Assembly: GCA_963799675.1 (NCBI GenBank)
Contig: CAWCXQ010000007.1
Location: 25,130 to 89,129, forward strand
DNA from: an uncultured Chloroflexia bacterium
GTDB lineage: Bacteria; Chloroflexota; Limnocylindria; QHBO01
Direction of reading: 5' to 3'
Length of the DNA stretch: 64,000 bases
Shown here: one piece after another, positions 1 to 64,000 of the stretch
Numbering within the stretch: the stretch's first letter is position 1
How the letters are laid out: each line of letters opens with the position of its first letter
Notes under the pieces: generated by a model
What the model was told of the DNA's origin: nothing
Database searches by the model: none
What the model saw: only the letters and a program-made list of their open reading frames with translations
Program-made: the position numbers and the translations under genes

Positions 1-132
1 GCGAGATCCGGTGACGGGCGGAGGCACGGTCCGCGCGAACAGCTGTGATTGGCCCCCTAGCCTAGCAGCCAGCGCCAAGCGGCGATACCCACGCGGCTTG
101 GCCTGCGGAGACGGCCGCTAGAATCGGGCGCG

Positions 133-1191
133 ATGCCAGAGGCCTTCAACCTCGACGACTTCGAGGGGATCGCGCGAGGGCGCATGGCGCCCGAGCATTT
201 CGACTACGTGGCCGGCGGGGCCGGCGAAGAGCGCAGCCTGGCGGAGAATCGCGCGGCCTTTCGGCACTACCGGCTGCGCCCCCGGATGCTGGTCGACGTC
301 TCGACGGTCGAGCCGAGGACCAGCGTGCTGGGCACGCCGATCGCCCTGCCGGCGGCTATCGCCCCGATGGCCATGCAGGCGCTCGCCCATCCTGACGGAG
401 AGCTGCCGATTGCCCGTGCAGCCGCCGCGGAGGGCGTCCTCTACTGCCTCTCGACCGTATCGAGCCGCTCGCTCGAAGAGGTCGCCGAGGTCTCGTCCGG
501 GCCGCGCTGGTTCCAGCTCTACGTCAACGACCGCTCGCAGGCGCGTCGGCTCGTCGAGCGGGCGGCGGCTGCGGGGTACAGCGCGATCGTCCTGACCGTC
601 GACCTGCCCGAGCTGGGCTACCGGGAGCGCGACCTGCGGAACGGCTTTGAGCTCGCCGGACCATGGGGGAATTTCCCCCCTGATGAGCCCGAGGGCCTCG
701 ACGACCTGCTCGACATGCGCGGCGTCGCGCTCACGTGGGCCGATCTTGCCGAGATCCGCTCGTGGAGCTCGCTGCCAGTGGTCCTGAAGGGAATCCTCAC
801 GGCGGAGGATGCGCGGCTCGCCGTCGAGCACGGGGCCGGTGGGATCGTGGTCTCGAACCATGGCGGACGGCAGCTCGATGCGGTCGTCGCGCCGCTCGAT
901 GCCCTGGGCGAGGTGGTGGACGCCGTCGGCGACCGAGCCGAGGTGTATGTCGACGGCGGGATCCGCCGAGCCACCGACGTGCTGGTCGCGCTTGCGCTCG
1001 GTGCACGAGCCGTCTTCATCGGCCGGCCGTTCTTCTACGCGCTCAGCCTCGGGGAGGAGGGGGTTGCCCGCGCCCTCGCCATCGTGCGGCAGGAGCTCGA
1101 GCTGGCCATGGCGCTGCTCGGGACCCCGTCGCTCGATCGGATCGGTCCGGAGCACGTGAGACGCGACGCTAGAATCGGCGACGATGCCTGA
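133..1191 (+). CDS. FMN-dependent alpha-hydroxy acid oxidase/dehydrogenase (lactate/glycolate oxidase family)
   Basis: Motifs [34 protein letters not shown] and DGGIRR; TAGAAT lies 8 nt before the ATG. Confidence 0.92.
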
Positions 1192-1933
1192 GCCCGCGCT
1201 CCCCTCCAACGTCCATGTCAGCCACCATCCGCTGGTCGCCCACAAGCTGAGCCTGCTGCGCGGCACGGGGACCGATACGAAGCAGTTTCGGGAGCTCGTC
1301 CGAGAGCTCTCCTGGCTGCTCGGCTACGAGGCCATGGCGGATCTGGAGACGACGGCCGCGCCGGTGACCACGCCCCTCGAGGAGATGTCGGGCGAGCGCC
1401 TCGGCCCGAAGGTTGGGCTGGTGCCGGTGCTGCGCGCCGGCCTCGGAATGGTGGATGCGATGCTGGAGCTGCTCCCGGCCGCGCAGGTCTGGCATCTTGG
1501 CCTCTATCGGGACGAGCGCACCTTGAAGCCGGTCGAGTACTACAACAAGCTGCCGGACGCGGCCACGGTGCAGGTCTGCCTGATCCTCGATCCGATGCTC
1601 GCCACCGGCGGCTCCGCATCGGCCACGGTCGACATCCTCAAGGCGTGGGGCGCGGCGCGCATCAAGCAGGTCTCACTGATCGCGGCGCCGGAGGGGATCG
1701 CGACCCTCTCGACCGCGCACCCGGACGTCGACATTCACGTGGCCGCGGTCGACCGGGAGCTGAACGAGCGGGGCTACATCGTGCCGGGCCTGGGCGATGC
1801 CGGGGATCGCCAGTTCGGTACCTTCTCCGGGCCGGCCTCCGAGCCAGGCCACGGACCGGACGAGGAGACGGCCGAGGTGGTTCGCCGCCTGCAGCAACGA
1901 AACGTCCCGAAGGAACGTCCGCCAGTCCGTTGA
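1184..1933 (+). CDS. upp: Uracil phosphoribosyltransferase with a C-terminal extension of about 35 aa
   Basis: [32 protein letters not shown] and [17 protein letters not shown] are typical UPRTase motifs. Confidence 0.95.
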
Positions 1934-2088
1934 TGCAATCTCTGGAGCTGTTGGTCGCCCCTCCGGGACACCAAGAGAATAGGGGCGGGCCGGCAGGCAC
2001 CACAACCCCGGTTATCCCCGAGATCGGGCGCCGGCTGGGTAGTTCTCCACATCGAATCCCCAGCGGCACTCTCTCCAGGTAGGCTGAC
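1921..2088 (+). ncRNA. ssrS: Candidate 6S RNA (rod-like RNA with central bubble)
   Basis: Intergenic. Closing stem ctggag(1942-47)/ctccag(2073-78), tgttg/cggca, cagtc/ggctg; inner gagaa/ttctc and gccggc/gccggc stems. The ends (TCTCTGGAGCTGTTGG ... CAGCGGCACTCT) resemble my recollection of 6S consensus; no covariance model was run. Confidence 0.5.
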
Positions 2089-2093
2089 GTCGA

Positions 2094-2525
2094 ATGCCGA
2101 AGGACGCACCAGGCCGCGAACGGGTCATCTTCCTCTGCACTCACAACAGCGCTCGGTCGCAGATGGCCGAGGGGATGCTGCGGGCATGGGCGCCCGCAAG
2201 GTTCGAGGCGTTCAGCGCGGGCACCGTCCGGACGGCGCTCCGGCCCGAAGCGGTCGACGCGATGCGGGAGATCGGGATCGATATCGCCTCGCAGCAGAGC
2301 AAGTCGATCGACCAGCTCGGCGGCCGCAGCTTCGACCGTCTCGTGACGGTCTGCGACGAGGCGAGGGAGGCCTGCCCGACGCTGCCCGGCGTGCGACGGC
2401 AGGAGCACTGGCAGATCGACGACCCGTCCGCGGTGGGTGGCAGCGCCGAGGAGCGGATGGCCGCCTTTCGCCGCGCCCGCGACGATCTCGCCGAGCGCGT
2501 TCGCGGTATCGCGGAGGGCGGCTAG
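2094..2525 (+). CDS. arsC: Arsenate reductase, thioredoxin-coupled LMW-PTP family
   Basis: P-loop FLCTHNSARSQMAEG and resolving cysteines VTVCDEAREACP. Confidence 0.88.
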   Translation: MPKDAPGRERVIFLCTHNSARSQMAEGMLRAWAPARFEAFSAGTVRTALRPEAVDAMREIGIDIASQQSKSIDQLGGRSFDRLVTVCDEAREACPTLPGVRRQEHWQIDDPSAVGGSAEERMAAFRRARDDLAERVRGIAEGG

Positions 2526-2529
2526 CGCC

Positions 2530-2554
2530 GGCGCCGCGCGGGACGACCGGCGCC
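2530..2554. terminator. GC hairpin between convergent arsC and the Cys-rich peptide gene
   Basis: ggcgccg(2530-36)/cggcgcc(2548-54) stem; no poly-U tract. Confidence 0.35.
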
Positions 2555-2569
2555 AGCCGGGGGTTCAGC

Positions 2570-2629
2570 TCAGCAGCAGCCGGTCCTGCAGCAGTCGCCG
2601 CAGCACTCGCAATCGCATTCGGATCGCAT
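2570..2629 (-). CDS. 19-aa cysteine-rich metallothionein/phytochelatin-like peptide MRSECDCECCGDCCRTGCC (not in the ORF track)
   Basis: ATG CGA TCC GAA TGC GAT TGC GAG TGC TGC GGC GAC TGC TGC AGG ACC GGC TGC TGC TGA; ideal SD AAAGGAGGTG (GGAGG 8 nt before ATG); divergent from arsR. Confidence 0.8.
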   Translation of the reverse strand: MRSECDCECCGDCCRTGCC

Positions 2630-2648
2630 CGCGCCCACCTCCTTTCCG

Positions 2649-2700
2649 CGCTACACTATATCGATCAGTGTCAATATAGACAATCGCTGATATAGTAGCG
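2649..2700. promoter_or_regulatory. ArsR/SmtB operator and divergent promoter region
   Basis: AT-rich imperfect palindrome cgcta..ctatatc..tgtc-aatata-gaca..gatatag..tagcg; TATAGT (2691-96) lies 7 nt before the arsR ATG. Confidence 0.7.
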
Positions 2701-2703
2701 GCG

Positions 2704-2991
2704 ATGAAGACCGCTGACCCCGACGTTCTCCTTCTCTCTGCGCTCGCCGATCCCACGCGCCTCGAGATCGTGCGGCAGCTCGCCGCCGGCGGCGCCTGCG
2801 CCTGCGACTTCACCGATTGCTGCGGCGTCAGCCAGCCGACCATCTCGCACCACCTGAAGGTCCTGCGCGACGCGGGCGTGGTGCAGAGCGAGCGGCGCGG
2901 CACGAACATCTACTACTCGCTGGCGCCCTCGGTCGGTGGACGGTTCGCGGCGATCGGGGCCAGCCTGGCGGGACTCGTCCACCTGGGCTGA
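2704..2991 (+). CDS. arsR: ArsR/SmtB family metalloregulator
   Basis: ALADPTRLEIV, alpha3 CACDFTDCC, SQPTISHHLKVLRDAG, RRGTNIYY. Confidence 0.92.
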   Translation: MKTADPDVLLLSALADPTRLEIVRQLAAGGACACDFTDCCGVSQPTISHHLKVLRDAGVVQSERRGTNIYYSLAPSVGGRFAAIGASLAGLVHLG

Positions 2992-3012
2992 TCGCGCGCT
3001 ACCCTTCGTGCG

Positions 3013-3516
3013 GTGAGCCTCACCGTCGCGTTGTGCCCGCACTGCGCGCGTCCGACCGAGCAGCCGTTGGTCTGCGCGCGGTGTGCGTGGCGCTGGTACG
3101 CGAATCCGAAGCCAGCCGCCGGAGTGATCCTCGAGCGAGATGGGTCGGTCCTCCTCCTGCGTCGGGCGGTCGAGCCCGGGATGGGCGCCTGGGACCTGCC
3201 GGCCGGATACCTGGATCCGGGGGAGTCCCCGGAGGAGGCTGCGCGGCGCGAGACGCGCGAGGAATCGGGCCTGGAGGTGGAGCTCGTGCGACTGGTGGGG
3301 GTCTACACCAGCCGCCCCGGCAACGCTGTCGCGTGCATCTACCTGGCGCGGCAGGTCGATCCATCGGCCGCGGTCCGGCTGGACGCAGAGTCGAGCGAGT
3401 ACGCATGGGTCGAGAGCGCACGGCTGCTCGACTGGCTGCCGCGGCTGGCATTCGGATCGATGGCCGCCGCGCTCTCCGACTGGCGCGCCAATCGGTCGGG
3501 TGAGCCGCAGTCCTGA
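3013..3516 (+). CDS. Zinc-ribbon Nudix hydrolase
   Basis: CPHC..CARC ribbon; Nudix box [22 protein letters not shown]. Confidence 0.88.
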
Positions 3517-3566
3517 GGCGCAATCGCGCTGCGCTACACTCGAAAATACCGCCCCACTGGAGAGAG

Positions 3567-4559
3567 ATGCCGGACTCCGACGTGAAGGTTGCCGTCACCG
3601 GCGCTGCCGGGCAGATCGGCTATGCGCTCCTCTTTCGGATCGCCTCGGGGCAGATGTTTGGCCCCGACGCGACGATCGATCTCCAGCTACTCGAGCTCGA
3701 GCAGGCACTGCCGGCCCTGGATGGGGTCCGGATGGAGCTCGAGGACTGCGCCTTTCCGCTGCTCGGCAGCGTGACCACCACGTCGGTTGCGGACGAAGCC
3801 TTCGAGGGCGCGAACTGGGCACTCCTGGTCGGCGCCGTGCCGCGCAAGGCCGGCATGGAGCGCAACGACCTGCTGACGATCAACGGCGGCATCTTCACGA
3901 GCCAGGGCAAAGCGATCGCCGCGCACGCGGCGGATGACGTCCGGGTCCTGGTGGTCGGCAATCCATGCAACACGAACTGCCTGATCGCCGCCGCAAATGC
4001 GCCCGCGCTTCCGCGCGAGCGCTGGTTCGCGATGACGATGCTCGACGAGAGCCGGGGTCGGACGCAGCTTGCCCGCAGGGCGGGATCCCCCGTGGGCGAC
4101 GTGCGCGACCTCGCCATCTGGGGCAACCACTCCAGCACCCAGTTTCCCGACGCCTACCACGCCACGATCGGCGGGCGCCCGGCGGCCGACGTGATCGGTG
4201 ACGAGGCCTGGCTGCGCGGCGACTTCATCACCAGCGTGCAGCAGCGTGGTGCGGAGATCATCAAGGCCCGCGGCCAGTCCAGTGCGGCCTCGGCCGCGAA
4301 CGCGATCATCGACACGGTGCGGAACGTCACCCAGCCGAGCGGCGAGATCTTCTCTGCCGCCATCCCCGCACCGGCCGATGGCGCCTACGGCGTGCCCGAG
4401 GGAATCGTGTTCGGCTTCCCGCTGCGCGCCGCGGCCGACGGCGCGGTCGAGATCGTGCAGGGAATCGAGCATGGGGACTGGGCCCGCAGCAAGATCGACA
4501 CGTCGCTCGCCGAGCTGCTCGAGGAGCGCGATGCCGTGCGCGAGCTGATCGCCCGATGA
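3567..4559 (+). CDS. mdh: Malate dehydrogenase
   Basis: [41 protein letters not shown]. Confidence 0.96.
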
Positions 4560-5866
4560 GCCACGAGATGCTGGTGCGCAGCGAGACAGTCACCATCGGT
4601 CTGGACGGCAAGCAGGTCGAGCTGCCGGTCGTGACCGGCACCGAGGGCGAGCGGGCCATGGAGATCGGCCAGCTGCGCGCCGAGACCGGCCTCGATCACG
4701 CTCGATCCGGGCTATCGGCAGCACCGGATCCTGCACGAGCGCGATCACCTATCTCGACGGAGAGCGCGGCATCCTGCGCTACCGGGGCTATCCGATCGAG
4801 CAGCTGGCAGAGCGCTCGAGCTTCCTGGAGGTCGCGTACCTGCTGATCTACGCGGAGCTGCCGACCAGGGCGGAGCTGGATCGGTTCACGGCGAACGTGA
4901 TCCATCACACCCTGATCCACGAAGAGATGCGCCGCTTCTTCGACAGCTTCCCGTACGACGCGCACCCGATGGCGGTGCTGGCGGCCGGCACGGTCGGCCT
5001 CTCCACCTTCTACCAGGACAGCCACGATCCATTCGACGATCAGGCGGTGGAGATCACCATCAACCGCCTCCTCGCCAAGCTGCCCACGCTGGCTGCGTGG
5101 GCCTACAAGAAGGCGATCGGCCAGCCCTACGTCTACCCACAGAACGACCTCGGCTATGCGGCCAACCTGCTGCACATGATGTTCGGCGTGCCGGCCGAGC
5201 CCTACGAGGCGGACCCCGAGGTCGCGCGCGCGCTCGATCTGCTCCTCATCCTGCACGCCGATCACGAGCAGAACTGCTCGGCCTCGACGGTGCGCATGGT
5301 GGGAAGCAGCCACGTCAACCTGTATGCCTCGATTTCGGCGGGGATCAGCGCCCTCTGGGGCCCGCTCCATGGCGGCGCCAACGAGGCGGTGATCAACACC
5401 CTGGAACGGATCGTGGCCGATGGCGGCAACGTTCAGAAGTACGTCGACCGCGCCAAGGACCCGAATGACTCGTTCCGCCTCGCCGGCTTCGGGCATCGGG
5501 TCTACAAGAACTTCGATCCGCGAGCGAAGATCATCAAGGCCGCCACGGATCGCGTCCTCGCCGCCACCGGGGCAGACGAAAAGCTCTTCGACGTGGCCCG
5601 GCGCCTGGAGGAGGTCGCGCTGCAGCGACGACTACTTCGTGGAGCGCAAGCTCTACCCGAATGTCGACTTCTACTCCGGGCTCATCTACCGGGCGATAGG
5701 GTTCCCCAAGAACATGTTCACGAACTGCTTCGCCATCGGCCGCCTGCCGGGGTGGATCGCGCAGTGGAAGGAGATGACAGAGTCGCACGAGACGCGCATC
5801 GCTCGGCCGCGCCAGATCTACACGGGCCCGACGGCGCGGGACTACACCACCATCGAGCAGCGCTGA
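4556..5866 (+). CDS. gltA: Citrate synthase (type II), split by indels near 4700 and 5625
   Basis: [38 protein letters not shown] and YPNVDFYSG appear across shifted frames. Confidence 0.93.
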
Positions 5867-5901
5867 GCGTGCTGACAGCTCGCGTTCGGGCCACCTGACC
5901 G

Positions 5902-6683
5902 ATGCGCCTCACCGTGCTGGGCCGTTCACCGGCCCGCCCAATCCCGACGAGGCGTGCGCCGGCTACCTGTTCGAGGCCGGGGGAACCAGGCTCCTGCTCG
6001 ACGCCGGGCCCGGCGTCGTGGCTCAGCTGCTCCGCCTGCACCATCCCGACGAGCTCGACGCGGTGGTGATCAGCCACATGCACACCGACCATTTCCTCGA
6101 CCTCGTGACCCTGCGCTATGTCTATCCCTGGCGCGACGAGGCGCGCCGCAAGCTGCGTGTGGTCCTGCCGCCCGGGTCGATGGACCAGATGCGCGACATG
6201 GCTCGCGGTGCGGGCTACCCCGATTTCTGGGAGAAGGCCTTCACGCTGGAGGAGCACGACGGAGAGCGAGCGTTCGAGGTGGGGGCCGTCCAGCTCGAGC
6301 CCGGCCCGACACAGCACTACATTCCCACCTGGGGCTTTCGGATCACCGCCCGAGGCATCGACGAGGACACGGCGCGGCTGTTCGTGTACAGCGCGGACAG
6401 CGCGCCATGCGAGCAGCTCGACCGGCTCATCGCGGGCGCCAACCTGCTGCTCTGCGAAGCCACGCTGCGCTCGCTCGAGGAGGACGCGACACCCCCCGAG
6501 CCCCGCGGTCATCTGCTGCCGGCGGAGGCTGGCGAGATCGCGCGCCGAGCGGGCGTCGAGCGCCTGCTGCTGACCCACCTGCCGGCCGGGCCGTCGGGCG
6601 CTCCCGAGGCGCGGGAGCAGGCGGCGCGTGCATTCGAGCACGAGGTCGGGATCGCGGAGCCGCAACGCAGCTACGAGGTCTGA
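5902..6683 (+). CDS. MBL-fold metallohydrolase (RNase Z/BN-like), indel near 5940
   Basis: MRLTVLGRS.., LLDAG, SHMHTDH, YSADS, CEAT, GHL, LTH. Confidence 0.82.
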
Positions 6684-6696
6684 TGGGCGAGCGGGC

Positions 6697-7236
6697 CTAG
6701 CCGGGGCTCACCCGGGCGCGGGCGATGTAGCGGTCCGCGGACCAGACCGCGAGCGCCCACAGCTGGCTCACGAGCAGCACGGCGACCACCAGCATGGCGT
6801 CGACGATCAGGACTCCGATCCCCGGCAGGCTTCCAAAGACGAGCACTGCCAGGAGGACCATCGCGACCGTGATGGCGACCATCACCAGGCCGATCTTCGC
6901 CGCCGTCCAGGCGAACCAGGCGAGCGAGTGCCCCTGGGCACGTCCCGCCAGCCACAGGATGCAGGGGCCGGAAGCACCCGCCAGCGCGACGTAGAAGCCG
7001 AGGCTCGAGAGGAGGCTGTCGACTCCCAGGCGCGTGCCTGACAGGATCCAGACGAAGAGCCAGACCCCGAGGAGTGCGCTGGCCGCGCCGATACCGATGA
7101 GCCAGGCGAGCAGGAGCGTGGCCGTCGCGCCGGAGAGTCGCTCGACGACCTCACCGTCATCGGTCTCCACCAGCTCGGTGGGGCTGTCGTCGGCGAGCTC
7201 TGGCGGCTCATCCTTGCCCCCCTGCCGTCCGGTCAC
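6697..7236 (-). CDS. Hypothetical 4-TM membrane protein
   Basis: Acidic N-terminus followed by four hydrophobic segments; fills the gap between known genes. Confidence 0.6.
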   Translation of the reverse strand: MTGRQGGKDEPPELADDSPTELVETDDGEVVERLSGATATLLLAWLIGIGAASALLGVWLFVWILSGTRLGVDSLLSSLGFYVALAGASGPCILWLAGRAQGHSLAWFAWTAAKIGLVMVAITVAMVLLAVLVFGSLPGIGVLIVDAMLVVAVLLVSQLWALAVWSADRYIARARVSPG

Positions 7237-7248
7237 GTGGGGCCGCGC

Positions 7249-8409
7249 CTAGCTCGCCGCGGGGAACGCGGCACCCAGGTCGGCGACGAGGTCGTCTGCC
7301 GCCTCGATCCCCACCGACAGGCGTACCAGCCCCGGCGGGACGGCGAGCGGAGAGTCGGCCACCGAGAGGTGGGTCATCGCCGCCGGCATCTCGATCAGCG
7401 ACTCCACGGCTCCGAGCGACTCCGCCAGCGTGAAGAGGCGTGTCGCCGCCACGAAGCGGCGGGCGCCCTCCTCTCCCGCCCGCAGCTGGAACGAGACCAT
7501 CGCGCCCGGAAGGCGCATCTGGCGCCCGGCAAGCTCTGCCTGGGGATGCGCCGGCAGGCCCGGATAGTGAACCGCCTCCACCTCGGGGCGGTCGGTCAGC
7601 CACGCGGCGATGAGCGCCGCGTTGGCGCAAGCCCGCTCCATCCGCACCGGAAGGGTGCGCAGGCCGCGCATGATGAGCCAGCAGTCGAATGGGCTCGGGA
7701 CCGCGCCCGCGGCATTCTGGTGGAAGCGCAGCTGCGCGACAACGTCATCCGAATTGGTGGCGACCAGGCCACCGATCACGTCCGAGTGCCCGCCCAGGTA
7801 CTTCGTGGCGGAGTGCAGCACCAGGTCGGCGCCCATCTCGAGGGGCCGCTGCAGGTACGGGGTGGCGAAGGTATTGTCGACCACGGTCGTCGCCCCGACG
7901 CCGGCGGCCAGCCGCGCCACCGCGGCGATATCGATCACCTTGAGCAGCGGGTTGGTCGGCGTCTCGACCCAGACCATGCGAGCCGGCGCCGGATCGCCCA
8001 GCGCAGCGTCCAGGGCGTCGAGGTCGCACAGGTCGACGGCGTCGGTCTGGACCCCGTATCGGCTCCAGACCCGGTGCGCGAGCCGCCACGTTCCCCCGTA
8101 CACGTCATTGCTCATCAAGAGCCGATCGCCCGGCTCGAGCAGGTACAGAACGTTCTGGGTTGCCGCCAGCCCGGATGCGTACGCGAGGCCGTGAGCGGCA
8201 CCTTCCAGCGCCGCGATCGCGGCCTCCAGCGAGCGCCGGGTCGGATTATCGCTGCGGCCGTACTCGTAGCCGAGTCGCGTGCCACCCACCCCATCCTGCT
8301 TGAAGGTGCTCGACATCTCGATCGCCGGGGTCACCGCACCTGTGCGTGGGTCTGGCTCCGCTCCCGCGTGCACGGCAAGCGTCTCGAATCGGTCGGTCAT
8401 CGGGCGCAT
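7249..8409 (-). CDS. Cystathionine gamma-synthase/gamma-lyase (Cys/Met PLP family)
   Basis: YEYGRSDNPT, WVETPTNP, VVDNTF, HSATKYLGGHSD, LAESLG. Confidence 0.92.
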   Translation of the reverse strand: MRPMTDRFETLAVHAGAEPDPRTGAVTPAIEMSSTFKQDGVGGTRLGYEYGRSDNPTRRSLEAAIAALEGAAHGLAYASGLAATQNVLYLLEPGDRLLMSNDVYGGTWRLAHRVWSRYGVQTDAVDLCDLDALDAALGDPAPARMVWVETPTNPLLKVIDIAAVARLAAGVGATTVVDNTFATPYLQRPLEMGADLVLHSATKYLGGHSDVIGGLVATNSDDVVAQLRFHQNAAGAVPSPFDCWLIMRGLRTLPVRMERACANAALIAAWLTDRPEVEAVHYPGLPAHPQAELAGRQMRLPGAMVSFQLRAGEEGARRFVAATRLFTLAESLGAVESLIEMPAAMTHLSVADSPLAVPPGLVRLSVGIEAADDLVADLGAAFPAAS

Positions 8410-8464
8410 TGTGGCACGCGGGCTGCGGCGGCTTCAGAAGCACGTCCGATGCACCGGAGGCACA

Positions 8465-8641
8465 GTGGAAGGCAAGCAGGAGTGCGAGCTGTGCGGCGAC
8501 CCAATCGCCGCTGGAGAGGCATGGATGGTCGCCGACGAGGGGGAATCGGAGCTGCGCGCGCATGCGGGGTGCGTGTACGGCGACGAGGCGAAGGCGGGTG
8601 AGCACCGAGGCTGGCAGCCGCAGGACCGCGCCGCTTCCTGA
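8465..8641 (+). CDS. 58-aa CxxC...HxxC zinc-finger-like small protein
   Basis: GGAGG SD (8456-60) then GTG; MEGKQECELCGDPIAAGEAWMVADEGESELRAHAGCVYG... Confidence 0.6.
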   Translation: MEGKQECELCGDPIAAGEAWMVADEGESELRAHAGCVYGDEAKAGEHRGWQPQDRAAS

Positions 8642-8645
8642 CAGC

Positions 8646-9741
8646 TCAGCCCGCGGCGAGGGTCCCGTCGCGCCGAACGACGAGCGAAGGGCGGGTGGCG
8701 CGCCAGTCGTAGTCCGAGACCGCCTCCCCCGCCCCGAGGATCCCCTGCTCGCGCAACCAGCCGTCGTTGTAGAGCTTCGCGAGGTAGTTGCGCCCACCGT
8801 CCGGCAGCACCACCACGAACAGTGCGTCCGGGTCGTCGAGGTCACGCGCGACCTGCAGTGCGGCCCAGAGCGCCGTCCCGCACGACTCCCCCATCAGGAT
8901 TCCCTCGCATGCCGTCGCAGCCCGGGCGGTGAGGAACGAATCCCGGTCCTCGACCCGCACGATGAGGTCACAGATCTCGGTGTCGTAGGTCGTCGGCCAG
9001 AAATCCTCGCCGATCCCCTCTGCCAGGTAGGGATGTGGCTGGCCGCCGGAATAGACGCGATCCAGCTGGATCGGCGCCGATGATCGTGAGACCCCGGTTC
9101 CGCTCCTTCAGGTAGCGCCCCGCGCCGGATATCGTGCCGCCCGTGCCGATCGCGACCACCAGGTGTGTGACCCGTCCACCGCTCGCCTCCCAGATCTCGG
9201 GCCCGGTGGTCGCCTGGTGCGCAGCCGGGTTCGCCGGATTGGAATACTGATCCGGCTTCCACGCGCCGGGCGTCTCGCGCGCCAGGCGGTCTGAGACCCG
9301 ATAGTACGAGCGCTCGTCGTCGGGAGCGACATCGGTGGGGCACAGGATCACCTCCGCACCGTAGGCCCGCAGCAGGGCCTGCTTCTCTTCCGACTGCTTG
9401 TCGGCCATCACGAAGATGCACCGGTACCCTCTCGCCGCGGCCGCCTGGGCGAGCCCGACGCCCGTGTTCCCGCTGGTCGGCTCGACGATCACGCCGCCCG
9501 GCCGCAGAAGGCCGGCACGCTCCGCCGCCTCGATCATCGGGAGCGCGATCCGGTCCTTCACGGAGCCGCCCGGGTTCATTGCCTCCAGCTTGGCGACCAC
9601 CCGAGGCCGAAGGCCGGCGGCGAGGCGGTCCATGGCCACCAGCGGCGTGCCGCCGATGGCCCCGGTCACGTCGGGCAGGACGCCCGGTCGGTCAGCCAGG
9701 GGAAGGCTCCGGGCCGGGCTGGGCCGCTGAGGCGAGCTCAT
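8646..9741 (-). CDS. Cystathionine beta-synthase / cysteine synthase family, indel near 9060; start approximate
   Basis: IGGTPLV, NPGGSVKDR, EPTSGNTG, DQYSNPAN, GTGGT; C-terminal part EGIL.GESCG and PDGGRNYLAK. Confidence 0.88.
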
Positions 9742-10573
9742 CGGACCGGTCGCTTTGCGCCGGGTGGAGCATCGGCGTGCCCCAGCCGCTGCGGTGCCGA
9801 ATGATGAGCCACGCGCCGGCAAGGACGAAGCCGAGAATGCCGATCCACATCGCCGTCGGGATCCCGAGGATGACCCAGTTCTGCGTCCGGAAGGTCTCGA
9901 GGGCGCTGCGCACCGCGCCGTACCACATGATGTACAGGAGCGCGACGTCTCCGTCGTAAAGCCGGCTGGCCCACCGCCTGGCGACATACAGCAGCACGGC
10001 CATCCCGATCAGGTTGAGGATCGCCTCATACGCGAACAGCGGATGAAAGCGCGTGGTGGCGACCGGATAGATGCTCAGGTTCATCCACTCCGGGAGCCGA
10101 TGCGCCGCGTCGATCGGGATCCCCCACGGCAGGGTGGTGGGCGGGCCGTAGAGCTCCTGGTTCACGAAGTTGCCGAGACGGCCGATGGCCTGGCCGAGCA
10201 GGAGCGCGGGGGCAAAGATATCGAGCCAACGCGCGGTGGAGAGCCCCTTGGCACGGGTATAGAGCCAGATCGCGAGCGCGCCGCCGGCGACCGCGCCCGG
10301 AATCCCGATCCCGCCGTTCCAGACCTGTGGGATCAGCTCGGGGTGCTTCGAGTAGATCGCATCCCACTCGTGAATGACGTGGTAGATCCGGGCGGCGACG
10401 ACAGAGACGACCACGACCGGAAGCAGCATCGACCACCCTTCGTCGGGGTCCTCGCCCTTGCTCTTCGCAATGCGGGCGCCGAGCAGCGCCGCCAGCAGCA
10501 CCGCTGCGGCGATGATGATGCCGTACCAATGCAGCTCCAACGGGCCGATGCGCAGGGCGATGGGATCGATCAC
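9692..10573 (-). CDS. lgt: Prolipoprotein diacylglyceryl transferase (canonical)
   Basis: IDPIALRIGPLELHWYG, GRLGNFVNQELYG, HP..YE, YGAVR. Confidence 0.92.
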   Translation of the reverse strand: MIDPIALRIGPLELHWYGIIIAAAVLLAALLGARIAKSKGEDPDEGWSMLLPVVVVSVVAARIYHVIHEWDAIYSKHPELIPQVWNGGIGIPGAVAGGALAIWLYTRAKGLSTARWLDIFAPALLLGQAIGRLGNFVNQELYGPPTTLPWGIPIDAAHRLPEWMNLSIYPVATTRFHPLFAYEAILNLIGMAVLLYVARRWASRLYDGDVALLYIMWYGAVRSALETFRTQNWVILGIPTAMWIGILGFVLAGAWLIIRHRSGWGTPMLHPAQSDRSDELASAAQPGPEPSPG

Positions 10574-10582
10574 CGCCCGATT

Positions 10583-11863
10583 CTAGCCCGACTCCCCGAC
10601 GGTGGCGGTTGCGTCCACGGTGGCCGGCCGCGGAAAGCGATGCAGGCGGCGAAGATCGGGGAAGAGGCGCGCCCAGAGCGCCGCCACCAGCAGCGTCCCG
10701 CCGCCGCCGATCAGGACCGCCGGTACGAGCCCGAAGAGGGCGGCCATGATCCCCGACTCGAACTCGCCAAGCTCGTTCGAGGCTCCGATGAAGACCGCAT
10801 TCACCGCGCTTACCCGGCCACGGATCCCGTCGGGCGTCTCGAGCTGGACGAGGAGATGACGGATGTAGACGCTCACCATGTCAGCTCCGCCAAGTACAGC
10901 CAGGGCAAGCAGCGAGATCGGGAAGCTGGACGACAGCCCAAACACGACGGTCGCCGCGCCGAACAGCGCAACGCAGCCGAACATCCAGCCGCCCACTCCC
11001 TGACGCAGCGGCCAGATCGCCACGGCTCCGGCGGCCAGCAGCGCCCCCACCGCCGGCGCCGAACGGAGCACGCCGAGCCCCACCGGTCCCACGCGCAGCA
11101 CGTCGCTGGCGAACGCGGGCAGCAGGGCCGTCGCGCCGCCGAGCAGGACGGCGAACAGGTCGAGCGATATCGACCCGAGGACCACCGGTCGGGAGAAGAC
11201 GAAGCGCAGGCCAGAGAAGGTCGCGCTGAGCCCGAGCGGCTCCCGGATGCGGGTCGCGCTGGGCGGCCGCAGGCCGAGCAGGAGGAGGCTGGCGACGAAG
11301 AGCAGGATGGCTGCAGCGCCGTATGCCACGGAGGGACCGGCCAGGAAGAGGATGCCACCCAGCGCGGGCCCGGCGATGCTGGCGATCTCCGACGAGCTCG
11401 AGCTGACCGCGACCGCATTGCCGAAGGAGGCGCTCGGCACGAGGTTTGGCAGCAGCGCCTGGCCGGTCGGCATGCTGAAGGCACGCGCCACACCGGCGAG
11501 CGTCATCACTGCGAGGATCGGCGCGGTGCTCGAGATTCGGCCAAGAGAGAGCGCAAGCAGCAGCACCGCACCGACGGCAAGGAGCGCATAGCAGGCCGCG
11601 AGGATTCGACGCCGGTCGAGCCGATCGGCCACCTGGCCCGCTGGCAGAACGAGCAGCACGAAGGGCAGGAACTGCGAGAGCCCGATCAGGCCCAGGTCGA
11701 GCGGCTGGTGGCTGATCGCGTAGACCTGCCATCCCACGGCCACCGTCTGGATCTGCACCGCGATTCCGCCCAGGAAGCCCGCCGCCAGGTAGCGCCGAAA
11801 GTCGACGTGCCGCAGGGCACCCAGGCGGCGGGTGGGCAGCGCTTCGTCATGTGGCTGGTCCAT
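10583..11863 (-). CDS. MFS transporter
   Basis: About 12 TM segments; AGQVADRLDRRR and GRVSAVN motifs. Confidence 0.88.
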   Translation of the reverse strand: MDQPHDEALPTRRLGALRHVDFRRYLAAGFLGGIAVQIQTVAVGWQVYAISHQPLDLGLIGLSQFLPFVLLVLPAGQVADRLDRRRILAACYALLAVGAVLLLALSLGRISSTAPILAVMTLAGVARAFSMPTGQALLPNLVPSASFGNAVAVSSSSSEIASIAGPALGGILFLAGPSVAYGAAAILLFVASLLLLGLRPPSATRIREPLGLSATFSGLRFVFSRPVVLGSISLDLFAVLLGGATALLPAFASDVLRVGPVGLGVLRSAPAVGALLAAGAVAIWPLRQGVGGWMFGCVALFGAATVVFGLSSSFPISLLALAVLGGADMVSVYIRHLLVQLETPDGIRGRVSAVNAVFIGASNELGEFESGIMAALFGLVPAVLIGGGGTLLVAALWARLFPDLRRLHRFPRPATVDATATVGESG

Positions 11864-11982
11864 GGATTCGGCGAAAGGGTAGCGGGCCGACCGCGGTTGA
11901 GCCGTAGTCCTCGCGTGCAACCGTGCTCGCGGGGCATGGCGCACGACGCGTATCGTGCCGAGTCATCGAGCCGGAGAGGACC

Positions 11983-13294
11983 ATGAGCGACCCAGGGCCG
12001 ACGAGCGACGATCGTCGGCGCCTCCCCTTCCATCAGCTGCTGACGCTCTCGATCTACTGGCTCGGGATCCAGACGATCTGGGGCGGCCTCAACGTCATCA
12101 TCCTGCCGGGACGGGCGGACGATCTGAGCCGCGAGATGGCCGGCACCCTCATCGCGATCCTGTTCGTGGTCGGCGCGGTGGCGCCGATCATCATCCAACC
12201 GACGGTCGGGCTGATCAGCGACTACACGGTTACCCGCTGGGGGCGTCGCAAGCCCTACATCGTCATCGGCGCCCTGCTGGACGTGGCGTTCCTGGCCGGG
12301 ATCGCGTACTCGAACGAGTTCGTCGCGATCGTGGCTTTCTATTTCCTCCTCCAGGTCAGCTCCAACTTCGCCCAGGGCCCGTTCCAGGGCTACGTGCCCG
12401 ATCTCGTCCCTGCGCGGCAGGTCGGCACCGCGAGCGGCCTGATGGGGCTGATGCTGACCCTCGGCACGATCGCCGGGGTGGGAATCGCGACGCTCGGCGG
12501 CCTGATCGACAACATCGCGATCGCCACCCTGGCCCTGGGCGTGGTCGAGGTCGTGACCATGGTGATCCTGGTCGCAACGGTAGACGAGGGCCGCTCCGCC
12601 CCCGCGCGCACCCGCTCGTGGAAGCAGATCGCGCTCTCGGCGTGGGGCCGCGACATCCTCCAGCAGCGCGACGTGCTCTGGCTGCTGCTCGTCCGTCTCC
12701 TCTTCCTGGGCGCCTACAACGCGACGGCGCTGGCGGTGGGCTACTTCCGCCGCTCGCATGGGCTCTCGGCGGCCGAGGCCGACACGACCGTCCTGATCGC
12801 GACCGCCATCGTCGGAGTGTGCACGGCCCTCGCGGCGGTCCCGGGCGGACGCCTCTCTGACCGGTTCGGGCGACGACCCGTGATCTGGGCGGCGGCGCTG
12901 ATCGCCGGTCTGGGGATGGCCGGCGTCGCCGCCGCGCCGACCCCGGAGCTCGCGGTAGGCGCGTGGATCCCGTTCGGCGTCGGCATGGGGCTCTTCCTGT
13001 CTGCGGACTGGGCGCTGATGTCGGACGTCATTCCCAAGCAGACTGCCGGACGCTACATGGGGATCCTGAACGCAGGCACCGCGATGGCCGGGCCGGCGTA
13101 CGTCGTGGTCGCTGGTCCGCTCCAGGATCTCGTGGCCCGAAGTCTTGGCGATCCGTTCGGTCCCCGCGCCGCGATGGGCGTCGCGGCGGTGTTCGTCGCG
13201 CTCTCCGCCCTGGCCCTCACCCAGGTCGAATCCGCGGCGCCGCGAGGACGAGGTGGAGGCGCTCCAGCCCGCTCCGGCGCTCAGCCCCACGTGA
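11983..13294 (+). CDS. MFS transporter (SLC45/sucrose-transporter-like), indel near 13230
   Basis: GLISDYTVTRWGRRKPY, GGRLSDRFGRR; GGAGAGGA SD before ATG 11983. Confidence 0.85.
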
Positions 13295-14056
13295 GCCGGC
13301 CCGTAGCCGGCGAAGCGGACCGCGCGCGGCACACCGGGCCCCGCGAGCCCGGCGGCACGCTCACGACGCGCTACCGTGCCATGTGGGGGGTGAACCGGCA
13401 TCTCATTCGCCTCCTCTTCGACATCAGGGTCGAAGGGCTCGAGGTGGCCTGCCCCGCCCTTCCAGCTGGTCCTCAATCACCACAACGGCTTCGATCCGAT
13501 GCTCGTGATGGCGGTCACGCCCCGGGAACCGAGGATCACCTGGTTCGGCCCGCGCGAGACGGACTTCAGCCGTGGGTTCAAGAACCGGGTGATGACGTTC
13601 TTCGGCGGCGTCATTCCCTACAACCCGGAGAAGACCACCCTCACCTCCGCGGTCCGCGCCGTGCGGCGCGTCTTTTCCGCCGGCGGCGTGCTCGGAATCT
13701 TTGCCGAGGGCCGGATCGGCTTTCGAGAGAGCGATCTCCTGGCCCTCGAGGACGGGGCCGCGGCCTTCGCACTCGCGTCCGGGGTGCCGATCCTGCCGTG
13801 CGCCATCGTCGGCTCCACCACGCTCTGGTTTCGCAAGCCGCTGGTGGTCCGCTTCGGCGACCCGATCCCCACCGCCGGCCTCCGCGGCCGCCAGGCGCGC
13901 GCAGCTCTCGAGGGACAGATGCGTGACGCGCTGATCGCGTTGCTGCCCACCTCCGAGCCGCGCGTGCGCGGTCGCCGGCCGCTGTTCTTCCTGACCGACC
14001 TGCTGAACGGGCCGGAGGATGTCGCTCGCCGCCCGAGCTCAAACGGCGCGGGCTAG
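13291..14056 (+). CDS. Lysophospholipid acyltransferase (PlsC family), indel near 13450
   Basis: NHHNGFD (HxxxxD), IFAEG, GVPILPCAI. Confidence 0.82.
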
Positions 14057-14068
14057 CATCGGTCCGTC

Positions 14069-14341
14069 GTGCTTCCCCTGATCTGGACCCTGTTCGCGGT
14101 GTCGGCCGTCGCGGGCTTCATCGTGATCGCTGCCTACTGGCTCGACCTGCAGGACCGACCCGACCTCACCCGGCGACAGCGGATGGGCTGGTCCGCGGCA
14201 GTGCTGCTCTTTCCGCTGAGCATCCCCGCCTACGCGTTCTTCGGCGGGCCAGGTTGGCCGCCCTTCCTTCGGGTCGCGAGCTTCATCCCGGCCGCCGCCG
14301 TGGCGCTCTTCTTCGGCTTCCTCTTCGGGCTGTTTGCCTAA
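14069..14341 (+). CDS. Small membrane protein, PLDc_N-like
   Basis: Three hydrophobic segments with W..AVLLFPL pattern. Confidence 0.55.
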   Translation: MLPLIWTLFAVSAVAGFIVIAAYWLDLQDRPDLTRRQRMGWSAAVLLFPLSIPAYAFFGGPGWPPFLRVASFIPAAAVALFFGFLFGLFA

Positions 14342-14375
14342 GACGGGCCTGCGGGCAGCCGCCTATCATCGATCG

Positions 14376-15800
14376 ATGACAACACAGACCGATACCGCTC
14401 TCGCCGGCGCGCTCGCTTTCCTCGAGGAGCACTCCGACGAGCATCTCGCCCAGCTCGACGAGTTCCTGCGCATCGAGTCGGTGAGCGCCGACCCGGAGCG
14501 AAATGACGAGGTGCGGCGCACGGCGCAGTGGATCATCGACGAGCTGACCCGGATCGGCGTCGACCACGCGCAGATGACGGAGACAAGCGCGCACCCGATC
14601 GTGACCGCCGACTGGCTGCACGCCGGTGCCGAAGCTCCAACGGTGCTCGTGTACTGCCACTACGACGTCCAGCCACCCGATCCGCTGGACGAGTGGGTCA
14701 GGCCGCCGTTCGATCCCCGGCACGAGGACGACCGGGTCTACGCACGTGGGGCCGGCGACGACAAGGGCCAGCTGTTCATGCACCTGAAGGCGGCCGAAGC
14801 CTGGCTGGCCACCGCCGGCAGCCTGCCGGTCAATCTGCGGTTCTTCTTCGAGGGCGACGAGGAGGTCGGCTCTGAGCCGGTCGAGGAGTTCATTGCCAGC
14901 CACCCCGACCTGCTCAGCGCGGACCTCTGCGTCGTGAGCGACGGCGACACCTTCGACGACGAGGGAACCCCGTCGATCGGCTACGGGCTGCGGGGCATCG
15001 CGTACTGGGAGATCCGCGTCTCGGGACCGCACCAGGACCTCCATTCCGGCCAGTACGGGGGCGGAGTGGACAACCCGGCGAACGTCCTCGTCCGCATGCT
15101 CGCCTCCCTGTCCGACGGAGCGGGGCGCTTTACCGTGCCGGGCTTCTACGACGGGGTCGTCGAGCTGACCGATGAGGAGCGGGCGGCGTACGACGCGCTC
15201 CCGGTCGACTCCGAGAAGCAGCGGAAGTCCATTGGCGTGCCGGCCTGGGGCGATGGCGAGCGTGGGTACCCGCTCATCGAGCGTCTGTCCGCGCGCCCCA
15301 CGTTCGACATCAACGGTATCTGGGGCGGCTACATGGGTGCGGGAGCCAAGACCATCATCCCGGCATGGGCTGCCGCAAAGTTCAGCACGCGCCTGGTTCC
15401 GAACCAGGATTACCGCCAGATCGAACAGCTCGTCAAGCGCCACCTCGAGTCGATCGCGCCCGCCACGGTGCGCGTCGAGGTCAAGGTGATCCACGGCGGG
15501 GCGCCCGCGATCACGCCCCTCGATCACCCCGCGGTTGAGCTCGCCGCTCGTGCGCTCGAGTCGGGGTTCGGCCGGCGCCCGCTCTACACGCGCTCCGGCG
15601 GCTCGATTCCCGTGGTCGCGGCGCTGGACAGCCAGCTGGGCCTCAAGACGGTCATGGTGGGCTTCGCCTCGCCGAATGGGAACTTCCACGCCCCCAACGA
15701 ATGGATGCCCCTCCGCAACGTCCGCGACGGGTTGCGCTCCCTGGTCCAGCTGTGGGGGGAGCTCGGCGCCGCGGGACGGGGTGCGCTGGGCGGAGATTGA
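14376..15800 (+). CDS. M20 family dipeptidase
   Basis: YCHYDVQP, ARGAGDDKGQ, EGDEE, DLHSG, GGSIP, NFHAPNE. Confidence 0.93.
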   Translation: MTTQTDTALAGALAFLEEHSDEHLAQLDEFLRIESVSADPERNDEVRRTAQWIIDELTRIGVDHAQMTETSAHPIVTADWLHAGAEAPTVLVYCHYDVQPPDPLDEWVRPPFDPRHEDDRVYARGAGDDKGQLFMHLKAAEAWLATAGSLPVNLRFFFEGDEEVGSEPVEEFIASHPDLLSADLCVVSDGDTFDDEGTPSIGYGLRGIAYWEIRVSGPHQDLHSGQYGGGVDNPANVLVRMLASLSDGAGRFTVPGFYDGVVELTDEERAAYDALPVDSEKQRKSIGVPAWGDGERGYPLIERLSARPTFDINGIWGGYMGAGAKTIIPAWAAAKFSTRLVPNQDYRQIEQLVKRHLESIAPATVRVEVKVIHGGAPAITPLDHPAVELAARALESGFGRRPLYTRSGGSIPVVAALDSQLGLKTVMVGFASPNGNFHAPNEWMPLRNVRDGLRSLVQLWGELGAAGRGALGGD

Positions 15801-15821
15801 CGCCACCTATCGCGTCCGGCC

Positions 15822-16532
15822 ATGGGTAGCGCAGATCCCGGAGGTTTGGTGCCAGCCAGGCGACGCCGCACCGCCCCCCCGTTGCCGAGCGGCGAGAGCC
15901 GTCCCGACGATCCATGGCTCGCGCTGGGCTCAGCGTCGCGGCTGGTGGGGGTCGGGCCCGATACGCTCCGGCGCTGGGCCGATTCCGGCAAGGTGCAGAG
16001 CTACCAGACCCCCGGCGGCCACCGGCGCTTCCTGACCTCGAGCCTCGAGGCCATGATCAATGCTCCGCGGAGACACCGCTACGGAATGGAGCGGCTCGCG
16101 GATTCGGCCGGCACAATGGTCGGGGAGCTTCATCGGCGCATGCAGCGGGTGGGCTACTCTGGGCAGCCGTGGCAGGCGCGCCTGTCAGCCGAGCAGCGAG
16201 ACGACTTCCGACGGTGGGGCGGGAAGACCTTCAACCTCGTGATTGAGTACGTCGCCGCCGCCAAGCGTGCCGAGCGACAGCTCCTGATGGAGGAGGCCGA
16301 GAAGATGGGCGCCCTCTACGGCGCCGAGGCCTCGCGAGCCGGCCTCTCGCTGGCGGAGACGGTCGAAGCCTTCCTCTTCTTCAGGTCCCCTGTGCTGGAG
16401 GCGATCACCGGCCACCTGCGGCGCCGCGCGGCGGAGGTGGCCGACGTCACCAGCGCGTTCCGCGAGGCGAACCAGGCGATCGACCAGGTGCTGGTCGCGC
16501 TGGTCAGCTCCTACCGCGAGCGGGGCGTCTAG
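15822..16532 (+). CDS. MerR/excisionase-type HTH fused to an all-helical (globin/RsbRD_N-like) domain
   Basis: ASRLVGVGPDTLRRWADSGKVQSYQTPGGHRRF; C-terminal GLSLAETVEAFLFFR. Confidence 0.72.
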   Translation: MGSADPGGLVPARRRRTAPPLPSGESRPDDPWLALGSASRLVGVGPDTLRRWADSGKVQSYQTPGGHRRFLTSSLEAMINAPRRHRYGMERLADSAGTMVGELHRRMQRVGYSGQPWQARLSAEQRDDFRRWGGKTFNLVIEYVAAAKRAERQLLMEEAEKMGALYGAEASRAGLSLAETVEAFLFFRSPVLEAITGHLRRRAAEVADVTSAFREANQAIDQVLVALVSSYRERGV

Positions 16533-16535
16533 GGA

Positions 16536-17676
16536 TCATTCGGCCAGGTAGAGCTCGGTGCTCGTCGTGTTGAGCCGCTCGCCGGAGCTGTCCGTGCAGA
16601 CCACGATGTCCTCGATCCGCGCTCCCCAACGGCCGGCGACGTAGATCCCCGGCTCGACGCTGAAGGCGTTTCCGCGCTGCAGCGGCTCGTCGTTGCCGTC
16701 GACGATGTATGGCTCTTCGTGCGTCTCCATGCCGATCCCGTGACCCGTTCGATGGATGAAGAACTCGCCGTAGCCCGCGTCGTCGATGATCGACCGCGCG
16801 GCGCGGTCGATGGCGCTCGCCGAGATGCCTGGCCGGACTGCCCGGCACGCGCTCGCCTGGGCCTCGCGCAGCACCTCGTACAGCGAGGCGAACTCATCGG
16901 GCGGGGACCCCACGAACACCGTGCGCGAGGTGTCGCTTGCGTATCCGTCGCGGTTCCCCCCGATATCCAGCACGACAGCGTCGCCGGCACCGATGATCCG
17001 CTCGCCGGCCGCGTGGTGCGGGCTTGCCGCATTCGGGCCGGACGCCACGATCGCGAAGCCCGCGGTCTGATGGCCGGCGGCGATCAGCAGCTCCCTGATG
17101 TGGCGGCTCGACCTCCGCCTCGCTGCGGCCGGAGAGCCGCTCGCCGGTGATGGTGCGCATGGCTTCGTCCGCCGCCCGCGCCGCGCCGCGCAGACGGTCG
17201 ATCTCCTCCGGGCTCTTGATGCGCCGCAGCGCGCTCAGGCTCGGCCCCGCCTCGACCAGCTCGATCGGGTCCAGCGCGGCGCGCAGCCGCAGGACGAAAC
17301 GCGCCCACATCTGGTCCTGGATCCCGACTCGCAGCGCGGTCCCCTTGAGCCCGGCACGGACCAGGCGGAACGGGTCCTCGGTCTCGTCCCAGGCCTGGAT
17401 CTCCATCGCGTCGGCAAGCGACCCGAGCTGATGGCGGGCGAGCGGCTCCTCGAGGCGAGGCACCACCAGCGTCGGCGTGCCGGAGGCGGGAATGAGGATG
17501 CATGTCAGCCGCTCCAGGGCGGGGGCCGGGTACCCGAGCAGGTAGGTGTAGTCGGGCGAGGGCGTGATCACGAGCGCGTCGATCCCCCGCTCACCCGCCT
17601 CGGTGGCAGCGCGCCGCAACCGTTCGAGGTGGACGGCATCGGTAAAGCGCTCGCCGGTGAGCAGCATCTCGGTCAT
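16536..17676 (-). CDS. Xaa-Pro aminopeptidase (M24), indel near 17100
   Basis: LDIGG, YASDTSRT, HRTGHGIG, HEEP, VEPGIY, RIED. Confidence 0.9.
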
Positions 17677-17710
17677 ACCCGAAGCCTACCCCGCGAGGGC
17701 AAGGCGGAGG

Positions 17711-18166
17711 TCAGCGGATCGACAGGGGGACCTCGAAGGTCTGCCCGCCGTGGATCCGCCACGCGCGCAGGGCGCGCTGCGCCGCGGCCGCCGGGTCCGC
17801 CAGAGTGGCGAGGAGATAGAAGACGCCCGGGTAGTGCGCCGTGCGTCGGTCCGTGGCGGACGGAACGGCCGGCGACCGGGTATGTGAGTGGAAGATCGCG
17901 ACCAGGTCCTGGCCGGCCGCGTCGAGCGCGAAGACGATGCGGACGAGGTCTTCGGGGTCCACGTTGTAGCGAAGCGGCGATGCCTCGCTGTTCCGGGCGG
18001 GGTGGTAGGCGGACGCGGTCCCATCGGCCAATGACCCAGCGAGCAGCCCGCAGGCCTCGTTTGGGAGCTCGGACCGTGCATGCCGGAGCAGCGCCTCGGC
18101 AACGGCGCCCGGCAGAGTCAGCCCGATCTGCCTCTGACGGTCGGCAGGGTGGGGCTCAGTCGCCAT
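17711..18166 (-). CDS. mec: JAMM/M67 metallopeptidase (Mec-like CysO-cysteine peptidase)
   Basis: NEACGLL and FHSHTRSPAVPSATD (E...HSH-x7-S-x2-D). Confidence 0.88.
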   Translation of the reverse strand: MATEPHPADRQRQIGLTLPGAVAEALLRHARSELPNEACGLLAGSLADGTASAYHPARNSEASPLRYNVDPEDLVRIVFALDAAGQDLVAIFHSHTRSPAVPSATDRRTAHYPGVFYLLATLADPAAAAQRALRAWRIHGGQTFEVPLSIR

Positions 18167-18178
18167 GGGGTTGAGCGG

Positions 18179-19138
<960 letters not shown>

Positions 19139-19414
19139 CTAGCGGGCGCCGCCGGCCATGGCAGGCAGCAGGATGACGGTGTCGTCGCCGCCGACCGGCG
19201 TGTCGAGGCCGTCCCGGTAGCGGACGTCGCGGTCGTTGACGTAGACGTTGATGAAGCGCGACAGCTCGCCGTCCTGGGTCACCCGGTCACGCAGCGCGGG
19301 ATGCTGCGCGAACAGGTCTGCAAGCACCTCGGTAACGGTGCGCCCGCTGGCGCTCACCTCGCGCTTGCCTGCGACGTTCTCGCGCAGCACCGGCGGGATC
19401 TTGACCCTGCTCAC
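19139..19414 (-). CDS. cysO: Ubiquitin-like sulfur carrier (CysO/MoaD family) ending ...AMAGG-AR
   Basis: GTG start overlaps the moeZ stop; VKIPPVLR, RFINVYVNDRDVRYRDGLDT, ILLPAMAGG. Confidence 0.88.
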   Translation of the reverse strand: MSRVKIPPVLRENVAGKREVSASGRTVTEVLADLFAQHPALRDRVTQDGELSRFINVYVNDRDVRYRDGLDTPVGGDDTVILLPAMAGGAR

Positions 19415-20527
19415 GTCGATGATGCGGCTGCCGGCTCCGCCACCAGGCGCGCGCCCTCGCCGCAGGCCGGACAGGCCGGATCTCGCCAGATCCGCACCTC
19501 GTCGAACGACGGTGCTCATCGCGTCGAACATGACCAGCCGCCCCGCGAGCGTCTCGCCCACGCCCAGCAGCAGCTTGAAGACCTCGTTCGCCTGGAACAG
19601 GCCCACGATTCCCGGCAGCACGCCGAGCACGCCGGCAACGGAGCACGCGGGCGCCAGCTCGGGCGGCGGCTGGGTCGGGTACATGCATCGGTAGCACGGG
19701 CCCTCGAAGGGCAGGAAGGTCGTCACCTGGCCGTCCCACCGGTAGATCGAGCCATGGACGACCGGCTTGCGCAGCTTCAGCCGCGGCATCGTTGAGGAGG
19801 TAGCGCGTCTCGAAGTTGTCGGTCCCGTCGACCACGACGTCGTACCCGGCGATCAGGCGCTCGACGTTGTCGGCGGAAAGCCGCTCGCGATGCTCCACCA
19901 CCCGCGTTTCGGGGTTGAGCGCAGTTCAGCGTCAGGCGCGCGGACTCCGTCTTCGGCATGCCCACGCGATCCGCCGCGTGCAGGATCTGGCGCTGGAGGT
20001 TCGACTCGTCGACCACGTCGTCGTCGACGAGGCCAATGGTGCCGACCCCCGACGCGGCGAGGTAGAGCGCGGCCGGCGAGCCGAGCCCGCCGGCGCCGAT
20101 CAGCAGGACCTTGGCGTCGAGCAGCTTGCGCTGCCCGGCCTGGCCGATCTCGGGGATCAGCACCTGGCGGCTGTAGCGCCGCTGCTGCGCGGCGCTGAGC
20201 AGCTGCTGCGGAGCCTCCCAGGCACCGCCCAGCCGACGCCAATCGCCGATATGGCCGGCCATGTTCACGATGTCGGAGTAGCCGAGCGCCTCGAGACGCA
20301 CGGCGGCACGGGCGGAGCGGGCTCCGGAGGGCGCAGTGCACCAGCAGCGGGGTCGCCGGATCGGGAACCAGCTCGCCAATCCGCGACGGCAGCTCGGCGA
20401 GGGGCAGCAGCGTGGCGTCGGGATATGCCCCTCCGCCCATTCCGACCGGCTCGCGGACGTCGATCACGCGACGCCCCTCCGCGGCGAGCTCGAGCGCTTC
20501 GGCGACGCTCACCTGCTTCACGCTCAC
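19411..20527 (-). CDS. moeZ: Rhodanese-MoeB fusion (MoeZ/MoeB sulfur-carrier adenylyltransferase/sulfurtransferase), several indels
   Basis: N-terminal rhodanese (IDVRE, LLVHC..GARS); [28 protein letters not shown]. Confidence 0.88.
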
Positions 20528-20542
20528 GGCGCCGCCCCTCCC

Positions 20543-20961
20543 TCACCGGCCGTCACCGCCAGGTCGGCCTCGCTCGGGCCAGCGAGCCTCGCAGCCGATG
20601 ACGGCGCCCTGCAGCACCTTGTAGCTGAGCAGCGCGCACTTCAGCCGCGCCGGGCCGATCGGCACGCCGAGCTCGTCGAGCAGGTCCTTGGGATCCATAG
20701 CCGCGCACCTCGTCGAGGGACTGGCCGCGCAGCCCATCGGTCAGGATCGAGGCCGACGCCTGGCTGATGGCGCAGCCGCGCCCGTCGAAGGCCACGTCGG
20801 CGATCGCGCGCGCCGGCCGGATCGAGGAGCAGGGTCATGCTCATCTCGTCGCCGCAGGTCGGGTTCGAATCGGCGAAGTGGAGGTCGTGCGGGTCCAGGT
20901 GGCCCTTGTTATGGGGGTGCCTGTAGTGCTCCAGGATGAAGTCGCGGTACAGGTTGTCCAT
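20543..20961 (-). CDS. sufU: SUF system NifU-family sulfur transfer protein, indels
   Basis: ILEHYRHP, NPTCGDE, GCAISQASAS, RLKCALL. Confidence 0.88.
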
Positions 20962-20964
20962 CGG

Positions 20965-22246
20965 TCAGTCCGCGAAGAGCTTCTGGCGTGGCGCCGATCG
21001 GCTGCGGTCAGCGCCTCGACGTCGTCGAGGTCGTTGTAGACGTAGAAGCTGGCGCGCGTGGTGGCCGGGATGTCGTAGCGGAGCATCACCGGCTGCGCGC
21101 AGTGGTGGCCGGCGCGGACGGCGACCCCCTCGCTGTCGAAGATGGTGGCCACGTCGTGCGGATGGGCCTCGTCGAGCACGAAGCTGATCACGCCGGCGTG
21201 GATCGCCGGGATCGGCCGGGCCAAGAGGCGGACGCCGCGGGATCGCGTCGAGCGCGGCCCAGGCGTGCTCGAACAGGTAGCGCTCGTGCTCGCGCACGTT
21301 CGTCCATGCCGAGCGCGGTCAGGTAGTCGATCGCGGCGCCGAGGCCGATCGCCTCGACGATCGCCGGCGTTCCCGCCTCGAACTTGGCGGGGACCTCGTT
21401 CCACGTCGGCGCCGCTCCATCGTGACCCGGATGATCATGCTGCCGCCGGTCATGAAGGGCGGCATGGCGTCGAGCAGCGCGCGCCGTGCCCCACAGGGCC
21501 CCGATCCCGGAGGGGCCGAGCATCTTGTGGCCGGAGAAGGCGACAGGAAGTCGCAGCCGAGCGCGGCCACGTCGATCGGCATGTGCGGCACGCCTGCGCG
21601 GCGTCGACCAGGACCAGGGCGCCGGCGTCGTGGGCCATGGCGATGATCTCGGCGAGCGGGTTGATGGTGCCGAGCGCATTGCGACCGCGGCGATGGCCAG
21701 CAGCTTCGGCCCGTGCGCCAGCGAGCCGCGCGCAGGTCGTGCCATGTCGAGGCGGCCGTCGTCGGTGATGGCGACGTAGTCGAGGGTGGCGCCCGGTCTC
21801 GCGGGCCAGCTGCTGCCAGGGCACGATGTTGGCGTGGTGCTCCATCTGGGTCGTCACCATCCGGTCCGCCGGCTTGATGTTCGTGCGGCCCCAGCGTGAA
21901 GGCGACCAGGTTGATCGCCTCGGTGGCGTTGCGCACGAAGACGATCTCGCGGCCGGCTGGTCGCGCCGATGAAGGCCGGCCACCTGCTCGCGCGCACGCC
22001 TCGTAGCGCGGCGGTGGCGTCCTCCGACAGCTCGTAGATGCCGCGGTGGACGTTGCGCGTAGTGGTGGCCGTAGGCGTCGGCGATCGCGTCGATCACCGC
22101 GCGCGGCTTCTGGGACGAGGCGGCCGCAGTCCAGGAAGACGAGCGGCTTGCCGCTGCGCGTCAGCCGGTCGAAGACCGGCGAAATCGGCGCGCAGCGCGG
22201 TGCCGTCGAGGGCCGAGGAGGCTGCGTGGGGAGAACGGCTCGCCAT
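20965..22246 (-). CDS. sufS: SufS-type cysteine desulfurase, many indels
   Basis: [53 protein letters not shown]. Confidence 0.9.
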
Positions 22247-22279
22247 CGGTCTAAGGTCTAGACGTGCTGCATGACCGGC

Positions 22280-23122
22280 TCAGGCGACTTCGTCACCCGC
22301 GGTCGGCGAGCGCAGGCCGACCTGCTCGCGCACCCAGTCGTAGCCGTTCGCCTCGAGCTGATGGCTGAGCTCATCGCCGCCCGACATGACGATCCGGCCG
22401 TCGAGCAGGACATGGACGAACTGCGGCTTCACGTAGTTCAGCATGCGCTGGTAGTGGGTGATCATCAGGACGCCCATCTCCGGCGTGAGGGTCGCGTTGA
22501 TCCCCTCGGCAACGGTCCGCAACGCATCGATGTCGAGCCCCGAGTCGGTCTCGTCGAGGATCGCCATGGTGGGGTTGAGGATCGCCATCTGGAGCATCTC
22601 GAGGCGCTTCTTCTCGCCGCCGGAGAATCCGTCGTTCACGTAGCGGCGGCGAAGGCGGGGTCGATGTGCAGCAGCGCCATCTTCTCCTCCATCAGCTTGC
22701 GGAACTTCGCGAGCGGGATGCCGGTGTACTTCGGCACCTGCCCGGTCTCGCGGGCGCGGCTGCTTCGGGTGATGCACCGCGTTGTAGATGTTTCGCAGGA
22801 AGCTCGCGACCGTCACGCCCGGGATGGAGCTCGGGTACTGGAAGGCGAGGAAGAGGCCCAGCCGCGCGCGCTTGTCGGGCGACATGCCCGGCTTGTCGGG
22901 CGACGCGCCCAGCAGGCTCTCCCCCTTCCACGTGATCGTCCCGGCGTCGACGTGGTAGTCGGGATGGCCCATCAGCGTGTAGGCCAGGCTCGTCTTGCCG
23001 GAGCCGTTCGGACCCATCAGGGCATGCACCTCGCCCTGCTTCACGGTCAGGTCGAGCCCATGGAGGATCTTCTTCTGCCCGATGCTGACCTCCAGGCCGC
23101 GGATCTCGAGTGCGTCTGTCAT
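22280..23122 (-). CDS. sufC: Fe-S assembly ABC ATPase SufC (compensating indels inside)
   Basis: GPNGSGKTS, FLAFQYP, NDGFSGGEKKR, LDETDSGLD, ITHY. Confidence 0.93.
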   Translation of the reverse strand: MTDALEIRGLEVSIGQKKILHGLDLTVKQGEVHALMGPNGSGKTSLAYTLMGHPDYHVDAGTITWKGESLLGASPDKPGMSPDKRARLGLFLAFQYPSSIPGVTVASFLRNIYNAVHHPKQPRPRDRAGAEVHRHPAREVPQADGGEDGAAAHRPRLRRRYVNDGFSGGEKKRLEMLQMAILNPTMAILDETDSGLDIDALRTVAEGINATLTPEMGVLMITHYQRMLNYVKPQFVHVLLDGRIVMSGGDELSHQLEANGYDWVREQVGLRSPTAGDEVA

Positions 23123-23139
23123 GGGGTGCTTGTCTGCTC

Positions 23140-23671
23140 CTAGGCTTGCCTGGGCTGGGCCGATCGCGGCCGATGGCTGGCCGATGCCGCTCTGCGGACG
23201 ATCGCCGCGTGCTGGGCCACGCGCCGCTTGCGAACGGCCGGAGGGTAGGGCGGGCCACCCGCGCTGGCAGCCACCTCGGCCAGCGTCGTGCCGCCGAGGG
23301 TCCCGCTCAGCGATTCGAAGACGCGCTGGAAGACCTCGTGCACGCTGCACGTCCTGGGGCCGATCGCAGGCCTCGAGGTTGTCGGCACCCGCGCACGGCA
23401 TCTCCAGGAGCGGGCCTTCCAGCGCGCGGACCGCCTCGACCATCGGCTGATCTGTCCGGCGGTCGCGGGCAAGCCGATAGCCGCCGGCGTGGCCGCGCGT
23501 GGCGGTGACGATGCCGGCACGCCGCAGGTCGCCGACGAGCTGCTCGAGGTAGGCATGCGGCAGCTTCTCGGCCTTCGCGATCCCGGCCAGCGAGAGTGGG
23601 CCGCTCCCCGCTTCGCGAGCCAGGGTGACGAGGACGCGGATCCCGTATTCGGTGCGCGTGCTGATCTTCAT
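23140..23671 (-). CDS. Rrf2 family regulator with IscR-like Cys3-His ligand set, indels
   Basis: MKISTRTEYG, YLEQL, RGHAGGY, then C-x8-C-x5-C-SV-H after frame repair. Confidence 0.88.
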
Positions 23672-23999
23672 AGCTCGACCGCATCTCGTCGCCGTCGACG
23701 CGGGCCGGATAGGCACGCACCGGGCGGACCGGCGGCAGCGCGAGCACCCGTCCGCTGAACAGATCGAAGCGGCCGCCGTGGCGTGGGCATTCGACGCCGT
23801 TGCCGTCGAGCTCGCCCTCGCCCAGGACGCCGCCGTCGTGGGTGCAGACGTTGTCGATCGCGCCCCACGCCCCGTCCTCGGTTAGGCCGATGCAGAGCGA
23901 TCGGCCATCCACCTCGACGACGCGCACTGTTCCGGGCGCGACCTCCGACGTGTGTGCGACGGTCACGAATCCTGTCTCGGCCACGCGCTCGATCGCCAT
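23668..23999 (-). CDS. Rieske [2Fe-2S] ferredoxin
   Basis: CTHDGG and CPRHGGRFD; TGATG/ATGA overlaps with neighbours. Confidence 0.9.
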
Positions 24000-25265
24000 C
24001 AGGCGGCCTCGTCGGCGAGCAGCTCCGACGAGCCGATTCGGGCAACCAGCGCTTCGAGGACCCGCTCGCGGATGGTCTCGTCCTCGATCTTGGAGACGAC
24101 CTGCTCGAAGAAGCCGCGCACGATCATGCGCTCGGCGTCGTCCGGATCGAGGCCCCGGCTCTGGGCGTAGAACATCATCACCGGGTCGATCGCGCCCGCC
24201 GTCGCGCCGTGGCCGCAGCGCATGATGTCGTTGTTCATGATCTCGAGCACCGGGATCGGGGACGCGCCGGCCTCGGTCGAGAGGAGCAGGTTGCGGCACT
24301 CCTGGTAGGAGCTGGTTGCTCGCGCCTCGGGCTGGATCTTGATGACCCCGTAGAAGCTCGCCTTGGCCCGGTCGTAGAGCGCGGACAGGTAGAGCAGGTC
24401 GGAGGTGGTGTGCGAGGCGGAGAGGTTCTGGCAGGCTGTTGATGTCGATCTGCTGGTCCTCGCCCGCGGCCAGCGATGCCCAGCAGCCGCGAGGTGCCGC
24501 CCTTGCCTGCCATCTGCACGTCGAGCCCGACCTTCGTGACCCGGACCCGACCTCGGCGTTGAGCGTCGTCACGTTGGCGTCCTGCCCGACCACCACCCGC
24601 TGCGCCCCGATGTTCCACGTCGCCGTCACCCAGGCGCTGAAGGTTCGCGTAGCGCACCCGCGCGCCGTCGAGGGCGTGGATCTCGACGATGCCGCCGAAC
24701 CAGCCCGCCGCGCCGTCGGGCGAGACGACCTCCTCGAGCAGCGTGACGCTGCTGTCGCTGCTCGGCGACGACCAGGCGTGAGCGGGTAGTAGGCGACATC
24801 GGCCCGATCGATCGCGCTGCGGGCGACGAGCGTGCGATCGATCTCGACCCCGGCCGGCACGTACAGGAAGAGTGCCGCCGGTCCACGCCGCCTGCGCCAG
24901 CGGCCCAGAAGTGCGGCGTGCGACTCGAGCGAGCCCTCCCCGCCGAGATGGCGGCGAACCAGCTCCGGGTGCTCGCTCAGCGCGGTGCGAATGTCGCTGA
25001 AGATCACGCCCGGCCGCGGCGACTCGTCCTCGAGGGCGTAATGGACGCCGGCGGCGGGTCGAGCAGCAGCTCGAGCGTCGCGCGGCAGGTCGTCGAGCGA
25101 CGTGCGGCGCCACTCCTCCTCGGCGCCGGTGGGCCACGGCGTCGGCCTCGACGCGCTCCCACCAATCGGCGCGCAGGGCCCGCAGCCAGTCCGGCTCGTC
25201 GTGCCGACGCGAGATGCGCTCGATCGCGGTCGGCGTCGAGCGCCGCGACGGCGCCTGCAGGACAT
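23999..25265 (-). CDS. sufD: Fe-S assembly protein SufD, many indels
   Basis: EEEWRRT, QECRNLLLS, LEIMNNDIMRCGHGATAG, MIVRGFF. Confidence 0.85.
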
Positions 25266-25269
25266 CGGC

Positions 25270-26695
25270 CTAGCCGACCGCGCCTTCCATCTGGAGCTGG
25301 ATGAGGCGGTTCATCTCGACCGCGTACTCCATCGGCAGCTCCTTGACGATCGGCTCGATGAAGCCGTTCACGATCATGGCGCTCGCCTCGGCCTCGTTCA
25401 TGCCGCGGCTCATCAGGTAGAAGAGCTGCTCCGAGCCGACCTTCGAGACGGTCGCCTCATGCCCGATGGTGACGTCCTCCTCGTCGATCTCCATGTACGG
25501 GTACGTGTCGGAGCGCGCCTCGTCGGACGAGGATCAGCGCGTCGCAGCGCACCGTCGACTTCGACTGCCGTGGCAGCCGGGATAGACCTTGATCAGGCCG
25601 CGGTACGAGGTGCGGCCGGTGCCCTGGCTGATCGACTTGCGAGGTGATCAGGCTGGTCGTGTTCGGCGCGGCGTGGATCACCTTGCCGCCGGCGTCCTGG
25701 TGCTGGTCGCTGCCGGCGAAGGCGATGCTCAGCACCTCGCCGTGCGCCCGCTCGCCGAGCAGGTAGATGGAGGGGTACTTCATCGTCAGCTTCGAGCCGA
25801 GGTTGCCGTCGACCCACTCCATCACCGCGTCCTCGTAGGCCACGGCGCGCTTGGTGACGAGGTTGTAGACGTTGTGGCTCCAGTTCTGGATCGTCGTGTA
25901 GCGCACGCGCGCGCCCTTCTTGACGATGATCTCGACGACCGCGCTGTGGAGGCTGGCGGTCGTGTACGCCGGGGCGGTGCAGCCCTCGACGTAGTGAACG
26001 CTCGAGCCCTCGTCGGCGATGATCAGCGTCCGCTCGAACTGGCCCATGTTCTCGGTGTTGATCCGGAAGTAGGCCTGCAGCGGCAGCTCGACGTGGACGC
26101 CCTTGCGGGACGTAGATGAAGCTGCCGCCGCTCCACACCGCGGTGTTCAGGGCGGCGAGCTTGTTGTCGTTGGCCGGGATGACCGTGCCGAAGTACTCGC
26201 TTGAAGATCTCGGGGTACTTGATCAGCGCCTCGTCGGTCCCCAGGAAGATGACGCCCAGCTTCTCGAGGTCGCTCGCGGATGTTGTGGTAGACGACCTCG
26301 GAGTCGTACTGCGCCGCCGACGCCGGCGAGGTACTTCTTCTCCGCCTCGGGGATGCCCAGCCTGTCGTAGGTGCGCCGGATGTAGTCCGGCACGTCGTCC
26401 CAGGACTGGACCGCCTTGTCGGTGGCGGTGACGTAGTAGAAGATGTCCTGGAAGTCGATCTGGCTCGATAGTCGCCGCCCCAGGTCGGCATCGGGCGCGC
26501 CTCGAAGTGGCGATACGCCTTCAGGCGCAGGTCGGTCATCCACTGCGGCTCGCCCTTGATCCGGCTGATCTCCTCGACGACCTCGCGCGAGAGCCCCTTC
26601 TTCATGACGTGAAGGGGCTTCATCTCGGGGTCGTGCCAGCCGTACTTGTAGCTGGCGGGGACCTGGTCAGGGCCGGGTTGGGAAGGGCCATGCAT
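25270..26695 (-). CDS. sufB: Fe-S assembly protein SufB, many indels
   Basis: [58 protein letters not shown]. Confidence 0.93.
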
Positions 26696-26719
26696 TCCTC
26701 GCTGGGTGAGTTCCGCGCG

Positions 26720-26744
26720 AATCCCGACTGAAATGGTCGGTGTT
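26720..26744. promoter_or_regulatory. Rrf2/IscR-type operator upstream of sufB
   Basis: AATCCCGACTGAAATGGTCGGTGTT with CCGAC-N7-GTCGG dyad, just downstream of the promoter. Confidence 0.65.
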
Positions 26745-26752
26745 GAGCCCTC

Positions 26753-26781
26753 ATTGTGCTCGATCCCCCTCGAACCGTCAA
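26753..26781 (-). promoter_or_regulatory. Sigma70-type promoter of the suf operon
   Basis: TTGACG-N17-CACAAT on the minus strand. Confidence 0.65.
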
Positions 26782-26815
26782 TCGCCCGCGAGCCACTCGA
26801 ACGATGCAGAACGAC

Positions 26816-27970
26816 TCACCCGCCCGCCGCTGCCGTGAGGCTGGCGAGAGCGTCAAGCCCGGGCTCGCGCTCGACGAACGCGCGGGCCGCCTCGACCGGC
26901 ACGGCTGCGTTGATCACGGCGAGCTGAGCGACGACACCGTTCCGCAGATAGGCCACCAGCCGGCCGTCGTGGCGCACGACGAGCTCGTCAGCCGTCGGCG
27001 CCCAGCCGACGACGTCGAGCTGCTGCCCGGCGAACTCGGAGAAGACCCACGGCGCACGCGCCGCGGGCGGATCGAGCCCCAGCATGCCGAGGGCTGCCGC
27101 CTCGCCGCCCTCGCGCGCCGCGTGCCAGTGCTCGACCCGGCGTCCCGAGAAGCGTGCGACGTCCCCCGCGGCGAACGTGCCCGCGGCGCTTGTCTCGCGC
27201 CGTTCGTCCACCACGATCCCGTCGTCGACCTCCAGCTCCCCCGCAAGCTCGATGCGTGGCGAGACCCCGACCCCGGCGACCAGGAGATCGGCCGGAAGTC
27301 GCTCGTTGGCCACCCACGCCGCGTCTGCCTCGAGGCGGGTGGCCCCGGTCTCCAGGCGGACCGATACGCCTCGCTCCTGCAGGACCTCCGCCGCCCAGGC
27401 CGAGACGGCCGGCCCCAGCGCACCGCCCCACAGGGCCGCGGCAAACTCGAGCATGGTGACCCGCATGCCGACCGCTGCCAGCGAGGCTGCCACCTCGACC
27501 CCGATGAAGCCGCCGCCGATCACGACCGCCCGCCCGCCCGTCAGGGCGCGCGCCTGGATCGCCTGCGCGTCGAGGACCGTCCGCAGCAGCATGGCCTGCT
27601 CCGCTCCGGGCAGCGGTGGGACGCGGGGCGACGCTCCGGTCGCAATGAGGCATTTGCCGAAGCGCACGAGCGTGCCGTCCGCCAGCGACGCCCGCGAGCG
27701 CGTCGCATCCAGCTCGGTCACCGCCATCTCAAGCGACAGCTCGATCCGCTGCCGCACGTACCACTCGGGCTGCTCCGCCCAGGTCAGCTCGACCGGCGCC
27801 TCCCCGCGGAGCAGCTCCTTAGAGAGTGGCGGCCGGTTGTAGGGGATCGAGACTTCTTCGCCAACCATGAGCACGGAGCCCGTGAAGCCGCGCCGGCGGA
27901 GCGTGCGCGCGCATCGCACCGAGGCCACGCCGCCGCCGATCAGCAGAACGTCGACATCCCGCGTCGGCAT
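26816..27970 (-). CDS. FAD-dependent ferredoxin reductase-like oxidoreductase
   Basis: IGGGVAS, YNRPPLSK, LIATGA, IGGGFIGVE, FAAGDVA, RVEHW. Confidence 0.88.
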   Translation of the reverse strand: MPTRDVDVLLIGGGVASVRCARTLRRRGFTGSVLMVGEEVSIPYNRPPLSKELLRGEAPVELTWAEQPEWYVRQRIELSLEMAVTELDATRSRASLADGTLVRFGKCLIATGASPRVPPLPGAEQAMLLRTVLDAQAIQARALTGGRAVVIGGGFIGVEVAASLAAVGMRVTMLEFAAALWGGALGPAVSAWAAEVLQERGVSVRLETGATRLEADAAWVANERLPADLLVAGVGVSPRIELAGELEVDDGIVVDERRETSAAGTFAAGDVARFSGRRVEHWHAAREGGEAAALGMLGLDPPAARAPWVFSEFAGQQLDVVGWAPTADELVVRHDGRLVAYLRNGVVAQLAVINAAVPVEAARAFVEREPGLDALASLTAAAGG

Positions 27971-27976
27971 CGGTCC

Positions 27977-29185
27977 TCAGGCGGCCTCGGCGCGCAGCAT
28001 TCCCGGGGTGAGCTGCTCGCACAGCAGCCGCCCGACGCCCTCGGTCTGCCCGATCGCCTGCAGCCAGGATCCGACCAGCCGCGGAGCATAGGCCCGCGAG
28101 AACGGGTCGACCCGCAGAAGGGGATGAGCGAGGCGCTCCATCACCCGATCGACTTCGCGATCGGTCAGCAGGCCCATCTCGGCCAGGTACCCGCGCGCCT
28201 CGGAAGCGGGCAGGCCGTCCTGGTGGAGGAGAAGCGCGGCGTTCGATGCCGCCGGCGCCAGGAGCCTCCGCGCGCGACCTACCTCCAGGTCGCGCTCGAC
28301 GTCGACGTGGAGCCCGAGCTTTCGTCCGATGCGGCGCAGCTCGGCACTGAGCTCGTAATCGCCAAGCACTGCCTGGCGGCCGACGGCGCCCAGCCCATCG
28401 GCGAGCGCGGTGTCGGGGCTCACCGCACACAAGGCCGATACCTCCCAGCGGTCGCCCTCCTCCGCGACAGCCTGCTGACGACTCACCCGCTGCGCGTGAC
28501 GGCCGGGATAGGTCTCCGCGGCGATCGAGCGCAGGAGCGTGTCGAGCGGCCAGTCGATGGCCAGGTTCAGCTCCAGCCGCGTCTCACGGGGACCAGCCGC
28601 GGCCAACCGCGTATCCCACGCTCCACCGCCGATCTCCCATGGCTCGAGGATCAGCAGCTCGCCGCGCGGCAGAGAGAAATCCTCCGCGCAGCGGTCGCGG
28701 AGGAGCGCGATCAGCTGGTGCGCCACGGCGGCAACCTGCTCCGAGGGGACGACGGTCGCGCGGCGATGTTCTGCGAGGCGTGCGCGGAGCGACGGCCCTG
28801 GCGGGAGCGCCGCGTCGAGGAGCCGGTGCGTGGCGCTGAGTGAGGCCTCCGGCTCCTGCTCGGCGGGGATGTCGAGGAGCTGCTCGACGAGCTCCGGCAG
28901 CGCGATCTCGTCGCCGGCGATCGTCCGCGCGGCTGCGCTCAGCGCGGTCAGCTGGGCCGCCAGCCAGGTGCCGCGCACGGCGTCGGAGGCGGAGCCGGCC
29001 CCCTGATCCGCGGCCAGCTCGTGCAATCGCAGGGCCTCGTCGTGGAGCTCCGGGGGAGAGGCCGGCGGCTCGCCGGCGACCACCTCCGCGAGCTCGGCCG
29101 GTCCGAGGTACGCATCCAGCAGACCGCGCTGCAGGCGACCCAGCCGTAGGGCGAGCAGCAGGTAGCGTCGGGCGATGTCGTCCAT
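27977..29185 (-). CDS. Hypothetical protein, DUF885-like with degenerate metal motif
   Basis: RRYLLLALRLGR..LDAYLGP N-terminus; AAETYPGRH in place of recalled HEgYPGHH; family assignment from memory only. Confidence 0.55.
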   Translation of the reverse strand: MDDIARRYLLLALRLGRLQRGLLDAYLGPAELAEVVAGEPPASPPELHDEALRLHELAADQGAGSASDAVRGTWLAAQLTALSAAARTIAGDEIALPELVEQLLDIPAEQEPEASLSATHRLLDAALPPGPSLRARLAEHRRATVVPSEQVAAVAHQLIALLRDRCAEDFSLPRGELLILEPWEIGGGAWDTRLAAAGPRETRLELNLAIDWPLDTLLRSIAAETYPGRHAQRVSRQQAVAEEGDRWEVSALCAVSPDTALADGLGAVGRQAVLGDYELSAELRRIGRKLGLHVDVERDLEVGRARRLLAPAASNAALLLHQDGLPASEARGYLAEMGLLTDREVDRVMERLAHPLLRVDPFSRAYAPRLVGSWLQAIGQTEGVGRLLCEQLTPGMLRAEAA

Positions 29186-29229
29186 GCGGAGCGCATGCTA
29201 CGCGCCGCACGGCGTCATACACTCCGCCG

Positions 29230-30078
29230 ATGGAGTCGATCCGCATCGCGACCGAGGCCGACCTTCCGACGATCGCTGCGCTGCGCCAATCGGCCGGCTG
29301 GAACGTCTACCGCTGGGCGCTGCTCGACGCGATGCGCGCGCCACATGCCCGGATCTACCTCGCCGAAGTGGCCGGCGAGGCGGTCGGAATCGGTTCGGGA
29401 ATCGCGTACGGCCGGCTCGGGGTGGTCGGCAACATGGTCGTTTCCGCGGCGCATCGGGGCCACGGCATTGGGCGAAGAATCCTGGAGTCGGTGATCGCGT
29501 TCCTCGAGGGGCGCGACTGCACCCAGCTGGAGCTGTACGCAACCCCCGATGGCCGACGCCTGTATGAGCACTACGGCTTCGAGCTCACCGGGCGGAGCGT
29601 CGCCGCCAGCATTCCGCGCACGATCGCGGGCGGGCTGCCCGCTGACGGCGTCGCCGTCGACGAGGGCCAGAAGGGCGACCTCGGCGAGCTCGCCGCATAC
29701 GACGCGCCGCGCTTCGGCGGGGACCGCTCGCCGATCCTTGCCGCGGCCCTCGCAGATCGCGACCGACCGGTGCTGATCGCGAGGGGCGACGGCGCGATGG
29801 CGGGATACGCCGTGCTCCGACCGGACGGGACGAGGCTCGGCCCCTTCCTCGCCGACGAGCCCGCCGTGGCCGGTGCGCTGCTCGCCTCGGCCGTACGCCT
29901 CGCTCCACAGGTCGAGGCGATGGGTGCGCAGCTGCCGGGCGAGAACGTGGCGGGGATCGGCTGGCTGAAAGGGCTCGGGGCGACCCTCGAACCGTGGGAC
30001 GGGGGCATGCGCCGCGGGTCCGGCATCCATCGGCGCCACGAGACGATCTACGGCAGTGCGATCGGCGCGCTTGGCTGA
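29230..30078 (+). CDS. Tandem GNAT acetyltransferase
   Basis: VSAAHRGHGIG, YATPDGRRLYEHYGF, YDAPRFGGDR, LGPFLA. Confidence 0.85.
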   Translation: MESIRIATEADLPTIAALRQSAGWNVYRWALLDAMRAPHARIYLAEVAGEAVGIGSGIAYGRLGVVGNMVVSAAHRGHGIGRRILESVIAFLEGRDCTQLELYATPDGRRLYEHYGFELTGRSVAASIPRTIAGGLPADGVAVDEGQKGDLGELAAYDAPRFGGDRSPILAAALADRDRPVLIARGDGAMAGYAVLRPDGTRLGPFLADEPAVAGALLASAVRLAPQVEAMGAQLPGENVAGIGWLKGLGATLEPWDGGMRRGSGIHRRHETIYGSAIGALG

Positions 30079-31015
30079 GCCGAACCCCGAAGCGATCGGC
30101 GATCGACTAAGCGGCACTGTGCTGCGCGCGCGAAGCAGCTTCTACTCCGTCGAGACTCCCCGGGGCGTGATCGAGTGCCGCCTGCGCGGCCGCATGAGGA
30201 AGGAGCGGCAGGCCAGTGACCTGGCCGTCATTGGCGATCGCGTCTCGCTCACGCCGCTGCCGGATGGCACGGGCATCATCGAGGCGGTCGAGCCACGCGC
30301 GAGCAAGTTCAGCCGGCGCCAGCCGGGGCCGCGCGGCACCTGGCGCGAGGATGTGCTGGTTGCCAATCTCGACCAGGTTCTGATCGTCTTCTCGTGCGCG
30401 GACCCAGCGCCGAACCCACGCCTGATCGACCGATTCCTGGTGGTCGCGGAGCAGAACGAGATCGACGCGGTGCTGATCGCGAACAAGGTCGAGCTTGTCG
30501 GCGAAGCGGCCGCTGGATCGGTCTTCGGCCTGTACGACGATCTCAGCTATCCGGTCATCTACACGTCGGCCAAGACGGGCCAGGGCGTCGAGGAGATGCG
30601 GGCGAGCCTGGCTGGACGGATCAGCGTGATCACGGGGCCGTCGGGAGTCGGCAAGTCGTCGCTCCTCAACCGGCTGCAGCCGGGGCTGCGGATCGTCACG
30701 GCAGAGGTCAGCGAAACGCTGCGCAAGGGACGCCATACGACCACGTCGGCGGAGCTGCACGCCGTCGAGGGGCCGAGGCGCGGACACGTCGCCGATACGC
30801 CCGGCCTCCGCGAGCTCGGGCTCTTCGAGGTGCCGGCTTCGGAGCTGGCCTGGTGCTTCCGGGAGATGCGGCCCTTCCTGGGCAGCTGCGCGTTCAACGA
30901 CTGCAGCCACCTGCACGAGCCGCGCTGCGCGGTGCGGGCCGCGGTCGAGCTCGGCGACGTGCCTCCGCAGCGCTACGAGAGCTACCGCCGCCTGCGCACC
31001 GAGGAGGCTCGCTAG
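30056..31015 (+). CDS. rsgA: Ribosome small subunit-dependent GTPase A
   Basis: GDRV, NKVEL, GPSGVGKSS, GRHTTT, DTPG, CAFNDCSHLHEPRC. Confidence 0.95.
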   Translation: MRSARLAEPNPEAIGDRLSGTVLRARSSFYSVETPRGVIECRLRGRMRKERQASDLAVIGDRVSLTPLPDGTGIIEAVEPRASKFSRRQPGPRGTWREDVLVANLDQVLIVFSCADPAPNPRLIDRFLVVAEQNEIDAVLIANKVELVGEAAAGSVFGLYDDLSYPVIYTSAKTGQGVEEMRASLAGRISVITGPSGVGKSSLLNRLQPGLRIVTAEVSETLRKGRHTTTSAELHAVEGPRRGHVADTPGLRELGLFEVPASELAWCFREMRPFLGSCAFNDCSHLHEPRCAVRAAVELGDVPPQRYESYRRLRTEEAR

Positions 31016-31034
31016 CCGCCGTATCATCCGGAGC

Positions 31035-31700
31035 GTGGAGATCAGCCCCGCTGTCCACGCCGTCAAGATGCTGGGCGCCGACGCCTTCGTCCTCGCCGAG
31101 GAACGGCTCACGCTGATCGATGCCGGCATGGTCGGATCGCGGCGACGGATCGTGCGCTACCTCGAGCGCATCGGCCGCTCCCTGGATGAGCTCGACCACA
31201 TCGTGTGCACGCACGGCCATCCGGACCATATCGGGGGCGTTGCCGAGCTCTCCGGCGACGGGGTCGAAGTGATGATGCATCCAGCGGATCTCGAGGGGCT
31301 GCGCCTGGGGATCCGGGAAGTGGTGGCGAGCCGGAGTCGCGGACACCTGATCCAGTACCTGACGCGTCCTCCGACTCACGCGACGCCCCTGCTCGACGGC
31401 CAGGTCCTGCCGATGCTTGGTGGGCTGGAGGTGGTGCACACCCCGGGCCACACGCCGGGGAGCGTCTGCCTGTATGCAGCTCGCGACCGCATCCTGTTCA
31501 GCGGCGACGTTCTCCAGGTGATCCGCGGACGCCTGACCTTCGCCAGCCCGCTCTTCAGCCACGACATGGCGGAGGCGCGCGCCTCGGTCGAGCGGCTCGC
31601 GGAGCTTGACGTCGACACGATCGCCTTCTCTCACTATCCGCCCTGGCGCCGCGATCCGAGCGGGGCGCTCCGCGAGCTCGTGGCAGAGGCCACTGGCTAG
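31035..31700 (+). CDS. MBL-fold metallohydrolase
   Basis: IDAG, THGHPDH, TPGHTPG, FSGD, FSH. Confidence 0.88.
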   Translation: MEISPAVHAVKMLGADAFVLAEERLTLIDAGMVGSRRRIVRYLERIGRSLDELDHIVCTHGHPDHIGGVAELSGDGVEVMMHPADLEGLRLGIREVVASRSRGHLIQYLTRPPTHATPLLDGQVLPMLGGLEVVHTPGHTPGSVCLYAARDRILFSGDVLQVIRGRLTFASPLFSHDMAEARASVERLAELDVDTIAFSHYPPWRRDPSGALRELVAEATG

Positions 31701-31770
31701 CGAGCAACCGCAGTGGCGCCGCAGGGCGGCGTGGTCACCATTGCCCTCGACCCGAGCCGAGGTAGCCTAA

Positions 31771-34271
31771 ATGGAAACGCTGGTCGACCTGGTCACGGAA
31801 GCCGGACGGCGGTTCGATCGCCGTCCCGCGCTGCTGATCCGACCGGTCTTCCGCACCCGGAAATGGCGCTACCGGGACCTTGCGCGGCTTGTCCCACGCG
31901 TCGCGGGCGTCCTCGCCGGGGTCGGAATCGAGCAGGGCGATCGGGTCATCATCTGGGCAGTCAATCGCCCGGAGTGGGGGATTGCATTCCTCGGCGCCGC
32001 CCACGCGGGTGCCGGTGCTCGTCCCGCTCGACGTGCGCACCCCGGCCGATCTGGCGCAGAAGATCGTGGAGCGGACGACGCCGAAGCTCGTCCTGGCGTC
32101 GGCCCAGACGCTCGCAGCGGCGAGTGCGCTCGGGCTGCCGGTGCTGCCGATCGAGCCGCTCCCTGACCTGGCCCGCACGGTGAAACCTCTGTCCTCGCCG
32201 GAGATCGGCCCCGATGACCTGGCCGAGATCGTCTTCACCTCGGGTACGACCGGCGAGCCGAAGGGCGCGATGATCAGCCATCGGAACCTGGTGAGCAACG
32301 CGAGGGTCCTCGTCGAAGTCTTCACGATGGCTCCCGCCGAGCGTCTCCTCTCGGTCCTGCCGCTCTCGCACCTCTTCGAGCAGGTCCCGGGCTTCCTTGC
32401 ACCGCTCGTGGCCGGCGCGAGCGTGGTCTATCCGGTCAGCCGCCAGCCGGCGGTGCTCATGCGGACCTTCCGCGATTTCCGCGCGACGATGCTGCTGATC
32501 GTGCCGCAGGGACTGAAGCTGCTCGACAACGCGATTGAGCGGCGGGTCGACTCGTCCGGCCGGCGCGAGAGCTTCGAGCGGCTCCACGCCTGGGCGCGGA
32601 GGCTTCCCATGCCGCGTGCGAGCGTCTGCTCTTCCGGCCGGTGCTGAGTGCCTTCGGCGGCCGCCTGCGGACGATCGCGGTTGGGGGCGCCGCGATGGAC
32701 GTCGCGCTGGCGCCGCCGCTGGAGCGAGATGGGGGTGGAGGTGCTGCAGGGCTACGGCGCGACCGAGATGAGCCCGGTCGTCAGCTTCACGCGTCCCGGG
32801 CGCAACCGGATCGGGAACGGTCGGCGAGCCGGTGCCAGGGGTCGAGCTGCAGGTTGCCCCGGATGGAGAGGTCTGGGTCCGGGGTCCGGGCAGGTTTGCC
32901 GGCTACTGGAAGGACCCCGACGCGACCGCGGCGGTGATCGATCGCGATGGCTGGTATCACACCGGCGACCTCGGCAGCCTCGGGGCCGATGCGCAGCTGA
33001 CGCTTCACGGTCGGAAGAAGGACATGCTGGCCCTGGCCGATGGGAGCAAGGTCTACCCCGAGGATATCGAGGCGATTCTCGCCGCCGACCCGCGGGTGCG
33101 CGACGCGGCGGTGGTCGGGCTGACCCGGGACGGTGAGCTCCGCGTCCACGCCGTCCTCCTTACCGCTCAACCCGATGAGGCTGACGCGATCGTGCGCCAG
33201 GCGAATACCCGGCTGACCGGCAGCCAGCAGATTCGCTCGCACTCGATCTGGCCGGACGATGATTTCCCCCGCACCCCCACCCAAAAGGTGAAGAAACGGC
33301 TCGTCGTTGACAGCCTGGGCCAGGAGCAGCCCGGCGCCGAGCCTGCCGGCGAAGCGGCTCGGGTCCCTCAGCCGAACGCCGCGACTGCGACCGGCACCGA
33401 CGGACTGATCGGGCTGGTCGCGGGGGTCGCCAACGTTCCGCCGACATCGGTCAATCCGGGGTCGAGGCTCAGCTCGGACCTGGGGATGGACTCGTTGGCG
33501 CGGGTCGAGCTGCTCGGCGTGATCGAGGAAGAGCAGGGTGCTTTCGTCGACGACTCCGCGCTCGACCCGGATGCCACCGTCGAGCAGCTCGAGGCAATGG
33601 TCGAGGCGGCTCGCGACGCCAAGCGCGAGACCGGGATCTTTGGCTGGCCCCTCAACCCGCTCGTGCGCGTCCTCGGGCTCGGCATCCAGGAGCTGCTCAT
33701 CGCCCCCGTCCTTGGTCTCTTCTACCGCGTGCGGATCACCGGCGAGGAGAAGCTCGCTGAGCTCGAGGGCCCGGTGATCTTCCTGCCCAACCACTGCCTG
33801 CATACCGACAACGCGATCATCCTCACCAGCCTGCCGTTCCGCTGGCGGTGGAACCTGACGGTTGCCGCCGCCGCGGACGATATCTTCGGCAACCCGATCC
33901 GGGGCCTCGGTGCCGCGGTAATCGGCAATGCATTTCCCCTCGCGCGCGAGGGCGCCATCCGTCGCAGCCTCGAGCTGTTGGGCGCGCGCCTGGACCGCGA
34001 CTTCTCCGTCCTGATCTATCCCGAGGGCAAGCTCACGGTTGGCGGGCCGATGCAGCCCTTCAAGTCCGGCGCGGGCCTCATCGCGGTCGAGGGCGCAACG
34101 CCGGTGGTGCCCATGAAGGTGAAGGTCCACCGGATGTCGCGCATCGACGCCGCCGGGGCGCCGCTGCGCGGCGACGTGGAGCTGCTCTTCGGCGATCCGA
34201 TCTACTTCACCGCCGGGACCGATGCCAACTCGGCGACTGCGCGGCTCGAGGCGGCGGTGGCGGCCCTGTGA
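31771..34271 (+). CDS. Acyl-CoA/AMP ligase - ACP - acyltransferase fusion, several indels
   Basis: [34 protein letters not shown]; ACP motif LGMDSL; LPLAT motifs NHCLHTD and IYPEG. Confidence 0.85.
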
Positions 34272-34290
34272 CCGCCCGGGCGCGGGCCTG

Positions 34291-35113
34291 ATGCTGCCCA
34301 CCGTCGAGCTCGGCTCGGTCCAGGTCTCGACGCACGACTTCTTCACGATGCTCGGCCTGCTCGTCGGGCGTCGTGTGGTACTACCGAGCACTGCACCGTG
34401 ATCGCCTCCTCGAGCCACGGATCGTCATCATCAGCGTCGCCGCCCTGCTCGGCGGCGCGGTCGGCGCACATCTCATCACGTCGTGGGAGGTCGCCGACGA
34501 GGTTGCGCAGGCCGGGCTGCCCGCTCACCTACGTGCTGACGCACGGGCCCAAGAGCATCCTCGGCGGACTCGCCGGGCGGCTACCTGGCGATCGTGATCT
34601 CCAAGCGGGTCCTCGGCTACGATCTGTCCACCGGCGACTACTACGCTGCCGCCATTCCGCTCGCGCTGGCAATCGGCAGGATCGGATGCTTCCTCGCCGA
34701 GCTCCCGCTCGGCACGCCGACGAGCCTGCCATGGGGCATGACAGTCAGCCCGGAGGCGGCCGCCGCCTTTCCCCGCTGTCCCGGCTGCGGCGGCCCGATG
34801 CACCCTTCGATGCTCTACGAGATCGGCTTCCACGCGGCCGCGTTCGCGCTCATCTGGCGCCGGTCGCCACTCCTGCCCATTCGCGGCGACACGCTGAAGC
34901 TCTACCTGCTGGCCTACGGGCTCTTCCGCTTCGGCGTCGAGTTCGTGCGGGGCAACGAGGTGCAGTCGCTTTGGGCTGACCGGCCCGCAGCTGGTGCTCA
35001 TCCCGCTGACCGCGCTGCTCGTCATCCACTTCGTCCGGCGCCTGCGCAGCGGCGCCTATCGACTTCCCGCGCCGCCGGCGGCGCAGACCGCAACAGGGGA
35101 GGGTCTTAGGTGA
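34291..35113 (+). CDS. Lgt-family paralog (non-canonical), several indels
   Basis: KSILGG, GRIGCF, LPWG, CPGC, HPSMLYE, YGLFRFGVEFVRG. Confidence 0.78.
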
Positions 35114-35385
35114 CCAGAGAGGTCGATCCGCGGATCGCGGAATACGTCCGCAAGCATCGCCAGCGATACACGCCGGAGGCGATCCGGCAGCGGCTGATCG
35201 AGGCCGGCTACCCCGCGCCCGACGTCGATGCTGCCCTCATGGCGCTGATCCAGGAACCGCCCCGACGGCGAAGTGCGTGGGGCACGGTGCTCCAGGTCCT
35301 CCTCGTCACCATCGCAGTCATCTGCGTCGGCGCGCTGCTGATCGGCGCCGTCTGCATCGCGCTCATTCTCGGCATCAACGGCTAA
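35110..35385 (+). CDS. Small membrane protein with RRR-hydrophobic-Cys C-terminus
   Basis: GTGA overlap with the Lgt paralog; ...PPRRRSAWGTVLQVLLVTIAVICVGALLIGAVCIALILGING. Confidence 0.7.
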   Translation: MTREVDPRIAEYVRKHRQRYTPEAIRQRLIEAGYPAPDVDAALMALIQEPPRRRSAWGTVLQVLLVTIAVICVGALLIGAVCIALILGING

Positions 35386-35395
35386 GGAGAATCGC

Positions 35396-36938
35396 ATGCT
35401 CGCCCTTCGTCCCTACACGCCGCTGCGGATGGTGCTCACCGTCTGCGGCCACTGCTTCAGCGATGACCCGAACCGCGAGATCGACTATGCGACCGACGTC
35501 CTGCAGGGGAACCTCGTGCTCATGGACGGATCGGTCTATCTCCGACGCCACTGCCAGCGCGGGCACGGCGAGGTTGTCAGCCTCTACGACGAGGACTACG
35601 ACCTGTGGAGCTACCTCCAGCAGTGGCGCGTGCCGACGCGCGAGATCATCCCGGACACCCCCGACAACGTGCTCCCTATCCCGATGGGCTACCGGAGCGG
35701 ACTCGGTGAGCTGCAGACGCAGCATTCCTGCATCCTGCTGATCGACGTCACCGAGGCGTGCAACCTGCGCTGCCCGACCTGCTTCGCGGAGAGCGGGCCG
35801 GGAATCGGCCGCTACGCACGCCTGCCGCACATCCTGCGGTCGCTGGACGCAAGCATCGAGCGCGAGGGCGGCAAGATCGACGTGCTGATGCTGTCCGGCG
35901 GCGAGCCGACCGTCCATCCCGAGATCGTCGAGATCATTCGCCAGGCGACGGCTCGTCCGGTGACGAGGGTGCTGCTGAACACCAACGGGGTGCGCATCGC
36001 GAAGGACGACAAGCTGCTGGCCGAGCTCGCCAGCCTGCGTGACCGGGTCGAGGTCTACCTCCAGTTCGACGGCTTCGAGCTCGAGACGCACCTCTATCAC
36101 CGCGGCGAGGACCTGCGCGCGGTGAAGGAGGCTGCCATCCGGCGCCTGACCGATGCCGGCATCTTCACGACGCTCACCATGGTCGTCGCAGCGGGCGTCA
36201 ACGAGCACGAGATCGGGCGCGGTGGCGGACTACGCATTCGCGACCGAGTACATCGCCGGAGTCGCCTACCAGCCGGTCTTCGGATCTGGCCGCGCCAACC
36301 CGATCGACCCGATGCAGCGCATGACCACCACCGGCGTCCTGCGCCGCCTGGCGCCGCAGACCGACGGACGCGCCTCGGCCGCGGACTTCATCGCGCTGCC
36401 CTGCAGCCACCCTGACTGCTGCGCGATCAGCTACTTCGTCCGCGGCGACGATGGCCGGCATCGGTCGGTCGTGGACATGGTCGGCATCGAGCGGATCAGG
36501 GCAAACCTCGGCCTGGTCGGGAACCGGATCGCGGCCGACGACGGCCTCTGGCAGTCGCTGATGGGGATGATGAGCGAGACGACGACGGTCACCCGGCCCG
36601 AGCTGCTCGACTACCTGGTCAACATCTGCGAGGCGTGCGACATCGGCCTGTCGGGCTTCCTGCGGTCGTTAGGCGACATGGTCATGAAGCGGGAGCGTGC
36701 CTCCGAGGCCGTCGCCAAACGCGTGAAGCGGCTGACGGTGAAGTCGTTCATGGACGCATGGACGCTCAACATCGAGCGGCTGCAGCAGTGCTGCGTACAC
36801 GTCGGCTCGACCGATGCGGAGACCGAGCCGGTCCGAATTCCCTTCTGTGCACGGCAGCTGTTCGGCTCGCTCCGGACGCGCACGTCTGCGGGCCAGGTCG
36901 GAGCGCGGGAGCTGGTCAGGCTGGAGAGCCTGCGATGA
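35396..36938 (+). CDS. Radical SAM enzyme of the Tes/GDGT-MAS (MJ0619-like) family, indel near 36215
   Basis: CGHC..CQRGH, DVTEACNLRCPTCFA, GGEPT, TNG, YLQFDG, QPVFGSGR, SHPDCC, FMDA, RLQQCCVH, IPFC; TAAGGAG SD. Confidence 0.85.
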
Positions 36939-37231
36939 CCGAATGGCTTGCAACCCCTGCCGGGCTCCGTCCGGGGCCGACCCAGGCCGAGAAGTGGGAG
37001 AAGGCCGCCTTCACGTTCTGCAAGATGGGCACGACCGGACTCATCGCCTGGGTGCTCACGCCTGCGGTCTTCGTGCTGGTGGTGGCGGCGCTCGCGATCG
37101 CCCTCTACGGTCGGGCTATCGCGCTGGGCGTCACCCGCAGCAAGTGCTTCCTGCGCAGGCCCACGTACATCATCGGCCTCTGGGCGACGGTGGGGATCGC
37201 CGACGCGGTCTGGCTGCTGGTGCCGCGCTGA
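36935..37231 (+). CDS. Small membrane protein, last gene of the radical SAM operon
   Basis: ATGA overlap; hydrophobic segments; convergent with the next gene. Confidence 0.65.
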   Translation: MTEWLATPAGLRPGPTQAEKWEKAAFTFCKMGTTGLIAWVLTPAVFVLVVAALAIALYGRAIALGVTRSKCFLRRPTYIIGLWATVGIADAVWLLVPR

Positions 37232-37245
37232 GGCCAGTTCCCAGG

Positions 37246-40200
37246 TCAGCGCCTGGCTCGGCGGCCCAGCCGGATCACCGAGAGCACGAGCGACCCGAAC
37301 GCGAGGAAGGTCGCCAGCAGGGTTGGAACGAAGCGTTGCTGCGCGGCGGTATTCGGAAGACCACCGGACATGCGCGGCTCGGTCACCACGATGGTCGTCA
37401 CCTGGTTGGAGGTGTCATTGGCGGGATCGGGGTCGGTGGTGCCGCTGCTGGTGACGCTGGCGGTGTTGTGGAGGCTGCTGCCCACCGGCGCCGCAGCCGC
37501 GAGGGTGACGTGGATCGTGAAGCTGCGCGCGGCGCCAAGGGCCAGTGCGCCGCCGCTGCACGTCACCAGCTGGCCGACCACCGAGCAGGCGGCATCGCTG
37601 CCGCTCGACTGGAAGCTGAGCCCGACCGGCAGCATGTCGCTGAGCACAAAGCCGCCCACGTTGTCGGAGGGACCCTGGTTGGTGACGGTCAGGCTGTAGT
37701 CGAAGCCGGCCGCGTCGCCGGCCAGCGCGCTGGGGGGACCGCTGTTGGTGAGCACCAGGTCGGCTCGGGTCGTGACCGTGGCGCTTGCGCTGGCCATGTC
37801 GTTGCTGCTATCCGGGTCCGAGGTGGTGCTGGCCACGCTGGCGGTGTTGCTGAGGATGGCTCCCTCCGGCGTGTTGGCCGCCACCATGGCGCCGATGCGG
37901 AGCGTCAGGCTCTCGCCGGCCGCGAGCGCCCAGGCTGAGAGGGCTGCTCCAGGCCATCCCGCCGGATGGGTCGCACAGCGCGCCAAGGCAGTACGTGGCT
38001 CCGCTCAGCGGCGCGGGCAGCAGGTCGCTGAGGCTGACCGCCTGCGCGTCACTGGGACCTGCATTGTCGATGGTCAGGGTGTAGGTCAGCAGCGTGCCAG
38101 CCACGACCGGATCGGGGTCCACCGAGATCGTCGCCGACAGGTCGGCCGCGGTCACGACCAAGGTCGTCACCTGGTTGGAGGTGTCATTGGCGGGATCGGG
38201 GTCGGTGGTGCCGCTGCTGGTGACGCTGGCGGTGTTGTGGAGGCTGCTGCCCACCGGCGCCGCGGCCGCGAGGGTGACGTGGATCGTGAAGCTGCGCGCG
38301 GCAGCGAGGGCCAGCGCGCCGCCGCTGCACGTCACCAGCTGGCCGACCACCGAGCAGGCGGCATCGCTGCCGCTCGACTGGAAGCTGAGCCCGACCGGCA
38401 GCATGTCGCTGAGCACGAAGCCGCCCACGTTGTCGGAGGGACCCTGGTTGGTGACGGTCAGGCTGTAGTCGAAGCCGGCCGCGTCGCCGGCCAGCGCGCT
38501 GGGGGGACCGCTGTTGGTGAGCACCAGGTCGGCTCGGGTCGTGACCGTGGCGCTTGCGCTGGCCACGTCGTTGCTGCTATCCGGGTCCGAGGTGGTGCTG
38601 GCCACGCTGGCGGTGTTGCTGAGGATGGCTCCCTCCGGCGTGTTGGCCGCCACCATGGCGCCGATGCGGACCGTCAGGCTCTCGCCGGCCAGCAGAGCGT
38701 GCCCAGGCTGAGAGGGCTGCTCCAGGCCATCCCGCCGGATGGGTCGCACAGTGCGCCAAGGCAGTACGTTGCTCCGCTCAGCGGCGCGGGCAGCATGTCG
38801 CTGAGGCTGACCGCCTGCGCGTCACTCGGACCTGCATTGTCGATGGTCAGGGTGTAGGTCAGCAGCGTGCCAGCCACGACCGGATCGGGGTCGACCGAGA
38901 TCGTCGCCGACAGGTCGGCGGCCGGGTCACCCACTGCGAAGTCACTGAAGGTGGTCAATCCGCCAGCTGTGATCGAAGTCGCGGTGCGCTGCGTAACATT
39001 TGGTGCCGTCCAGGTTCCGCCGGTGAGCTTCGCGACGACAAAGGCCGCGCTGCTGGCGCCGGGATCCACGTCCGACGGGACCCAGGCCAGGGCGATGTCG
39101 TAGTCGGTGAACACGAGACCCGCCGCCGTGAGAGTCCAGTACCGGTTCACGCTGAGCGCCGGGTTGATCACCGAACCGGCGAGTGCCGGGTGGTCGCCCG
39201 GTGTCGTCGACGCCGTCAGCTGGCCTCCCGTGAAAACCTGGCCGAATGTGACGGTCGCGGGCGCATAGACCGAGGCGTCCCCAATCTCGAACATGACGGC
39301 GGTGTTCAAGCCTGCAACGATCGGCTTGCGCAGGCTGCCGATAACGTGGCCAGTGAGCCGCGTGACCGAGCCCGCTGGACCGATGGTGGTGACAAACGTC
39401 GCCGAGTCGAGGTTGCCGCCTGTGAGGCCAAGCGTTCCATCGACGGTAAGCGCCGCGCCCAGGGTCAGCCCCGCGGGATTGTTGATGGTCAGGTTGTTGA
39501 GGGACGCGACGCTTGGCGGCAGCGTGATGCCGGCCGAGGAGCCGTTGATCACGATGGACGACGTCGAATCGGCCGCGAGATTATTCGCGGTGCCAGCGAT
39601 TGGCTTGGCGATGGATAGCGTGTGGGCGCCGACTGTGAATGGTCCGTTGGCAAGGGTCAGCGTCCCGTTCACCGCGATCGAGCTCGCCAGCGTGACTCCC
39701 GCCGCGTCGTTGATCACAAGATTGAAGAGCGCGATCGCCCCCGACCCGCTGATCGCCTGGCCCGACGTCCCGTCCAGGAGGAAGGTGCTGCCGCCGGAGT
39801 TCAGCGTGCCGTTCACGACCAGGTCGCCGAGGACCTCGACAGTGCTGCTGTTGGCGCTCAGCGTCCCCGCGATCGTCAGGCGCCCGCCGACGAGGATGGG
39901 AGCGTTGGCCGGTGCGGTGGTCAGCGTTCCGCCGCTTACCGTCAGGTCCGCATTCACCGCGAGAGCGTTGCCCACGGTGACTGTCCCCGCGGTCACGACC
40001 AGGTAGGCGAATGACATTCCGCTCGCGCGTAGCGTGATGGAAGCGGCGATCACCAGCGTGCTGCTGCCGGGATCGACCGTGCCGCTGGTATAGGTCCAGT
40101 TGCGCCCGGTGCGCAGGGTGCCGGCCAGGGTCAGCGTGCCACCGCTCTTGGCGATCTGCAGGTTGGGCAGGGCACCGGCCGCCGGGGTGGCGGCACCGGT

Positions 40201-43047
40201 GAAGGTCTGGTTGGCGGCACCGTCGATGAGCAGCAGCCCGGTGCCGCCCGCGAAGGTCGAGGCCTGGCTGATCGCCCCGCGCGCGGCCAGCGTGCCGGTA
40301 TTGAACGAACCGGAGGTCAAGCTCAGCGTGCCGGAGACGGTGACGATGGCGCTGGCCACCCCGGTGATGGTGCCGCCGCGCAGGTCGAAGTTGGCGAGCG
40401 GCATGTTGCCCGATAGGATGCCGGCCGTCATCACCAGCGTGCTGCTGCCGGGATCGACCGTGCCGCTGGTATAGGTCCAGTTGCGCCCGGTGCGCAGGGT
40501 GCCGGCCAGGGTCAGCGTGCCACCGCTCTTGGCGATCTGCAGGTTGGGCAGGGCACCGGCCGCCGGGGTGGCGGCACCGGTGAAGGTCTGGTTGGCGGCA
40601 CCGTCGATGAGCAGCAGCCCGGTGCCGCCCCCGAAGGTCGAGGCCTGGCTGATCGCCCCGCGCGCGGCCAGCGTGCCGGTCCCGTTGAGGGTGGCCGCGG
40701 TGAGCGTGGTGGCACCGTTCACGATCAAGGTGCCATCCAGGGTGATGGTGGCGGCCACCGGCAGGTTCAGCCCACCCGACAGGGTGACAGTGGTGCCGAC
40801 CGGCACGCTCATCGAGCCGCGGATCTCCAGGTTCGCCAGGTCATGGCTGCCCGATAGGATGCCGGCCGTCATCACCAGCGTGCTGCTGCCGGGATCGACC
40901 GTGCCGCTGGTGTAGGTCCAGTTGCGCCCGGTGCGCAGGGTGCCGGCCAGGGTCAGCGTGCCACCGCTCTTGGCGATCTGCAGGTTGGGCAGGGCACCGG
41001 CCGCCGGGGTGGCGGCACCGGTGAAGGTCTGGTTGGCGGCACCGTCGATGAGCAGCAGCCCGGTGCCGCCCCCGAAGGTCGAGGCCTGGCTGATCGCCCC
41101 GCGCGCGGCCAGCGTGCCGGTATTGAACGAACCGGAGGTCAAGCTCAGCGTGCCGGAGACGGTGACGATGGCGCTGGCCACCCCGGTGATGGTGCCGCCG
41201 CGCAGGTCGAAGTTGGCGAGCGGCATGTTGCCCGATAGGATGCCGGCCGTCATCACCAGCGTGCTGCTGCCGGGATCGACCGTGCCGCTGGTATAGGTCC
41301 AGTTGCGCCCGGTGCGCAGGGTGCCGGCCAGGGTCAGCGTGCCACCGCTCTTGGCGATCTGCAGGTTGGGCAGGGCACCGGCCGCCGGGGTGGCGGCACC
41401 GGTGAAGGTCTGGTTGGCGGCACCGTCGATGAGCAGCAGCCCGGTGCCGCCCCCGAAGGTCGAGGCCTGGCTGATCGCCCCGCGCGCGGCCAGCGTGCCG
41501 GTCCCGTTGAGGGTGGCCGCGGTGAGCGTGGTGGCACCGTTCACGATCAAGGTGCCATCCAGGGTGATGGTGGCGGCCACCGGCAGGTTCAGCCCACCCG
41601 ACAGGGTGACAGTGGTGCCGACCGGCACGCTCATCGAGCCGCGGATCTCCAGGTTCGCCAGGTCATGGCTGCCCGATAGGATGCCGGCCGTCATCACCAG
41701 CGTGCTGCTGCCGGGATCGACCGTGCCGCTGGTATAGGTCCAGTTGCGCCCGGTGCGCAGGGTGCCGGCCAGGGTCAGCGTGCCACCGCTCTTGGCGATC
41801 TGCAGGTTGGGCAGGGCACCGGCCGCCGGGGTGGCGGCACCGGTGAAGGTCTGGTTGGCGGCACCGTCGATGAGCAGCAGCCCGGTGCCGCCCCCGAAGG
41901 TCGAGGCCTGGCTGATCGCCCCGCGCGCGGCCAGCGTGCCGGTCCCGTTGAGGGTGGCCGCGGTGAGCGTGGTGGCACCGTTCACGATCAAGGTGCCATC
42001 CAGGGTGATGGTGGCGGCCACCGGCAGGTTCAGCCCACCCGACAGGGTGACGGTGGTGCCGACCGGCACGCTCATCGAGCCGCGGATCTCCAGGTTCGCC
42101 AGGTCATGGCTGCCCGATAGGATGCCGGCCGTCATCACCAGCGTGCTGCTGCCGGGATCGACCGTGCCGCTGGTATAGGTCCAGTTGCGCCCGGTGCGCA
42201 GGGTGCCGGCCAGGGTCAGCGTGCCACCGCTCTTGGCGATCTGCAGGTTGGGCAGGGCACCGGCCGCCGGGGTGGCGGCACCGGTGAAGGTCTGGTTGGC
42301 GGCACCGTCGATGAGCAGCAGCCCGGTGCCGCCCCCGAAGGTCGAGGCCTGGCTGATCGCCCCGCGCGCGGCCAGCGTGCCGGTCCCGTTGAGGGTGGCC
42401 GCGGTGAGCGTGGTGGCACCGTTCACGATCAAGGTGGTTCCGGCAGCGATCGTCTTCGTGCCCGATGCGAAGATCACATTGTTGAACGCTGCGGTGCCGC
42501 CGAGGTCGATCGTGGCAGCGCTGGTCGCGAAGCTCACGGTCCCGCCGTTGGGTACATACGTGCCGGCGCCCTTGGTGAAGTTGCCCGTGACGGTCAGCGT
42601 TCCGCTTGTGCTCGTGAACGTGCCGCCGGTCAGGGCGAAGGGACCATTGATGGTGAGGGCTGCCGACCCCCCAGCGAATCCTCCGGCGGCCTGACTGAAC
42701 CCCATCGCTCCAACTGTCACAGTCACGCCGCCGGACTGCGTCAGCGTCCCGCTGTAGCCTGCGTTGACGGCCAACCCTGCGACGCTGACGTTGACATTCA
42801 GCGTGGCCGGCTTCGCGCTCGTGCCGTCGAAGACGGCCGTGTCGCCGGCGGCTGGAACCACGAGGCCCGACCAGTTGAGGGCGTCATTCCACAGATTGCT
42901 TGCCCCAAGGCCTGTCCAGGTCCGCGTAGCTCCGGCCGCAGGCGTTGGTGTAACAGCGAGCAGCACGGCGACAGCCGTGACGAGGACGAGAGACGCGAAC
43001 CATGCCCGCATGAAGGGGCTCGGACGGCGCCTGTCGACGAATCGCAT
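37246..43047 (-). CDS. Giant secreted repetitive surface protein (about 1,900 aa): signal peptide, beta-helix-like tandem repeats, DUF11 domains, LPNTA sorting signal; split into three ORFs by indels near 38700 and 37920
   Basis: ORFs 38674-43047, 37808-38749 and 37246-37986 are contiguous in sequence; ADLSATISVDPDP..LTYTLTIDNAGPSDA DUF11 pattern; LPNTA + hydrophobic stretch + RRARR. Confidence 0.8.
37410..38900. repeat. Tandem duplication of about 769 bp covering two DUF11 domains, plus a partial third copy
   Basis: Matching antisense ORFs start at 37745 and 38514; near-identical sequence. Confidence 0.85.
40020..42440. repeat. Intragenic near-identical tandem repeats of 441 bp (A) and 381 bp (B), gene order A-A-B-A-B plus a partial unit
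   Basis: Identical antisense ORF starts at 40100, 40481, 40922, 41303, 41744 and 42185 (spacings 381, 441, 381, 441, 441). Confidence 0.92.
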
Positions 43048-43311
43048 GCTCCGCGCAGCAGAGTGGTTGGCAAGTGCAGGGATCGCGTGCTCGTCCTTTG
43101 CGCTCTAGCCCCCCGGCCACCGCCCTGTTAGCGATCCGGCCCGGGGGCAAGATCCGACGCGATTTGGAGCCGATAAGGCCTCGCCCGATTCAACCTCGGC
43201 AGAGCGAGTAGTGCTAGAGGGCTATCGGGGGAAGAAGGGCCCCGTACTTTTGTACGCCTGTGGCCAGCGCGTGACTCTCGGAGGCGCGGATGCCTAAAAT
43301 GCGAGCTCCTG

Positions 43312-43387
43312 GCGGGAGTAGCTCAGCTGGTAGAGCGCCACCTTCCCAAGGTGGATGTCGCGAGTTCGAGTCTCGTCTCCCGCTCCA
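43312..43387 (+). tRNA. tRNA-Gly (CCC)
   Basis: GCGGGAG/CTCCCGC acceptor stem, TAGCTCAGCTGGTAGAGC D arm, CCACC-TTCCCAA-GGTGG anticodon arm, GTTCGAGTC T loop, encoded CCA; TAAAAT -10 upstream. Confidence 0.97.
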
Positions 43388-43414
43388 CTTTTAGACGCAC
43401 GAAGCGGCCTCGCG

Positions 43415-43693
43415 CTAGCGTCGTTCGTCGAGCAGCATCAGGGCGTCCCGCAGCAGATAGGTCGCCTGCGTCGTGTCATGCGCCCCGATCTGGCTGCGCA
43501 GGTCATACAGCAGATTTTTCAGCGTGTGACGGCTGATCTTCAGGTCCGCGGCGGCCGCCTCGTCACTTCCGTGCTTCCAACGTGCGAGCAGTGCTTCCAG
43601 CTGGTGCTCATTGACGGGCCGTATCGAGCGGTGCTGCGCGGGCCGAGCTCGGAGCACCTCCTCAGTTCCGGCCGGGCGGAGGGGACGTTGCAT
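43415..43693 (-). CDS. Stand-alone LuxR-type HTH protein
   Basis: EAAAADLKISRHTLKNLLYDLRSQIGAHDTTQA. Confidence 0.6.
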   Translation of the reverse strand: MQRPLRPAGTEEVLRARPAQHRSIRPVNEHQLEALLARWKHGSDEAAAADLKISRHTLKNLLYDLRSQIGAHDTTQATYLLRDALMLLDERR

Positions 43694-43755
43694 TCAACTA
43701 TTATTACGCGCCTGGGCGGCCCGTGCGGGGGAGGACCGCACGGCGGCTGCCGACG

Positions 43756-44525
43756 CTACAGGACCGGCGCCACCGTGTCGCCGACGCTGACGATGCCGGG
43801 CTCAACGACCTCGGCGTAGACGCCGAAGTCGAGATGGCGGCCGTCCCGCAGACCGCGGTAACGCTTGATGGCGTGAAGCGTCGGGAAATCGCGGGCCCCG
43901 GTATCCGGGTCCTGGGTCGTGATAGCGCAACGCGGATCGGGGCGAGTGACGCGAACGACGGCATCGCCGATCCGCACGTGGTGACCCTGCCAGCGATCCT
44001 CCTGGTGAGGATCCGCGCCGGCGACCTGCACGAGCATCCGGAAGCGGCGGGCGTCGAGCGTGCGGTCGAGGCCCCGACCGTCGAGAGAGCTCCTCGACGG
44101 ATGCCTCCGAGACGATAGAGACCGCTTCCCGGTCGGGCTCGCCGCTGTCGCGCTCGGCCCGGACGAGCTCCAGCGGCCTGCCCACGAACGCGGAGACCGC
44201 CTCGGCCCAGGGACCGATCACCGGCCGAACCGGGAACGCGCGCCCGTGGGCCTCGACCCTGGTCGGCTGGCCGAGGGCAACTTCGCCGCGCACGACGCTG
44301 CCGTCGGGAAAGGTGAGCGTGAGCCGTTCCGGGTCGGCCCGGAGCTCCGCCCGAATCTGGACCAGCCTTCCATCCGCGATCCCGTCGAAGGGCCGGCCGT
44401 CGGGCGTCAGCAGTGGAGTATCTCCGGTCGTCGACGACCCCGATCTGCTCGAGCCGCACGCTGCTCGGGTGCAGCAGCGCCATCCCGCGAACCGGCGTGA
44501 CGGAGAGGCGTGAGACGCTGAGCAT
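43756..44525 (-). CDS. MOSC domain protein, indels
   Basis: LSVSRLSVTPVRG, DDRRY, RFRMLV, EDRWQG, RCAITT, FGVYAEVVEPG.V.VGD. Confidence 0.82.
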
Positions 44526-44582
44526 TGAGTGACACTAGCAGGCGAGGTCTCGCCACGGCGGTGTCGTAACGTGGAGGGCGCA

Positions 44583-45517
44583 ATGATCCACGTCGAGGAC
44601 CTCGTCAAGCGCTATCGCAAGGCGCCGCGCAACGCCGTGGACGGCATCTCGTTCGAGGTGGAGCGCCGGCGAGTTCTTCGCGCTGCTCGGGCCCGAACGG
44701 CGCGGGCAAGACGACCACGATCTCGATCCTGACGACGACGCTGGCGCCGACCAGCGGGCGGGCGACGATCGACGGGCACGACATCGTGACCGAGGCGAGC
44801 GCCGTGCGCCGCAAGGTCGGGATCATCTTCCAGCGGCCGAGCCTCGACCAGAACCTGACCGGCGAGGAGAACATCCGCTTCCACGCCGTGCTCTACGGGC
44901 TCTTCCCGTACGCGCCGGCGTGCGATCCTGATGGAGCCGCGGCTATCGGCGCCAGGTCGAGGAGCTGAGCGCGGCTGCTGGGCGTCGCGCGCGACATCTT
45001 CAAGCCGATCCGGACGTACTCCGGCGGGATGCGGCGCAAGCTCGAGATCATGCGGAGCCTCATGCATCGAGCCGAAGGTCCTCTTCCTCGACGAGCCGAC
45101 CGCCGGGCCTCGACGTGCCGACCCGACGGACGCTGTGGGCGTACCTCAGCGAAGTCCGACACGAGATCGGTACGACCGTGTTCCTGACGACCCACTACCT
45201 CGAGGAGGCCGAGCAGGCGGACCGGATCTGCATCATCGAGCGGGCCGGGTCGTCTCGAATCGGCACGCCGGACGAGATCAAGGCCGACCTCGTCGAGGAG
45301 TACGTCCTCGTCGACGCGGCCGATCGTGCCGGCCTGCGCGACCGAGCTGGCGCGGCTCGGCCTGCCGCACGCGGGCGACGGCCCCTTCAAGGTCGAGCTC
45401 GACGGGCGCGGCGTGCACGCCGATCCTCAAGGCGATCGAGACGCCGCTGACGATGGTCAAGACCCATACCCCGAGCCTCGAGGACGCCTACCTGGAGATC
45501 GTCGGGCAGGCCGATGA
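44583..45517 (+). CDS. ABC exporter ATP-binding subunit (DrrA-like), indels
   Basis: LLGPNGAGKTT, YSGGMRRKLEI, LFLDEPT, FLTTHYLEEAE. Confidence 0.87.
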
Positions 45518-46296
45518 GTGAGGTGTCCGCGGTCCTCGTCATCGCGCACCGGGATTTCATCAAGCTCCTGCGCGACCGCACCCGGCTGGTCACCGACTTC
45601 GCCTTCCCGCTCATCTTCATCGGCATCCTCGGGAGCAGCCTGCAGGCGGGCTTCGGCTCGCCGAACGGCCTGAACCTGCTCGACCTTCGTCTTCACCGGC
45701 GTGCTGGCGCAGACGATCTGGCAGTCGTCGGCGCTGGGCGTCATCTCGCTGGTCGCCGACCGCGAGCAGGACTTCAGCCAGGAGATCTTCGTGTCGCCGA
45801 TCTCCCGCTACTCGATCGTCGTTCGGCAAGATCCTCGGCGAGTCGCTCGTCGCGCTGCCCCAGGCGGTCGCGATCATCGCCTTCGGCCTGCTGCTCGGCG
45901 TGCCGCTCTCGCTCCCGGTCCTGCTGGCCATGGTCCCGATCATCCTCGTCGTCGCCGTCTTCGGCGGCGCCTTTGGCGTGCTCGTGCTCTCCAGGCTGCC
46001 GAATCAGCGGGCGGCGAACCAGATCTTCCCGTTCGTCATGCTTCCGCAGTTCTTCCTGGCGGGGATCTTCAACCCGATCCAGAAGCTTCCCTGGTTCCTG
46101 GACATCCTCTCGCAAGCTTTCGCCGATGCGCTACGCGGTCGACCTGCTCCGCGACGTCTACTACGCGATCGAGCCGGAGCCGGTCAACGTGCCGCTGCTC
46201 AGCGCGCCGGTGAACCTGGCGATCATCGGGGCCATGTTCGTGGCCTTCATCGTGGTCGGCACGACTCTCTTCGTACGCGCCGAGCGCAACCGCTGA
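45514..46296 (+). CDS. ABC-2 permease, indels
   Basis: ATGA overlap; DREQDFSQEIFVSP, PQFFLAGIF, PMRYAVD. Confidence 0.85.
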   Translation: MSEVSAVLVIAHRDFIKLLRDRTRLVTDFAFPLIFIGILGSSLQAGFGSPNGLNLLDLRLHRRAGADDLAVVGAGRHLAGRRPRAGLQPGDLRVADLPLLDRRSARSSASRSSRCPRRSRSSPSACCSACRSRSRSCWPWSRSSSSSPSSAAPLACSCSPGCRISGRRTRSSRSSCFRSSSWRGSSTRSRSFPGSWTSSRKLSPMRYAVDLLRDVYYAIEPEPVNVPLLSAPVNLAIIGAMFVAFIVVGTTLFVRAERNR

Positions 46297-46415
46297 CGCG
46301 CGAGGTCACCGGTCGAAGCGCTGGCCGCCGCCTGCCGTCGCGTCATTTCGCCATCCGCCTGCGCGTGCTGACCAGTCACGCTGCACGGTAACCGAGGCAC
46401 GGGAGCGGGCCTGAC

Positions 46416-47012
46416 GTGACGGGGCGGCTCACTGAGGGGTCGAGGCTGCCCCCGAGCCCTGAGCGTGACCGAGTCTGGAGCAGCCATGGCTTCACGAGCG
46501 AGGGAACTCGCTTCGCAGATACCCGTGCCTACGACTTCGAGCTCTCCGCCTGGACCGATGAGACTCCTCGAGGGCGATCTTCCCGTCAACCGATGCCTGC
46601 ACGCATGCTGGTGGACCACGGACGGCCGGTTCGTGCTGTACGGCGGCTCGACCACGGGGCTCACCGCCCTCGCAGACGAGTGGACGCTCAGCGCGGGCGC
46701 GTGGATGAAGGCTGGCGACGGGACGCCTCCGGCGAGGAACCTCTACGCCGCCACGAAGCTCGATCCTCGGGTCGCACTCGTCTTCGGCGGCCAGGGTCTG
46801 GATGGTGCCTATCTGGACGATACGCTGGCTCTTCGACGAGGCGCGGGCCACGCCGAGCGCACTCCCCGTGGCCGGACGCCGGACCGCCGGGTCGCAGTGG
46901 CGCCGAGACGATCTTCGACGCGACGCATCGCCGGGTATTGCTGTTCGGCGGCAAGAACGACTCAGGGACGCTCGGCGACCTCTGGGAGCTGCGGCTGCCG
47001 GAGCCGCATTAG
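46416..47012 (+). pseudogene. Kelch-repeat beta-propeller fragment with no clear N-terminus, indels
   Basis: RFVLYGG, VALVFGGQG..YLDDT, RVLLFGGKNDSGTLGDLWEL across frames. Confidence 0.55.
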
Positions 47013-47164
47013 CGGGGACCGACCATCCAGCGGTCCTCGCGGGGCGATCAACGGTCGATCGATGCGGTCGTTACGGCCCAATCTTGGTAGGATGGCCGGG
47101 TGGAGGCCGATACCGGCCTCCATCCGCGCACCCGTCCTCCCGAGTGGAAGGAGAGGCACCCGCG

Positions 47165-48755
47165 ATGAGCTTACTGGCGGACCGACCGTCGACCGACGCC
47201 CCGATGGGCCCCGGAGGGAAGCCCCTTCCCGCCGCTGCATCGGTCCGCTACAACCCGTCCCCCGCGGAGCTCCAGGAGCTCACCGCACGGATGCCGCAGG
47301 CGAAGCGAACGAGCTTCGGCAACTACAACGTCCAGACGCGCGCCACCAGCAGGTCCACCGGCTCGACCTACATCGTGACCGACCGACCCGAGGAGCACAC
47401 CGGCGCGACCATCTCCCGGGAAGAAGGGGCGCGGGTCGCGAAGCTGCAGGAGGACTACATCGCGGGTCGCGCGATGGTGGTCGTCGACGGCTACATCGGC
47501 AACGAGCCCGCGAACCGCTCGCGGGTGCGGCTCTACATCGAAGAGGCGAACGCCAACATCGCCGGCATGCAGCAGCAGCTCTACTTCCCGCCCGACCTGC
47601 CGGCCGACGAGTGGCAGCCCGAGCTGGTGATGATCTACACGCCCAACCTGCCGATGCCCGGCTACCCCGACGACCGGCTCATCGCGGTCGACCTCGAATC
47701 CGGGATCAGCCGGGTCATGAACTCCGACTACTTCGGGGAGTCGAAGAAGGGTGGCCTGCGCATGTGGAACGCCGGCGTCTACCGGGACGGTGGCCTGGCG
47801 ATGCACGCCGGCTGCAAGGTGATCCCGACCGATGCCGGCGAGAAGACGATGTTGATCATCGGCCTGTCGGGTACCGGGAAGACGACCACCACCTTCACCA
47901 GGCAGAACGGCAGCCAGCCGGTGCAGGACGATTTCATCGGCCTGTTCGCGGGTGGCAAGGTGGTCGGGACCGAGAACGGCTGCTTCGCAAAGACCTTTGG
48001 CCTCGATGCGCGCCACGAGCCGGCAATCCATGGCGCGGTGGTCAAGCCCGATGCCTATCTCGAGAACGTGTCGCAGAAGGAGGAGGGCGGCGCCGTCGAC
48101 TTCTTCGACACCTCCTACACCCAGAACGGGCGTGCGACCTTCCTGATGAGCTCGCTGGGCATCTGGCGCGACCCGCGGGAGATCGGCCCGGTCGACTACC
48201 TCCTGATCCTGAACCGCAACGACAACATCATCCCGGCCGTGGCTCGCCTGACCGATGCGCAGGCGGCCGCCTACTTCATGCTCGGCGAGACGATGGGCAC
48301 GTCGGCCGGCGGTGCAGCGGAGGAGGGGAAGGCCCTGCGGGTTCCCGGCACCAACCCGTTCTTCCCCCTGCGCGACGAGATGCAGGCCAACCGCTTCCTG
48401 GAGCTGATGGGCACCGCGTCGTTCTCCGTCTACCTGCTGAACACCGGAAGGGTCGGCGGGGTAGAGGGGACGAGCAGGCTCGAAGAAGGTCGAGATCGAG
48501 CACTCCGGGGCGATCGTCGAAGCCATCGCCGAGGGCACGATCGCCTGGGAGCGCGATCCGGACTTCGGCTACGAGGTTGCATCCTCGCTTCCCGGCATCT
48601 CCGACGCGGAGCTGCTGCAACCGCGGCGACTGTACGAGGCCGGCGGACGTGGCGACGAGTACCGCTCCTGGGTGCAGCGCTTCAAGCGCGAGCGGATCGA
48701 GTTCCTGCAGGGCTACCCGGGGCTGGCCCCCGAGATCCTGGCCGCGGTGGAGTAG
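47165..48755 (+). CDS. pckA: Phosphoenolpyruvate carboxykinase (ATP), indel near 48475
   Basis: SDYFGESKKG, MHAG, GLSGTGKTT, QDD, ENGCFAKT, NGRATF, GETMGTSA, YLLNTG. Confidence 0.88.
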
Positions 48756-48756
48756 C

Positions 48757-50983
48757 TCAGCTCCGCACGCCGCGCACGCGGTAGACGCTCATCGGACGGC
48801 TGAAGCCCTTCAGCTGCAACGCGTCCACGGCCTCGGCGTCGATCTCCGATTCCGTCGCAGCGTGCAGACGCTGGCTGACCAGGATCTCGTCCGCGACCGC
48901 GGCCTCGCTCAGCCGCGACGCGAGGATGACAACGTTGCCGACGGCGCCGTAGTCGTAGCGTCCCTCGAAGCCGATCCGCCCGAGCGTCGCATACCCGGTC
49001 GCAAGGCCGATGCCCAGGCCCAGCTCGTAGCCGCGCTTCCGCCAGCCGGCAGCCAGCGGGCTGAATCGTTCACGCATCGCGAGCGCCGCCCGGACGCCGG
49101 CCATCTGGTGGTCGGCGAGCTTCGCAGGATCGTTGAAGAAGACCATCAGCCCGTCGCCAGCGAAGTGCTCGACCGTGCCGCCGTTGGCCACGGCCAGCTC
49201 GCCGACCGCGGCGTGGTACTCGCGCAGCAGCCCGAGCACCTCCTCCGGCTCGGCGGTCTCGGCGAACGCCGTGAAGCCACGCAGGTCGCAGAAGAGGGCA
49301 GTGATCTCCCGCCGGTGCCCCGCCAGCAGCTGCTCGCCCTCGTCGCTGGAGAGCAGCTGGGCGGCCTGGGGCGCATACCGCGCGAGCTCGGTCCGCTGGC
49401 GATCGATGGTCTCGAACAGGCGGACGTTCTCGATCGCGAGCACGGCCTGGTCGGCAAAGGTCGTCAGGAGGTTGATCTCGGGCTCGCTGAAGCGCCTTAA
49501 CCTCCTGGCGCCAGACCGCGAGGACACCGATCGGCTCGCCATCGCGGAGGAGCGGGGTCGCAAGCAGCGTTCGAAAGCCAATGACCCGTTGCGCGTCATG
49601 AAGCTGGTATTCGGGATCGGCCAGCACGTCGAGGATCTGCACCGGGCCTCGCTCGAGCAGCGCCCGACCCATGGCGGAGCCACGCTCGGGCTGGAAGGCG
49701 ATTCCGGAGATGATCCGGCGGAACTCGTCGGGGACGTCGGAGCTGAAGGCGCGCGCACGAAAATATCCATCCGCCTCGCGCAGGATGTTGCCCTGGTCCG
49801 CATGGGTCAGCCGGACCGCGCTGTCGAGGACCGTCTGAAGGACGGCATCGAGCTCGAAGCTCGAACGGCTGATCGACTGCAGCACCTGCCCCACCGCCGT
49901 CTCGCGCTCCAGCGCCTCGTGCGTCTCGCCGAGCAGGCCGGCGAGCCGGACCGCGATCGACGCCTGGTCCGCGAAGGTCTGGACGACTCGGATCTCCGCC
50001 GCCGTGAACGGGCGTGGCTGATTGCGGGCGAGGGAGATGACGCCAATCGGCTCGCCGTCCCGCAGCATCGGCACCGACACGATGGTCCGCACGCCGGTGA
50101 CTCTCTGCATCTCGAGGAGCGTGTATTCCGGATCGTCCAGGACGTCGGGGATATGGACCACGCCACGATCGAGCAGCACGCGCCGCGTGGCGGAGCCGCG
50201 TTCCGGCACGTAGGCGAGCGACCGTTCCATGCGCTCGTACTCCTCGGCGTTCTGGTCGAACCCGGTGAACGCGACCACGCGGAAGACGTCACCGTCGCGG
50301 CGGGCGAGGTTGCCGGTCTCGGCATGACACAGCCGCACCGCATGCTCGGTAACGACCTGCAAGATCGCATCGAGGTCGAAGCTCGAGAGCGCGATCGCCT
50401 GCAGGACATCCTGCACCGCCGCCTCGCGCTCCGCGGCCTCATGCTCTTCGGCGAGCAGGCCTGCCAGCCGGACCGCGATCGCCGCATGATCGGCGAAGAC
50501 CGACACGAGGCCGATCTGCTCGTCGTCGAATGGGGCGACGACCGTTCGGGCAAGACCGATCACGCCGATGAGATCGCCGCCGTCACCGTGCACCGGCGCC
50601 CCTAGCGCGGTCCGATGACCCGCCAGCTTCTGTCCCTCGGCCCAGTCGTAGTCCGGGTCGTCGAGCACGTCCGGGATCTGGACCGCGCGGTCCTCGGCCG
50701 CGACGCGTCCGACCAACGACGAGCGCCCGGGCCTGATCGGATGCTGCTGTTCGAATTCCCACGAGGCCTGCGACGCCCCATGACTGGCGACCGCCCGGAA
50801 CTCGTCGCCGTCGCGCATCCAGAGATAGCCCCAGCCGGCGTCGCACAGCTCGGCGGCCCGCTCCACGATCCGCTCGAGGATCGGCTGCAGCGCGAAATCC
50901 CGGCGCCCGATTGCCCCGAGGACGTCGCCGATCGCTCCCAGGCTGTCCCGAGCCAGCTCGGACCGCGTTTCAAGCTCCGCCAT
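48757..50983 (-). CDS. Triple-GAF class III adenylate/guanylate cyclase, indel near 49498
   Basis: Three GAF repeats (QIPDVLDDP, FADQA); FCDLRGFT, FAGDG, GLATG, LASRL. Confidence 0.9.
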
Positions 50984-51010
50984 TGGCCCTCCGAAGCGGA
51001 TCGCGCGCCG

Positions 51011-51454
51011 TCAGCTCTCGAGGGTCGACGTCACCGAGAGGCTGACGTTTCCCCGAAGGGCACGCGAGACCGGGCAATTCTCCTTCGCATTCTGGGCGGC
51101 GCTGTCAAAGTCGCCCTCCGAGAGGCCCGGCACCACGCCCACCACGTCGAGCTGCGACGAGACGACGGTCCAGGCGTCGCCCATCTTGTCGAAGGCCACC
51201 GTCGCCGAAACATGAAGATGCTCCGGCGGCGTTCCTCCCTTCGCCAACGCACCCGCGAGCGCCATCGAGAAACAGGAAGCGTGCGCCGCGGCAAGCAGCT
51301 CCTCGGGTGAGGTCTGGCCCGCCGGCGCCTCGGTGCGCGCCGACCAGCTGACGGGGAGATCGGTGAACAGCTGGCTGGTGCCGGCGCTGACGGACCCGCT
51401 TCCGCCCGCCAGGTCGCCTGTCCAGGTCACAGTTGCGGTGCGCTCAGCAGCCAT
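51011..51454 (-). CDS. osmC: OsmC family peroxiredoxin
   Basis: TSPEELLAAAHASCFSMAL, AKENCPVSRAL. Confidence 0.92.
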   Translation of the reverse strand: MAAERTATVTWTGDLAGGSGSVSAGTSQLFTDLPVSWSARTEAPAGQTSPEELLAAAHASCFSMALAGALAKGGTPPEHLHVSATVAFDKMGDAWTVVSSQLDVVGVVPGLSEGDFDSAAQNAKENCPVSRALRGNVSLSVTSTLES

Positions 51455-51537
51455 GGGTATCGGTCCTCATTTCGGTATCGGTGCCGCTGAGCGTAGCGCA
51501 GGCGAACCACGTCATCGACTCGGGTACGATGCGGCCC

Positions 51538-52521
51538 GTGTTCGAGCTGCGCCGCGACCCCGTCACCGGTTGGTGGTCGGCGATCGTGACCGACCGCACC
51601 TTCGAGCACAGCTCCTTCGCCGTCGAGGCCGCTCCGGTGGAGGGAACCCACTGCCGTCACTGCGACGACGCGGCGCCTGACGAGAGCGACACCAGCGTGC
51701 GGCGGGTCGTGCTGCGGGCCGATGCCTTCCACCGGATCGACTCGAGCAAGGAGACGGCTGCCCAGCTCTCGATCAGCGAGGTGGAGTCTTCCAGCGGCTC
51801 CTGGGAGATCCTGGTCGGGCCGCGCGGCCATCACGAGCGGCTGGCGGACGCCTCGCCGCGCCTCGCGGACCAGCTGCTGCGCACCATGCGCGACACGATG
51901 CGCGAGCTCGCGGGCGCTCCACGGGAGCCGGACGACGAGCTCTACGTCCAGGCAGTCCAGAGCTACGGCCGCCAGGCAGGCTCGCGCAGCCAGCACCTCA
52001 ACATGGAGCTGTACGCCATCCCGCAGGTGCCGCACCGGATCGCGGAGGAGATCGGCGGCGGAGCCCGGCACACGATCAAGAACCGCGGCTGCGTCTGGTG
52101 CGGCCTCGCCGCCACGGAGGAGGAGTCGGGCGAACGCCTGGTCCTGTCCGACGAGCGCGCGGTCGTCTTTGCGCCGGCCGCGAGCCGGAGCCCCTTCGAG
52201 CTGATGATCGTGCCTCGCCAGCACGCCGCCGATTTCACGGAGCTCGACGACGAGGCGATCGGCGCCTGCCGAGCCACGCTGCAGCGAACGCTGCAGGCCC
52301 TCGACGTCCTCGGCGACCCGCCATACAACCTGTTTCTGCACACCGCGCCCGCCGGGCAGCGGCTCGACCAGACCTTCCACTGGCACTGGGAGCTGCACCC
52401 TCGCCTCCGGGTGATCGCCGGCCTGGAGCGCGCCACGGCGCTGGCAGTGAACCCGGCTGCGCCCGAATACGCCGCCGCGGTGCTGCGACAGCACCTGGCC
52501 GAGAGTGCCGGGGGGACGTAA
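51538..52521 (+). CDS. GalT (HIT superfamily) homolog with degenerate active site
   Basis: ELRRDPVTGWW, CRHC, CVWC, FAPAASRSPFE, PYNL, HWHWELHPRL; HLNME in place of HPHSQ. Confidence 0.8.
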   Translation: MFELRRDPVTGWWSAIVTDRTFEHSSFAVEAAPVEGTHCRHCDDAAPDESDTSVRRVVLRADAFHRIDSSKETAAQLSISEVESSSGSWEILVGPRGHHERLADASPRLADQLLRTMRDTMRELAGAPREPDDELYVQAVQSYGRQAGSRSQHLNMELYAIPQVPHRIAEEIGGGARHTIKNRGCVWCGLAATEEESGERLVLSDERAVVFAPAASRSPFELMIVPRQHAADFTELDDEAIGACRATLQRTLQALDVLGDPPYNLFLHTAPAGQRLDQTFHWHWELHPRLRVIAGLERATALAVNPAAPEYAAAVLRQHLAESAGGT

Positions 52522-52543
52522 CAGATGCGGCGCCCCAACCGTA
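52518..52543 (+). promoter_or_regulatory. ECF sigma-type promoter upstream of the ECF sigma gene
   Basis: GTAAC-N17-CGTA. Confidence 0.55.
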
Positions 52544-52592
52544 CTGCATGCACCCAGCAAGGGGATCCCACGTGGAGGACGAGGTGCAGTCG

Positions 52593-53168
52593 ATGGCGTT
52601 GCCGCAGCCGATGCCGGTCCGAGAGGCCGCGGTGAGCACCCGCGTCACTCGGCCCGAGCGTGACGCGGCCTTCGAGCGGCTCTTCGACGAGTTCTCGGCT
52701 CCGATCTTCAACTACGTGCTTCGGATGGTCGCCGACCGCGACCGCGCCGCCGACATCACCCAGGACACCTTCATCAAGGCCTATCGCAAGCTCGACTCCC
52801 TGGCCGATGAAGGCTCCCGGCGTTCGTGGCTGTACCGGATCGCGACGAACACCGCCATCGACGAGATGCGGCGCCGCCGGTTCGTCACGCCGATGGGAAA
52901 CGACGAGCGGCATGCCCAGCGCCCGGACGCCGGCCCCGGCCCCGAGGCGCAGGCGATGGCGGGAACGCTCGACGGACGCGTGCAGCGAGCCCTCCTCCAG
53001 CTCAAGGCCAATCACCGCCAGTGCCTGCTGCTGAGCGACGTCGAGGATATGAGCGCACAGCAGATCGGCGAGGTGATGGGGCTCAGCTACGGTGCCGTGC
53101 GCACGCTCCTGTGCCGCGCCCGCGGCGAGATGCGCCGGCACCTGGCGGCGGAAGGATTCACCCGATGA
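52593..53168 (+). CDS. ECF RNA polymerase sigma factor
   Basis: DITQDTFIKAY, SWLYRIATNTAID, region 4 IGEVMGLSYGAVRTLLCRAR. Confidence 0.92.
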   Translation: MALPQPMPVREAAVSTRVTRPERDAAFERLFDEFSAPIFNYVLRMVADRDRAADITQDTFIKAYRKLDSLADEGSRRSWLYRIATNTAIDEMRRRRFVTPMGNDERHAQRPDAGPGPEAQAMAGTLDGRVQRALLQLKANHRQCLLLSDVEDMSAQQIGEVMGLSYGAVRTLLCRARGEMRRHLAAEGFTR

Positions 53169-54796
53169 ACCAGCACCTCGATGAGCTGATCAGCGCCTCG
53201 CTCTCCGGCGACCTGAGCGATCTCGAGCAGGCTCAGCTCGACGCACACCTGCGCGACTGTCCGCAGTGCCGCGAAACGATGGCCGCCTTTGCGGACCAGC
53301 GACGCCTGGTGAGCGGGCTCCGGCACACCGCGCCCCCCGCCGACCTGGGTGCGCGCGTCCGCACCGGTCTCGAAGGCGGGTCGTTCCTGCAGCGCCCGTG
53401 GTGGCGGCGGCCGGGGGGCATCCTCACCCTGGGAGCCGGCGTGGCGACCATGGCGGCCGCCGCCGCCCTCGCCCTGGTCGTGCTCAACCTGCCGGCCCGG
53501 CCGCCGGTCGGAGCGACTGCGTCGCCAAGCCCGAGCGTCGCGGCGACTCCGAGCGGCTCCCCGTCTCCAGCAGCCACGGCCAGCCCGGCGGCAACACCCG
53601 CAGCGACGCCGACCGCGCCGGCAGCTGGGCTCGTGGGGCCAGGAGAGCTCGCCTTCCTGTCGCTGACCGGGCCGCTCGGCTCGCAGGAGCTCAGCCTCAA
53701 CCTCTACGACAAGGCGACCGCTTCGAGCAAGCCGCTGGTCAAGATGCAGACACCCGGCGGCCCGCCCATCGCCGCCAGCCTCTCGCCAACCGGAGAGTGG
53801 CTGGCCTACCAGACCCAGAAGGGCCAGAAGGGCACGAACGAGGTCTGGGCGGCGAGGCTCGCCGACGGCGAGACGCGCGACCTCGGCGAAACGAGCGCCG
53901 ACGATCCGTTCACGAAGCGCATGACGTGGAGCCTCGACGGCCGCTTCCTGGCGTACACCGGGCTCTTCGGGCCCGGCGAGCCGGCGACCCTCGACGTCGG
54001 CCTGTTCGACACGCAGTCGGGCGCGTCGCAGCAGCTCACCTTCCTGAAGGCCGCCTATGCCGCCAGCTTCGACGGTGAGCGGCTCTGGATCAGCGTGGTC
54101 GGCGACCCGCCGGTGAGCTACCTCGTGCCACTCGACGGCGACCTCAGCAATCCGGCCTCGGCCGCCATCCGCACGCTGGACGCGACCTTCCTCCCCATCC
54201 TCTCGCCGAACGGCACTCGTGCCATCTACTGGCGCGGCCGCATGACACAGCAGGGGTTCGGCTGGATCTTCTCCACCGGCGGAATGCCGTACCTCGGGAT
54301 CGGCTCGCCCGAAAACCCATTCGCGAGCGAGAAGCAGCTCTTCCCGACCCTGGTCGCGGACCAGAATGCATTCGCGTCGGCGGAGATCTCCTGGGCCGCC
54401 GACTCCGACAGGTTCGTGGTCTGGAATGCGCAGTGGACCGGCGTTGCGCAGGCCGGCCCCAGCAGTGAGCAGTTCCCGGACCCGACCTACATCTACTTCG
54501 GGCAGGCGAGCGGCAGCATGATCGACTCGCGGCCCGAGGGCGGGATCCGCCTCACCGACGGGACGCGCAGCATCGTCGACGTGGTGCTGTGGCCGAATCG
54601 CGACGACCCAACCTTGACCCCCATGGTCGCGGTGACCCTCGGCATCGGGGGCGGCGGGGAGAGCCAGGGCTCACCGGGCGAGATGGCGCACCTGGTCATC
54701 ACCGTTGCCGGACCAAGCGATGGAGGCGACCCGAATGCGACCCTCGGCGATCCGCAGGGCTGGAACGGTCCGGCCGTCCTGGGTCCGGGGAGCTAG
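53165..54796 (+). CDS. Zinc-binding anti-sigma factor with TM helix, Pro/Ala/Ser/Thr linker and extracytoplasmic TolB-like propeller
   Basis: H..L..HLRDCPQC (HxxxCxxC); hydrophobic helix; LSPTGEWLAY and WSLDGRFLAY repeats. Confidence 0.85.
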   Translation: MNQHLDELISASLSGDLSDLEQAQLDAHLRDCPQCRETMAAFADQRRLVSGLRHTAPPADLGARVRTGLEGGSFLQRPWWRRPGGILTLGAGVATMAAAAALALVVLNLPARPPVGATASPSPSVAATPSGSPSPAATASPAATPAATPTAPAAGLVGPGELAFLSLTGPLGSQELSLNLYDKATASSKPLVKMQTPGGPPIAASLSPTGEWLAYQTQKGQKGTNEVWAARLADGETRDLGETSADDPFTKRMTWSLDGRFLAYTGLFGPGEPATLDVGLFDTQSGASQQLTFLKAAYAASFDGERLWISVVGDPPVSYLVPLDGDLSNPASAAIRTLDATFLPILSPNGTRAIYWRGRMTQQGFGWIFSTGGMPYLGIGSPENPFASEKQLFPTLVADQNAFASAEISWAADSDRFVVWNAQWTGVAQAGPSSEQFPDPTYIYFGQASGSMIDSRPEGGIRLTDGTRSIVDVVLWPNRDDPTLTPMVAVTLGIGGGGESQGSPGEMAHLVITVAGPSDGGDPNATLGDPQGWNGPAVLGPGS

Positions 54797-56349
<1,553 letters not shown>

Positions 56350-56353
<4 letters not shown>

Positions 56354-57688
56354 GCGACGTTCGGGACCCTCGCCGACGCCCCCGCGAGCTTCGTCCTGCT
56401 CGGCGTGCGCACGATCGATCCCACGGCCGGCGCGGACCTCGTCCGCGACCTCGCGGTGCGCGAAGGCCGCATCGTCGAGCCGAGCGACGTCCCTGATGGA
56501 ATACGCCGCATCGAGGGCAGGGACCTCGTGGTGGCCCCGGGCTTCTGCGATCTGCACACGCACCTGCGGGAGCCCGGTGGCGAGGTGGCCGAGACTGTTG
56601 AGAGCGGAGCTCGGGCCGCCGCCCATGGGGGCTTCACGACCCTCTGCGCCATGCCGAATACGGAGCCGCCCCTCGATGAGCGGGCTCGGGTTGCCGCCGT
56701 GGCGGGGCGCTCGTCTGCGGCCCGCGTGCGCGTCGTCGCATCCGCCACCGCGGGACGCGCCGGTGAGCGGCTCACGGACTACGCAGAGCTGGCGGCGGAT
56801 GGCGTGGTGGGAGTGAGCGACGACGGGGCTGCGATCGCGGACCCAAGGCTGGCACGGAGCGCGCTCGCCTACCTCGGTGAGCTGGGCCTTCCATTGATCG
56901 AGCATGCGGAGGATCCTCGGCTCGCCGCGGGGACGCTCATGCGCGCAGGGCCAACCGCCACGCGCCTCGGCCTCGCGGGGTGGCCGCCCAGCGCCGAGCT
57001 CACGATGATCGAGCGTGATATCGCCCTGGCCGCCGAGACGGGCGGCTGGGTGCATTTCACGCATCTCTCGACCTCGAGCGGGCTCGACGCCGTGCGCCGT
57101 GCAAAGCAACGCGGCCTGCGCGTCACCTGCGACGTCACCCCGCATCACCTGGCACTGACCGATGCCTGGGTCGCCGGTCACCGCGCCTTCGCGTGGCAGG
57201 CGGAAGGAGAACCGGACTACGAGCGTGCCTACGACGGCGCCACCCGCGTCAATCCTCCACTGCCCAGCCGGGAAGACGCGCTCGCGCTGCTGGCGGGGCT
57301 GGCCGACGGCAGCATCGACGCCATCGCCACCGACCATGCCCCACATCCTCCCGAGCGCAAGCTGGTCGAGTTTTCGGAGGCGGCACCCGGCATCATCGGC
57401 CTGGAGTCGGCGCTCTCGCTCGGGCTGGCCGCGGTCGAGGCAGGCTGCCTGGAGCTCGGCAGGCTGGTCGAGGCGCTCTCGTCCGGACCCGCGGGGCTGA
57501 TCCGGGAGACGCGCGGCCTGGCCATGGGCGAGGTCGCCGACCTCGTCGTCTTCGATCCCGCCGCGCGCTGGCGGGTCGAGGCCGATGCCCTGGCCTCACG
57601 CTCCGCCAATACCCCGCTGATCGGCATGGAGCTGCCGGGCGTCGTGCGGCTGACCGTGGCGGACGGTCGAGTGACCTATGAAGCGTGA
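56350..57688 (+). CDS. pyrC: Dihydroorotase, indel near 56375
   Basis: DLHTHLREPG, MPNT, SDDG, EHAED, TPHH, NPPL, TDHAPH. Confidence 0.93.
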
Positions 57689-57748
57689 AGCGGTCCGATA
57701 TGGGACCATTCCGAGCGCCAGACCCGCCCGTTCGCCACGAGGGACCGA

Positions 57749-58081
57749 TTGTCGATCCGAACCAACGAGGAGCTCGACCCGAATGAGGGCCCAGGCTTCG
57801 GCTGCTTCGTCACCCAGGCGGTCCTCTTCGCGCTCATCCTGCTCCTCGTGCCGGTCGGCCTCTTCACATTTGGCTGGCCGGTCTGGTTCCTGGCGCTCCT
57901 CCTCTTCGTGGACATGGTCCTCCTGTTCTTCGTCAGCATGACCAGCGTCTTCCTGCTGCGCGTCTTCTTTGCCGACCGGCGGGGCGGACGGGGCCGAACC
58001 GTGGGCGCGACGCGTCCTCCCACCCGCATCATCAGCGGCGACGATGACCAGGGCGATGAGCAGCCGGAAGGGGGCGCCTGA
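57749..58081 (+). CDS. Hypothetical 2-TM membrane protein in the pyr operon
   Basis: Long hydrophobic core; stop overlaps the next start (TGATG). Confidence 0.6.
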   Translation: MSIRTNEELDPNEGPGFGCFVTQAVLFALILLLVPVGLFTFGWPVWFLALLLFVDMVLLFFVSMTSVFLLRVFFADRRGGRGRTVGATRPPTRIISGDDDQGDEQPEGGA

Positions 58082-58411
58082 TGCCGCTGATGGTGACCTT
58101 CTTCAACGTTCGAAAGGGTCGCGACGCCTTCTTCAAGCGAGGGATGCGCCACCTCTTTCCGCGGCCATGCACGGCGCTACGAGCGCGAGTACGGGATCCA
58201 TTTCGTGGGCTGGTTCAACGTGACGGAGGGCTCGGAGTGGGACAACGTCGTGATCCTCGACCTGCCCAACTACGCCGTCCTGGACCGCCTGTACGCCGAT
58301 CCCACCGCCCGCGGGCTGGGGCATCGCGTCGCGGAGTCGATCTTCGATCGCAAGCACACCATCTTCCTGCGCGAGCGCATGGGTCCGGACTTCGAGTACA
58401 AGCCCAGCTGA
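58081..58411 (+). CDS. Hypothetical protein of about 110 aa (possible dimeric alpha-beta barrel), indel near 58160
   Basis: Repaired frame ..YEREYGIHFVGWFNVTEGSEWDNVVILDLPNYAVLDRLY..; TGATG overlaps on both sides. Confidence 0.55.
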
Positions 58412-59243
58412 TGGCGTCCCCCGCCTCGTCCGCCCGTCTCACCGCGCTCCGGGAGCTCGCGGCAGACGCCGAGCTCGAACGACGGGACTTCCTGTACGAG
58501 GCGACCGAGCAGCTGCGTCGCTTCTTCGACGCGAATCGAGAGCGGCTGCGCGAGATCGGTCCCATCAAGCTCGCCGATGACGACCAGGACTACCTCGTCT
58601 ATCACCCCGTCGACGAGACGTGGACCACGCGCCTGACCTACCAGGATCCCGCCGACAGCGCGTGGTATGACGAGGAGCAGACGGTCGACTCGTTCAACGA
58701 GATCGCCGAGCTCTACAACCCGGCGGACATCTTCGCCTGGCTTCGTGGAGGCAGCCCGCAACCCGGTCGACCATCTCCTCGAGGCCGATAAGCTCGCGGC
58801 GGAGGAGCAGGTCCCGGACGAGGCCGGCGACGACTGGCAGGCCGAGCTGCCGCACTCACCAGCAGGAGACGCTCGCCGCGCAGCGCCTCTGGCAGCTGGC
58901 CGACGCGTTCCGTGGCCAGATCAGCGCGCAGCAGAAGCAGGTGCTGTGGGAGTTCGCGGCAGAGGCCGAGGAGGTGCTGCACCGGACAGGCGACCTGCCA
59001 CTGCTCGAGGAGCCGGACGATCTCCTCGTCCTTCGCGCCGACGGCCGCTTCGAGACCGGCCTCGACCTGACCGAGCTGACGGAGGCCGCGCGCCTCGAGC
59101 TCGAGCCGCATCGGGCCGGCCTGTCGGTCTGCGATGCGCGGACGATCGCCGAGTACTACGACCCGTCGGACGTGCTGCAGTGGGTGACCGACGCACTGAC
59201 CGAGCGCTATCCCGCGGTCGACTTCACCGCCGTCTACGAATAG
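58411..59243 (+). CDS. Acidic hypothetical protein with an internal two-domain duplication, indels near 58740 and 58860
   Basis: EIAELYNPADIFAWL vs TIAEYYDPSDVLQWV; IGPIKLADDDQDYLVY vs TGDLPLLEEPDDLLVL. Confidence 0.62.
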
Positions 59244-59247
59244 GCCG

Positions 59248-59826
59248 ATGCAGACCGCCGCCCGCATCGAGGAGATCTTCGAGCAGGCAGGTGCGCTGCG
59301 GGACGGCCACTTTCTGCTGAAGAGCGGGCGGCACTCCGGGCGCTACCTCGAGAAGTTCGCCGTGCTGCAGCACCCGAGCCTGGCGGTCGAGATCTGCAGG
59401 CGATTCGCGGCAGGCCCTGGCGCCCTTCTCCCCGACCGTCGTGGTCGGCCCGACCACGGGCGGCGTGCTGCTCGCCTTCGAGACGGCACGCCAGCTCGGG
59501 CGGCGGCGTGCGCGGCATCTTCGCGGAGCCGGTCGAGGGCGGCCGCCTCCTGCGCCGCGGCTGGAAGCTGTCGGCCGCCGATCGCGTGGTGCTGGTGGAC
59601 GACATCCTGACCACCGGCGCCTCGCTGCTGGAGACCGCCGACGCGGTCCGTGGGGCGGGCGCTCGAGCCGCTCGCCGCGAGCGTGATCGTCGACCGCTCG
59701 ACGGCGCCGATCGAGGCCGCCTTTCCGATCATCTCCCTCGGGACGATCGAGATCCCCACCTGGCCCGCAGCCGACTGCCCGCTGTGTGCCACCGGCGCGG
59801 CGATCACGAGGCCCGGAAGCAGCTAG
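59248..59826 (+). CDS. pyrE: Orotate phosphoribosyltransferase, indels
   Basis: GHFLLKSGRHS, VGPTTGG, LVDDILTTGAS, CPLC. Confidence 0.9.
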
Positions 59827-60714
59827 TCCTCCAGCCCGGGCCGGCGCCGATCCCCTCGCCGGGTCGGACGCGCCGCTGCTCCACGGGGACGGGCTCTTCC
59901 CAGGTGATCTCGGAGATGCGCGCCGGGGGGTATGCGCCGTCCGGCGGGACGATCCCCTCCTCGGCCTCGAGCGGAATGCCGATCGGCGCCACGAAGTAGC
60001 GACCGGCCAGGCGGCGCGCCTCTCGGTCGAGCGCGAAGCCGGCCTTCGCGCGGTGGAAGCTGACCGTCAGGTCGGCCTCGACCACGGGATCAGAGCGCGA
60101 GCCGTTTGTCATGTCGATCCGCGTCGGGCGTGTCGACCGCCAGCACGCTGCAGGCCCGGCCGGCCGCGAGCGCATGGGTTCGAATCGCGTTCAGCAGGTC
60201 GACCGCGGTGGAGATCGGCTCGCGCAGCGGGCCGCTGGCACCGCTTCCCAGCAAGGCGTCGACCAGCAGGGTCGCCGGGGAGAGGCGTGGCCGGAGCACC
60301 AGCAGCATGTCGGGAGTGGGCGCGACGAAGAGCTCGACGCGAGCCGCCGGCGGCCATCGCCTGGAGAACCGTCCAGTTGTGCGCGGCGGCCGGGCCGCTG
60401 ATCGGGCCCGCATCGCCCACCAGGACGGCCAGCACGCGAGCTCCCGTGGCGGCCAGGCGGCGAGCGACGACGAGGCCGTCGCCGCCGTTGTTGCCCGGGC
60501 CGCAGAGGACCACGGTCAGCGGCGCCTCGTCGGTCGGCGCGGCGAGCCGGGCCAGCTCGACCTGTGCGACCTCGGCAACCGCGGTCCCGGCGCTCTCCAT
60601 GAGCGCGTCTGCGGTGACCCCCAGCCGCTGCGCCGCCTGATCGATCTCGGCCATCTCGGCCGCGCCAATGAGGACCGGCCGGGCCCGTGCCGGCCGGTCG
60701 GCCGCATCGGTCAA
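59804..60714 (-). CDS. nnrE: NAD(P)H-hydrate epimerase (stand-alone YjeF-N), indels
   Basis: LMESAG, CGPGNNGGDG, VDALLGSG, AVDTP, TVSFHRAK, APIGIP. Confidence 0.85.
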
Positions 60715-61181
60715 AGCGTCTTCAGGTACTCGGCGATCGTGTTGATCTCGGCCGGGCTGAGCTGACCGCCGAAGACCGGCATCGCCTTGCGGTCGATGCT
60801 CTTCACGGCCGGGTCGGTCCCGGCGATCCAGAGCTGGATCCAGTCGTCCGGGTGGTCGGTGCCGAGCTTCCCGAGGTCCGGGGTCACCGGGCCCTTGGCG
60901 ACCCCATGCAGGTCCGGACCGATGCCGCCGCTGAAATCCTGGCCGTGGCACGCCTGGCAGTTAGCCTTCTTGATGATGGCCAGCGCGGCCCCGGCGTCGA
61001 CCGCCGCGGAAGCACCCGGGCTGCCAGAGCCGCTGGGTGCAGGTCCGGCCAGCGCGGGATTCTCGCCCGACAGGTTCGAGGCGAGATAGAACCCCCCGAC
61101 GAAGAGCACGAAGACGGTCAGGACGGCCGCCCACGCGGGGACGCGGCCGGATCGGGCCTCGATCGGCGTGTGGATGGTCAC
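60711..61181 (-). CDS. Membrane-anchored monoheme cytochrome c
   Basis: N-terminal TM helix, CQACHG, GGIGPDL, distal Met in KAMPVF. Confidence 0.9.
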   Translation of the reverse strand: MTIHTPIEARSGRVPAWAAVLTVFVLFVGGFYLASNLSGENPALAGPAPSGSGSPGASAAVDAGAALAIIKKANCQACHGQDFSGGIGPDLHGVAKGPVTPDLGKLGTDHPDDWIQLWIAGTDPAVKSIDRKAMPVFGGQLSPAEINTIAEYLKTL

Positions 61182-62654
61182 GCTTCGGTGGCCGCCGGCA
61201 GGATCGGCTGCGCCTGCGGTACCGCGTAGCTGGCGGGGCGTGCGCTGGTGTACATCAGGAACATGCTCCCCAGCAGCGCAAGGCCGGCGACCGCCCAGAG
61301 ACCGAGACCGCCGGCGGCGGCCATGCGAAACGGCAGCAGGGTGGCGTCGATCTGGTCAGCGGGAGCCGATTGGGTGAAGAGGGAGCCCTGGGCCAGGCCT
61401 CGCGCCCATCAGTGCCAGCCCGGCGATCGCCGCTCCGGCGAAGGCGGTCCACAGCTCCGCGGCGCTCAAGAGGCCACCACCCCACTCTCGCCGTAGCAGG
61501 CGCGGCAGCGCGTACTCGGCAAAGCTGAGCATCGCGAGCGAGTAGGCACCGAGCGCCGCGTAGATGAATGCTCCGGCGATCCACTCGGTCTGGTCCACCA
61601 GGACCTGGACCGAGCGCAATGCCCCGATTCCCTGCAGCAGCGCGGTGGCCATCAGGAAGGCGAGCGAGACGATGGCAAAGGGCAGCGGCCCGGCGCTCAG
61701 GAGGAGGCCCCAGCGGCCGCGCACCGTGAGCAGCAGGTTGGCAACCACGATGAACGCCGGTGCGAGCATCAACAGGCTGGCGACCACGCCCAGGGTGGTC
61801 ACCAGGTACGGGACCGAAGGGTCGACCAGCGAGGCGAGGCCAGAGGCTCCGGCAAAGAGCAGCCATGCCGCCCATCCCAGCAGCGCCAGGCCCGTGCTGT
61901 AGAGGGGGTTGTCGGTCTCGCGCGGGATGACGTAATAGAGGGTTCCGAGCGCGACGCCCAGCAGCCAATAGCCCTCGATGGCGCGCTCCAGGAAGACCGA
62001 TGCCAGCAGCTCGGTCTTCTCGGGCAGGTCCACGACGCCGAGCCCTACGTTCGCCGCCAGGACGCCGAGCAGCGCGAGCAGCGCGATCGCGAAGTACCAG
62101 CTGCTGATGTAGCGGCTTCCGCGCGTCGGATCACCCTCGGTACCGATGAAGGCTCCGGCGGCAATCAGCACCCCGAGCAACATCGCCCCGGTGACCGGCA
62201 GCGGGAAGACCGAGAGGCCGGTAACGGCGGGAAGCTTCGCGACGTAGATCCAGGCGATCCCTCCGAGGACGGCGAGGTTCAGGAGCAGCAGCCCGAGGAT
62301 GGCCATCCGCTCCATGAACAGCCTCCTCCCCGTCAGGCGCGCGGTGACGAAGAAGATGGCGCCAATCCCTGCGTTCGTCAGCCAGCCGTAGACGACCGCG
62401 TTCAGGAACGCGAGCTGCGCCCGCTCTGCGTCGACCTGGACCTTCGCGTCGCCGATCAGCGGCAGGCTGAAGGAGACGTTGGGGAAGATCCGAAGCCCGA
62501 CCGCCAGCAGGCCGATTCCGCCGGCCAGCGCGAACCAGAGCGCCGCAAAGACCAGGAATCCGATGGCGGCGCTTCCCGGCGAGCCGGGGACGAGGCCACG
62601 TCGGCGTCTGGGCGGTTCGTCGTACGGCCGCAGCTTCTTGGGGTTGGCGATCAT
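61178..62654 (-). CDS. cbb3-type oxidase subunit I (CcoN)-like membrane protein lacking all His ligands, indel near 61400
   Basis: YISSWYF, GTLYYVIPRETDNPLYS, LLLAP-like, VSLAF and TEWIAG match the CcoN scaffold; no His residue in the reconstructed protein; GTGA overlap with the cytochrome c gene. Confidence 0.75.
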
Positions 62655-62783
62655 GGTCGCGCGCAGACCCTCGCGAGATACGGAAGGGGAGCCGGCCGAA
62701 TTGTACCGAACGGATTCGAAGATGACGCCGCACTTGTGCGACCTTCTTGACGAGCGCATCCCGGGCGACACATAGTTAATGCA

Positions 62784-63281
62784 GTGTTGAATATCAATGC
62801 GTCGTTAACCGATGCGACCGAGACGGACGCGCTGGTCCGCGAGATCGTCGAGGGCATGGCATCGGCGCGCTCAGCACCCGGGCGCCAGGAGTTCCGCCGC
62901 CTGATCACCCAGTCGGTCAGCATGTCCCACATGCACGTCCTCGCCACGCTGCGCGAGGGGGGTCCCCTGCCGGTCAGCCGGCTGGCCAATGCGCTCGACG
63001 TCTCGGTCGCGAGCGCCACCGGCATCGTCAACCGGATGGAGGACCGCGGGCTCGTCGAGCGGTCACGCGACGAAGCGGATCGGCGAATCGTGACCGTGAG
63101 CCTGAGCGAAGACGGTCGGCGCGTGATGGATGAGATCGACGCGCGCGCGCAGGGCTTCTTCGCCCGGGTCCTGCGAGAGCTGACGGCCGACGAGCTGCTG
63201 CAGCTGCGGAACGGCATGCGGGCGCTGCATCGGGCCGGCGAGAGGCTGGCCGGGGAGATTCACGAAGGAAACGGGGCATGA
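62784..63281 (+). CDS. MarR family transcriptional regulator
   Basis: ATGIVNRMEDRGLVERSRDEADRR; TTGACG-N18-CATAGT promoter and TTGA-ATA-TCAA dyad (62787-97). Confidence 0.9.
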   Translation: MLNINASLTDATETDALVREIVEGMASARSAPGRQEFRRLITQSVSMSHMHVLATLREGGPLPVSRLANALDVSVASATGIVNRMEDRGLVERSRDEADRRIVTVSLSEDGRRVMDEIDARAQGFFARVLRELTADELLQLRNGMRALHRAGERLAGEIHEGNGA

Positions 63282-64000
63282 ACGAACAAGCGGTCATCTC
63301 GGTGCACGGCCTGCGGAAGACCTTCGGCAAGATCGAAGCGGTCCGCGGCATCGACCTCGAGGTCCGCCCCGGCGAGATCTTCGGCTTCCTGGGACCAAAT
63401 GGCGCGGGCAAGACGACGACCATCAGCATCCTGTGCACGCTGCTGAAAGCCACCTCCGGCAGCGCCAGCGTGGCGGGCCTCGACGTCGGATGCCGACCCG
63501 GCCGCCGTGCGGGCGCGGATCGGCCTCGTCTTCCAGGACCCCTCGCTCGACCAGCAGCTGACGGCGCGCGAGAACCTCGAGTTCCACGCCTTCATCTATG
63601 ACGTCCCCGCCGGCTTGCGCAAGGCCCGGATCGACGAGGTGCTCGAGATGGTCGAGCTCGCGGATCGCGCCGACGCGCCGGTGCAGACCTTCTCGGGTGG
63701 GATGCGGCGGCGCCTCGAGATCGCCCGCGGGATCCTGCACACCCCCGACGTGCTGTTCCTCGACGAGCCGACGATCGGGCTCGACCCGCAGACCCGGCGC
63801 CATATCTGGGCCTACCTGAGCGATCTGCCCAAGCGAGCGGGAGTCACGATCTTCATGACGACTCACTACATGGACGAGGCGGAGTACTGCGACCGGATCG
63901 CGATCATCGATCACGGCGAGATCCAGGCGATCGGGACGCCCGATGAGCTGAAGTCGATGGTGGGCGGTGACGTGGTGACCATCACCACCGGCCGACAACG
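63278..64000 (+). CDS. ABC exporter ATP-binding subunit (DrrA-like), indel near 63490, runs off the window end
   Basis: GPNGAGKTT, FSGGMRRRLEI, LFLDEPTIGLD, TTHYMDEAE. Confidence 0.9.

Follow-up and report, generated by a model that had tools for sequence, protein, structure and literature searches.

A candidate ArsR-controlled, cysteine-rich micropeptide linked to arsenic genes in soil Chloroflexota

The window analyzed here, a stretch of 64,000 nucleotides from a soil Chloroflexota metagenome-assembled genome (MAG) of Ca. Limnocylindria (2,566,611 bp, 69% GC, 65% estimated completeness), harbors a cysteine-rich mini-ORF that is arranged back-to-back with an ArsR/SmtB-family repressor gene. 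The mini-ORF is very likely a real, translated gene, and it likely belongs to the regulon of this ArsR. Our best reading of the sequence comparisons, to which we assign a probability of roughly 0.6, is that it encodes a thiol-rich micropeptide that is derepressed by As(III) and that buffers arsenite or hands it on. For this, we infer that ArsR binds to the palindrome between the two genes, that As(III) acts as the effector, and that the peptide is translated and binds As(III). Such a peptide would be a variant of the ArsR/SmtB-controlled thiol-rich binders that are already known, albeit far smaller than these, not homologous to them and tied to arsenic genes. The features of the locus are compiled in Table 1.

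Table 1. Features of the mini-ORF/arsR locus, given in window positions
Feature	Positions	Strand	Basis or remark
Mini-ORF (19 codons, MRSECDCECCGDCCRTGCC) plus TGA stop (2570-2572)	2570..2629	-	ORF reading; orthologues in relatives
Shine-Dalgarno (SD) sequence AAAGGAGGTG	2636..2645	-	6 nt 5' of mini-ORF ATG
Promoter-like site of the mini-ORF: -35 TTGTCT (2683-2678), 17-nt spacer, -10 TATAGT (2660-2655)	2655..2683	-	9/12 matches
Presumed ArsR operator, palindrome ATATCGAT-CAGT-GTCAATAT	2658..2677	.	Motif search
Promoter-like site of arsR: -35 GTGTCA (2668-2673), 17-nt spacer, TG-extended -10 TATAGT (2691-2696)	2668..2696	+	
ArsR/SmtB-family repressor, 95 aa	2704..2991	+	PF01022 1.7e-16; NF033788 95.6 bits, cut-off 55
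G+C-rich hairpin, 17-bp stem, between the convergent mini-ORF and arsC	2519..2559	.	Folding
arsC-like LMWPTP gene, thioredoxin type, convergent with the mini-ORF	2094..2525	+	PF01451; CX5R loop, C-x6-C-P
NUDIX hydrolase gene, 21 nt 3' of arsR	3013..3516	+	Gene order arsR-NUDIX also in L046

The codons of the mini-ORF read ATG CGA TCC GAA TGC GAT TGC GAG TGC TGC GGC GAC TGC TGC AGG ACC GGC TGC TGC TGA on the minus strand, so that eight of the 19 residues (42%) are cysteines (C5, C7, C9, C10, C13, C14, C18 and C19), while aromatic residues and histidine are absent. A first-pass annotation of this DNA had described an unannotated ORF of this size and cysteine content with an ideal ribosome-binding site, which lies divergent from the ArsR/SmtB gene and converges on arsC; the sequence, the position of the SD and both neighbors were confirmed. 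When start-to-stop ORFs of 10-45 codons were scanned on both strands of the 2,566,611-bp assembly, the mini-ORF was the sole one with at least five cysteines and a cysteine content of at least 28%. Because no second ORF of this size and cysteine content exists in 2.57 Mb, it does not appear to be a chance product of G+C-rich DNA. Two long, spurious ORFs on the plus strand overlap its position. The gene order of the window in this region, including upp, is upp, arsC>, <mini-ORF, arsR>, NUDIX. The NUDIX gene is possibly co-transcribed with arsR, and the arsC-like gene scored 125 bits against TIGR02691, which is below the cut-off of 174.

The peptide has the low mass, the high cysteine content and the lack of aromatic residues by which metallothioneins are operationally recognized. 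In this respect the earlier designation as a mini-metallothionein holds for the character of the peptide, but not for membership in a known metallothionein family: for eight peptides of the family described below, Pfam returned no family at E<=10, metallothioneins including the bacterial PF02069 (SmtA/BmtA) among them. Likewise, NCBIfam gave no match to the window peptide at E<=1, and a search of Rfam gave a chance match only (E=0.57, below the gathering score). Ten family peptides of 20-27 aa were absent from about 15 billion predicted proteins, where the window peptide was represented by its GTG-extended form of 22 aa as the look-up needs at least 20 aa. No description of ArsR-linked, cysteine-rich micropeptides was found in a full-text literature search.

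Conservation of the mini-ORF was assessed at 80 loci from Ca. Limnocylindria MAGs that encode orthologues of the window ArsR (64-94% identity). At 23 of these loci, a scan for small ORFs found one that is preceded by an SD, spans 12-26 codons and encodes at least 4-5 cysteines. The proposal of a genuine gene that was overlooked for its size is supported. The SD core is mostly GGAGGTG (GAGGTG or GGAGG in three loci), and the start codon, ATG or GTG, follows it at a distance of about 6-8 nt. In the sister genome G001, the orthologue MRSDADCECDCGECCRTGCC occupies the same position, and in G002, which belongs to another genus, the orthologue MRHESCDCDCCTDCCGGGCC is divergent from arsR-arsC. An indel of 3 nt that keeps the frame, four synonymous substitutions and conservative exchanges of D and E set the mini-ORF of the window apart from that of G001, whereas the 3' flank carries indels of 1 and 4 nt, which are out of frame.

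Together with the genomes recovered by a pattern search (see below), the ArsR loci yielded 29 distinct peptides of 12-26 aa with 29-50% cysteine and a net charge of 0 to -4. Cysteine, aspartate and glycine make up 71% of their residues, 18 of the 29 peptides begin with MR, and 28 end in CC-stop. The spacer residues evolve fast, and the differences at codon positions 1, 2 and 3 (16/12/26) show a weak third-position bias in six close pairs, among which the same partner sequence occurs three times. Judged from these comparisons, constraint falls on the cysteine positions, the composition and the frame of the ORF, and less on the spacer residues. As the 3' end of the mini-ORF, GGCTGCTGCTGA, is conserved at the nucleotide level as well, there may also be some constraint on the RNA. 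An HMM built from three peptides and run on 400 genomes of the class found convincing matches in G000-G002 alone; this HMM is too insensitive, and ORF scans of the ArsR loci revealed many more mini-ORFs of the family. The cysteine pairs, the Asp/Gly spacers and the terminal CC-stop are the features that are conserved across the family. In contrast, the E-C-D-C-E-C alternation, on which the idea of a phytochelatin mimic had been based, is limited to this genus and a few others and had to be dropped as a family feature.

The contexts of the mini-ORF, as obtained from a crude gene call, clustering and Pfam/NCBIfam searches on representatives, fell into three ARRANGEMENTS, referred to as types A, B and C. 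In type A, which comprises the window and the loci L010, L011, L012, L046, L062 and L066, the mini-ORF stands alone and divergent from arsR. In the 11 loci of type B, arsM follows arsR on the same strand, and the divergent operon opposite to them begins with a 52-aa ORF, has the mini-ORF as its second gene and continues with DUF47 (PhoU_div), Pit (PHO4) and a PstS-like gene. In type C (L043, L078 and L060), the mini-ORF follows arsR on the same strand. At L043 and L078 it is followed by a G+C-rich hairpin and ATTT and occupies the slot that arsM takes in sister genomes; at L060 it sits between arsR and arsM, and a hairpin separates it from arsM. In all, more than 30 loci retain the mini-ORF together with its SD, start codon and stop codon. 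We consider it the strongest argument for selection on the peptide itself that an SD-led, cysteine-rich ORF persists through three rearranged contexts. Across the arrangements, the neighbors are upp, arsC, arsR, NUDIX, arsM, DUF47, Pit, the PstS-like gene and MFS. In none of the three were genes found for a maturase (radical SAM, YcaO or LanM-like), an exporter or a dedicated reductase, so that the adjacent maturase or exporter genes by which RiPP precursors are recognized are missing from all of them. The possibility that a deletion within arsM left the mini-ORF behind, with the SD and start fused to the cysteine-rich tail, was considered and rejected for lack of evidence; blastn of the mini-ORF regions of L043 and L078 against the arsM-bearing sister loci returned just a 13-nt match, GCTGCTGCTGA.

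The intergenic region between the mini-ORF and arsR contains inverted repeats and two overlapping, divergent sigma-70-like promoters, compared to 0.1 expected from shuffled sequences. The 20-bp palindrome spans the spacer and part of the -10 element of the mini-ORF promoter and, in addition, the -35 element of the arsR promoter. From the aligned arsR-upstream regions of the 80 loci we derived the consensus ATATYGAY-N4-GTCRATAT, which was found with at most one mismatch at 66 loci (69 occurrences in 445 kb). These results bear out the earlier claim of a palindromic control region shared with the divergent ArsR gene. The motif lies 10-50 nt upstream of arsR, the sole exception being L016, where a copy is located 36 nt upstream of a mini-ORF, which itself is 1.8 kb away from arsR. 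The operator boxes are kept between the window and G001, and the spacers differ. Within its own 2.57-Mb genome, the motif has a single match at up to two mismatches, ATATCGATCAGTGTCAATAT at window position 2658-2677, and a motif search upstream of the arsC-like gene found no copy. Since there is a single copy in the assembled genome, the mini-ORF is the only gene beside the operator, besides arsR and perhaps the NUDIX gene. The locus has the make-up of a divergon, with an ArsR/SmtB gene, a divergent target and an inverted-repeat operator that overlaps the promoters. As the predicted -10 element of arsR ends only 7 nt before its ATG, the arsR mRNA is probably leaderless or has a very short leader. 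On the other side, the hairpin starts 11 nt after the stop codon of the mini-ORF and overlaps that of arsC; its centroid structure of -34.9 kcal/mol is modestly better than that of shuffled sequence (z = -1.9), and it is a probable two-way terminator without a U tract.

The nature of the likely ligand was approached through the sensor and its regulon. In its alpha-3 region, ArsR bears the thiolate motif C32-A-C34-D-F-T-D-C39-C40, which is invariant in three genera and resembles the alpha-3 As(III) site of R773 ArsR; a His/Glu-rich alpha-5 site was not found in the window ArsR sequence. A gene of the arsM cluster directly follows arsR at 61 of the 80 orthologous loci, and the representative of this cluster scored 289.9 bits against NF008823 (arsenite methyltransferase; cut-off 263). 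Furthermore, arsC is a frequent neighbor of the orthologous arsR loci and adjacent in the window, and the ArsM proteins of the same lineage end in ...GCCGGSGCC-stop, so that a CC-x3-4-CC-stop motif is common to the ArsM tails and the mini-peptides (CC-RTG-CC-stop in the window). The ArsR thiolate motif, the position of arsM, the frequent arsC and the shared terminal motif together suggest arsenic as the most likely effector and ligand. The proposal of As(III), Cd or Zn is thereby narrowed in favor of arsenic and against Cd and Zn, as the same ArsR orthologue and operator would drive arsM at those 61 loci. The thiolate site of ArsR could also sense Cd, Pb or Zn.

An orthologue of arsM and ACR3 were not found in the window's own genome, an absence that is not firm because the assembly is 65% complete. 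ACR3 was also not found in any of the seven genomes that bear the mini-ORF (the window's own and six others, five of which are at least 94% complete), and two of the seven gave weak ArsB-family matches. Among four family members for which no mini-ORF was detected by the strict searches with peptides and patterns, two gave ACR3 matches of 241-243 bits, just under the cut-off of 282.8 bits. This contrast between genomes with and without the mini-ORF covers 11 genomes and is only suggestive.

Based on these features, we propose that, without metalloid, an ArsR dimer would sit on the palindrome and block both divergent promoters. As(III), and perhaps Sb(III) or some other soft metal as well, would bind to the thiolates C32/C34/C39/C40, upon which ArsR would leave the DNA. 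Derepression would give rise to a transcript of about 130 nt that ends at the hairpin, and this small mRNA would be efficiently translated from its near-perfect SD. The acidic product of 19 residues and eight thiols may then coordinate each As(III) through three sulfurs, which leaves room for no more than two As per peptide, and would lower free arsenite by buffering it or by acting as a sink. The peptides of relatives may hand arsenite to ArsM, and the mini-peptide would effectively represent a free-standing version of the C-terminal CC-x3-4-CC tail of the lineage's ArsM.

In regulatory logic, the closest known arrangement is smtB-smtA of Synechococcus PCC 7942 (also BxmR-BmtA), in which an ArsR/SmtB repressor gene is paired with a divergently transcribed bacterial metallothionein gene that is derepressed by the bound element. 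As in smtB-smtA, repressor and cysteine-rich product are placed back-to-back on one palindromic operator-promoter region. SmtA, however, has about 56 aa, a zinc-finger-like fold and His ligands (PF02069), whereas the window peptide has 19 aa, no His and no Pfam match at E<=10. The sensors also differ in type, as the window ArsR has the alpha-3 thiolate site and not an alpha-5 His/Asp/Glu site, and the regulon partner in relatives is arsM, with arsenic and not zinc as the likely effector. With respect to the character of the sequence, the mini-peptide comes closest to the cysteine-pair tails of the lineage's ArsM and of R773-type ArsD, in whose C-terminal region the pairs are vicinal, and with ArsM it also shares the Gly/Asp-rich spacers and presumably the ArsR regulon. 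Unlike these tails, it stands by itself behind a separate SD and start codon and has no enzyme or chaperone domain attached. In the ArsD metallochaperone (PF06953), Cys12/Cys13/Cys18 belong to a thioredoxin-like domain of about 120 aa; the mini-peptide, with 19 aa and no Pfam match, resembles only its C-terminal Cys-pair tail and is not a member of that family.

Equally close in sequence character, and of similar size, are very small fungal metallothioneins such as the Cu-MT of Neurospora crassa (about 25 aa, 7 Cys) and MMT1 of Magnaporthe (about 22 aa, 6 Cys). Like these small proteins, of which Mmt1 is described as MT-like (PMC9036806), the window peptide is a gene-encoded peptide of about 20 residues that is dominated by cysteine and lacks aromatic residues. 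In contrast to them, it is bacterial, predicted to be ArsR-controlled and acidic, with Asp/Glu instead of Ser/Gly/Lys spacers, and its family is shorter (12-26 aa), richer in cysteine (up to 50%) and non-homologous. The main As(III) chelators of plants are the phytochelatins, (gamma-Glu-Cys)n-Gly. The mini-peptide is short, acidic and thiol-rich as they are (for phytochelatin chemistry see PMC8041291); phytochelatins are induced by metals and metalloids, as the mini-peptide would be. Phytochelatins are, however, made enzymatically by phytochelatin synthase as gamma-Glu-Cys repeats, whereas the window peptide is an alpha-peptide read from an SD-led ORF, in whose family the Glu/Asp-Cys alternation is not conserved. 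The analogy to phytochelatins may hold for function at best.

Several other explanations have to be weighed against an arsenite-binding micropeptide. The peptide could be a metallothionein proper for Cd, Zn, Pb or Cu(I), with the ArsR paralogue acting as a CadC/CmtR-like sensor. This would be in line with the generic family match of ArsR (NF033788) and its weaker similarity to CmtR (NF047906, 39 bits), with a window locus that contains neither arsM nor an arsenite pump, and with a related cysteine-rich subfamily that adjoins a MerR-type regulator in L163; by metallothionein chemistry, an M2-3 thiolate cluster of the kind seen in the MT beta-domain would be possible with eight thiols on 19 residues. 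Nevertheless, we consider it unlikely, as the same ArsR orthogroup, with Cys motif and operator, directly precedes arsM at most of its loci (61/80) and often lies beside arsC, which is adjacent in the window as well, and as genes for a metal-efflux P-type ATPase or a CDF protein did not turn up in any arrangement. Thiol stress and oxidative stress are effects of arsenite, and a peptide that is essentially a thiol carrier, next to an arsC of the thioredoxin-coupled type, could also be a redox-active antioxidant or the precursor of a modified peptide, induced against such stress and not chelating. To this idea we give little credence, given the absence of maturase, exporter and dedicated reductase genes from all three arrangements and the C-terminal CC pairs, which mirror the ArsM tails of the lineage.

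A different role is conceivable at the level of translation, where ribosome pausing at the Cys codons would tune downstream genes and the peptide itself would be functionless. Such elements exist, and among bacterial cysteine-rich sORFs they are the closest to the mini-ORF: the leaderless polycysteine sORFs of mycobacteria are attenuators that stand first in cysteine-metabolism operons and act by ribosome pausing (bioRxiv 10.1101/834739). Like the mini-ORF, they come from a high-GC bacterium, are unannotated and about 20 codons long or shorter, and contain many Cys codons. An arrangement suited to this is found in the 11 type-B loci, where the mini-ORF precedes the DUF47-Pit-PstS-like genes on the same strand, and at L060 with its hairpin between the mini-ORF and arsM. 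In the window and the six other type-A loci, however, the mini-ORF is followed by a hairpin and then by a gene that converges on it, and at L043 and L078 the mini-ORF is the last gene before the terminator, so that there is nothing to attenuate. Moreover, the window mini-ORF is led by a strong SD and is not a leaderless first ORF before co-directional genes, members of its family are often terminal or monocistronic, they are linked to arsenic and not to cysteine-metabolism genes, and it is at the level of the peptide that the terminal CC-stop and the acidic spacers are conserved. A regulatory leader is hence very improbable. That the mini-ORF is a functionless chance ORF, in which TGC arises as a shifted or complementary reading of CTG/GCA-rich sequence, has a very small probability: high-GC genomes do yield many spurious ORFs, among them the two long ones on the opposite strand, but there is a single ORF of this kind in 2.57 Mb, conservation extends to its SD, start and stop across the three arrangements, at more than 30 loci in total, and pattern controls elsewhere yielded no cysteine-rich ORFs.

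Accounts of bacterial arsenic resistance name proteins of normal size that act in reduction, efflux, methylation and chaperoning. If the reading as an arsenite-binding micropeptide is correct, an ArsR-controlled thiol peptide of about 20 residues would add a component of sequestration or hand-off that gene callers miss. Few gene-encoded peptides of metallothionein character would be shorter than this one, which is easy to synthesize and to test directly; in biosensing or bioremediation, it could find use as a compact tag that binds As(III). It would also follow that the sole output of a metalloregulator operator can be a micro-ORF, which bears on 'orphan' ArsR genes in MAGs. More tentatively, and with the odds somewhat against it, the family might stand for a widespread, undescribed class of ribosomal 'arsenic-thiolate' micropeptides (12-26 aa, CC pairs, terminal CC) that forms an arsenic-resistance determinant of its own. 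In Limnocylindria that lack ACR3, the mini-ORF is the sole non-regulatory gene beside the ArsR operator, apart from a NUDIX gene that may be co-transcribed with arsR; on this reading, these bacteria would tolerate arsenite by gene-encoded sequestration or hand-off instead of efflux, and the peptide would be a bacterial, genetically encoded counterpart of the phytochelatins.

With respect to the distribution of the family, the strict pattern SD-ATG-...TGCTGCTGA was run over 400 evenly drawn Chloroflexota genomes. Cysteine-rich ORFs were detected in the window's own family only (G000, G013, G025, G031 and G071); the other matches in this set were unrelated, ending in Leu-Leu-stop or lying out of frame. 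The pattern was also run on 300 genomes from the class to which a Gaiellales-labelled MAG belongs and gave two relevant ORFs. One of them, MRKACCDCEGCGCGCC at L139, is divergent from an ArsR with 57% identity, and the other, MHKACDCDSCGCGGGCC at L144, adjoins a weak ArsR-like match. On metagenome contigs, peptides beginning with MDDCC..., MNDPCC... or MRNLDPCC... were encountered, and five of six such ORFs adjoin ArsR homologues among the matches listed. Going by these sequences, the same architecture of mini-ORF and ArsR is present outside the class of the window. The metagenomes further contain, among the matches listed, a subfamily of the form MC[ES]CC...CDGSCC..., the frame of which in L163 continues that of the MerR-type regulator.

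In the type-B loci, where arsR and arsM are divergent from an operon of small ORFs and transporter genes, the DUF47 (PhoU_div), Pit (PHO4) and PstS-like genes of a phosphate-uptake operon are placed, together with the Cys-rich mini-ORF, downstream of the presumed ArsR operator. This arrangement suggests that phosphate/arsenate transport is under arsenic control in these loci. At L016, one of the loci with an orthologue of the window ArsR, the mini-ORF is preceded, at a distance of 36 nt, by an operator palindrome of its own, and arsR is located 1.8 kb away; the operator accompanies the peptide gene.

Another small ORF lacking annotation, which encodes about 52 aa (MSLMIELLASAHEADLQRESHERRMKDAVTACRRRFFDVLKPERPCDPQLC), separates the mini-ORF from the operator in the type-B loci; it had no match in Pfam or NCBIfam.

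In the window, arsR lacks a Shine-Dalgarno sequence, whereas that of the divergent mini-ORF is near-perfect. Because, in addition, the predicted -10 box of arsR (TATAGT) ends 7 nt upstream of the ATG, its mRNA is probably leaderless. The NUDIX hydrolase encoded behind arsR starts with a zinc-ribbon-like CxxC...CxxC segment; in NCBIfam it is most similar to NF041652 (a Deinococcus-type Nudix hydrolase; 1.2e-13) and to NAD(+) diphosphatase, with neither score reaching the cut-off.

ArsM proteins of the window's lineage bear an N-terminal CCGDACC motif and end in ...GCCGGSGCC-stop or ...GCGCGDGCC-stop, both resembling the free-standing Cys-rich peptides. In the metagenome-contig locus L163, a GGAGGTG-ATG lies inside the MerR-family ORF, immediately upstream of the Cys-rich part, which could be either a tail of the regulator or an overlapping micro-ORF. 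No ArsR was found near the related peptides in the metagenome contigs L197, L200, L215 and L226. Shine-Dalgarno-led micro-ORFs in further metagenome contigs encode products with a terminal eight-Cys run, such as MEDKKKRKHCCCCCCCC and MAKGGGGRGCCCCCCCC.

Coordinates of the features described, by locus or within the window
Feature	Location	Strand	Remarks
DUF47-Pit-PstS-like operon	L021:831-2490	-	also in 10 other type-B loci
~52-aa ORF	L021:2749-2904	-	equivalent position in L015, L018, L023, L024, L027, L044, L045, L055
Mini-ORF MPRGCCDPDCCPGDCC with operator palindrome	L016:1125-1230		
arsR predicted -10 box region	window 2691-2706		
NUDIX hydrolase gene	window 3013-3516	+	
ArsM Cys motifs	L042:4080-4125; L049:3316-4140	+	
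MerR-family regulator ORF	L163:357-863	-	continuous, stop-free, into MCECCGTSSCDGSCCESECC
Micro-ORFs ending in eight-Cys runs	L209:1061-1114; L227:9146-9199; L232:1596-1664		among the matches listed

Follow-up and report, generated by a model that had tools for sequence, protein, structure and literature searches.

A conserved bacterial gene module pairing an Lgt paralog with a tetraether synthase-like radical SAM enzyme and small cysteine-bearing membrane proteins

Gene content of the locus and the conserved unit

Five genes lie at positions 31771 to 37231 of a 64,000-nucleotide stretch of DNA from an uncultured Chloroflexota bacterium, the whole of which we refer to as the window. Pfam searches and translation confirmed the genes, motifs, and coupled junctions that a first-pass annotation had reported for this region. 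That annotation was silent on frame breaks, which affect three of the five genes; none of the three large genes (ligase, Lgt paralog, and radical SAM) is one open frame in the assembly, and the approximate lengths below are those of the corrected frames. The features, together with the gene immediately upstream, are as follows:

31035..31700, + strand: metallo-beta-lactamase-fold (MBL) protein, 221 aa, intact; Pfam Lactamase_B at 113 bits
31771..34271, + strand: ligase-ACP-acyltransferase fusion, approximately 832 aa; Pfam AMP-binding, PP-binding, and Acyltransferase
34291..35113, + strand: Lgt paralog, approximately 272 aa; Pfam LGT
35110..35385, + strand: small Cys-bearing membrane protein, 91 aa, intact open reading frame
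35396..36938, + strand: radical SAM enzyme of the MJ0619/Tes/TrsS superfamily, approximately 513 aa; Pfam Radical_SAM and HMPTM zinc ribbon
36935..37231, + strand: two-helix membrane protein, 98 aa, ATGA-coupled to the radical SAM gene

All junctions on this strand are overlapping or very short. The ligase and Lgt paralog genes are separated by 19 nt (34272-34290), the Lgt paralog gene overlaps that of the 91-aa protein in a GTGA (35110-35113), AAGGAG precedes the ATG of the radical SAM gene at 35396, and the radical SAM and two-helix genes overlap in an ATGA (36935-36938). No promoter-like or terminator-like sites were found within 31771-37231. A YPEG motif is visible in the translated ligase, and the radical SAM translation contains CGHC..CQRGH, DVTEACNLRCPTCFA, YLQFDG, FMDA, QCCVH, and IPFC. 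The 91-aa protein, which has no match among Pfam or NCBIfam families, combines an N-terminal helical domain (IAEYVRKHRQRYTPEAIRQRL) with a C-terminal transmembrane (TM) helix carrying a conserved Cys (LLIGAVC).

Across 80 species loci drawn from Chloroflexota, Actinomycetota, Acidobacteriota, and Gemmatimonadota, the Lgt paralog gene sits beside the radical SAM gene in 72, which is every locus with enough DNA to tell; at the other 8, the DNA runs out 0.1 to 2.4 kb 5' of the latter. In the 72 adjacent loci the Lgt paralog is nearly always 5' of the radical SAM gene on the same strand, and in a basal subclade the gene order is reversed with the pairing retained. Natural fusion proteins with the order LGT-Zn ribbon-Radical_SAM also exist (P0181 and P0208). 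Within one family, where the module is patchy (6 of 25 genomes), the Lgt paralog was present in three cluster-bearing genomes (G000, G022, and G024) and absent from three genomes without a close radical SAM homolog (G006, G012, and G014), while every genome checked carries a canonical Lgt.

The small membrane proteins are part of the same conserved pattern. Under a strict filter, 60 of 74 loci encode a small protein with G-x-C in a TM helix, and more can be recognized by eye; Nonomuraea, the tier-2 clusters, and the basal subclade have such proteins as well. They are multi-helix membrane proteins rather than short precursor peptides. At 69 of the 80 loci, the gene for the two-helix protein follows that for the radical SAM enzyme, and alignment of the two-helix proteins shows two conserved Cys residues, in AFTFCKMG and SKCFLRRP (AFSLCK..TKCWAKNP in the basal subclade). 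The conserved unit is made up of four genes: the Lgt paralog, at least one G-x-C TM protein, the radical SAM enzyme, and the two-helix protein with two Cys residues. No published description of this module was found in the literature searched.

The fifth gene, which the first-pass annotation had counted as part of the unit, is not co-conserved with the others. The ligase-ACP-acyltransferase is missing from three cluster-bearing genomes (G022, G024, and G222) and is present in three genomes (G012, G140, and G317) in which no close homolog of the radical SAM enzyme appears at E <= 1e-30. An AMP-binding ligase adjoins the cluster in approximately 27 of approximately 56 loci of the Chloroflexota-type subclade, and an intact ortholog of the fusion at locus L020 (843 aa) has an identical set of domains. 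The fusion is a lineage-specific accessory: the module can do without it, and it is not confined to the module. The MBL gene, found immediately 5' of the fusion gene at five loci (L034, L042, L073, L097, and L020), is an accessory that travels with the ligase gene. NCBIfam Aas-type models match both halves of the fusion. Aas (acyl-ACP synthetase/2-acyl-GPE acyltransferase) and myxobacterial ElbD likewise combine an adenylating ligase, a carrier, and a PlsC-type acyltransferase in a single protein; compared with these, the window fusion is ordered ligase-ACP-acyltransferase, lacks a reductase domain, and is only facultatively tied to the module.

Relationships of the radical SAM enzyme and the Lgt paralog

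The radical SAM enzyme matches PDB entry 7TOL by sequence (E = 7e-38). An AlphaFold2 model of the G024 ortholog (pLDDT, 73.7; pTM, 0.82) aligns over its full length with 7TOM in Foldseek (E = 1.9e-25; TM scores, 0.66/0.69), and the next-best matches are confined to the radical SAM core (TM scores of 0.32 or less). Judged from this predicted structure, GDGT-MAS is the sole full-length structural relative of the enzyme. The Pfam Radical_SAM match is above its cut-off, and that to Zn_ribbon_HMPTM (23.9 bits) falls below the 27-bit cut-off.

The first-pass annotation had described a Tes/GDGT-MAS-type enzyme, proposed phylogeny against that family as a check, and named a position outside it as grounds for refutation. 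The structural kinship holds, but membership in the family does not. An intact ortholog scores 187.3 bits against NF045702 (Tes/GDGT-MAS), for which the curated cut-off is 450, and the pieces of the window enzyme score 116.1 and 41.7 bits. In an unrooted tree, a clade of 19 rows containing the window enzyme is split off by a branch of length 0.85 with 100% SH-aLRT support, with MJ0619 and 65 other rows on the opposite side. The best NCBIfam model for the ortholog is NF045646 (TrsS), yet here too the score is far below the cut-off (225 versus 490 bits). TrsS appears in a list of selenoproteins (PMC13188914), and no description of its function was found in the literature searched.

Metal-site motifs follow the same division. 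Tes binds a cluster designated [4Fe-4S]N through three Cys and one His ligands in a CPxDCGxCxxH motif ahead of the radical SAM motif (PMC13459092). This motif is present in tier-2 homologs and in MJ0619, whereas in all members of the window clade examined the corresponding stretch reads PIPMGY..GLG.LQTQH and is free of the motif's cysteines, so that one of the four metal sites is missing. Residues of the other three are shared with MJ0619: the rubredoxin-like CxxC..CxxxH (3 Cys plus His) and the CxxxCxxC cluster motif (CNLRCPTC) are retained, as are the C-terminal cysteines; no residue of the clade was matched to the Met ligand of the C-terminal cluster. Twelve positions are invariant in 22 sequences (C20, C23, C56, H60, C125, C129, C132, C339, C344, C469, C470, and C488), and the cysteines among them align with those of MJ0619 in the rubredoxin-like site, CxxxCxxC, and the C-terminal cluster, the last of which has been implicated in lipid radical capture by Tes (PMC13459092). 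The enzyme has the GDGT-MAS/Tes fold but belongs to a clade of its own outside the Tes family proper. Unlike that clade, Tes of archaea and Acidobacteriota lacks the Lgt paralog and small Cys protein as partners.

The Lgt paralog shares its Pfam family (PF01790) with E. coli Lgt (PDB 5AZB) and is a second copy alongside the canonical enzyme. Its orthologs score 103 to 104 bits against Pfam LGT, whereas the canonical Lgt encoded in those genomes reaches approximately 209 bits; the largest piece in the window reaches 76.8 bits, above the PF01790 gathering score, and the score against TIGR00544 (61.2 bits) is under the equivalog cut-off of 118.9. We called individual residues from alignments to E. 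coli Lgt, in which the catalytic center comprises R143, E151, R239, E243, and R246 (PMC4728403). Four of these (R143, R239, E243, and R246) align exactly in the paralog, E151 aligns only under a one-residue register shift, and the HPSxLYE stretch is present.

Other positions have changed. The E. coli enzyme requires Y26 and G27, and N146 is likewise essential or conserved in it. Throughout the paralog clade, T-H-D replaces W-Y26-G27 and GR[VI]GC replaces GRLGN146, which puts a Cys in place of N146; Y235 is variable, and a CPxC motif has been gained. The canonical Lgt in the same window retains HWYG and GRLGN. The position of H103 (HGGL motif) is Ile in the paralog, and it is non-discriminating here because the canonical Lgt of the source genome, which reads GIPGA, also lacks the His. 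With Y26-G27 replaced by His-Asp, N146 by Cys, and Y235 variable, the paralog may use another donor, acceptor, or reaction. The acceptor of E. coli Lgt is a signal-peptide lipobox; in contrast, the candidate acceptor of the paralog is the G-x-C in the TM helix of a dedicated small protein, in the form L-x-x-x-G-x-C. Its G at position -2 and bulky residue at -1 set this motif apart from a canonical lipobox. The 91-aa protein of the window is a candidate acceptor or partner of the paralog.

Possible functions of the module

Co-conservation of the Lgt paralog, the radical SAM enzyme, and the small Cys proteins, sometimes as fusions, makes a joint lipid or lipoprotein function a sound inference, and to this extent the pathway suggested in the first-pass annotation survives. 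We tentatively propose, with a probability of about 45%, that the four components form a membrane module which lipidates dedicated Cys proteins and then tailors the lipid tails by radical chemistry. The Lgt paralog, in which the phosphatidylglycerol-binding catalytic arginines are intact, would transfer diacylglyceryl to the conserved Cys of the small protein. The two-helix protein would hold the cytoplasmic radical SAM enzyme at the membrane, a task that the fused Lgt domain would take over in some organisms. The radical SAM enzyme would perform Tes-type chemistry on the terminal carbons of the acyl tails of the transferred lipid, joining the tails together or linking them with an opposite-leaflet lipid. 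Where present, the ligase-ACP-acyltransferase could provide or replenish acyl chains, the role that Aas has in the lipoprotein pathway of E. coli. The domains, co-conservation, fusions, fold, clade, and motif losses and gains described above are observed, whereas we infer which residue is the acceptor, in what order the steps occur, and what chemistry takes place.

Invariance of the C-terminal cysteines in the clade, aligned as they are with those of MJ0619, supports the proposal of a tailored lipid anchor. Several observations count against it: the residue changes of the Lgt paralog, the departure from a canonical lipobox, the position of the enzyme outside Tes with one metal site fewer, a ligase gene that is neither necessary nor module-specific, and window frameshifts that are possibly real. 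Topology is a further difficulty. The active site of Lgt faces outward and radical SAM enzymes act in the cytoplasm, so a single lipid would have to reach both sites. A more specific version is doubtful, in which the N146C paralog would link a glycerolipid through a thioether to the intramembrane Cys and the Tes-type enzyme, docked on or fused to the paralog at the cytoplasmic face, would join the tail ends of the glycerolipid to an inner-leaflet lipid. If this were true, ordinary soil bacteria from several phyla would possess a novel type of lipid anchor, a protein tethered via a membrane-spanning lipid.

It is unlikely, although consistent with part of the evidence, that the substrates of the radical SAM enzyme are ordinary phospholipids, whose tails it would join to give a membrane-spanning lipid, with the Lgt paralog handling a lipid instead of a protein and the small proteins acting as mere membrane adaptors. 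Tetraether synthase has the matching fold and is the closest solved structure, the phosphatidylglycerol-binding arginines are retained, and Chloroflexota clusters often adjoin a fatty-acid ligase, which may or may not include an acyltransferase domain. However, among 32 Acidobacteriota genomes checked, none of the 13 Tes homologs above the curated cut-off (in 12 genomes) adjoins an Lgt gene, and neither do any of the homologs scoring 300 to 346 bits in the same genomes. Coupling of bulk-lipid tails therefore needs no Lgt partner, and since these homologs are candidates for branched GDGT (brGDGT) synthesis, the bulk membrane-spanning lipid favored by the first-pass annotation is weakened. This explanation also leaves the near-universal small protein with its intramembrane Cys unaccounted for, and such uneven occurrence in a single family (6 of 25 genomes) is not what a core membrane-lipid trait would show.

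Less probable again is that the small Cys proteins are the substrates of the radical SAM enzyme, which might install a thioether at the conserved Cys in the manner of SPASM-type maturases, with the Lgt paralog lipidating these proteins before or afterward. Two distinct small proteins with invariant Cys are encoded beside the enzyme, one of them translationally coupled, the weaker fold matches include RiPP maturases, SkfB for example, and the Tes mechanism itself proceeds via a carbon-sulfur intermediate (PMC13459092). Yet the full-length fold matches only the lipid enzyme, with peptide maturases matching in the core alone (TM score, approximately 0.3). The clusters have no visible RiPP recognition element, leader-like region, protease, or exporter, and the membrane character of the small proteins does not fit a precursor peptide.

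Lgt and Tes are the founding enzymes of bacterial lipoprotein anchoring and archaeal tetraether lipid synthesis, respectively, both of which are well studied. A dedicated pairing of relatives of the two, kept across at least four phyla and sometimes within one fused protein, together with small Cys membrane proteins, points to some modification of lipids or lipoproteins that is absent from the literature searched. The Lgt-linked clade is distinct in both sequence and gene context and needs to be tallied separately from true Tes homologs, which bears on the use of bacterial Tes homologs as genomic markers of brGDGT producers.

Frame breaks in the window copy

We placed the frame breaks of the window copy by frameshift-aware alignment to intact orthologs. 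Nine single-base indels fall in the three large genes within 5.4 kb: four in the ligase gene, at 32014 (+1), 32609 (-1), 32713 (+1), and 32810 (+1); four in the Lgt paralog gene, at 34363, 34520, 34575, and 34972 (each +1); and a single one in the radical SAM gene, at 36221 (+1). Removing them yields open frames of 832, 272, and 513 aa, respectively. An ABC ATPase gene at 44.6-45.3 kb, unrelated to the module, also contains several frame changes. By a crude detector, same-strand frame switches occur at 2.6 to 3.0 per 10 kb in the source genome versus 0 to 1.3 in relatives. The breaks are genome-wide but patchy, at approximately five times the level of relatives.

Because similar breaks occur across the genome, the nine frameshifts are most probably assembly or sequencing errors. 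Were they real mutations, the window copy would be dead. That the operon is a decaying pseudogene cluster in the source organism is very improbable: the density of indels and the unbroken reading frames on either side (3.7 kb upstream, 27977-31700, and a 4.4-kb gene downstream, 38674-43047) speak for it, but in-frame stops are absent, the corrected Lgt paralog and radical SAM enzyme break none of their near-invariant family columns (0 of 33 and 0 of 106), single-base insertions account for eight of the nine indels and mostly fall in short runs of G or C (some only two bases long), the same type of break affects unrelated genes, and the source genome is just 64.9% complete despite having only 19 contigs. 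Among organisms with the module, Nonomuraea bangladeshensis JCM 13930 is a cultured carrier.

Affinity of the radical SAM enzyme and its conserved partners

The source genome (2.57 Mb, 19 contigs, 64.9% complete) belongs to the Chloroflexota, and close protein relatives carry the label Candidatus Limnocylindria. The operon examined here spans positions 31771-37231 of the window, which also encodes a canonical Lgt.

Genes of the operon and the canonical Lgt (domain assignments of the three large operon genes from Pfam)
31771-34271, plus strand: ligase, carrier domain and PlsC-type acyltransferase fusion
34291-35113, plus strand: LGT-family protein (Lgt paralog)
35110-35385, plus strand: 91-aa membrane protein (small Cys protein)
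35396-36938, plus strand: radical SAM protein with HMPTM (MJ0619-type) zinc ribbon
36935-37231, plus strand: 98-aa membrane protein (two-helix protein)
9692-10573, minus strand: canonical Lgt, 293 aa, 209 bits on PF01790

All motifs quoted in the first-pass annotation are present in the translations of the operon genes, and so are its three junctions: GTGA (overlap at 35110-35113), Shine-Dalgarno (AAGGAG ahead of the ATG at 35396), and ATGA (overlap at 36935-36938). The first two genes are 19 nt apart. A promoter and terminator scan of 30900-37700 returned no sites and was uninformative.

By sequence, the best solved relative of the radical SAM enzyme is the tetraether synthase GDGT-MAS (Tes; PDB 7TOL; E 7e-38). 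The AlphaFold2 model of the ortholog in the relative G024 (pLDDT 73.7, pTM 0.82) matches 7TOM over its full length with TM scores of 0.66/0.69, and every other structural match to it covers the radical SAM core only. Profile scores are 225 bits for TrsS (cut-off, 490) and 187 bits for Tes (cut-off, 450); both models give 330 to 380 bits to tier-2 Chloroflexota homologs, which are Tes-like proteins with the N-terminal cluster motif. When 1.84 billion representative proteins were searched, the scores of full-length members with at least 45% identity ran from 423 to 786 bits, and the next full-length proteins scored at most 228 bits. The clade (19 rows) is set off in a tree of 85 sequences; its branch has a length of 0.85 and a support of 100%, and MJ0619 and all homologs bearing the N-terminal cluster lie on the opposite side. 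The earlier description of the enzyme as tetraether-synthase-like therefore stands for the full-length fold, but the phylogeny proposed as a check places it in a separate clade, and it scores below the Tes cut-off. Tes has four metal sites (PMC13459092). The rubredoxin-like 3Cys+His site, the motif for the radical SAM cluster, and the C-terminal cysteines are retained in the clade, whereas the N-terminal cluster ligands CPxDCGxCxxH are replaced by a cysteine-free stretch.

Among family relatives with intact orthologs, the gene order is Lgt-like, one to four small membrane proteins, radical SAM, and two-helix protein. A scan of one genome per species yielded 571 stretches encoding a relative, from which the best 80 loci were taken. 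These best 80 are drawn from Chloroflexota (Limnocylindria, Chloroflexia, Anaerolineae, Chloroheliaceae, Oscillochloris, and Herpetosiphonaceae), Actinomycetota (Acidimicrobiia, Nitriliruptoria, Pseudonocardiales, and the cultured Nonomuraea bangladeshensis JCM 13930), Acidobacteriota (Blastocatellia and Thermoanaerobaculia), and Gemmatimonadaceae. In 72 of the 80 loci, the radical SAM gene is preceded on the same strand by the Lgt-like gene, and in the remaining 8 the contig breaks off 0.1 to 2.4 kb upstream of it; downstream, the two-helix protein is found in 69. In a basal member the genes run radical SAM, LGT, zinc-ribbon Cys protein, and two-helix protein, so the association of Lgt with radical SAM survives rearrangement. 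Natural fusions of the LGT-Zn ribbon-Radical_SAM type are seen in two representative proteins, P0181 and P0208. Within the family, the Lgt paralog occurs in three cluster-bearing genomes and is absent from three without a close radical SAM homolog, and all six encode a canonical Lgt. Our literature searches found no published account of Lgt paired with a radical SAM or tetraether enzyme.

The five genes initially proposed as an operon do form a run with coupled junctions in the window, but the ligase gene is not an obligate part of it. Five other species loci share the window arrangement (metallo-beta-lactamase-fold protein [MBL], ligase-ACP-acyltransferase, Lgt-like, and so on), a ligase-only gene lies divergently upstream in approximately 21 further Chloroflexota loci, and one metagenome locus has the MBL and fusion genes downstream of the cluster. 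Loci of the multi-phylum subclade gave no convincing ligase match, with two weak matches at 30 to 32% identity (L096 and L106). The fusion gene is missing from three cluster-bearing genomes (G022, G024, and G222) and present in three where no close radical SAM homolog shows (G012, G140, and G317). As its presence is uncoupled from the cluster both ways, we rejected obligate membership and, on these gene distributions, regard the fusion as accessory. Aas supplies or restores acyl chains, and by analogy the fusion possibly does the same.

The Lgt paralog, the small cysteine proteins, and their predicted roles

Residues of the paralog were judged against Escherichia coli Lgt and its mutational map (PMC4728403). 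R143, R239, E243, R246, and the HPSxLYE stretch are kept, whereas Y26-G27 is replaced by His-Asp and N146 by Cys, and a CPxC motif is gained ahead of HPS. The residue at H103 of the HGGL motif is Ile. Loss of this histidine was considered as a sign of a changed acceptor and dropped, because it is likewise missing from the canonical Lgt of this genome. That protein has GIPGA in place of HGGL, and the "essential" His103 is therefore not universal.

The small proteins sit between, or just ahead of, the two enzyme genes. Their N-terminal parts vary: some have a helical YIRxNRxxYTxEAI domain, which may be repeated, and others have a zinc ribbon, as does one partner protein of the basal subclade. 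Common to them is a transmembrane helix with a conserved cysteine, recovered in 60 of 74 loci under a strict filter, with several of the remainder recognized by eye. Gly occupies position -2 in 47 of the 60; I, S, L, T, or V occupies -1, and a hydrophobic residue follows the cysteine (LLIGAVC in the window protein). The motif departs from the canonical lipobox, where position -1 is G, A, or S, although the cysteine is placed like that of a lipobox, near the outer end of what would be an N-in helix. The two-helix protein keeps two cysteines clade-wide, in AF(T/S)(F/L)CK and (S/T)KC. None of the small membrane proteins matched a Pfam or NCBIfam family.

The Cys membrane protein of the closest relatives is extended past the Cys helix by a further domain of some 150 aa (L030, 5080-5985; L032, 1669-2586; L038, 5145-5990; and others). 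It ends in a conserved ISGT(I/V)(T/S)WxC(E/D/Q/R) tail, in which the second cysteine is the penultimate residue.

Several observations support a physically coupled system predicted to act on a glycerolipid and dedicated cysteine proteins: co-conservation that persists through rearrangement, the gene fusions, the fold of a lipid enzyme, the phosphatidylglycerol-binding centre kept by the paralog, and the conserved cysteine within the membrane. We give a probability of roughly 0.45 to a two-step pathway, in which the Lgt paralog would lipidate the small protein and the radical SAM enzyme would then tailor the lipid tails by Tes-type radical chemistry. Bulk spanning-lipid synthesis appears unlikely. 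Maturation of a peptide by the radical SAM enzyme, weighed between the conserved cysteines of the small proteins and the lipid-enzyme fold beside them, is a somewhat poorer prospect still.

Specificity of the Lgt pairing

A Tes-like gene is present in 76 of 121 sampled Acidobacteriota genomes (G325-G447), above the Tes cut-off in 23. These genes fall into at least three score classes: above 450 bits, 300 to 346 bits, and approximately 140 to 260 bits, the last being matches to the N-terminal half only. In the 32 Acidobacteriota genomes checked for neighbors, no gene of the two higher classes adjoins an LGT gene; such neighbors are confined to the clade type (G325:C104) and one other type (G419:C82), both in the lowest class. 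These neighborhoods reject Lgt pairing as a general trait of bacterial Tes homologs. Among tier-2 Chloroflexota homologs, some have an Lgt-like partner gene (G033, G306, G162, and G194), in some cases with Cys-bearing small proteins in the cluster, and others are unpaired (G039 and G013). Judged by gene neighborhood, the pairing is a mark of particular superfamily lineages, not of bacterial Tes homologs at large.

For example, the tier-2 cluster L024 (G194:C1, 4565-9074, plus strand), in a single-contig 5.1-Mb Chloroflexota genome, comprises an Lgt-like gene with N146 retained, a pair of membrane proteins with Cys (one of them has a zinc ribbon), a radical SAM enzyme bearing the N-terminal cluster, and a membrane permease whose CTC motif suggests a candidate ArsP type. 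At L016 (G039:C2, 5690-8160, minus strand), the gene after a tier-2 Tes-like radical SAM gene encodes an ArsM-like SAM methyltransferase, and the representative protein P0267 is a methyltransferase-Zn ribbon-radical SAM fusion; both suggest a separate, methylation-linked use of the superfamily. A role in arsenic or selenium organometabolites was not adopted for the operon, because none of these partners accompanies the clade in the window.

Interrupted reading frames

All three large operon genes are broken into more than one frame. Aligned with intact orthologs by a method that allows for frameshifts, they show nine single-base indels.

Indels in the operon genes (plus strand)
Ligase gene, four: 32014, 32609, 32713, 32810
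Lgt-like gene, four: 34363, 34520, 34575, 34972
Radical SAM gene, one: 36221

Eight of the nine are one-base insertions, and the majority lie in short G or C runs. Their removal gives open frames of 832 (ligase), 272 (Lgt-like), and 513 (radical SAM) aa, and no near-invariant family column is broken in the corrected proteins (0 of 33 for Lgt-like and 0 of 106 for radical SAM; alignments of 62 sequences). Outside the operon, an ABC transporter ATPase gene, which shifts frame several times at 44.6-45.3 kb, and its ABC-2 permease gene (44300-46300 together, plus strand) are spread over all three frames by several indels, damage of the same kind. A crude detector counted 2.6 to 3.0 same-strand frame switches per 10 kb in the genome and window versus 0 to 1.3 in the relatives' loci; several of the relatives assembled in few, long contigs are MAGs from a single long-contig series. 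The nine indels are probably patchy assembly errors, and true decay of the operon in the window organism, despite its broken frames, is very improbable.

In G022, one of the long-contig MAGs, several tandem copies of the small protein's N-terminal domain, with broken frames, lie between the Lgt-like and radical SAM genes (L013; G022:C2, 6450-8650), where indel errors may be present too. The window also encodes, on the minus strand within 37246-43047, a 1457-aa Gly/Thr/Ala-rich protein with long near-identical internal repeats and, downstream of it, two shorter paralogous ORFs (37246-37986 and 37808-38749, minus strand), all uninterrupted despite the error-prone assembly.

Follow-up and report, generated by a model that had tools for sequence, protein, structure and literature searches.

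A descendant of the cbb3 oxidase subunit CcoN without its histidine ligands is encoded with a membrane-anchored cytochrome c in a family of Limnocylindria

The window, by which we mean the whole 64,000-nucleotide stretch of DNA that was analysed, carries on its minus strand a gene for a homologue of subunit I of the C-family haem-copper oxidases (61178..62654, with its ATG start at 62654). The CcoN-like protein, which we also call the relic, comprises 491 amino acids once a single extra base at 61400 is skipped, has 12 transmembrane (TM) helices and contains neither histidine nor cysteine. Its stop codon (TGA, 61180-61178) shares the four nucleotides GTGA with the GTG start, at 61181, of a second minus-strand gene (60711..61181), which encodes a membrane-anchored monohaem class I cytochrome c of 156 amino acids. 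Directly downstream on the same strand lies a YjeF_N (NAD(P)HX epimerase family) gene (59891..60714), split by two assembly frameshifts. On the other side, a 129-bp intergenic region (62655..62783), presumably holding the promoter, separates the CcoN-like gene from a divergent gene for a MarR-type regulator on the plus strand (62784-63281).

As assembled, the frame of the CcoN-like gene stops at 61356, 175 nt before the cytochrome c gene, yielding 432 amino acids with one histidine in an out-of-frame tail, while a different frame encodes the last helix and the C-terminus. Alignment with a 91%-identical orthologue revealed one extra base in the window at about 61400 (GCG-A-GGC; an A on the coding strand, its exact place within GCGAGG being ambiguous), past which the C-terminal part of the protein is still 90% conserved in frame. 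Further frameshifts interrupt pyrB (one), a phosphoribosyltransferase gene (three), a gene of 273 codons (two) and an ABC ATPase gene (one), and nearly all matches in 64 related genomes show a single open frame across the whole profile. Because neighbouring housekeeping genes have one to three frameshifts each and the relatives have a single open 491-aa frame, the shift at 61400 is an assembly artefact. A preliminary description of the locus had proposed a histidine-free CcoN homologue of about 490 amino acids overlapping a CxxCH cytochrome c gene, which is what the corrected frame encodes; the "intact long frame" that it also reported is indeed unbroken in the relatives, but in the window it is broken by one base that the description passed over.

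Sequence and structure comparisons both place the protein among subunits I of the haem-copper oxidases, as had been suggested from its motifs. It matches Pfam COX1 (E 1.2e-22) and aligns by phmmer over its full length with the solved CcoN structures 3MK7, 8SMR and 9G6B (E ~1e-15); an AlphaFold model (pLDDT 90), used as a Foldseek query, returned CcoN as its best matches (TM-score 0.80-0.88, E ~1e-17) and NorB second, more weakly (E ~1e-9). Against the curated ccoN family TIGR00780 it scores 85.2 bits, far under the 583-bit equivalog cut-off. The haem ligands and three-His/Glu FeB site that define NorB are equally missing from the window protein, which has no histidine in the same ligand columns. 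Residues common to the relic and canonical CcoN include W40, R106, N126, Y182, Y241, P244, N306, T356, P384 and G407. The window protein descends from CcoN, which is the catalytic subunit in cbb3-type oxidases, and has kept its full length and 12 helices.

Canonical CcoN holds its cofactors through six histidines, two for low-spin haem b, one for haem b3 and three for CuB, and the window protein has none of them. The phmmer alignment contains the replacements reported earlier (RPLHTN to QLAFLN, WYGHN to FLERA, AGPHHL to AGASGL and WTIGHVH to WIAGAFI). Histidine is absent from all six ligand columns in every one of 119 family members, so that the histidine-bearing orthologues that would have told against the initial reading did not appear; the columns are occupied instead by Phe, Arg, Ala, Val, Leu and Ile. 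Phe83 (codon 62406..62408, minus strand), which is invariant in the family, stands at a low-spin haem b ligand position (His60 of P. stutzeri CcoN), and Arg224 (61983..61985, minus strand), found in 115 of the 119, stands at that of the CuB ligand and cross-link histidine (His207); His257, His258, His345 and His347 have given way to aliphatic or small residues in the phmmer alignment and the 119-member columns. At the position of the cross-link tyrosine (Tyr251, helix 7) the window clade has Phe and most of 10 family representatives have Leu, the histidine partner being the Arg just described, and by our reading of the phmmer alignment the cbb3 proton-pathway positions T215, S240 and H243 have become Leu, Ala and Gly. 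With no residues to hold haem b, haem b3 or CuB, the cross-link tyrosine gone and the proton pathway partly lost, the relic is predicted from its sequence to be incapable of reducing O2 or NO.

This loss has not been followed by decay. Among 67 genomes from the same GTDB family as the window, 65 carry the CcoN-like gene as a single copy without internal stops; it is found in none of 134 genomes from the other families of the class, for which we use the name Limnocylindria after the names of the nearest homologues. Comparison with the nearest orthologue gave a dN/dS of 0.13, and other close pairs gave 0.18-0.21; we quote close pairs only, since the values of 0.4-0.6 for distant pairs are unreliable, dS being saturated. 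The gene is therefore under purifying selection and not decaying, in agreement with the earlier argument for repurposing.

The partner protein has the features of a class I c-type cytochrome with a predicted haem site, namely a CxxCH motif, a distal methionine and an all-alpha fold. A TM helix (residues 16-38) is followed by a flexible linker and a haem domain (63-155) that matches PF13442 (E 3e-10) and PF00034 (E 5e-8). The CQACH haem c attachment motif (residues 75-79; 60945..60959, minus strand) has Cys75, Cys78 and His79 invariant in 66 homologues, and Met134 (codon 60780..60782, minus strand), part of an invariant Met-Pro pair (M134-P135), presumably provides the sixth haem ligand. Residues of the TM helix and next to the membrane are as invariant as these two motifs. 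The structural model resembles cytochrome c6, cytochrome c553 and the c domain of cd1 nitrite reductase. A Pfam search gave no match to FixO (PF02433), and sequence and fold searches for an identity as CcoO or CcoP returned generic class I cytochromes only. The one informative identity search was a profile comparison by hhalign with the FixO-type partner of a sister histidine-less clade (95% probability, E 4.5e-8).

The linkage of the two genes that the preliminary description had suggested extends well beyond the window. In 17 of 17 loci the cytochrome c gene lies 0-15 nt downstream of the CcoN-like gene or overlaps it, with the YjeF_N gene in the same downstream position throughout. The cytochrome is present in exactly the 65 genomes that have the CcoN-like gene and missing from the same two of the 67. 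The two genes are translationally coupled, and have been gained and lost together. We identified cytochromes by HMM matches, a raw scan of the genome for CxxCH having returned 48 frames, mostly chance matches at 70% G+C.

Other respiratory genes lie elsewhere. Canonical A-family (aa3-type) oxidase genes are present at other places in the genome, answering the question of whether an intact oxidase exists alongside the relic, and the cytochrome b of this genome, 46 kb away, is followed by its own dihaem QcrC-like cytochrome; an extra relay from complex III to aa3 is for that reason not required. Neither a gene for the dihaem subunit CcoP nor ccoGHIS was found in the window or in the neighbourhoods of four relatives. 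One relative, L005, has a cupredoxin-Rieske-cytochrome b cluster 3.4 kb upstream of its CcoN-like gene. L006, L008, L010 and the window do not share that cluster, and we rejected a complex III linkage for the family on this ground together with the distance to cytochrome b.

The Limnocylindria family is not alone in having lost the ligands. In a quick tree it nests (support 97) in a clade of 26 representatives, among them an Acidimicrobiia group, no member of which has a ligand histidine. At least one ligand is missing from 88 of the 114 full-length cluster representatives most similar to the family; in 52 of them all six are gone, and 42 of these 52 fall outside the Limnocylindria family. The partners encoded in related histidine-less clades are c-type cytochromes or cupredoxins. 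At locus L026 the gene for the histidine-less CcoN adjoins ccmABCDEF, with ctaA/ctaB about 5 kb downstream, and at L012 it adjoins resB/ccsA and a COX2-cytochrome c gene.

Given a partnership fixed across the family, we consider it somewhat better than an even bet that the relic serves as a non-catalytic membrane platform for the cytochrome c. On this view they would associate as a heterodimer resembling CcoN/CcoO, its redox-dead 12-helix body keeping the cytochrome in place on the outer side of the membrane and perhaps docking it to further respiratory complexes. Such a pair would not be an enzyme but a relay for single electrons, bound to the membrane. The pockets vacated by the cofactors are probably taken up by bulky or charged residues specific to the family (Phe83, Arg224 and Trp264), which probably also stabilise the fold.

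Some features of the pair sit less easily with a platform. The cytochrome has its own TM anchor and does not obviously need a 12-helix scaffold, and its domain resembles generic class I cytochromes by fold while failing the Pfam FixO model. With a QcrC-like cytochrome already following its cytochrome b, the genome also has no need of an additional relay between complex III and the aa3 oxidase. Nor would a purely periplasmic scaffold account for two strongly conserved cytoplasmic motifs, found N-terminally in the relic (NPKKLRPYD) and in the cytochrome (MTVHTPIE).

Several other roles for an emptied oxidase fold can be envisaged. It might conduct ions or protons as a channel, or transport small molecules, with the cytochrome as its regulator or as an unrelated operon partner; loss of the cofactors could leave cavities, and conserved polar or charged residues lie within the membrane (N94, N126, R224, N306, Y182 and Y241). 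Most of these residues are, however, also conserved in canonical CcoN and so belong to an inherited scaffold, the proton-pathway positions have been replaced by Leu, Ala and Gly, the family-specific changes F83 and W264 are bulky pocket fillers, and strict co-inheritance with a haem protein would go unexplained, all of which makes this role unlikely. The cytochrome c maturation genes beside the related genes at L026 and L012 are what might be expected if the protein acted as assembly factor or chaperone in the biogenesis of c-type cytochromes or of true haem-copper oxidases, for instance by holding haem, copper or an apo-subunit. We regard this as improbable for the Limnocylindria protein: its locus has no such neighbours, it has no conserved His, Cys or Met for transient binding of haem or copper, and it is rare for an assembly factor to persist as a complete 12-helix copy of its client.

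Two further readings would leave the relic some part in electron transfer. As a minimal quinol:cytochrome c oxidoreductase, analogous to the cofactor-less, quinol-binding NrfD/ActC-type subunits discussed below, it would bind quinol near the outer face and pass electrons straight to haem c. The conserved outer-side residues D278, P282, T356, W358 and G361, the redox partner fixed next to the relic gene and the complex III-type genes beside other histidine-less clades are all compatible with this, but the oxidation of quinol releases two electrons, for which a single one-electron haem is ill suited as acceptor. Three of the outer-side residues (T356, W358 and G361) are moreover a legacy of CcoN, and no quinone-site motif was identified in the relic; we think such an activity quite improbable. 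Tyrosine, methionine and lysine can ligate haem in other proteins, and the relic has invariant tyrosines at 182, 241 and 468, through which it might still bind haem or a metal and keep some redox chemistry. These tyrosines are nevertheless shared with CcoN and lie at cytoplasmic helix ends, the ligand columns themselves hold Phe, Arg, Ala, Val, Leu and Ile, and the window copy has no cysteine and no conserved methionine or lysine, so that retained cofactor binding is very improbable. Hardly credible, finally, is the view that a former cbb3 oxidase gene is decaying here as a pseudogene and that the frameshift at 61400 is real. The frame is broken as assembled, but the copies in 65 of 67 related genomes are unbroken, dN/dS in close pairs is 0.13-0.21, assembly frameshifts occur here even in essential genes such as pyrB, and the part beyond the shift remains 90% conserved in frame.

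We return to the platform reading, which could hold for more than one family. Cofactor-less CcoN shells with c-type cytochromes may constitute a widespread, unrecognised non-catalytic module of bacterial and archaeal respiratory chains, one that gives cytochromes c their position or docks them onto enzymes of complex III or aa3 type and of which the Limnocylindria pair (two subunits, no complex III linkage) would be the most reduced form; we put this forward tentatively, at a little short of even chances. If it is true, the label "cbb3 oxidase" has been assigned wrongly in many metagenome studies, and a new type of respiratory subunit has yet to be defined by biochemistry. NCBI and JGI name such proteins "cbb3-type cytochrome c oxidase subunit I", and marker-gene surveys would therefore credit these abundant soil and freshwater Chloroflexota with a high-affinity microaerobic oxidase that, on the present prediction, they cannot have. 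The six histidines are treated as a defining invariant of the haem-copper superfamily, and one oxidase classifier discarded sequences without them (PMC3084760). The literature that we searched, which did not extend to subscription journals, contained no earlier description of the Limnocylindria relic or of a histidine-less CcoN; with most of the 114 representatives short of at least one ligand and 52 short of all six, a large radiation of redox-dead oxidase shells is thus undescribed in it. A conserved two-gene module that pairs a dead oxidase body with a presumably live haem c poses a testable question, namely what the job of a 12-helix fold is after its chemistry has gone.

Among known systems, the relic is closest to CcoN/FixN (P. 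stutzeri 3MK7/5DJQ, P. aeruginosa 8SMR, R. capsulatus 6XKW), with which it has in common the 12-helix fold, sequence similarity over its full length and the scaffold motifs YYxxP...PxYS, TxWxxG and PR...R, and the gene order is that of cbb3 operons, in which a TM-anchored monohaem cytochrome c is encoded after subunit I. It differs in having other residues in place of all six histidine ligands and the cross-link tyrosine, and in retaining only part of the proton pathway; moreover, ccoP, ccoQ and the assembly genes ccoGHIS are absent from its vicinity and its partner does not match the FixO model. NorB of cNOR (3O0R, 4XYD) and the newer NOR families (eNOR, gNOR and others; Murali et al. 2024, PMC11214002) belong to the same superfamily and fold, and cNOR likewise has a cytochrome c as its second subunit, but NORs keep the haem ligands and at least most of the metal ligands, of which the relic has none; gNOR, in which one His has become Asp, was presented as the first family with a substitution at any histidine of the active site (PMC11214002).

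The same kind of ligand loss, with c-type cytochrome partners, characterises other histidine-less CcoN-like clades (Acidimicrobiia, Actinomarina, Verrucomicrobiota beside alternative complex III (ACIII), and Poseidoniales). Their partners are recognisably FixO-type and often CcoP-type, and their genes often lie beside those for Rieske/cytochrome b or ACIII, whereas the Limnocylindria family has a 156-aa partner linked to FixO by profile comparison only, no complex III neighbour, and a conserved cytoplasmic N-terminal motif of its own in the relic. The NrfD/ActC-type subunits of alternative complex III are large polytopic proteins that hold no redox cofactors and work with periplasmic haem proteins. 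They are unrelated to the relic in fold and ancestry, but they resemble it in pairing a cofactor-less polytopic subunit with a haem protein.

The His-less membrane protein encoded on the minus strand of the window had been described in preliminary form as a homologue of haem-copper oxidase subunit I, and every comparison that we made agreed. The protein matched Pfam COX1 at E 1.2e-22 over profile positions 2-399 and scored 85 bits against the NCBIfam ccoN equivalog (cut-off 583), and a phmmer search of PDB sequences with its 96%-identical homologue P0003 gave end-to-end alignments with CcoN of P. aeruginosa, P. stutzeri and other species at E about 1e-15. An AlphaFold2 model, built with 119 sequences of the protein family, comprised twelve long helices (pLDDT 90, pTM 0.90), and the top Foldseek matches to this model were CcoN structures (8SMR, 3MK7, 9G83, 6XKW; TM-score 0.80-0.88). 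These data show that the protein is homologous to haem-copper oxidase subunit I, and that it is closer in fold to CcoN, the subunit I of cbb3-type oxidases (E about 1e-17), than to NorB (E about 1e-9), which ranked next, ahead of A- and B-family subunits.

As assembled, the open reading frame runs from ATG 62654 to a stop at 61356 (minus strand, 432 codons) and begins MIANPKKLRPYD; three-frame translation placed the last transmembrane helix and C-terminus in a different frame, whose stop, TGA 61180-61178, overlaps the GTG 61181 start of a cytochrome c gene. Aligning the DNA with that of a 91%-identical orthologue (L010) revealed one surplus base at about 61400 (GCG-A-GGC in the window, GCG-GGC in the relative); skipping it yields a protein of 491 aa, as in nearly all homologues, with 0 His and 0 Cys. 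The preliminary account of about 490 aa without His, overlapping the cytochrome gene, was therefore biologically correct, although it had been reached by reading through a frameshift.

Comparing proteins of related contigs with the window by tblastn, we found almost all genes near this one to be split between frames (pyrB once, YjeF_N twice, a phosphoribosyltransferase gene three times, a 273-aa gene twice, an ABC ATPase once), and a second COX1 gene, on another contig (C11:328427-329760), is likewise split. In 64 related genomes, nearly every match spans the profile in a single open frame. As far as these alignments indicate, the frameshift at about 61400 is an assembly artefact. Although the genome comprises only 19 contigs, its completeness score is 65%, a combination that would fit an indel-prone assembly; such indels may explain the completeness estimate. 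Single-base indels abound in the assembly, at window positions 55417-60714 and in the C11 stretch, with two ABC ATPases in all among the frame-split genes. Calls of "pseudogene" or "truncated gene" in this genome should be compared with relatives before they are trusted.

The reading that the gene is itself a pseudogene, which its broken frame would favour, conflicts with its distribution. Searching 201 genomes of the class with the family profile, we found the gene in 65 of 67 genomes of the window's GTDB family (15 of 16 genera), in single copy in most carriers and with zero internal stops, and in none of 134 genomes of other families at E <= 1e-40; a word-index protein search recovered at least 318 relatives. 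Compared with the closest orthologue its dN/dS was 0.13, and other close pairs gave 0.18-0.21. The gene is maintained by selection rather than decaying, as the preliminary description had argued in favouring repurposing. A few genomes carry a second copy of the gene together with its cytochrome: G111 has two full copies (contigs C33 and C125), and the partial one in G045 (C4:265915-267536) may be a decaying duplicate.

The protein lacks any residue that could hold its ancestral cofactors. In alignment with CcoN (P. stutzeri numbering), the haem b ligand His60 is replaced by Phe83, invariant in the 119 family sequences, and His347 by Leu, Val or Ile; the haem b3 ligand His345 is Val or Ala; and at the CuB site the cross-linked His207 is Arg224 in 115 of 119 members, its partner Tyr251 is Phe or Leu, and His257 and His258 are small residues. 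The positions of T215, S240 and H243, which we take to be the cbb3 proton pathway residues (3MK7 numbering), hold Leu, Ala and Gly. The family's sole well-conserved histidine, H381, is Tyr in the window's clade and corresponds to a non-ligand His of CcoN; a second common one lies in the C-terminal tail. Most invariant residues belong to the scaffold and are conserved in canonical CcoN too; specific to the family are Phe83, Arg224, Trp264 and Asp278, an N-terminal cytoplasmic P10-Y11-D12...P15 motif and a C-terminal FLxYT.

The cytochrome c gene (GTG 61181 to 60711, minus strand) encodes a 156-aa product with a CQACH motif. It lies 3' of the His-less gene in 17 of 17 loci examined, either overlapping it or separated by 0-15 nt; its profile matched, at neighbouring coordinates, exactly the 65 genomes that carry the His-less gene, and neither the two family members lacking the His-less gene nor the 134 other genomes. 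Inheritance of the His-less protein is thus strictly tied to that of a haem c protein, a linkage that the preliminary description had proposed to test. In the model, the cytochrome has a transmembrane helix at residues 16-38, joined by a disordered linker to a class I haem domain (PF13442/PF00034) akin in fold to cytochrome c6, c553 and the c domain of cd1 nitrite reductase; C75, C78, H79 and M134-P135 are kept in 66 homologues, as are residues of the N-terminal tail and helix and a juxtamembrane ASNLxGENP segment. It gave no FixO Pfam match. Descent from CcoO is plausible, though not proven, because its profile aligned with the FixO-type protein 3' of a sister His-less CcoN (locus L026) at 95% probability (E 4.5e-8, 116 columns). 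In genus g4 (G012, G084, G114, G117, G138) the match of the cytochrome to the family profile begins only at about position 38-48, and its N-terminal tail and anchor have diverged or been replaced.

A YjeF_N gene (NAD(P)HX epimerase family; window 59891-60714, minus strand) follows the cytochrome gene in 17 of 17 loci (the window, L005 at 9942-10796, L006, L008, L010 and L014-L025), its start sometimes overlapping the cytochrome stop. It is 71-78% identical across the family, exceeding the conservation of the His-less protein; the adjacency could be a functional link or mere inherited gene order. On the other side (window 62784-64000, plus strand), a divergent MarR-type regulator and a frameshifted DrrA-like ABC ATPase are shared with the closest relative, L010, and absent from more distant ones. 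At L005, a cupredoxin-Rieske-cytochrome b cluster under a two-component system (2455-4609) lies 3.4 kb upstream of the His-less gene; it is not conserved at other loci.

Searching 1.84 billion cluster representatives with the family profile gave 1088 matches at E <= 0.001. Among 114 full-length representatives aligned, a sample skewed towards His-less sequences by the choice of query, 26 have all six histidines, 36 have some, and 42 outside the core family have none. In a FastTree phylogeny, to be read with caution, the Limnocylindria family is monophyletic (support 100) and nested in a 26-member clade without any ligand histidine (support 97); cofactor loss therefore appears to predate the family. 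Members of this clade include L011, a His-less COX1 and FixO protein adjoining complex I genes; L012 (5020-8172), a 694-aa His-less COX1 with a fused C-terminal cupredoxin domain, between resB/ccsA (cytochrome c maturation) and a COX2-cytochrome c gene; and L027, an Acidimicrobiia CcoN-O-P-like trio divergent from a Rieske/cytochrome b cluster. In L026 (88-7847, 12297-13371), sister to the Limnocylindria family in the same tree, a His-less COX1 and a 150-aa FixO-type cytochrome are divergent from and adjoin a complete ccmABCDEF cluster, with ctaA/ctaB for haem A synthesis about 5 kb downstream.

The window's genome holds two A-family COX1/COX2 loci, and the COX1 copy on contig C19 retains every canonical motif (STHG, SHPAVY, WAHHMF, AHFHY), with COX3 next in order. 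The one cytochrome b, 46 kb from the His-less gene and outside the window (C7:131121-134344), is followed 3' by a membrane-anchored dihaem QcrC-like cytochrome; this cytochrome (CAQCH and CASCH motifs) resembles actinobacterial QcrC and is frameshifted in the assembly. One more membrane protein ends in a cytochrome c domain. The genome yielded no canonical cbb3 oxidase gene, the His-less gene being its only C-family-like COX1 match. The organism is therefore an aerobe that has ordinary oxidases, with the His-less protein as an additional component.

What the pair does is a matter on which we put the odds of our own proposal at about even. We propose a CcoN/CcoO-like dimer of the two proteins, with the redox-dead 12-helix body as a platform for the cytochrome; the pair would act as an electron relay fixed in the membrane. 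Against this, the cytochrome carries an anchor of its own, complex III of the genome already includes a c subunit, and the proposal does not account for the conserved cytoplasmic tails that both proteins have. Besides decay and residual haem binding, rival readings would make the protein a channel or transporter, an assembly factor or a quinol-binding subunit.

We found no prior description of such proteins in the literature searched. Sequences without the six histidines were discarded in one survey (Sousa et al., 2011; PMC3084760), and the six are reported as completely conserved in all families but gNOR, in which one is changed (Murali et al., 2024; PMC11214002). We rate the Limnocylindria proteins as a distinct Chloroflexota clade representing a redox-dead branch of the haem-copper oxidase superfamily: whereas gNOR has exchanged a single ligand histidine, this family has replaced all six.
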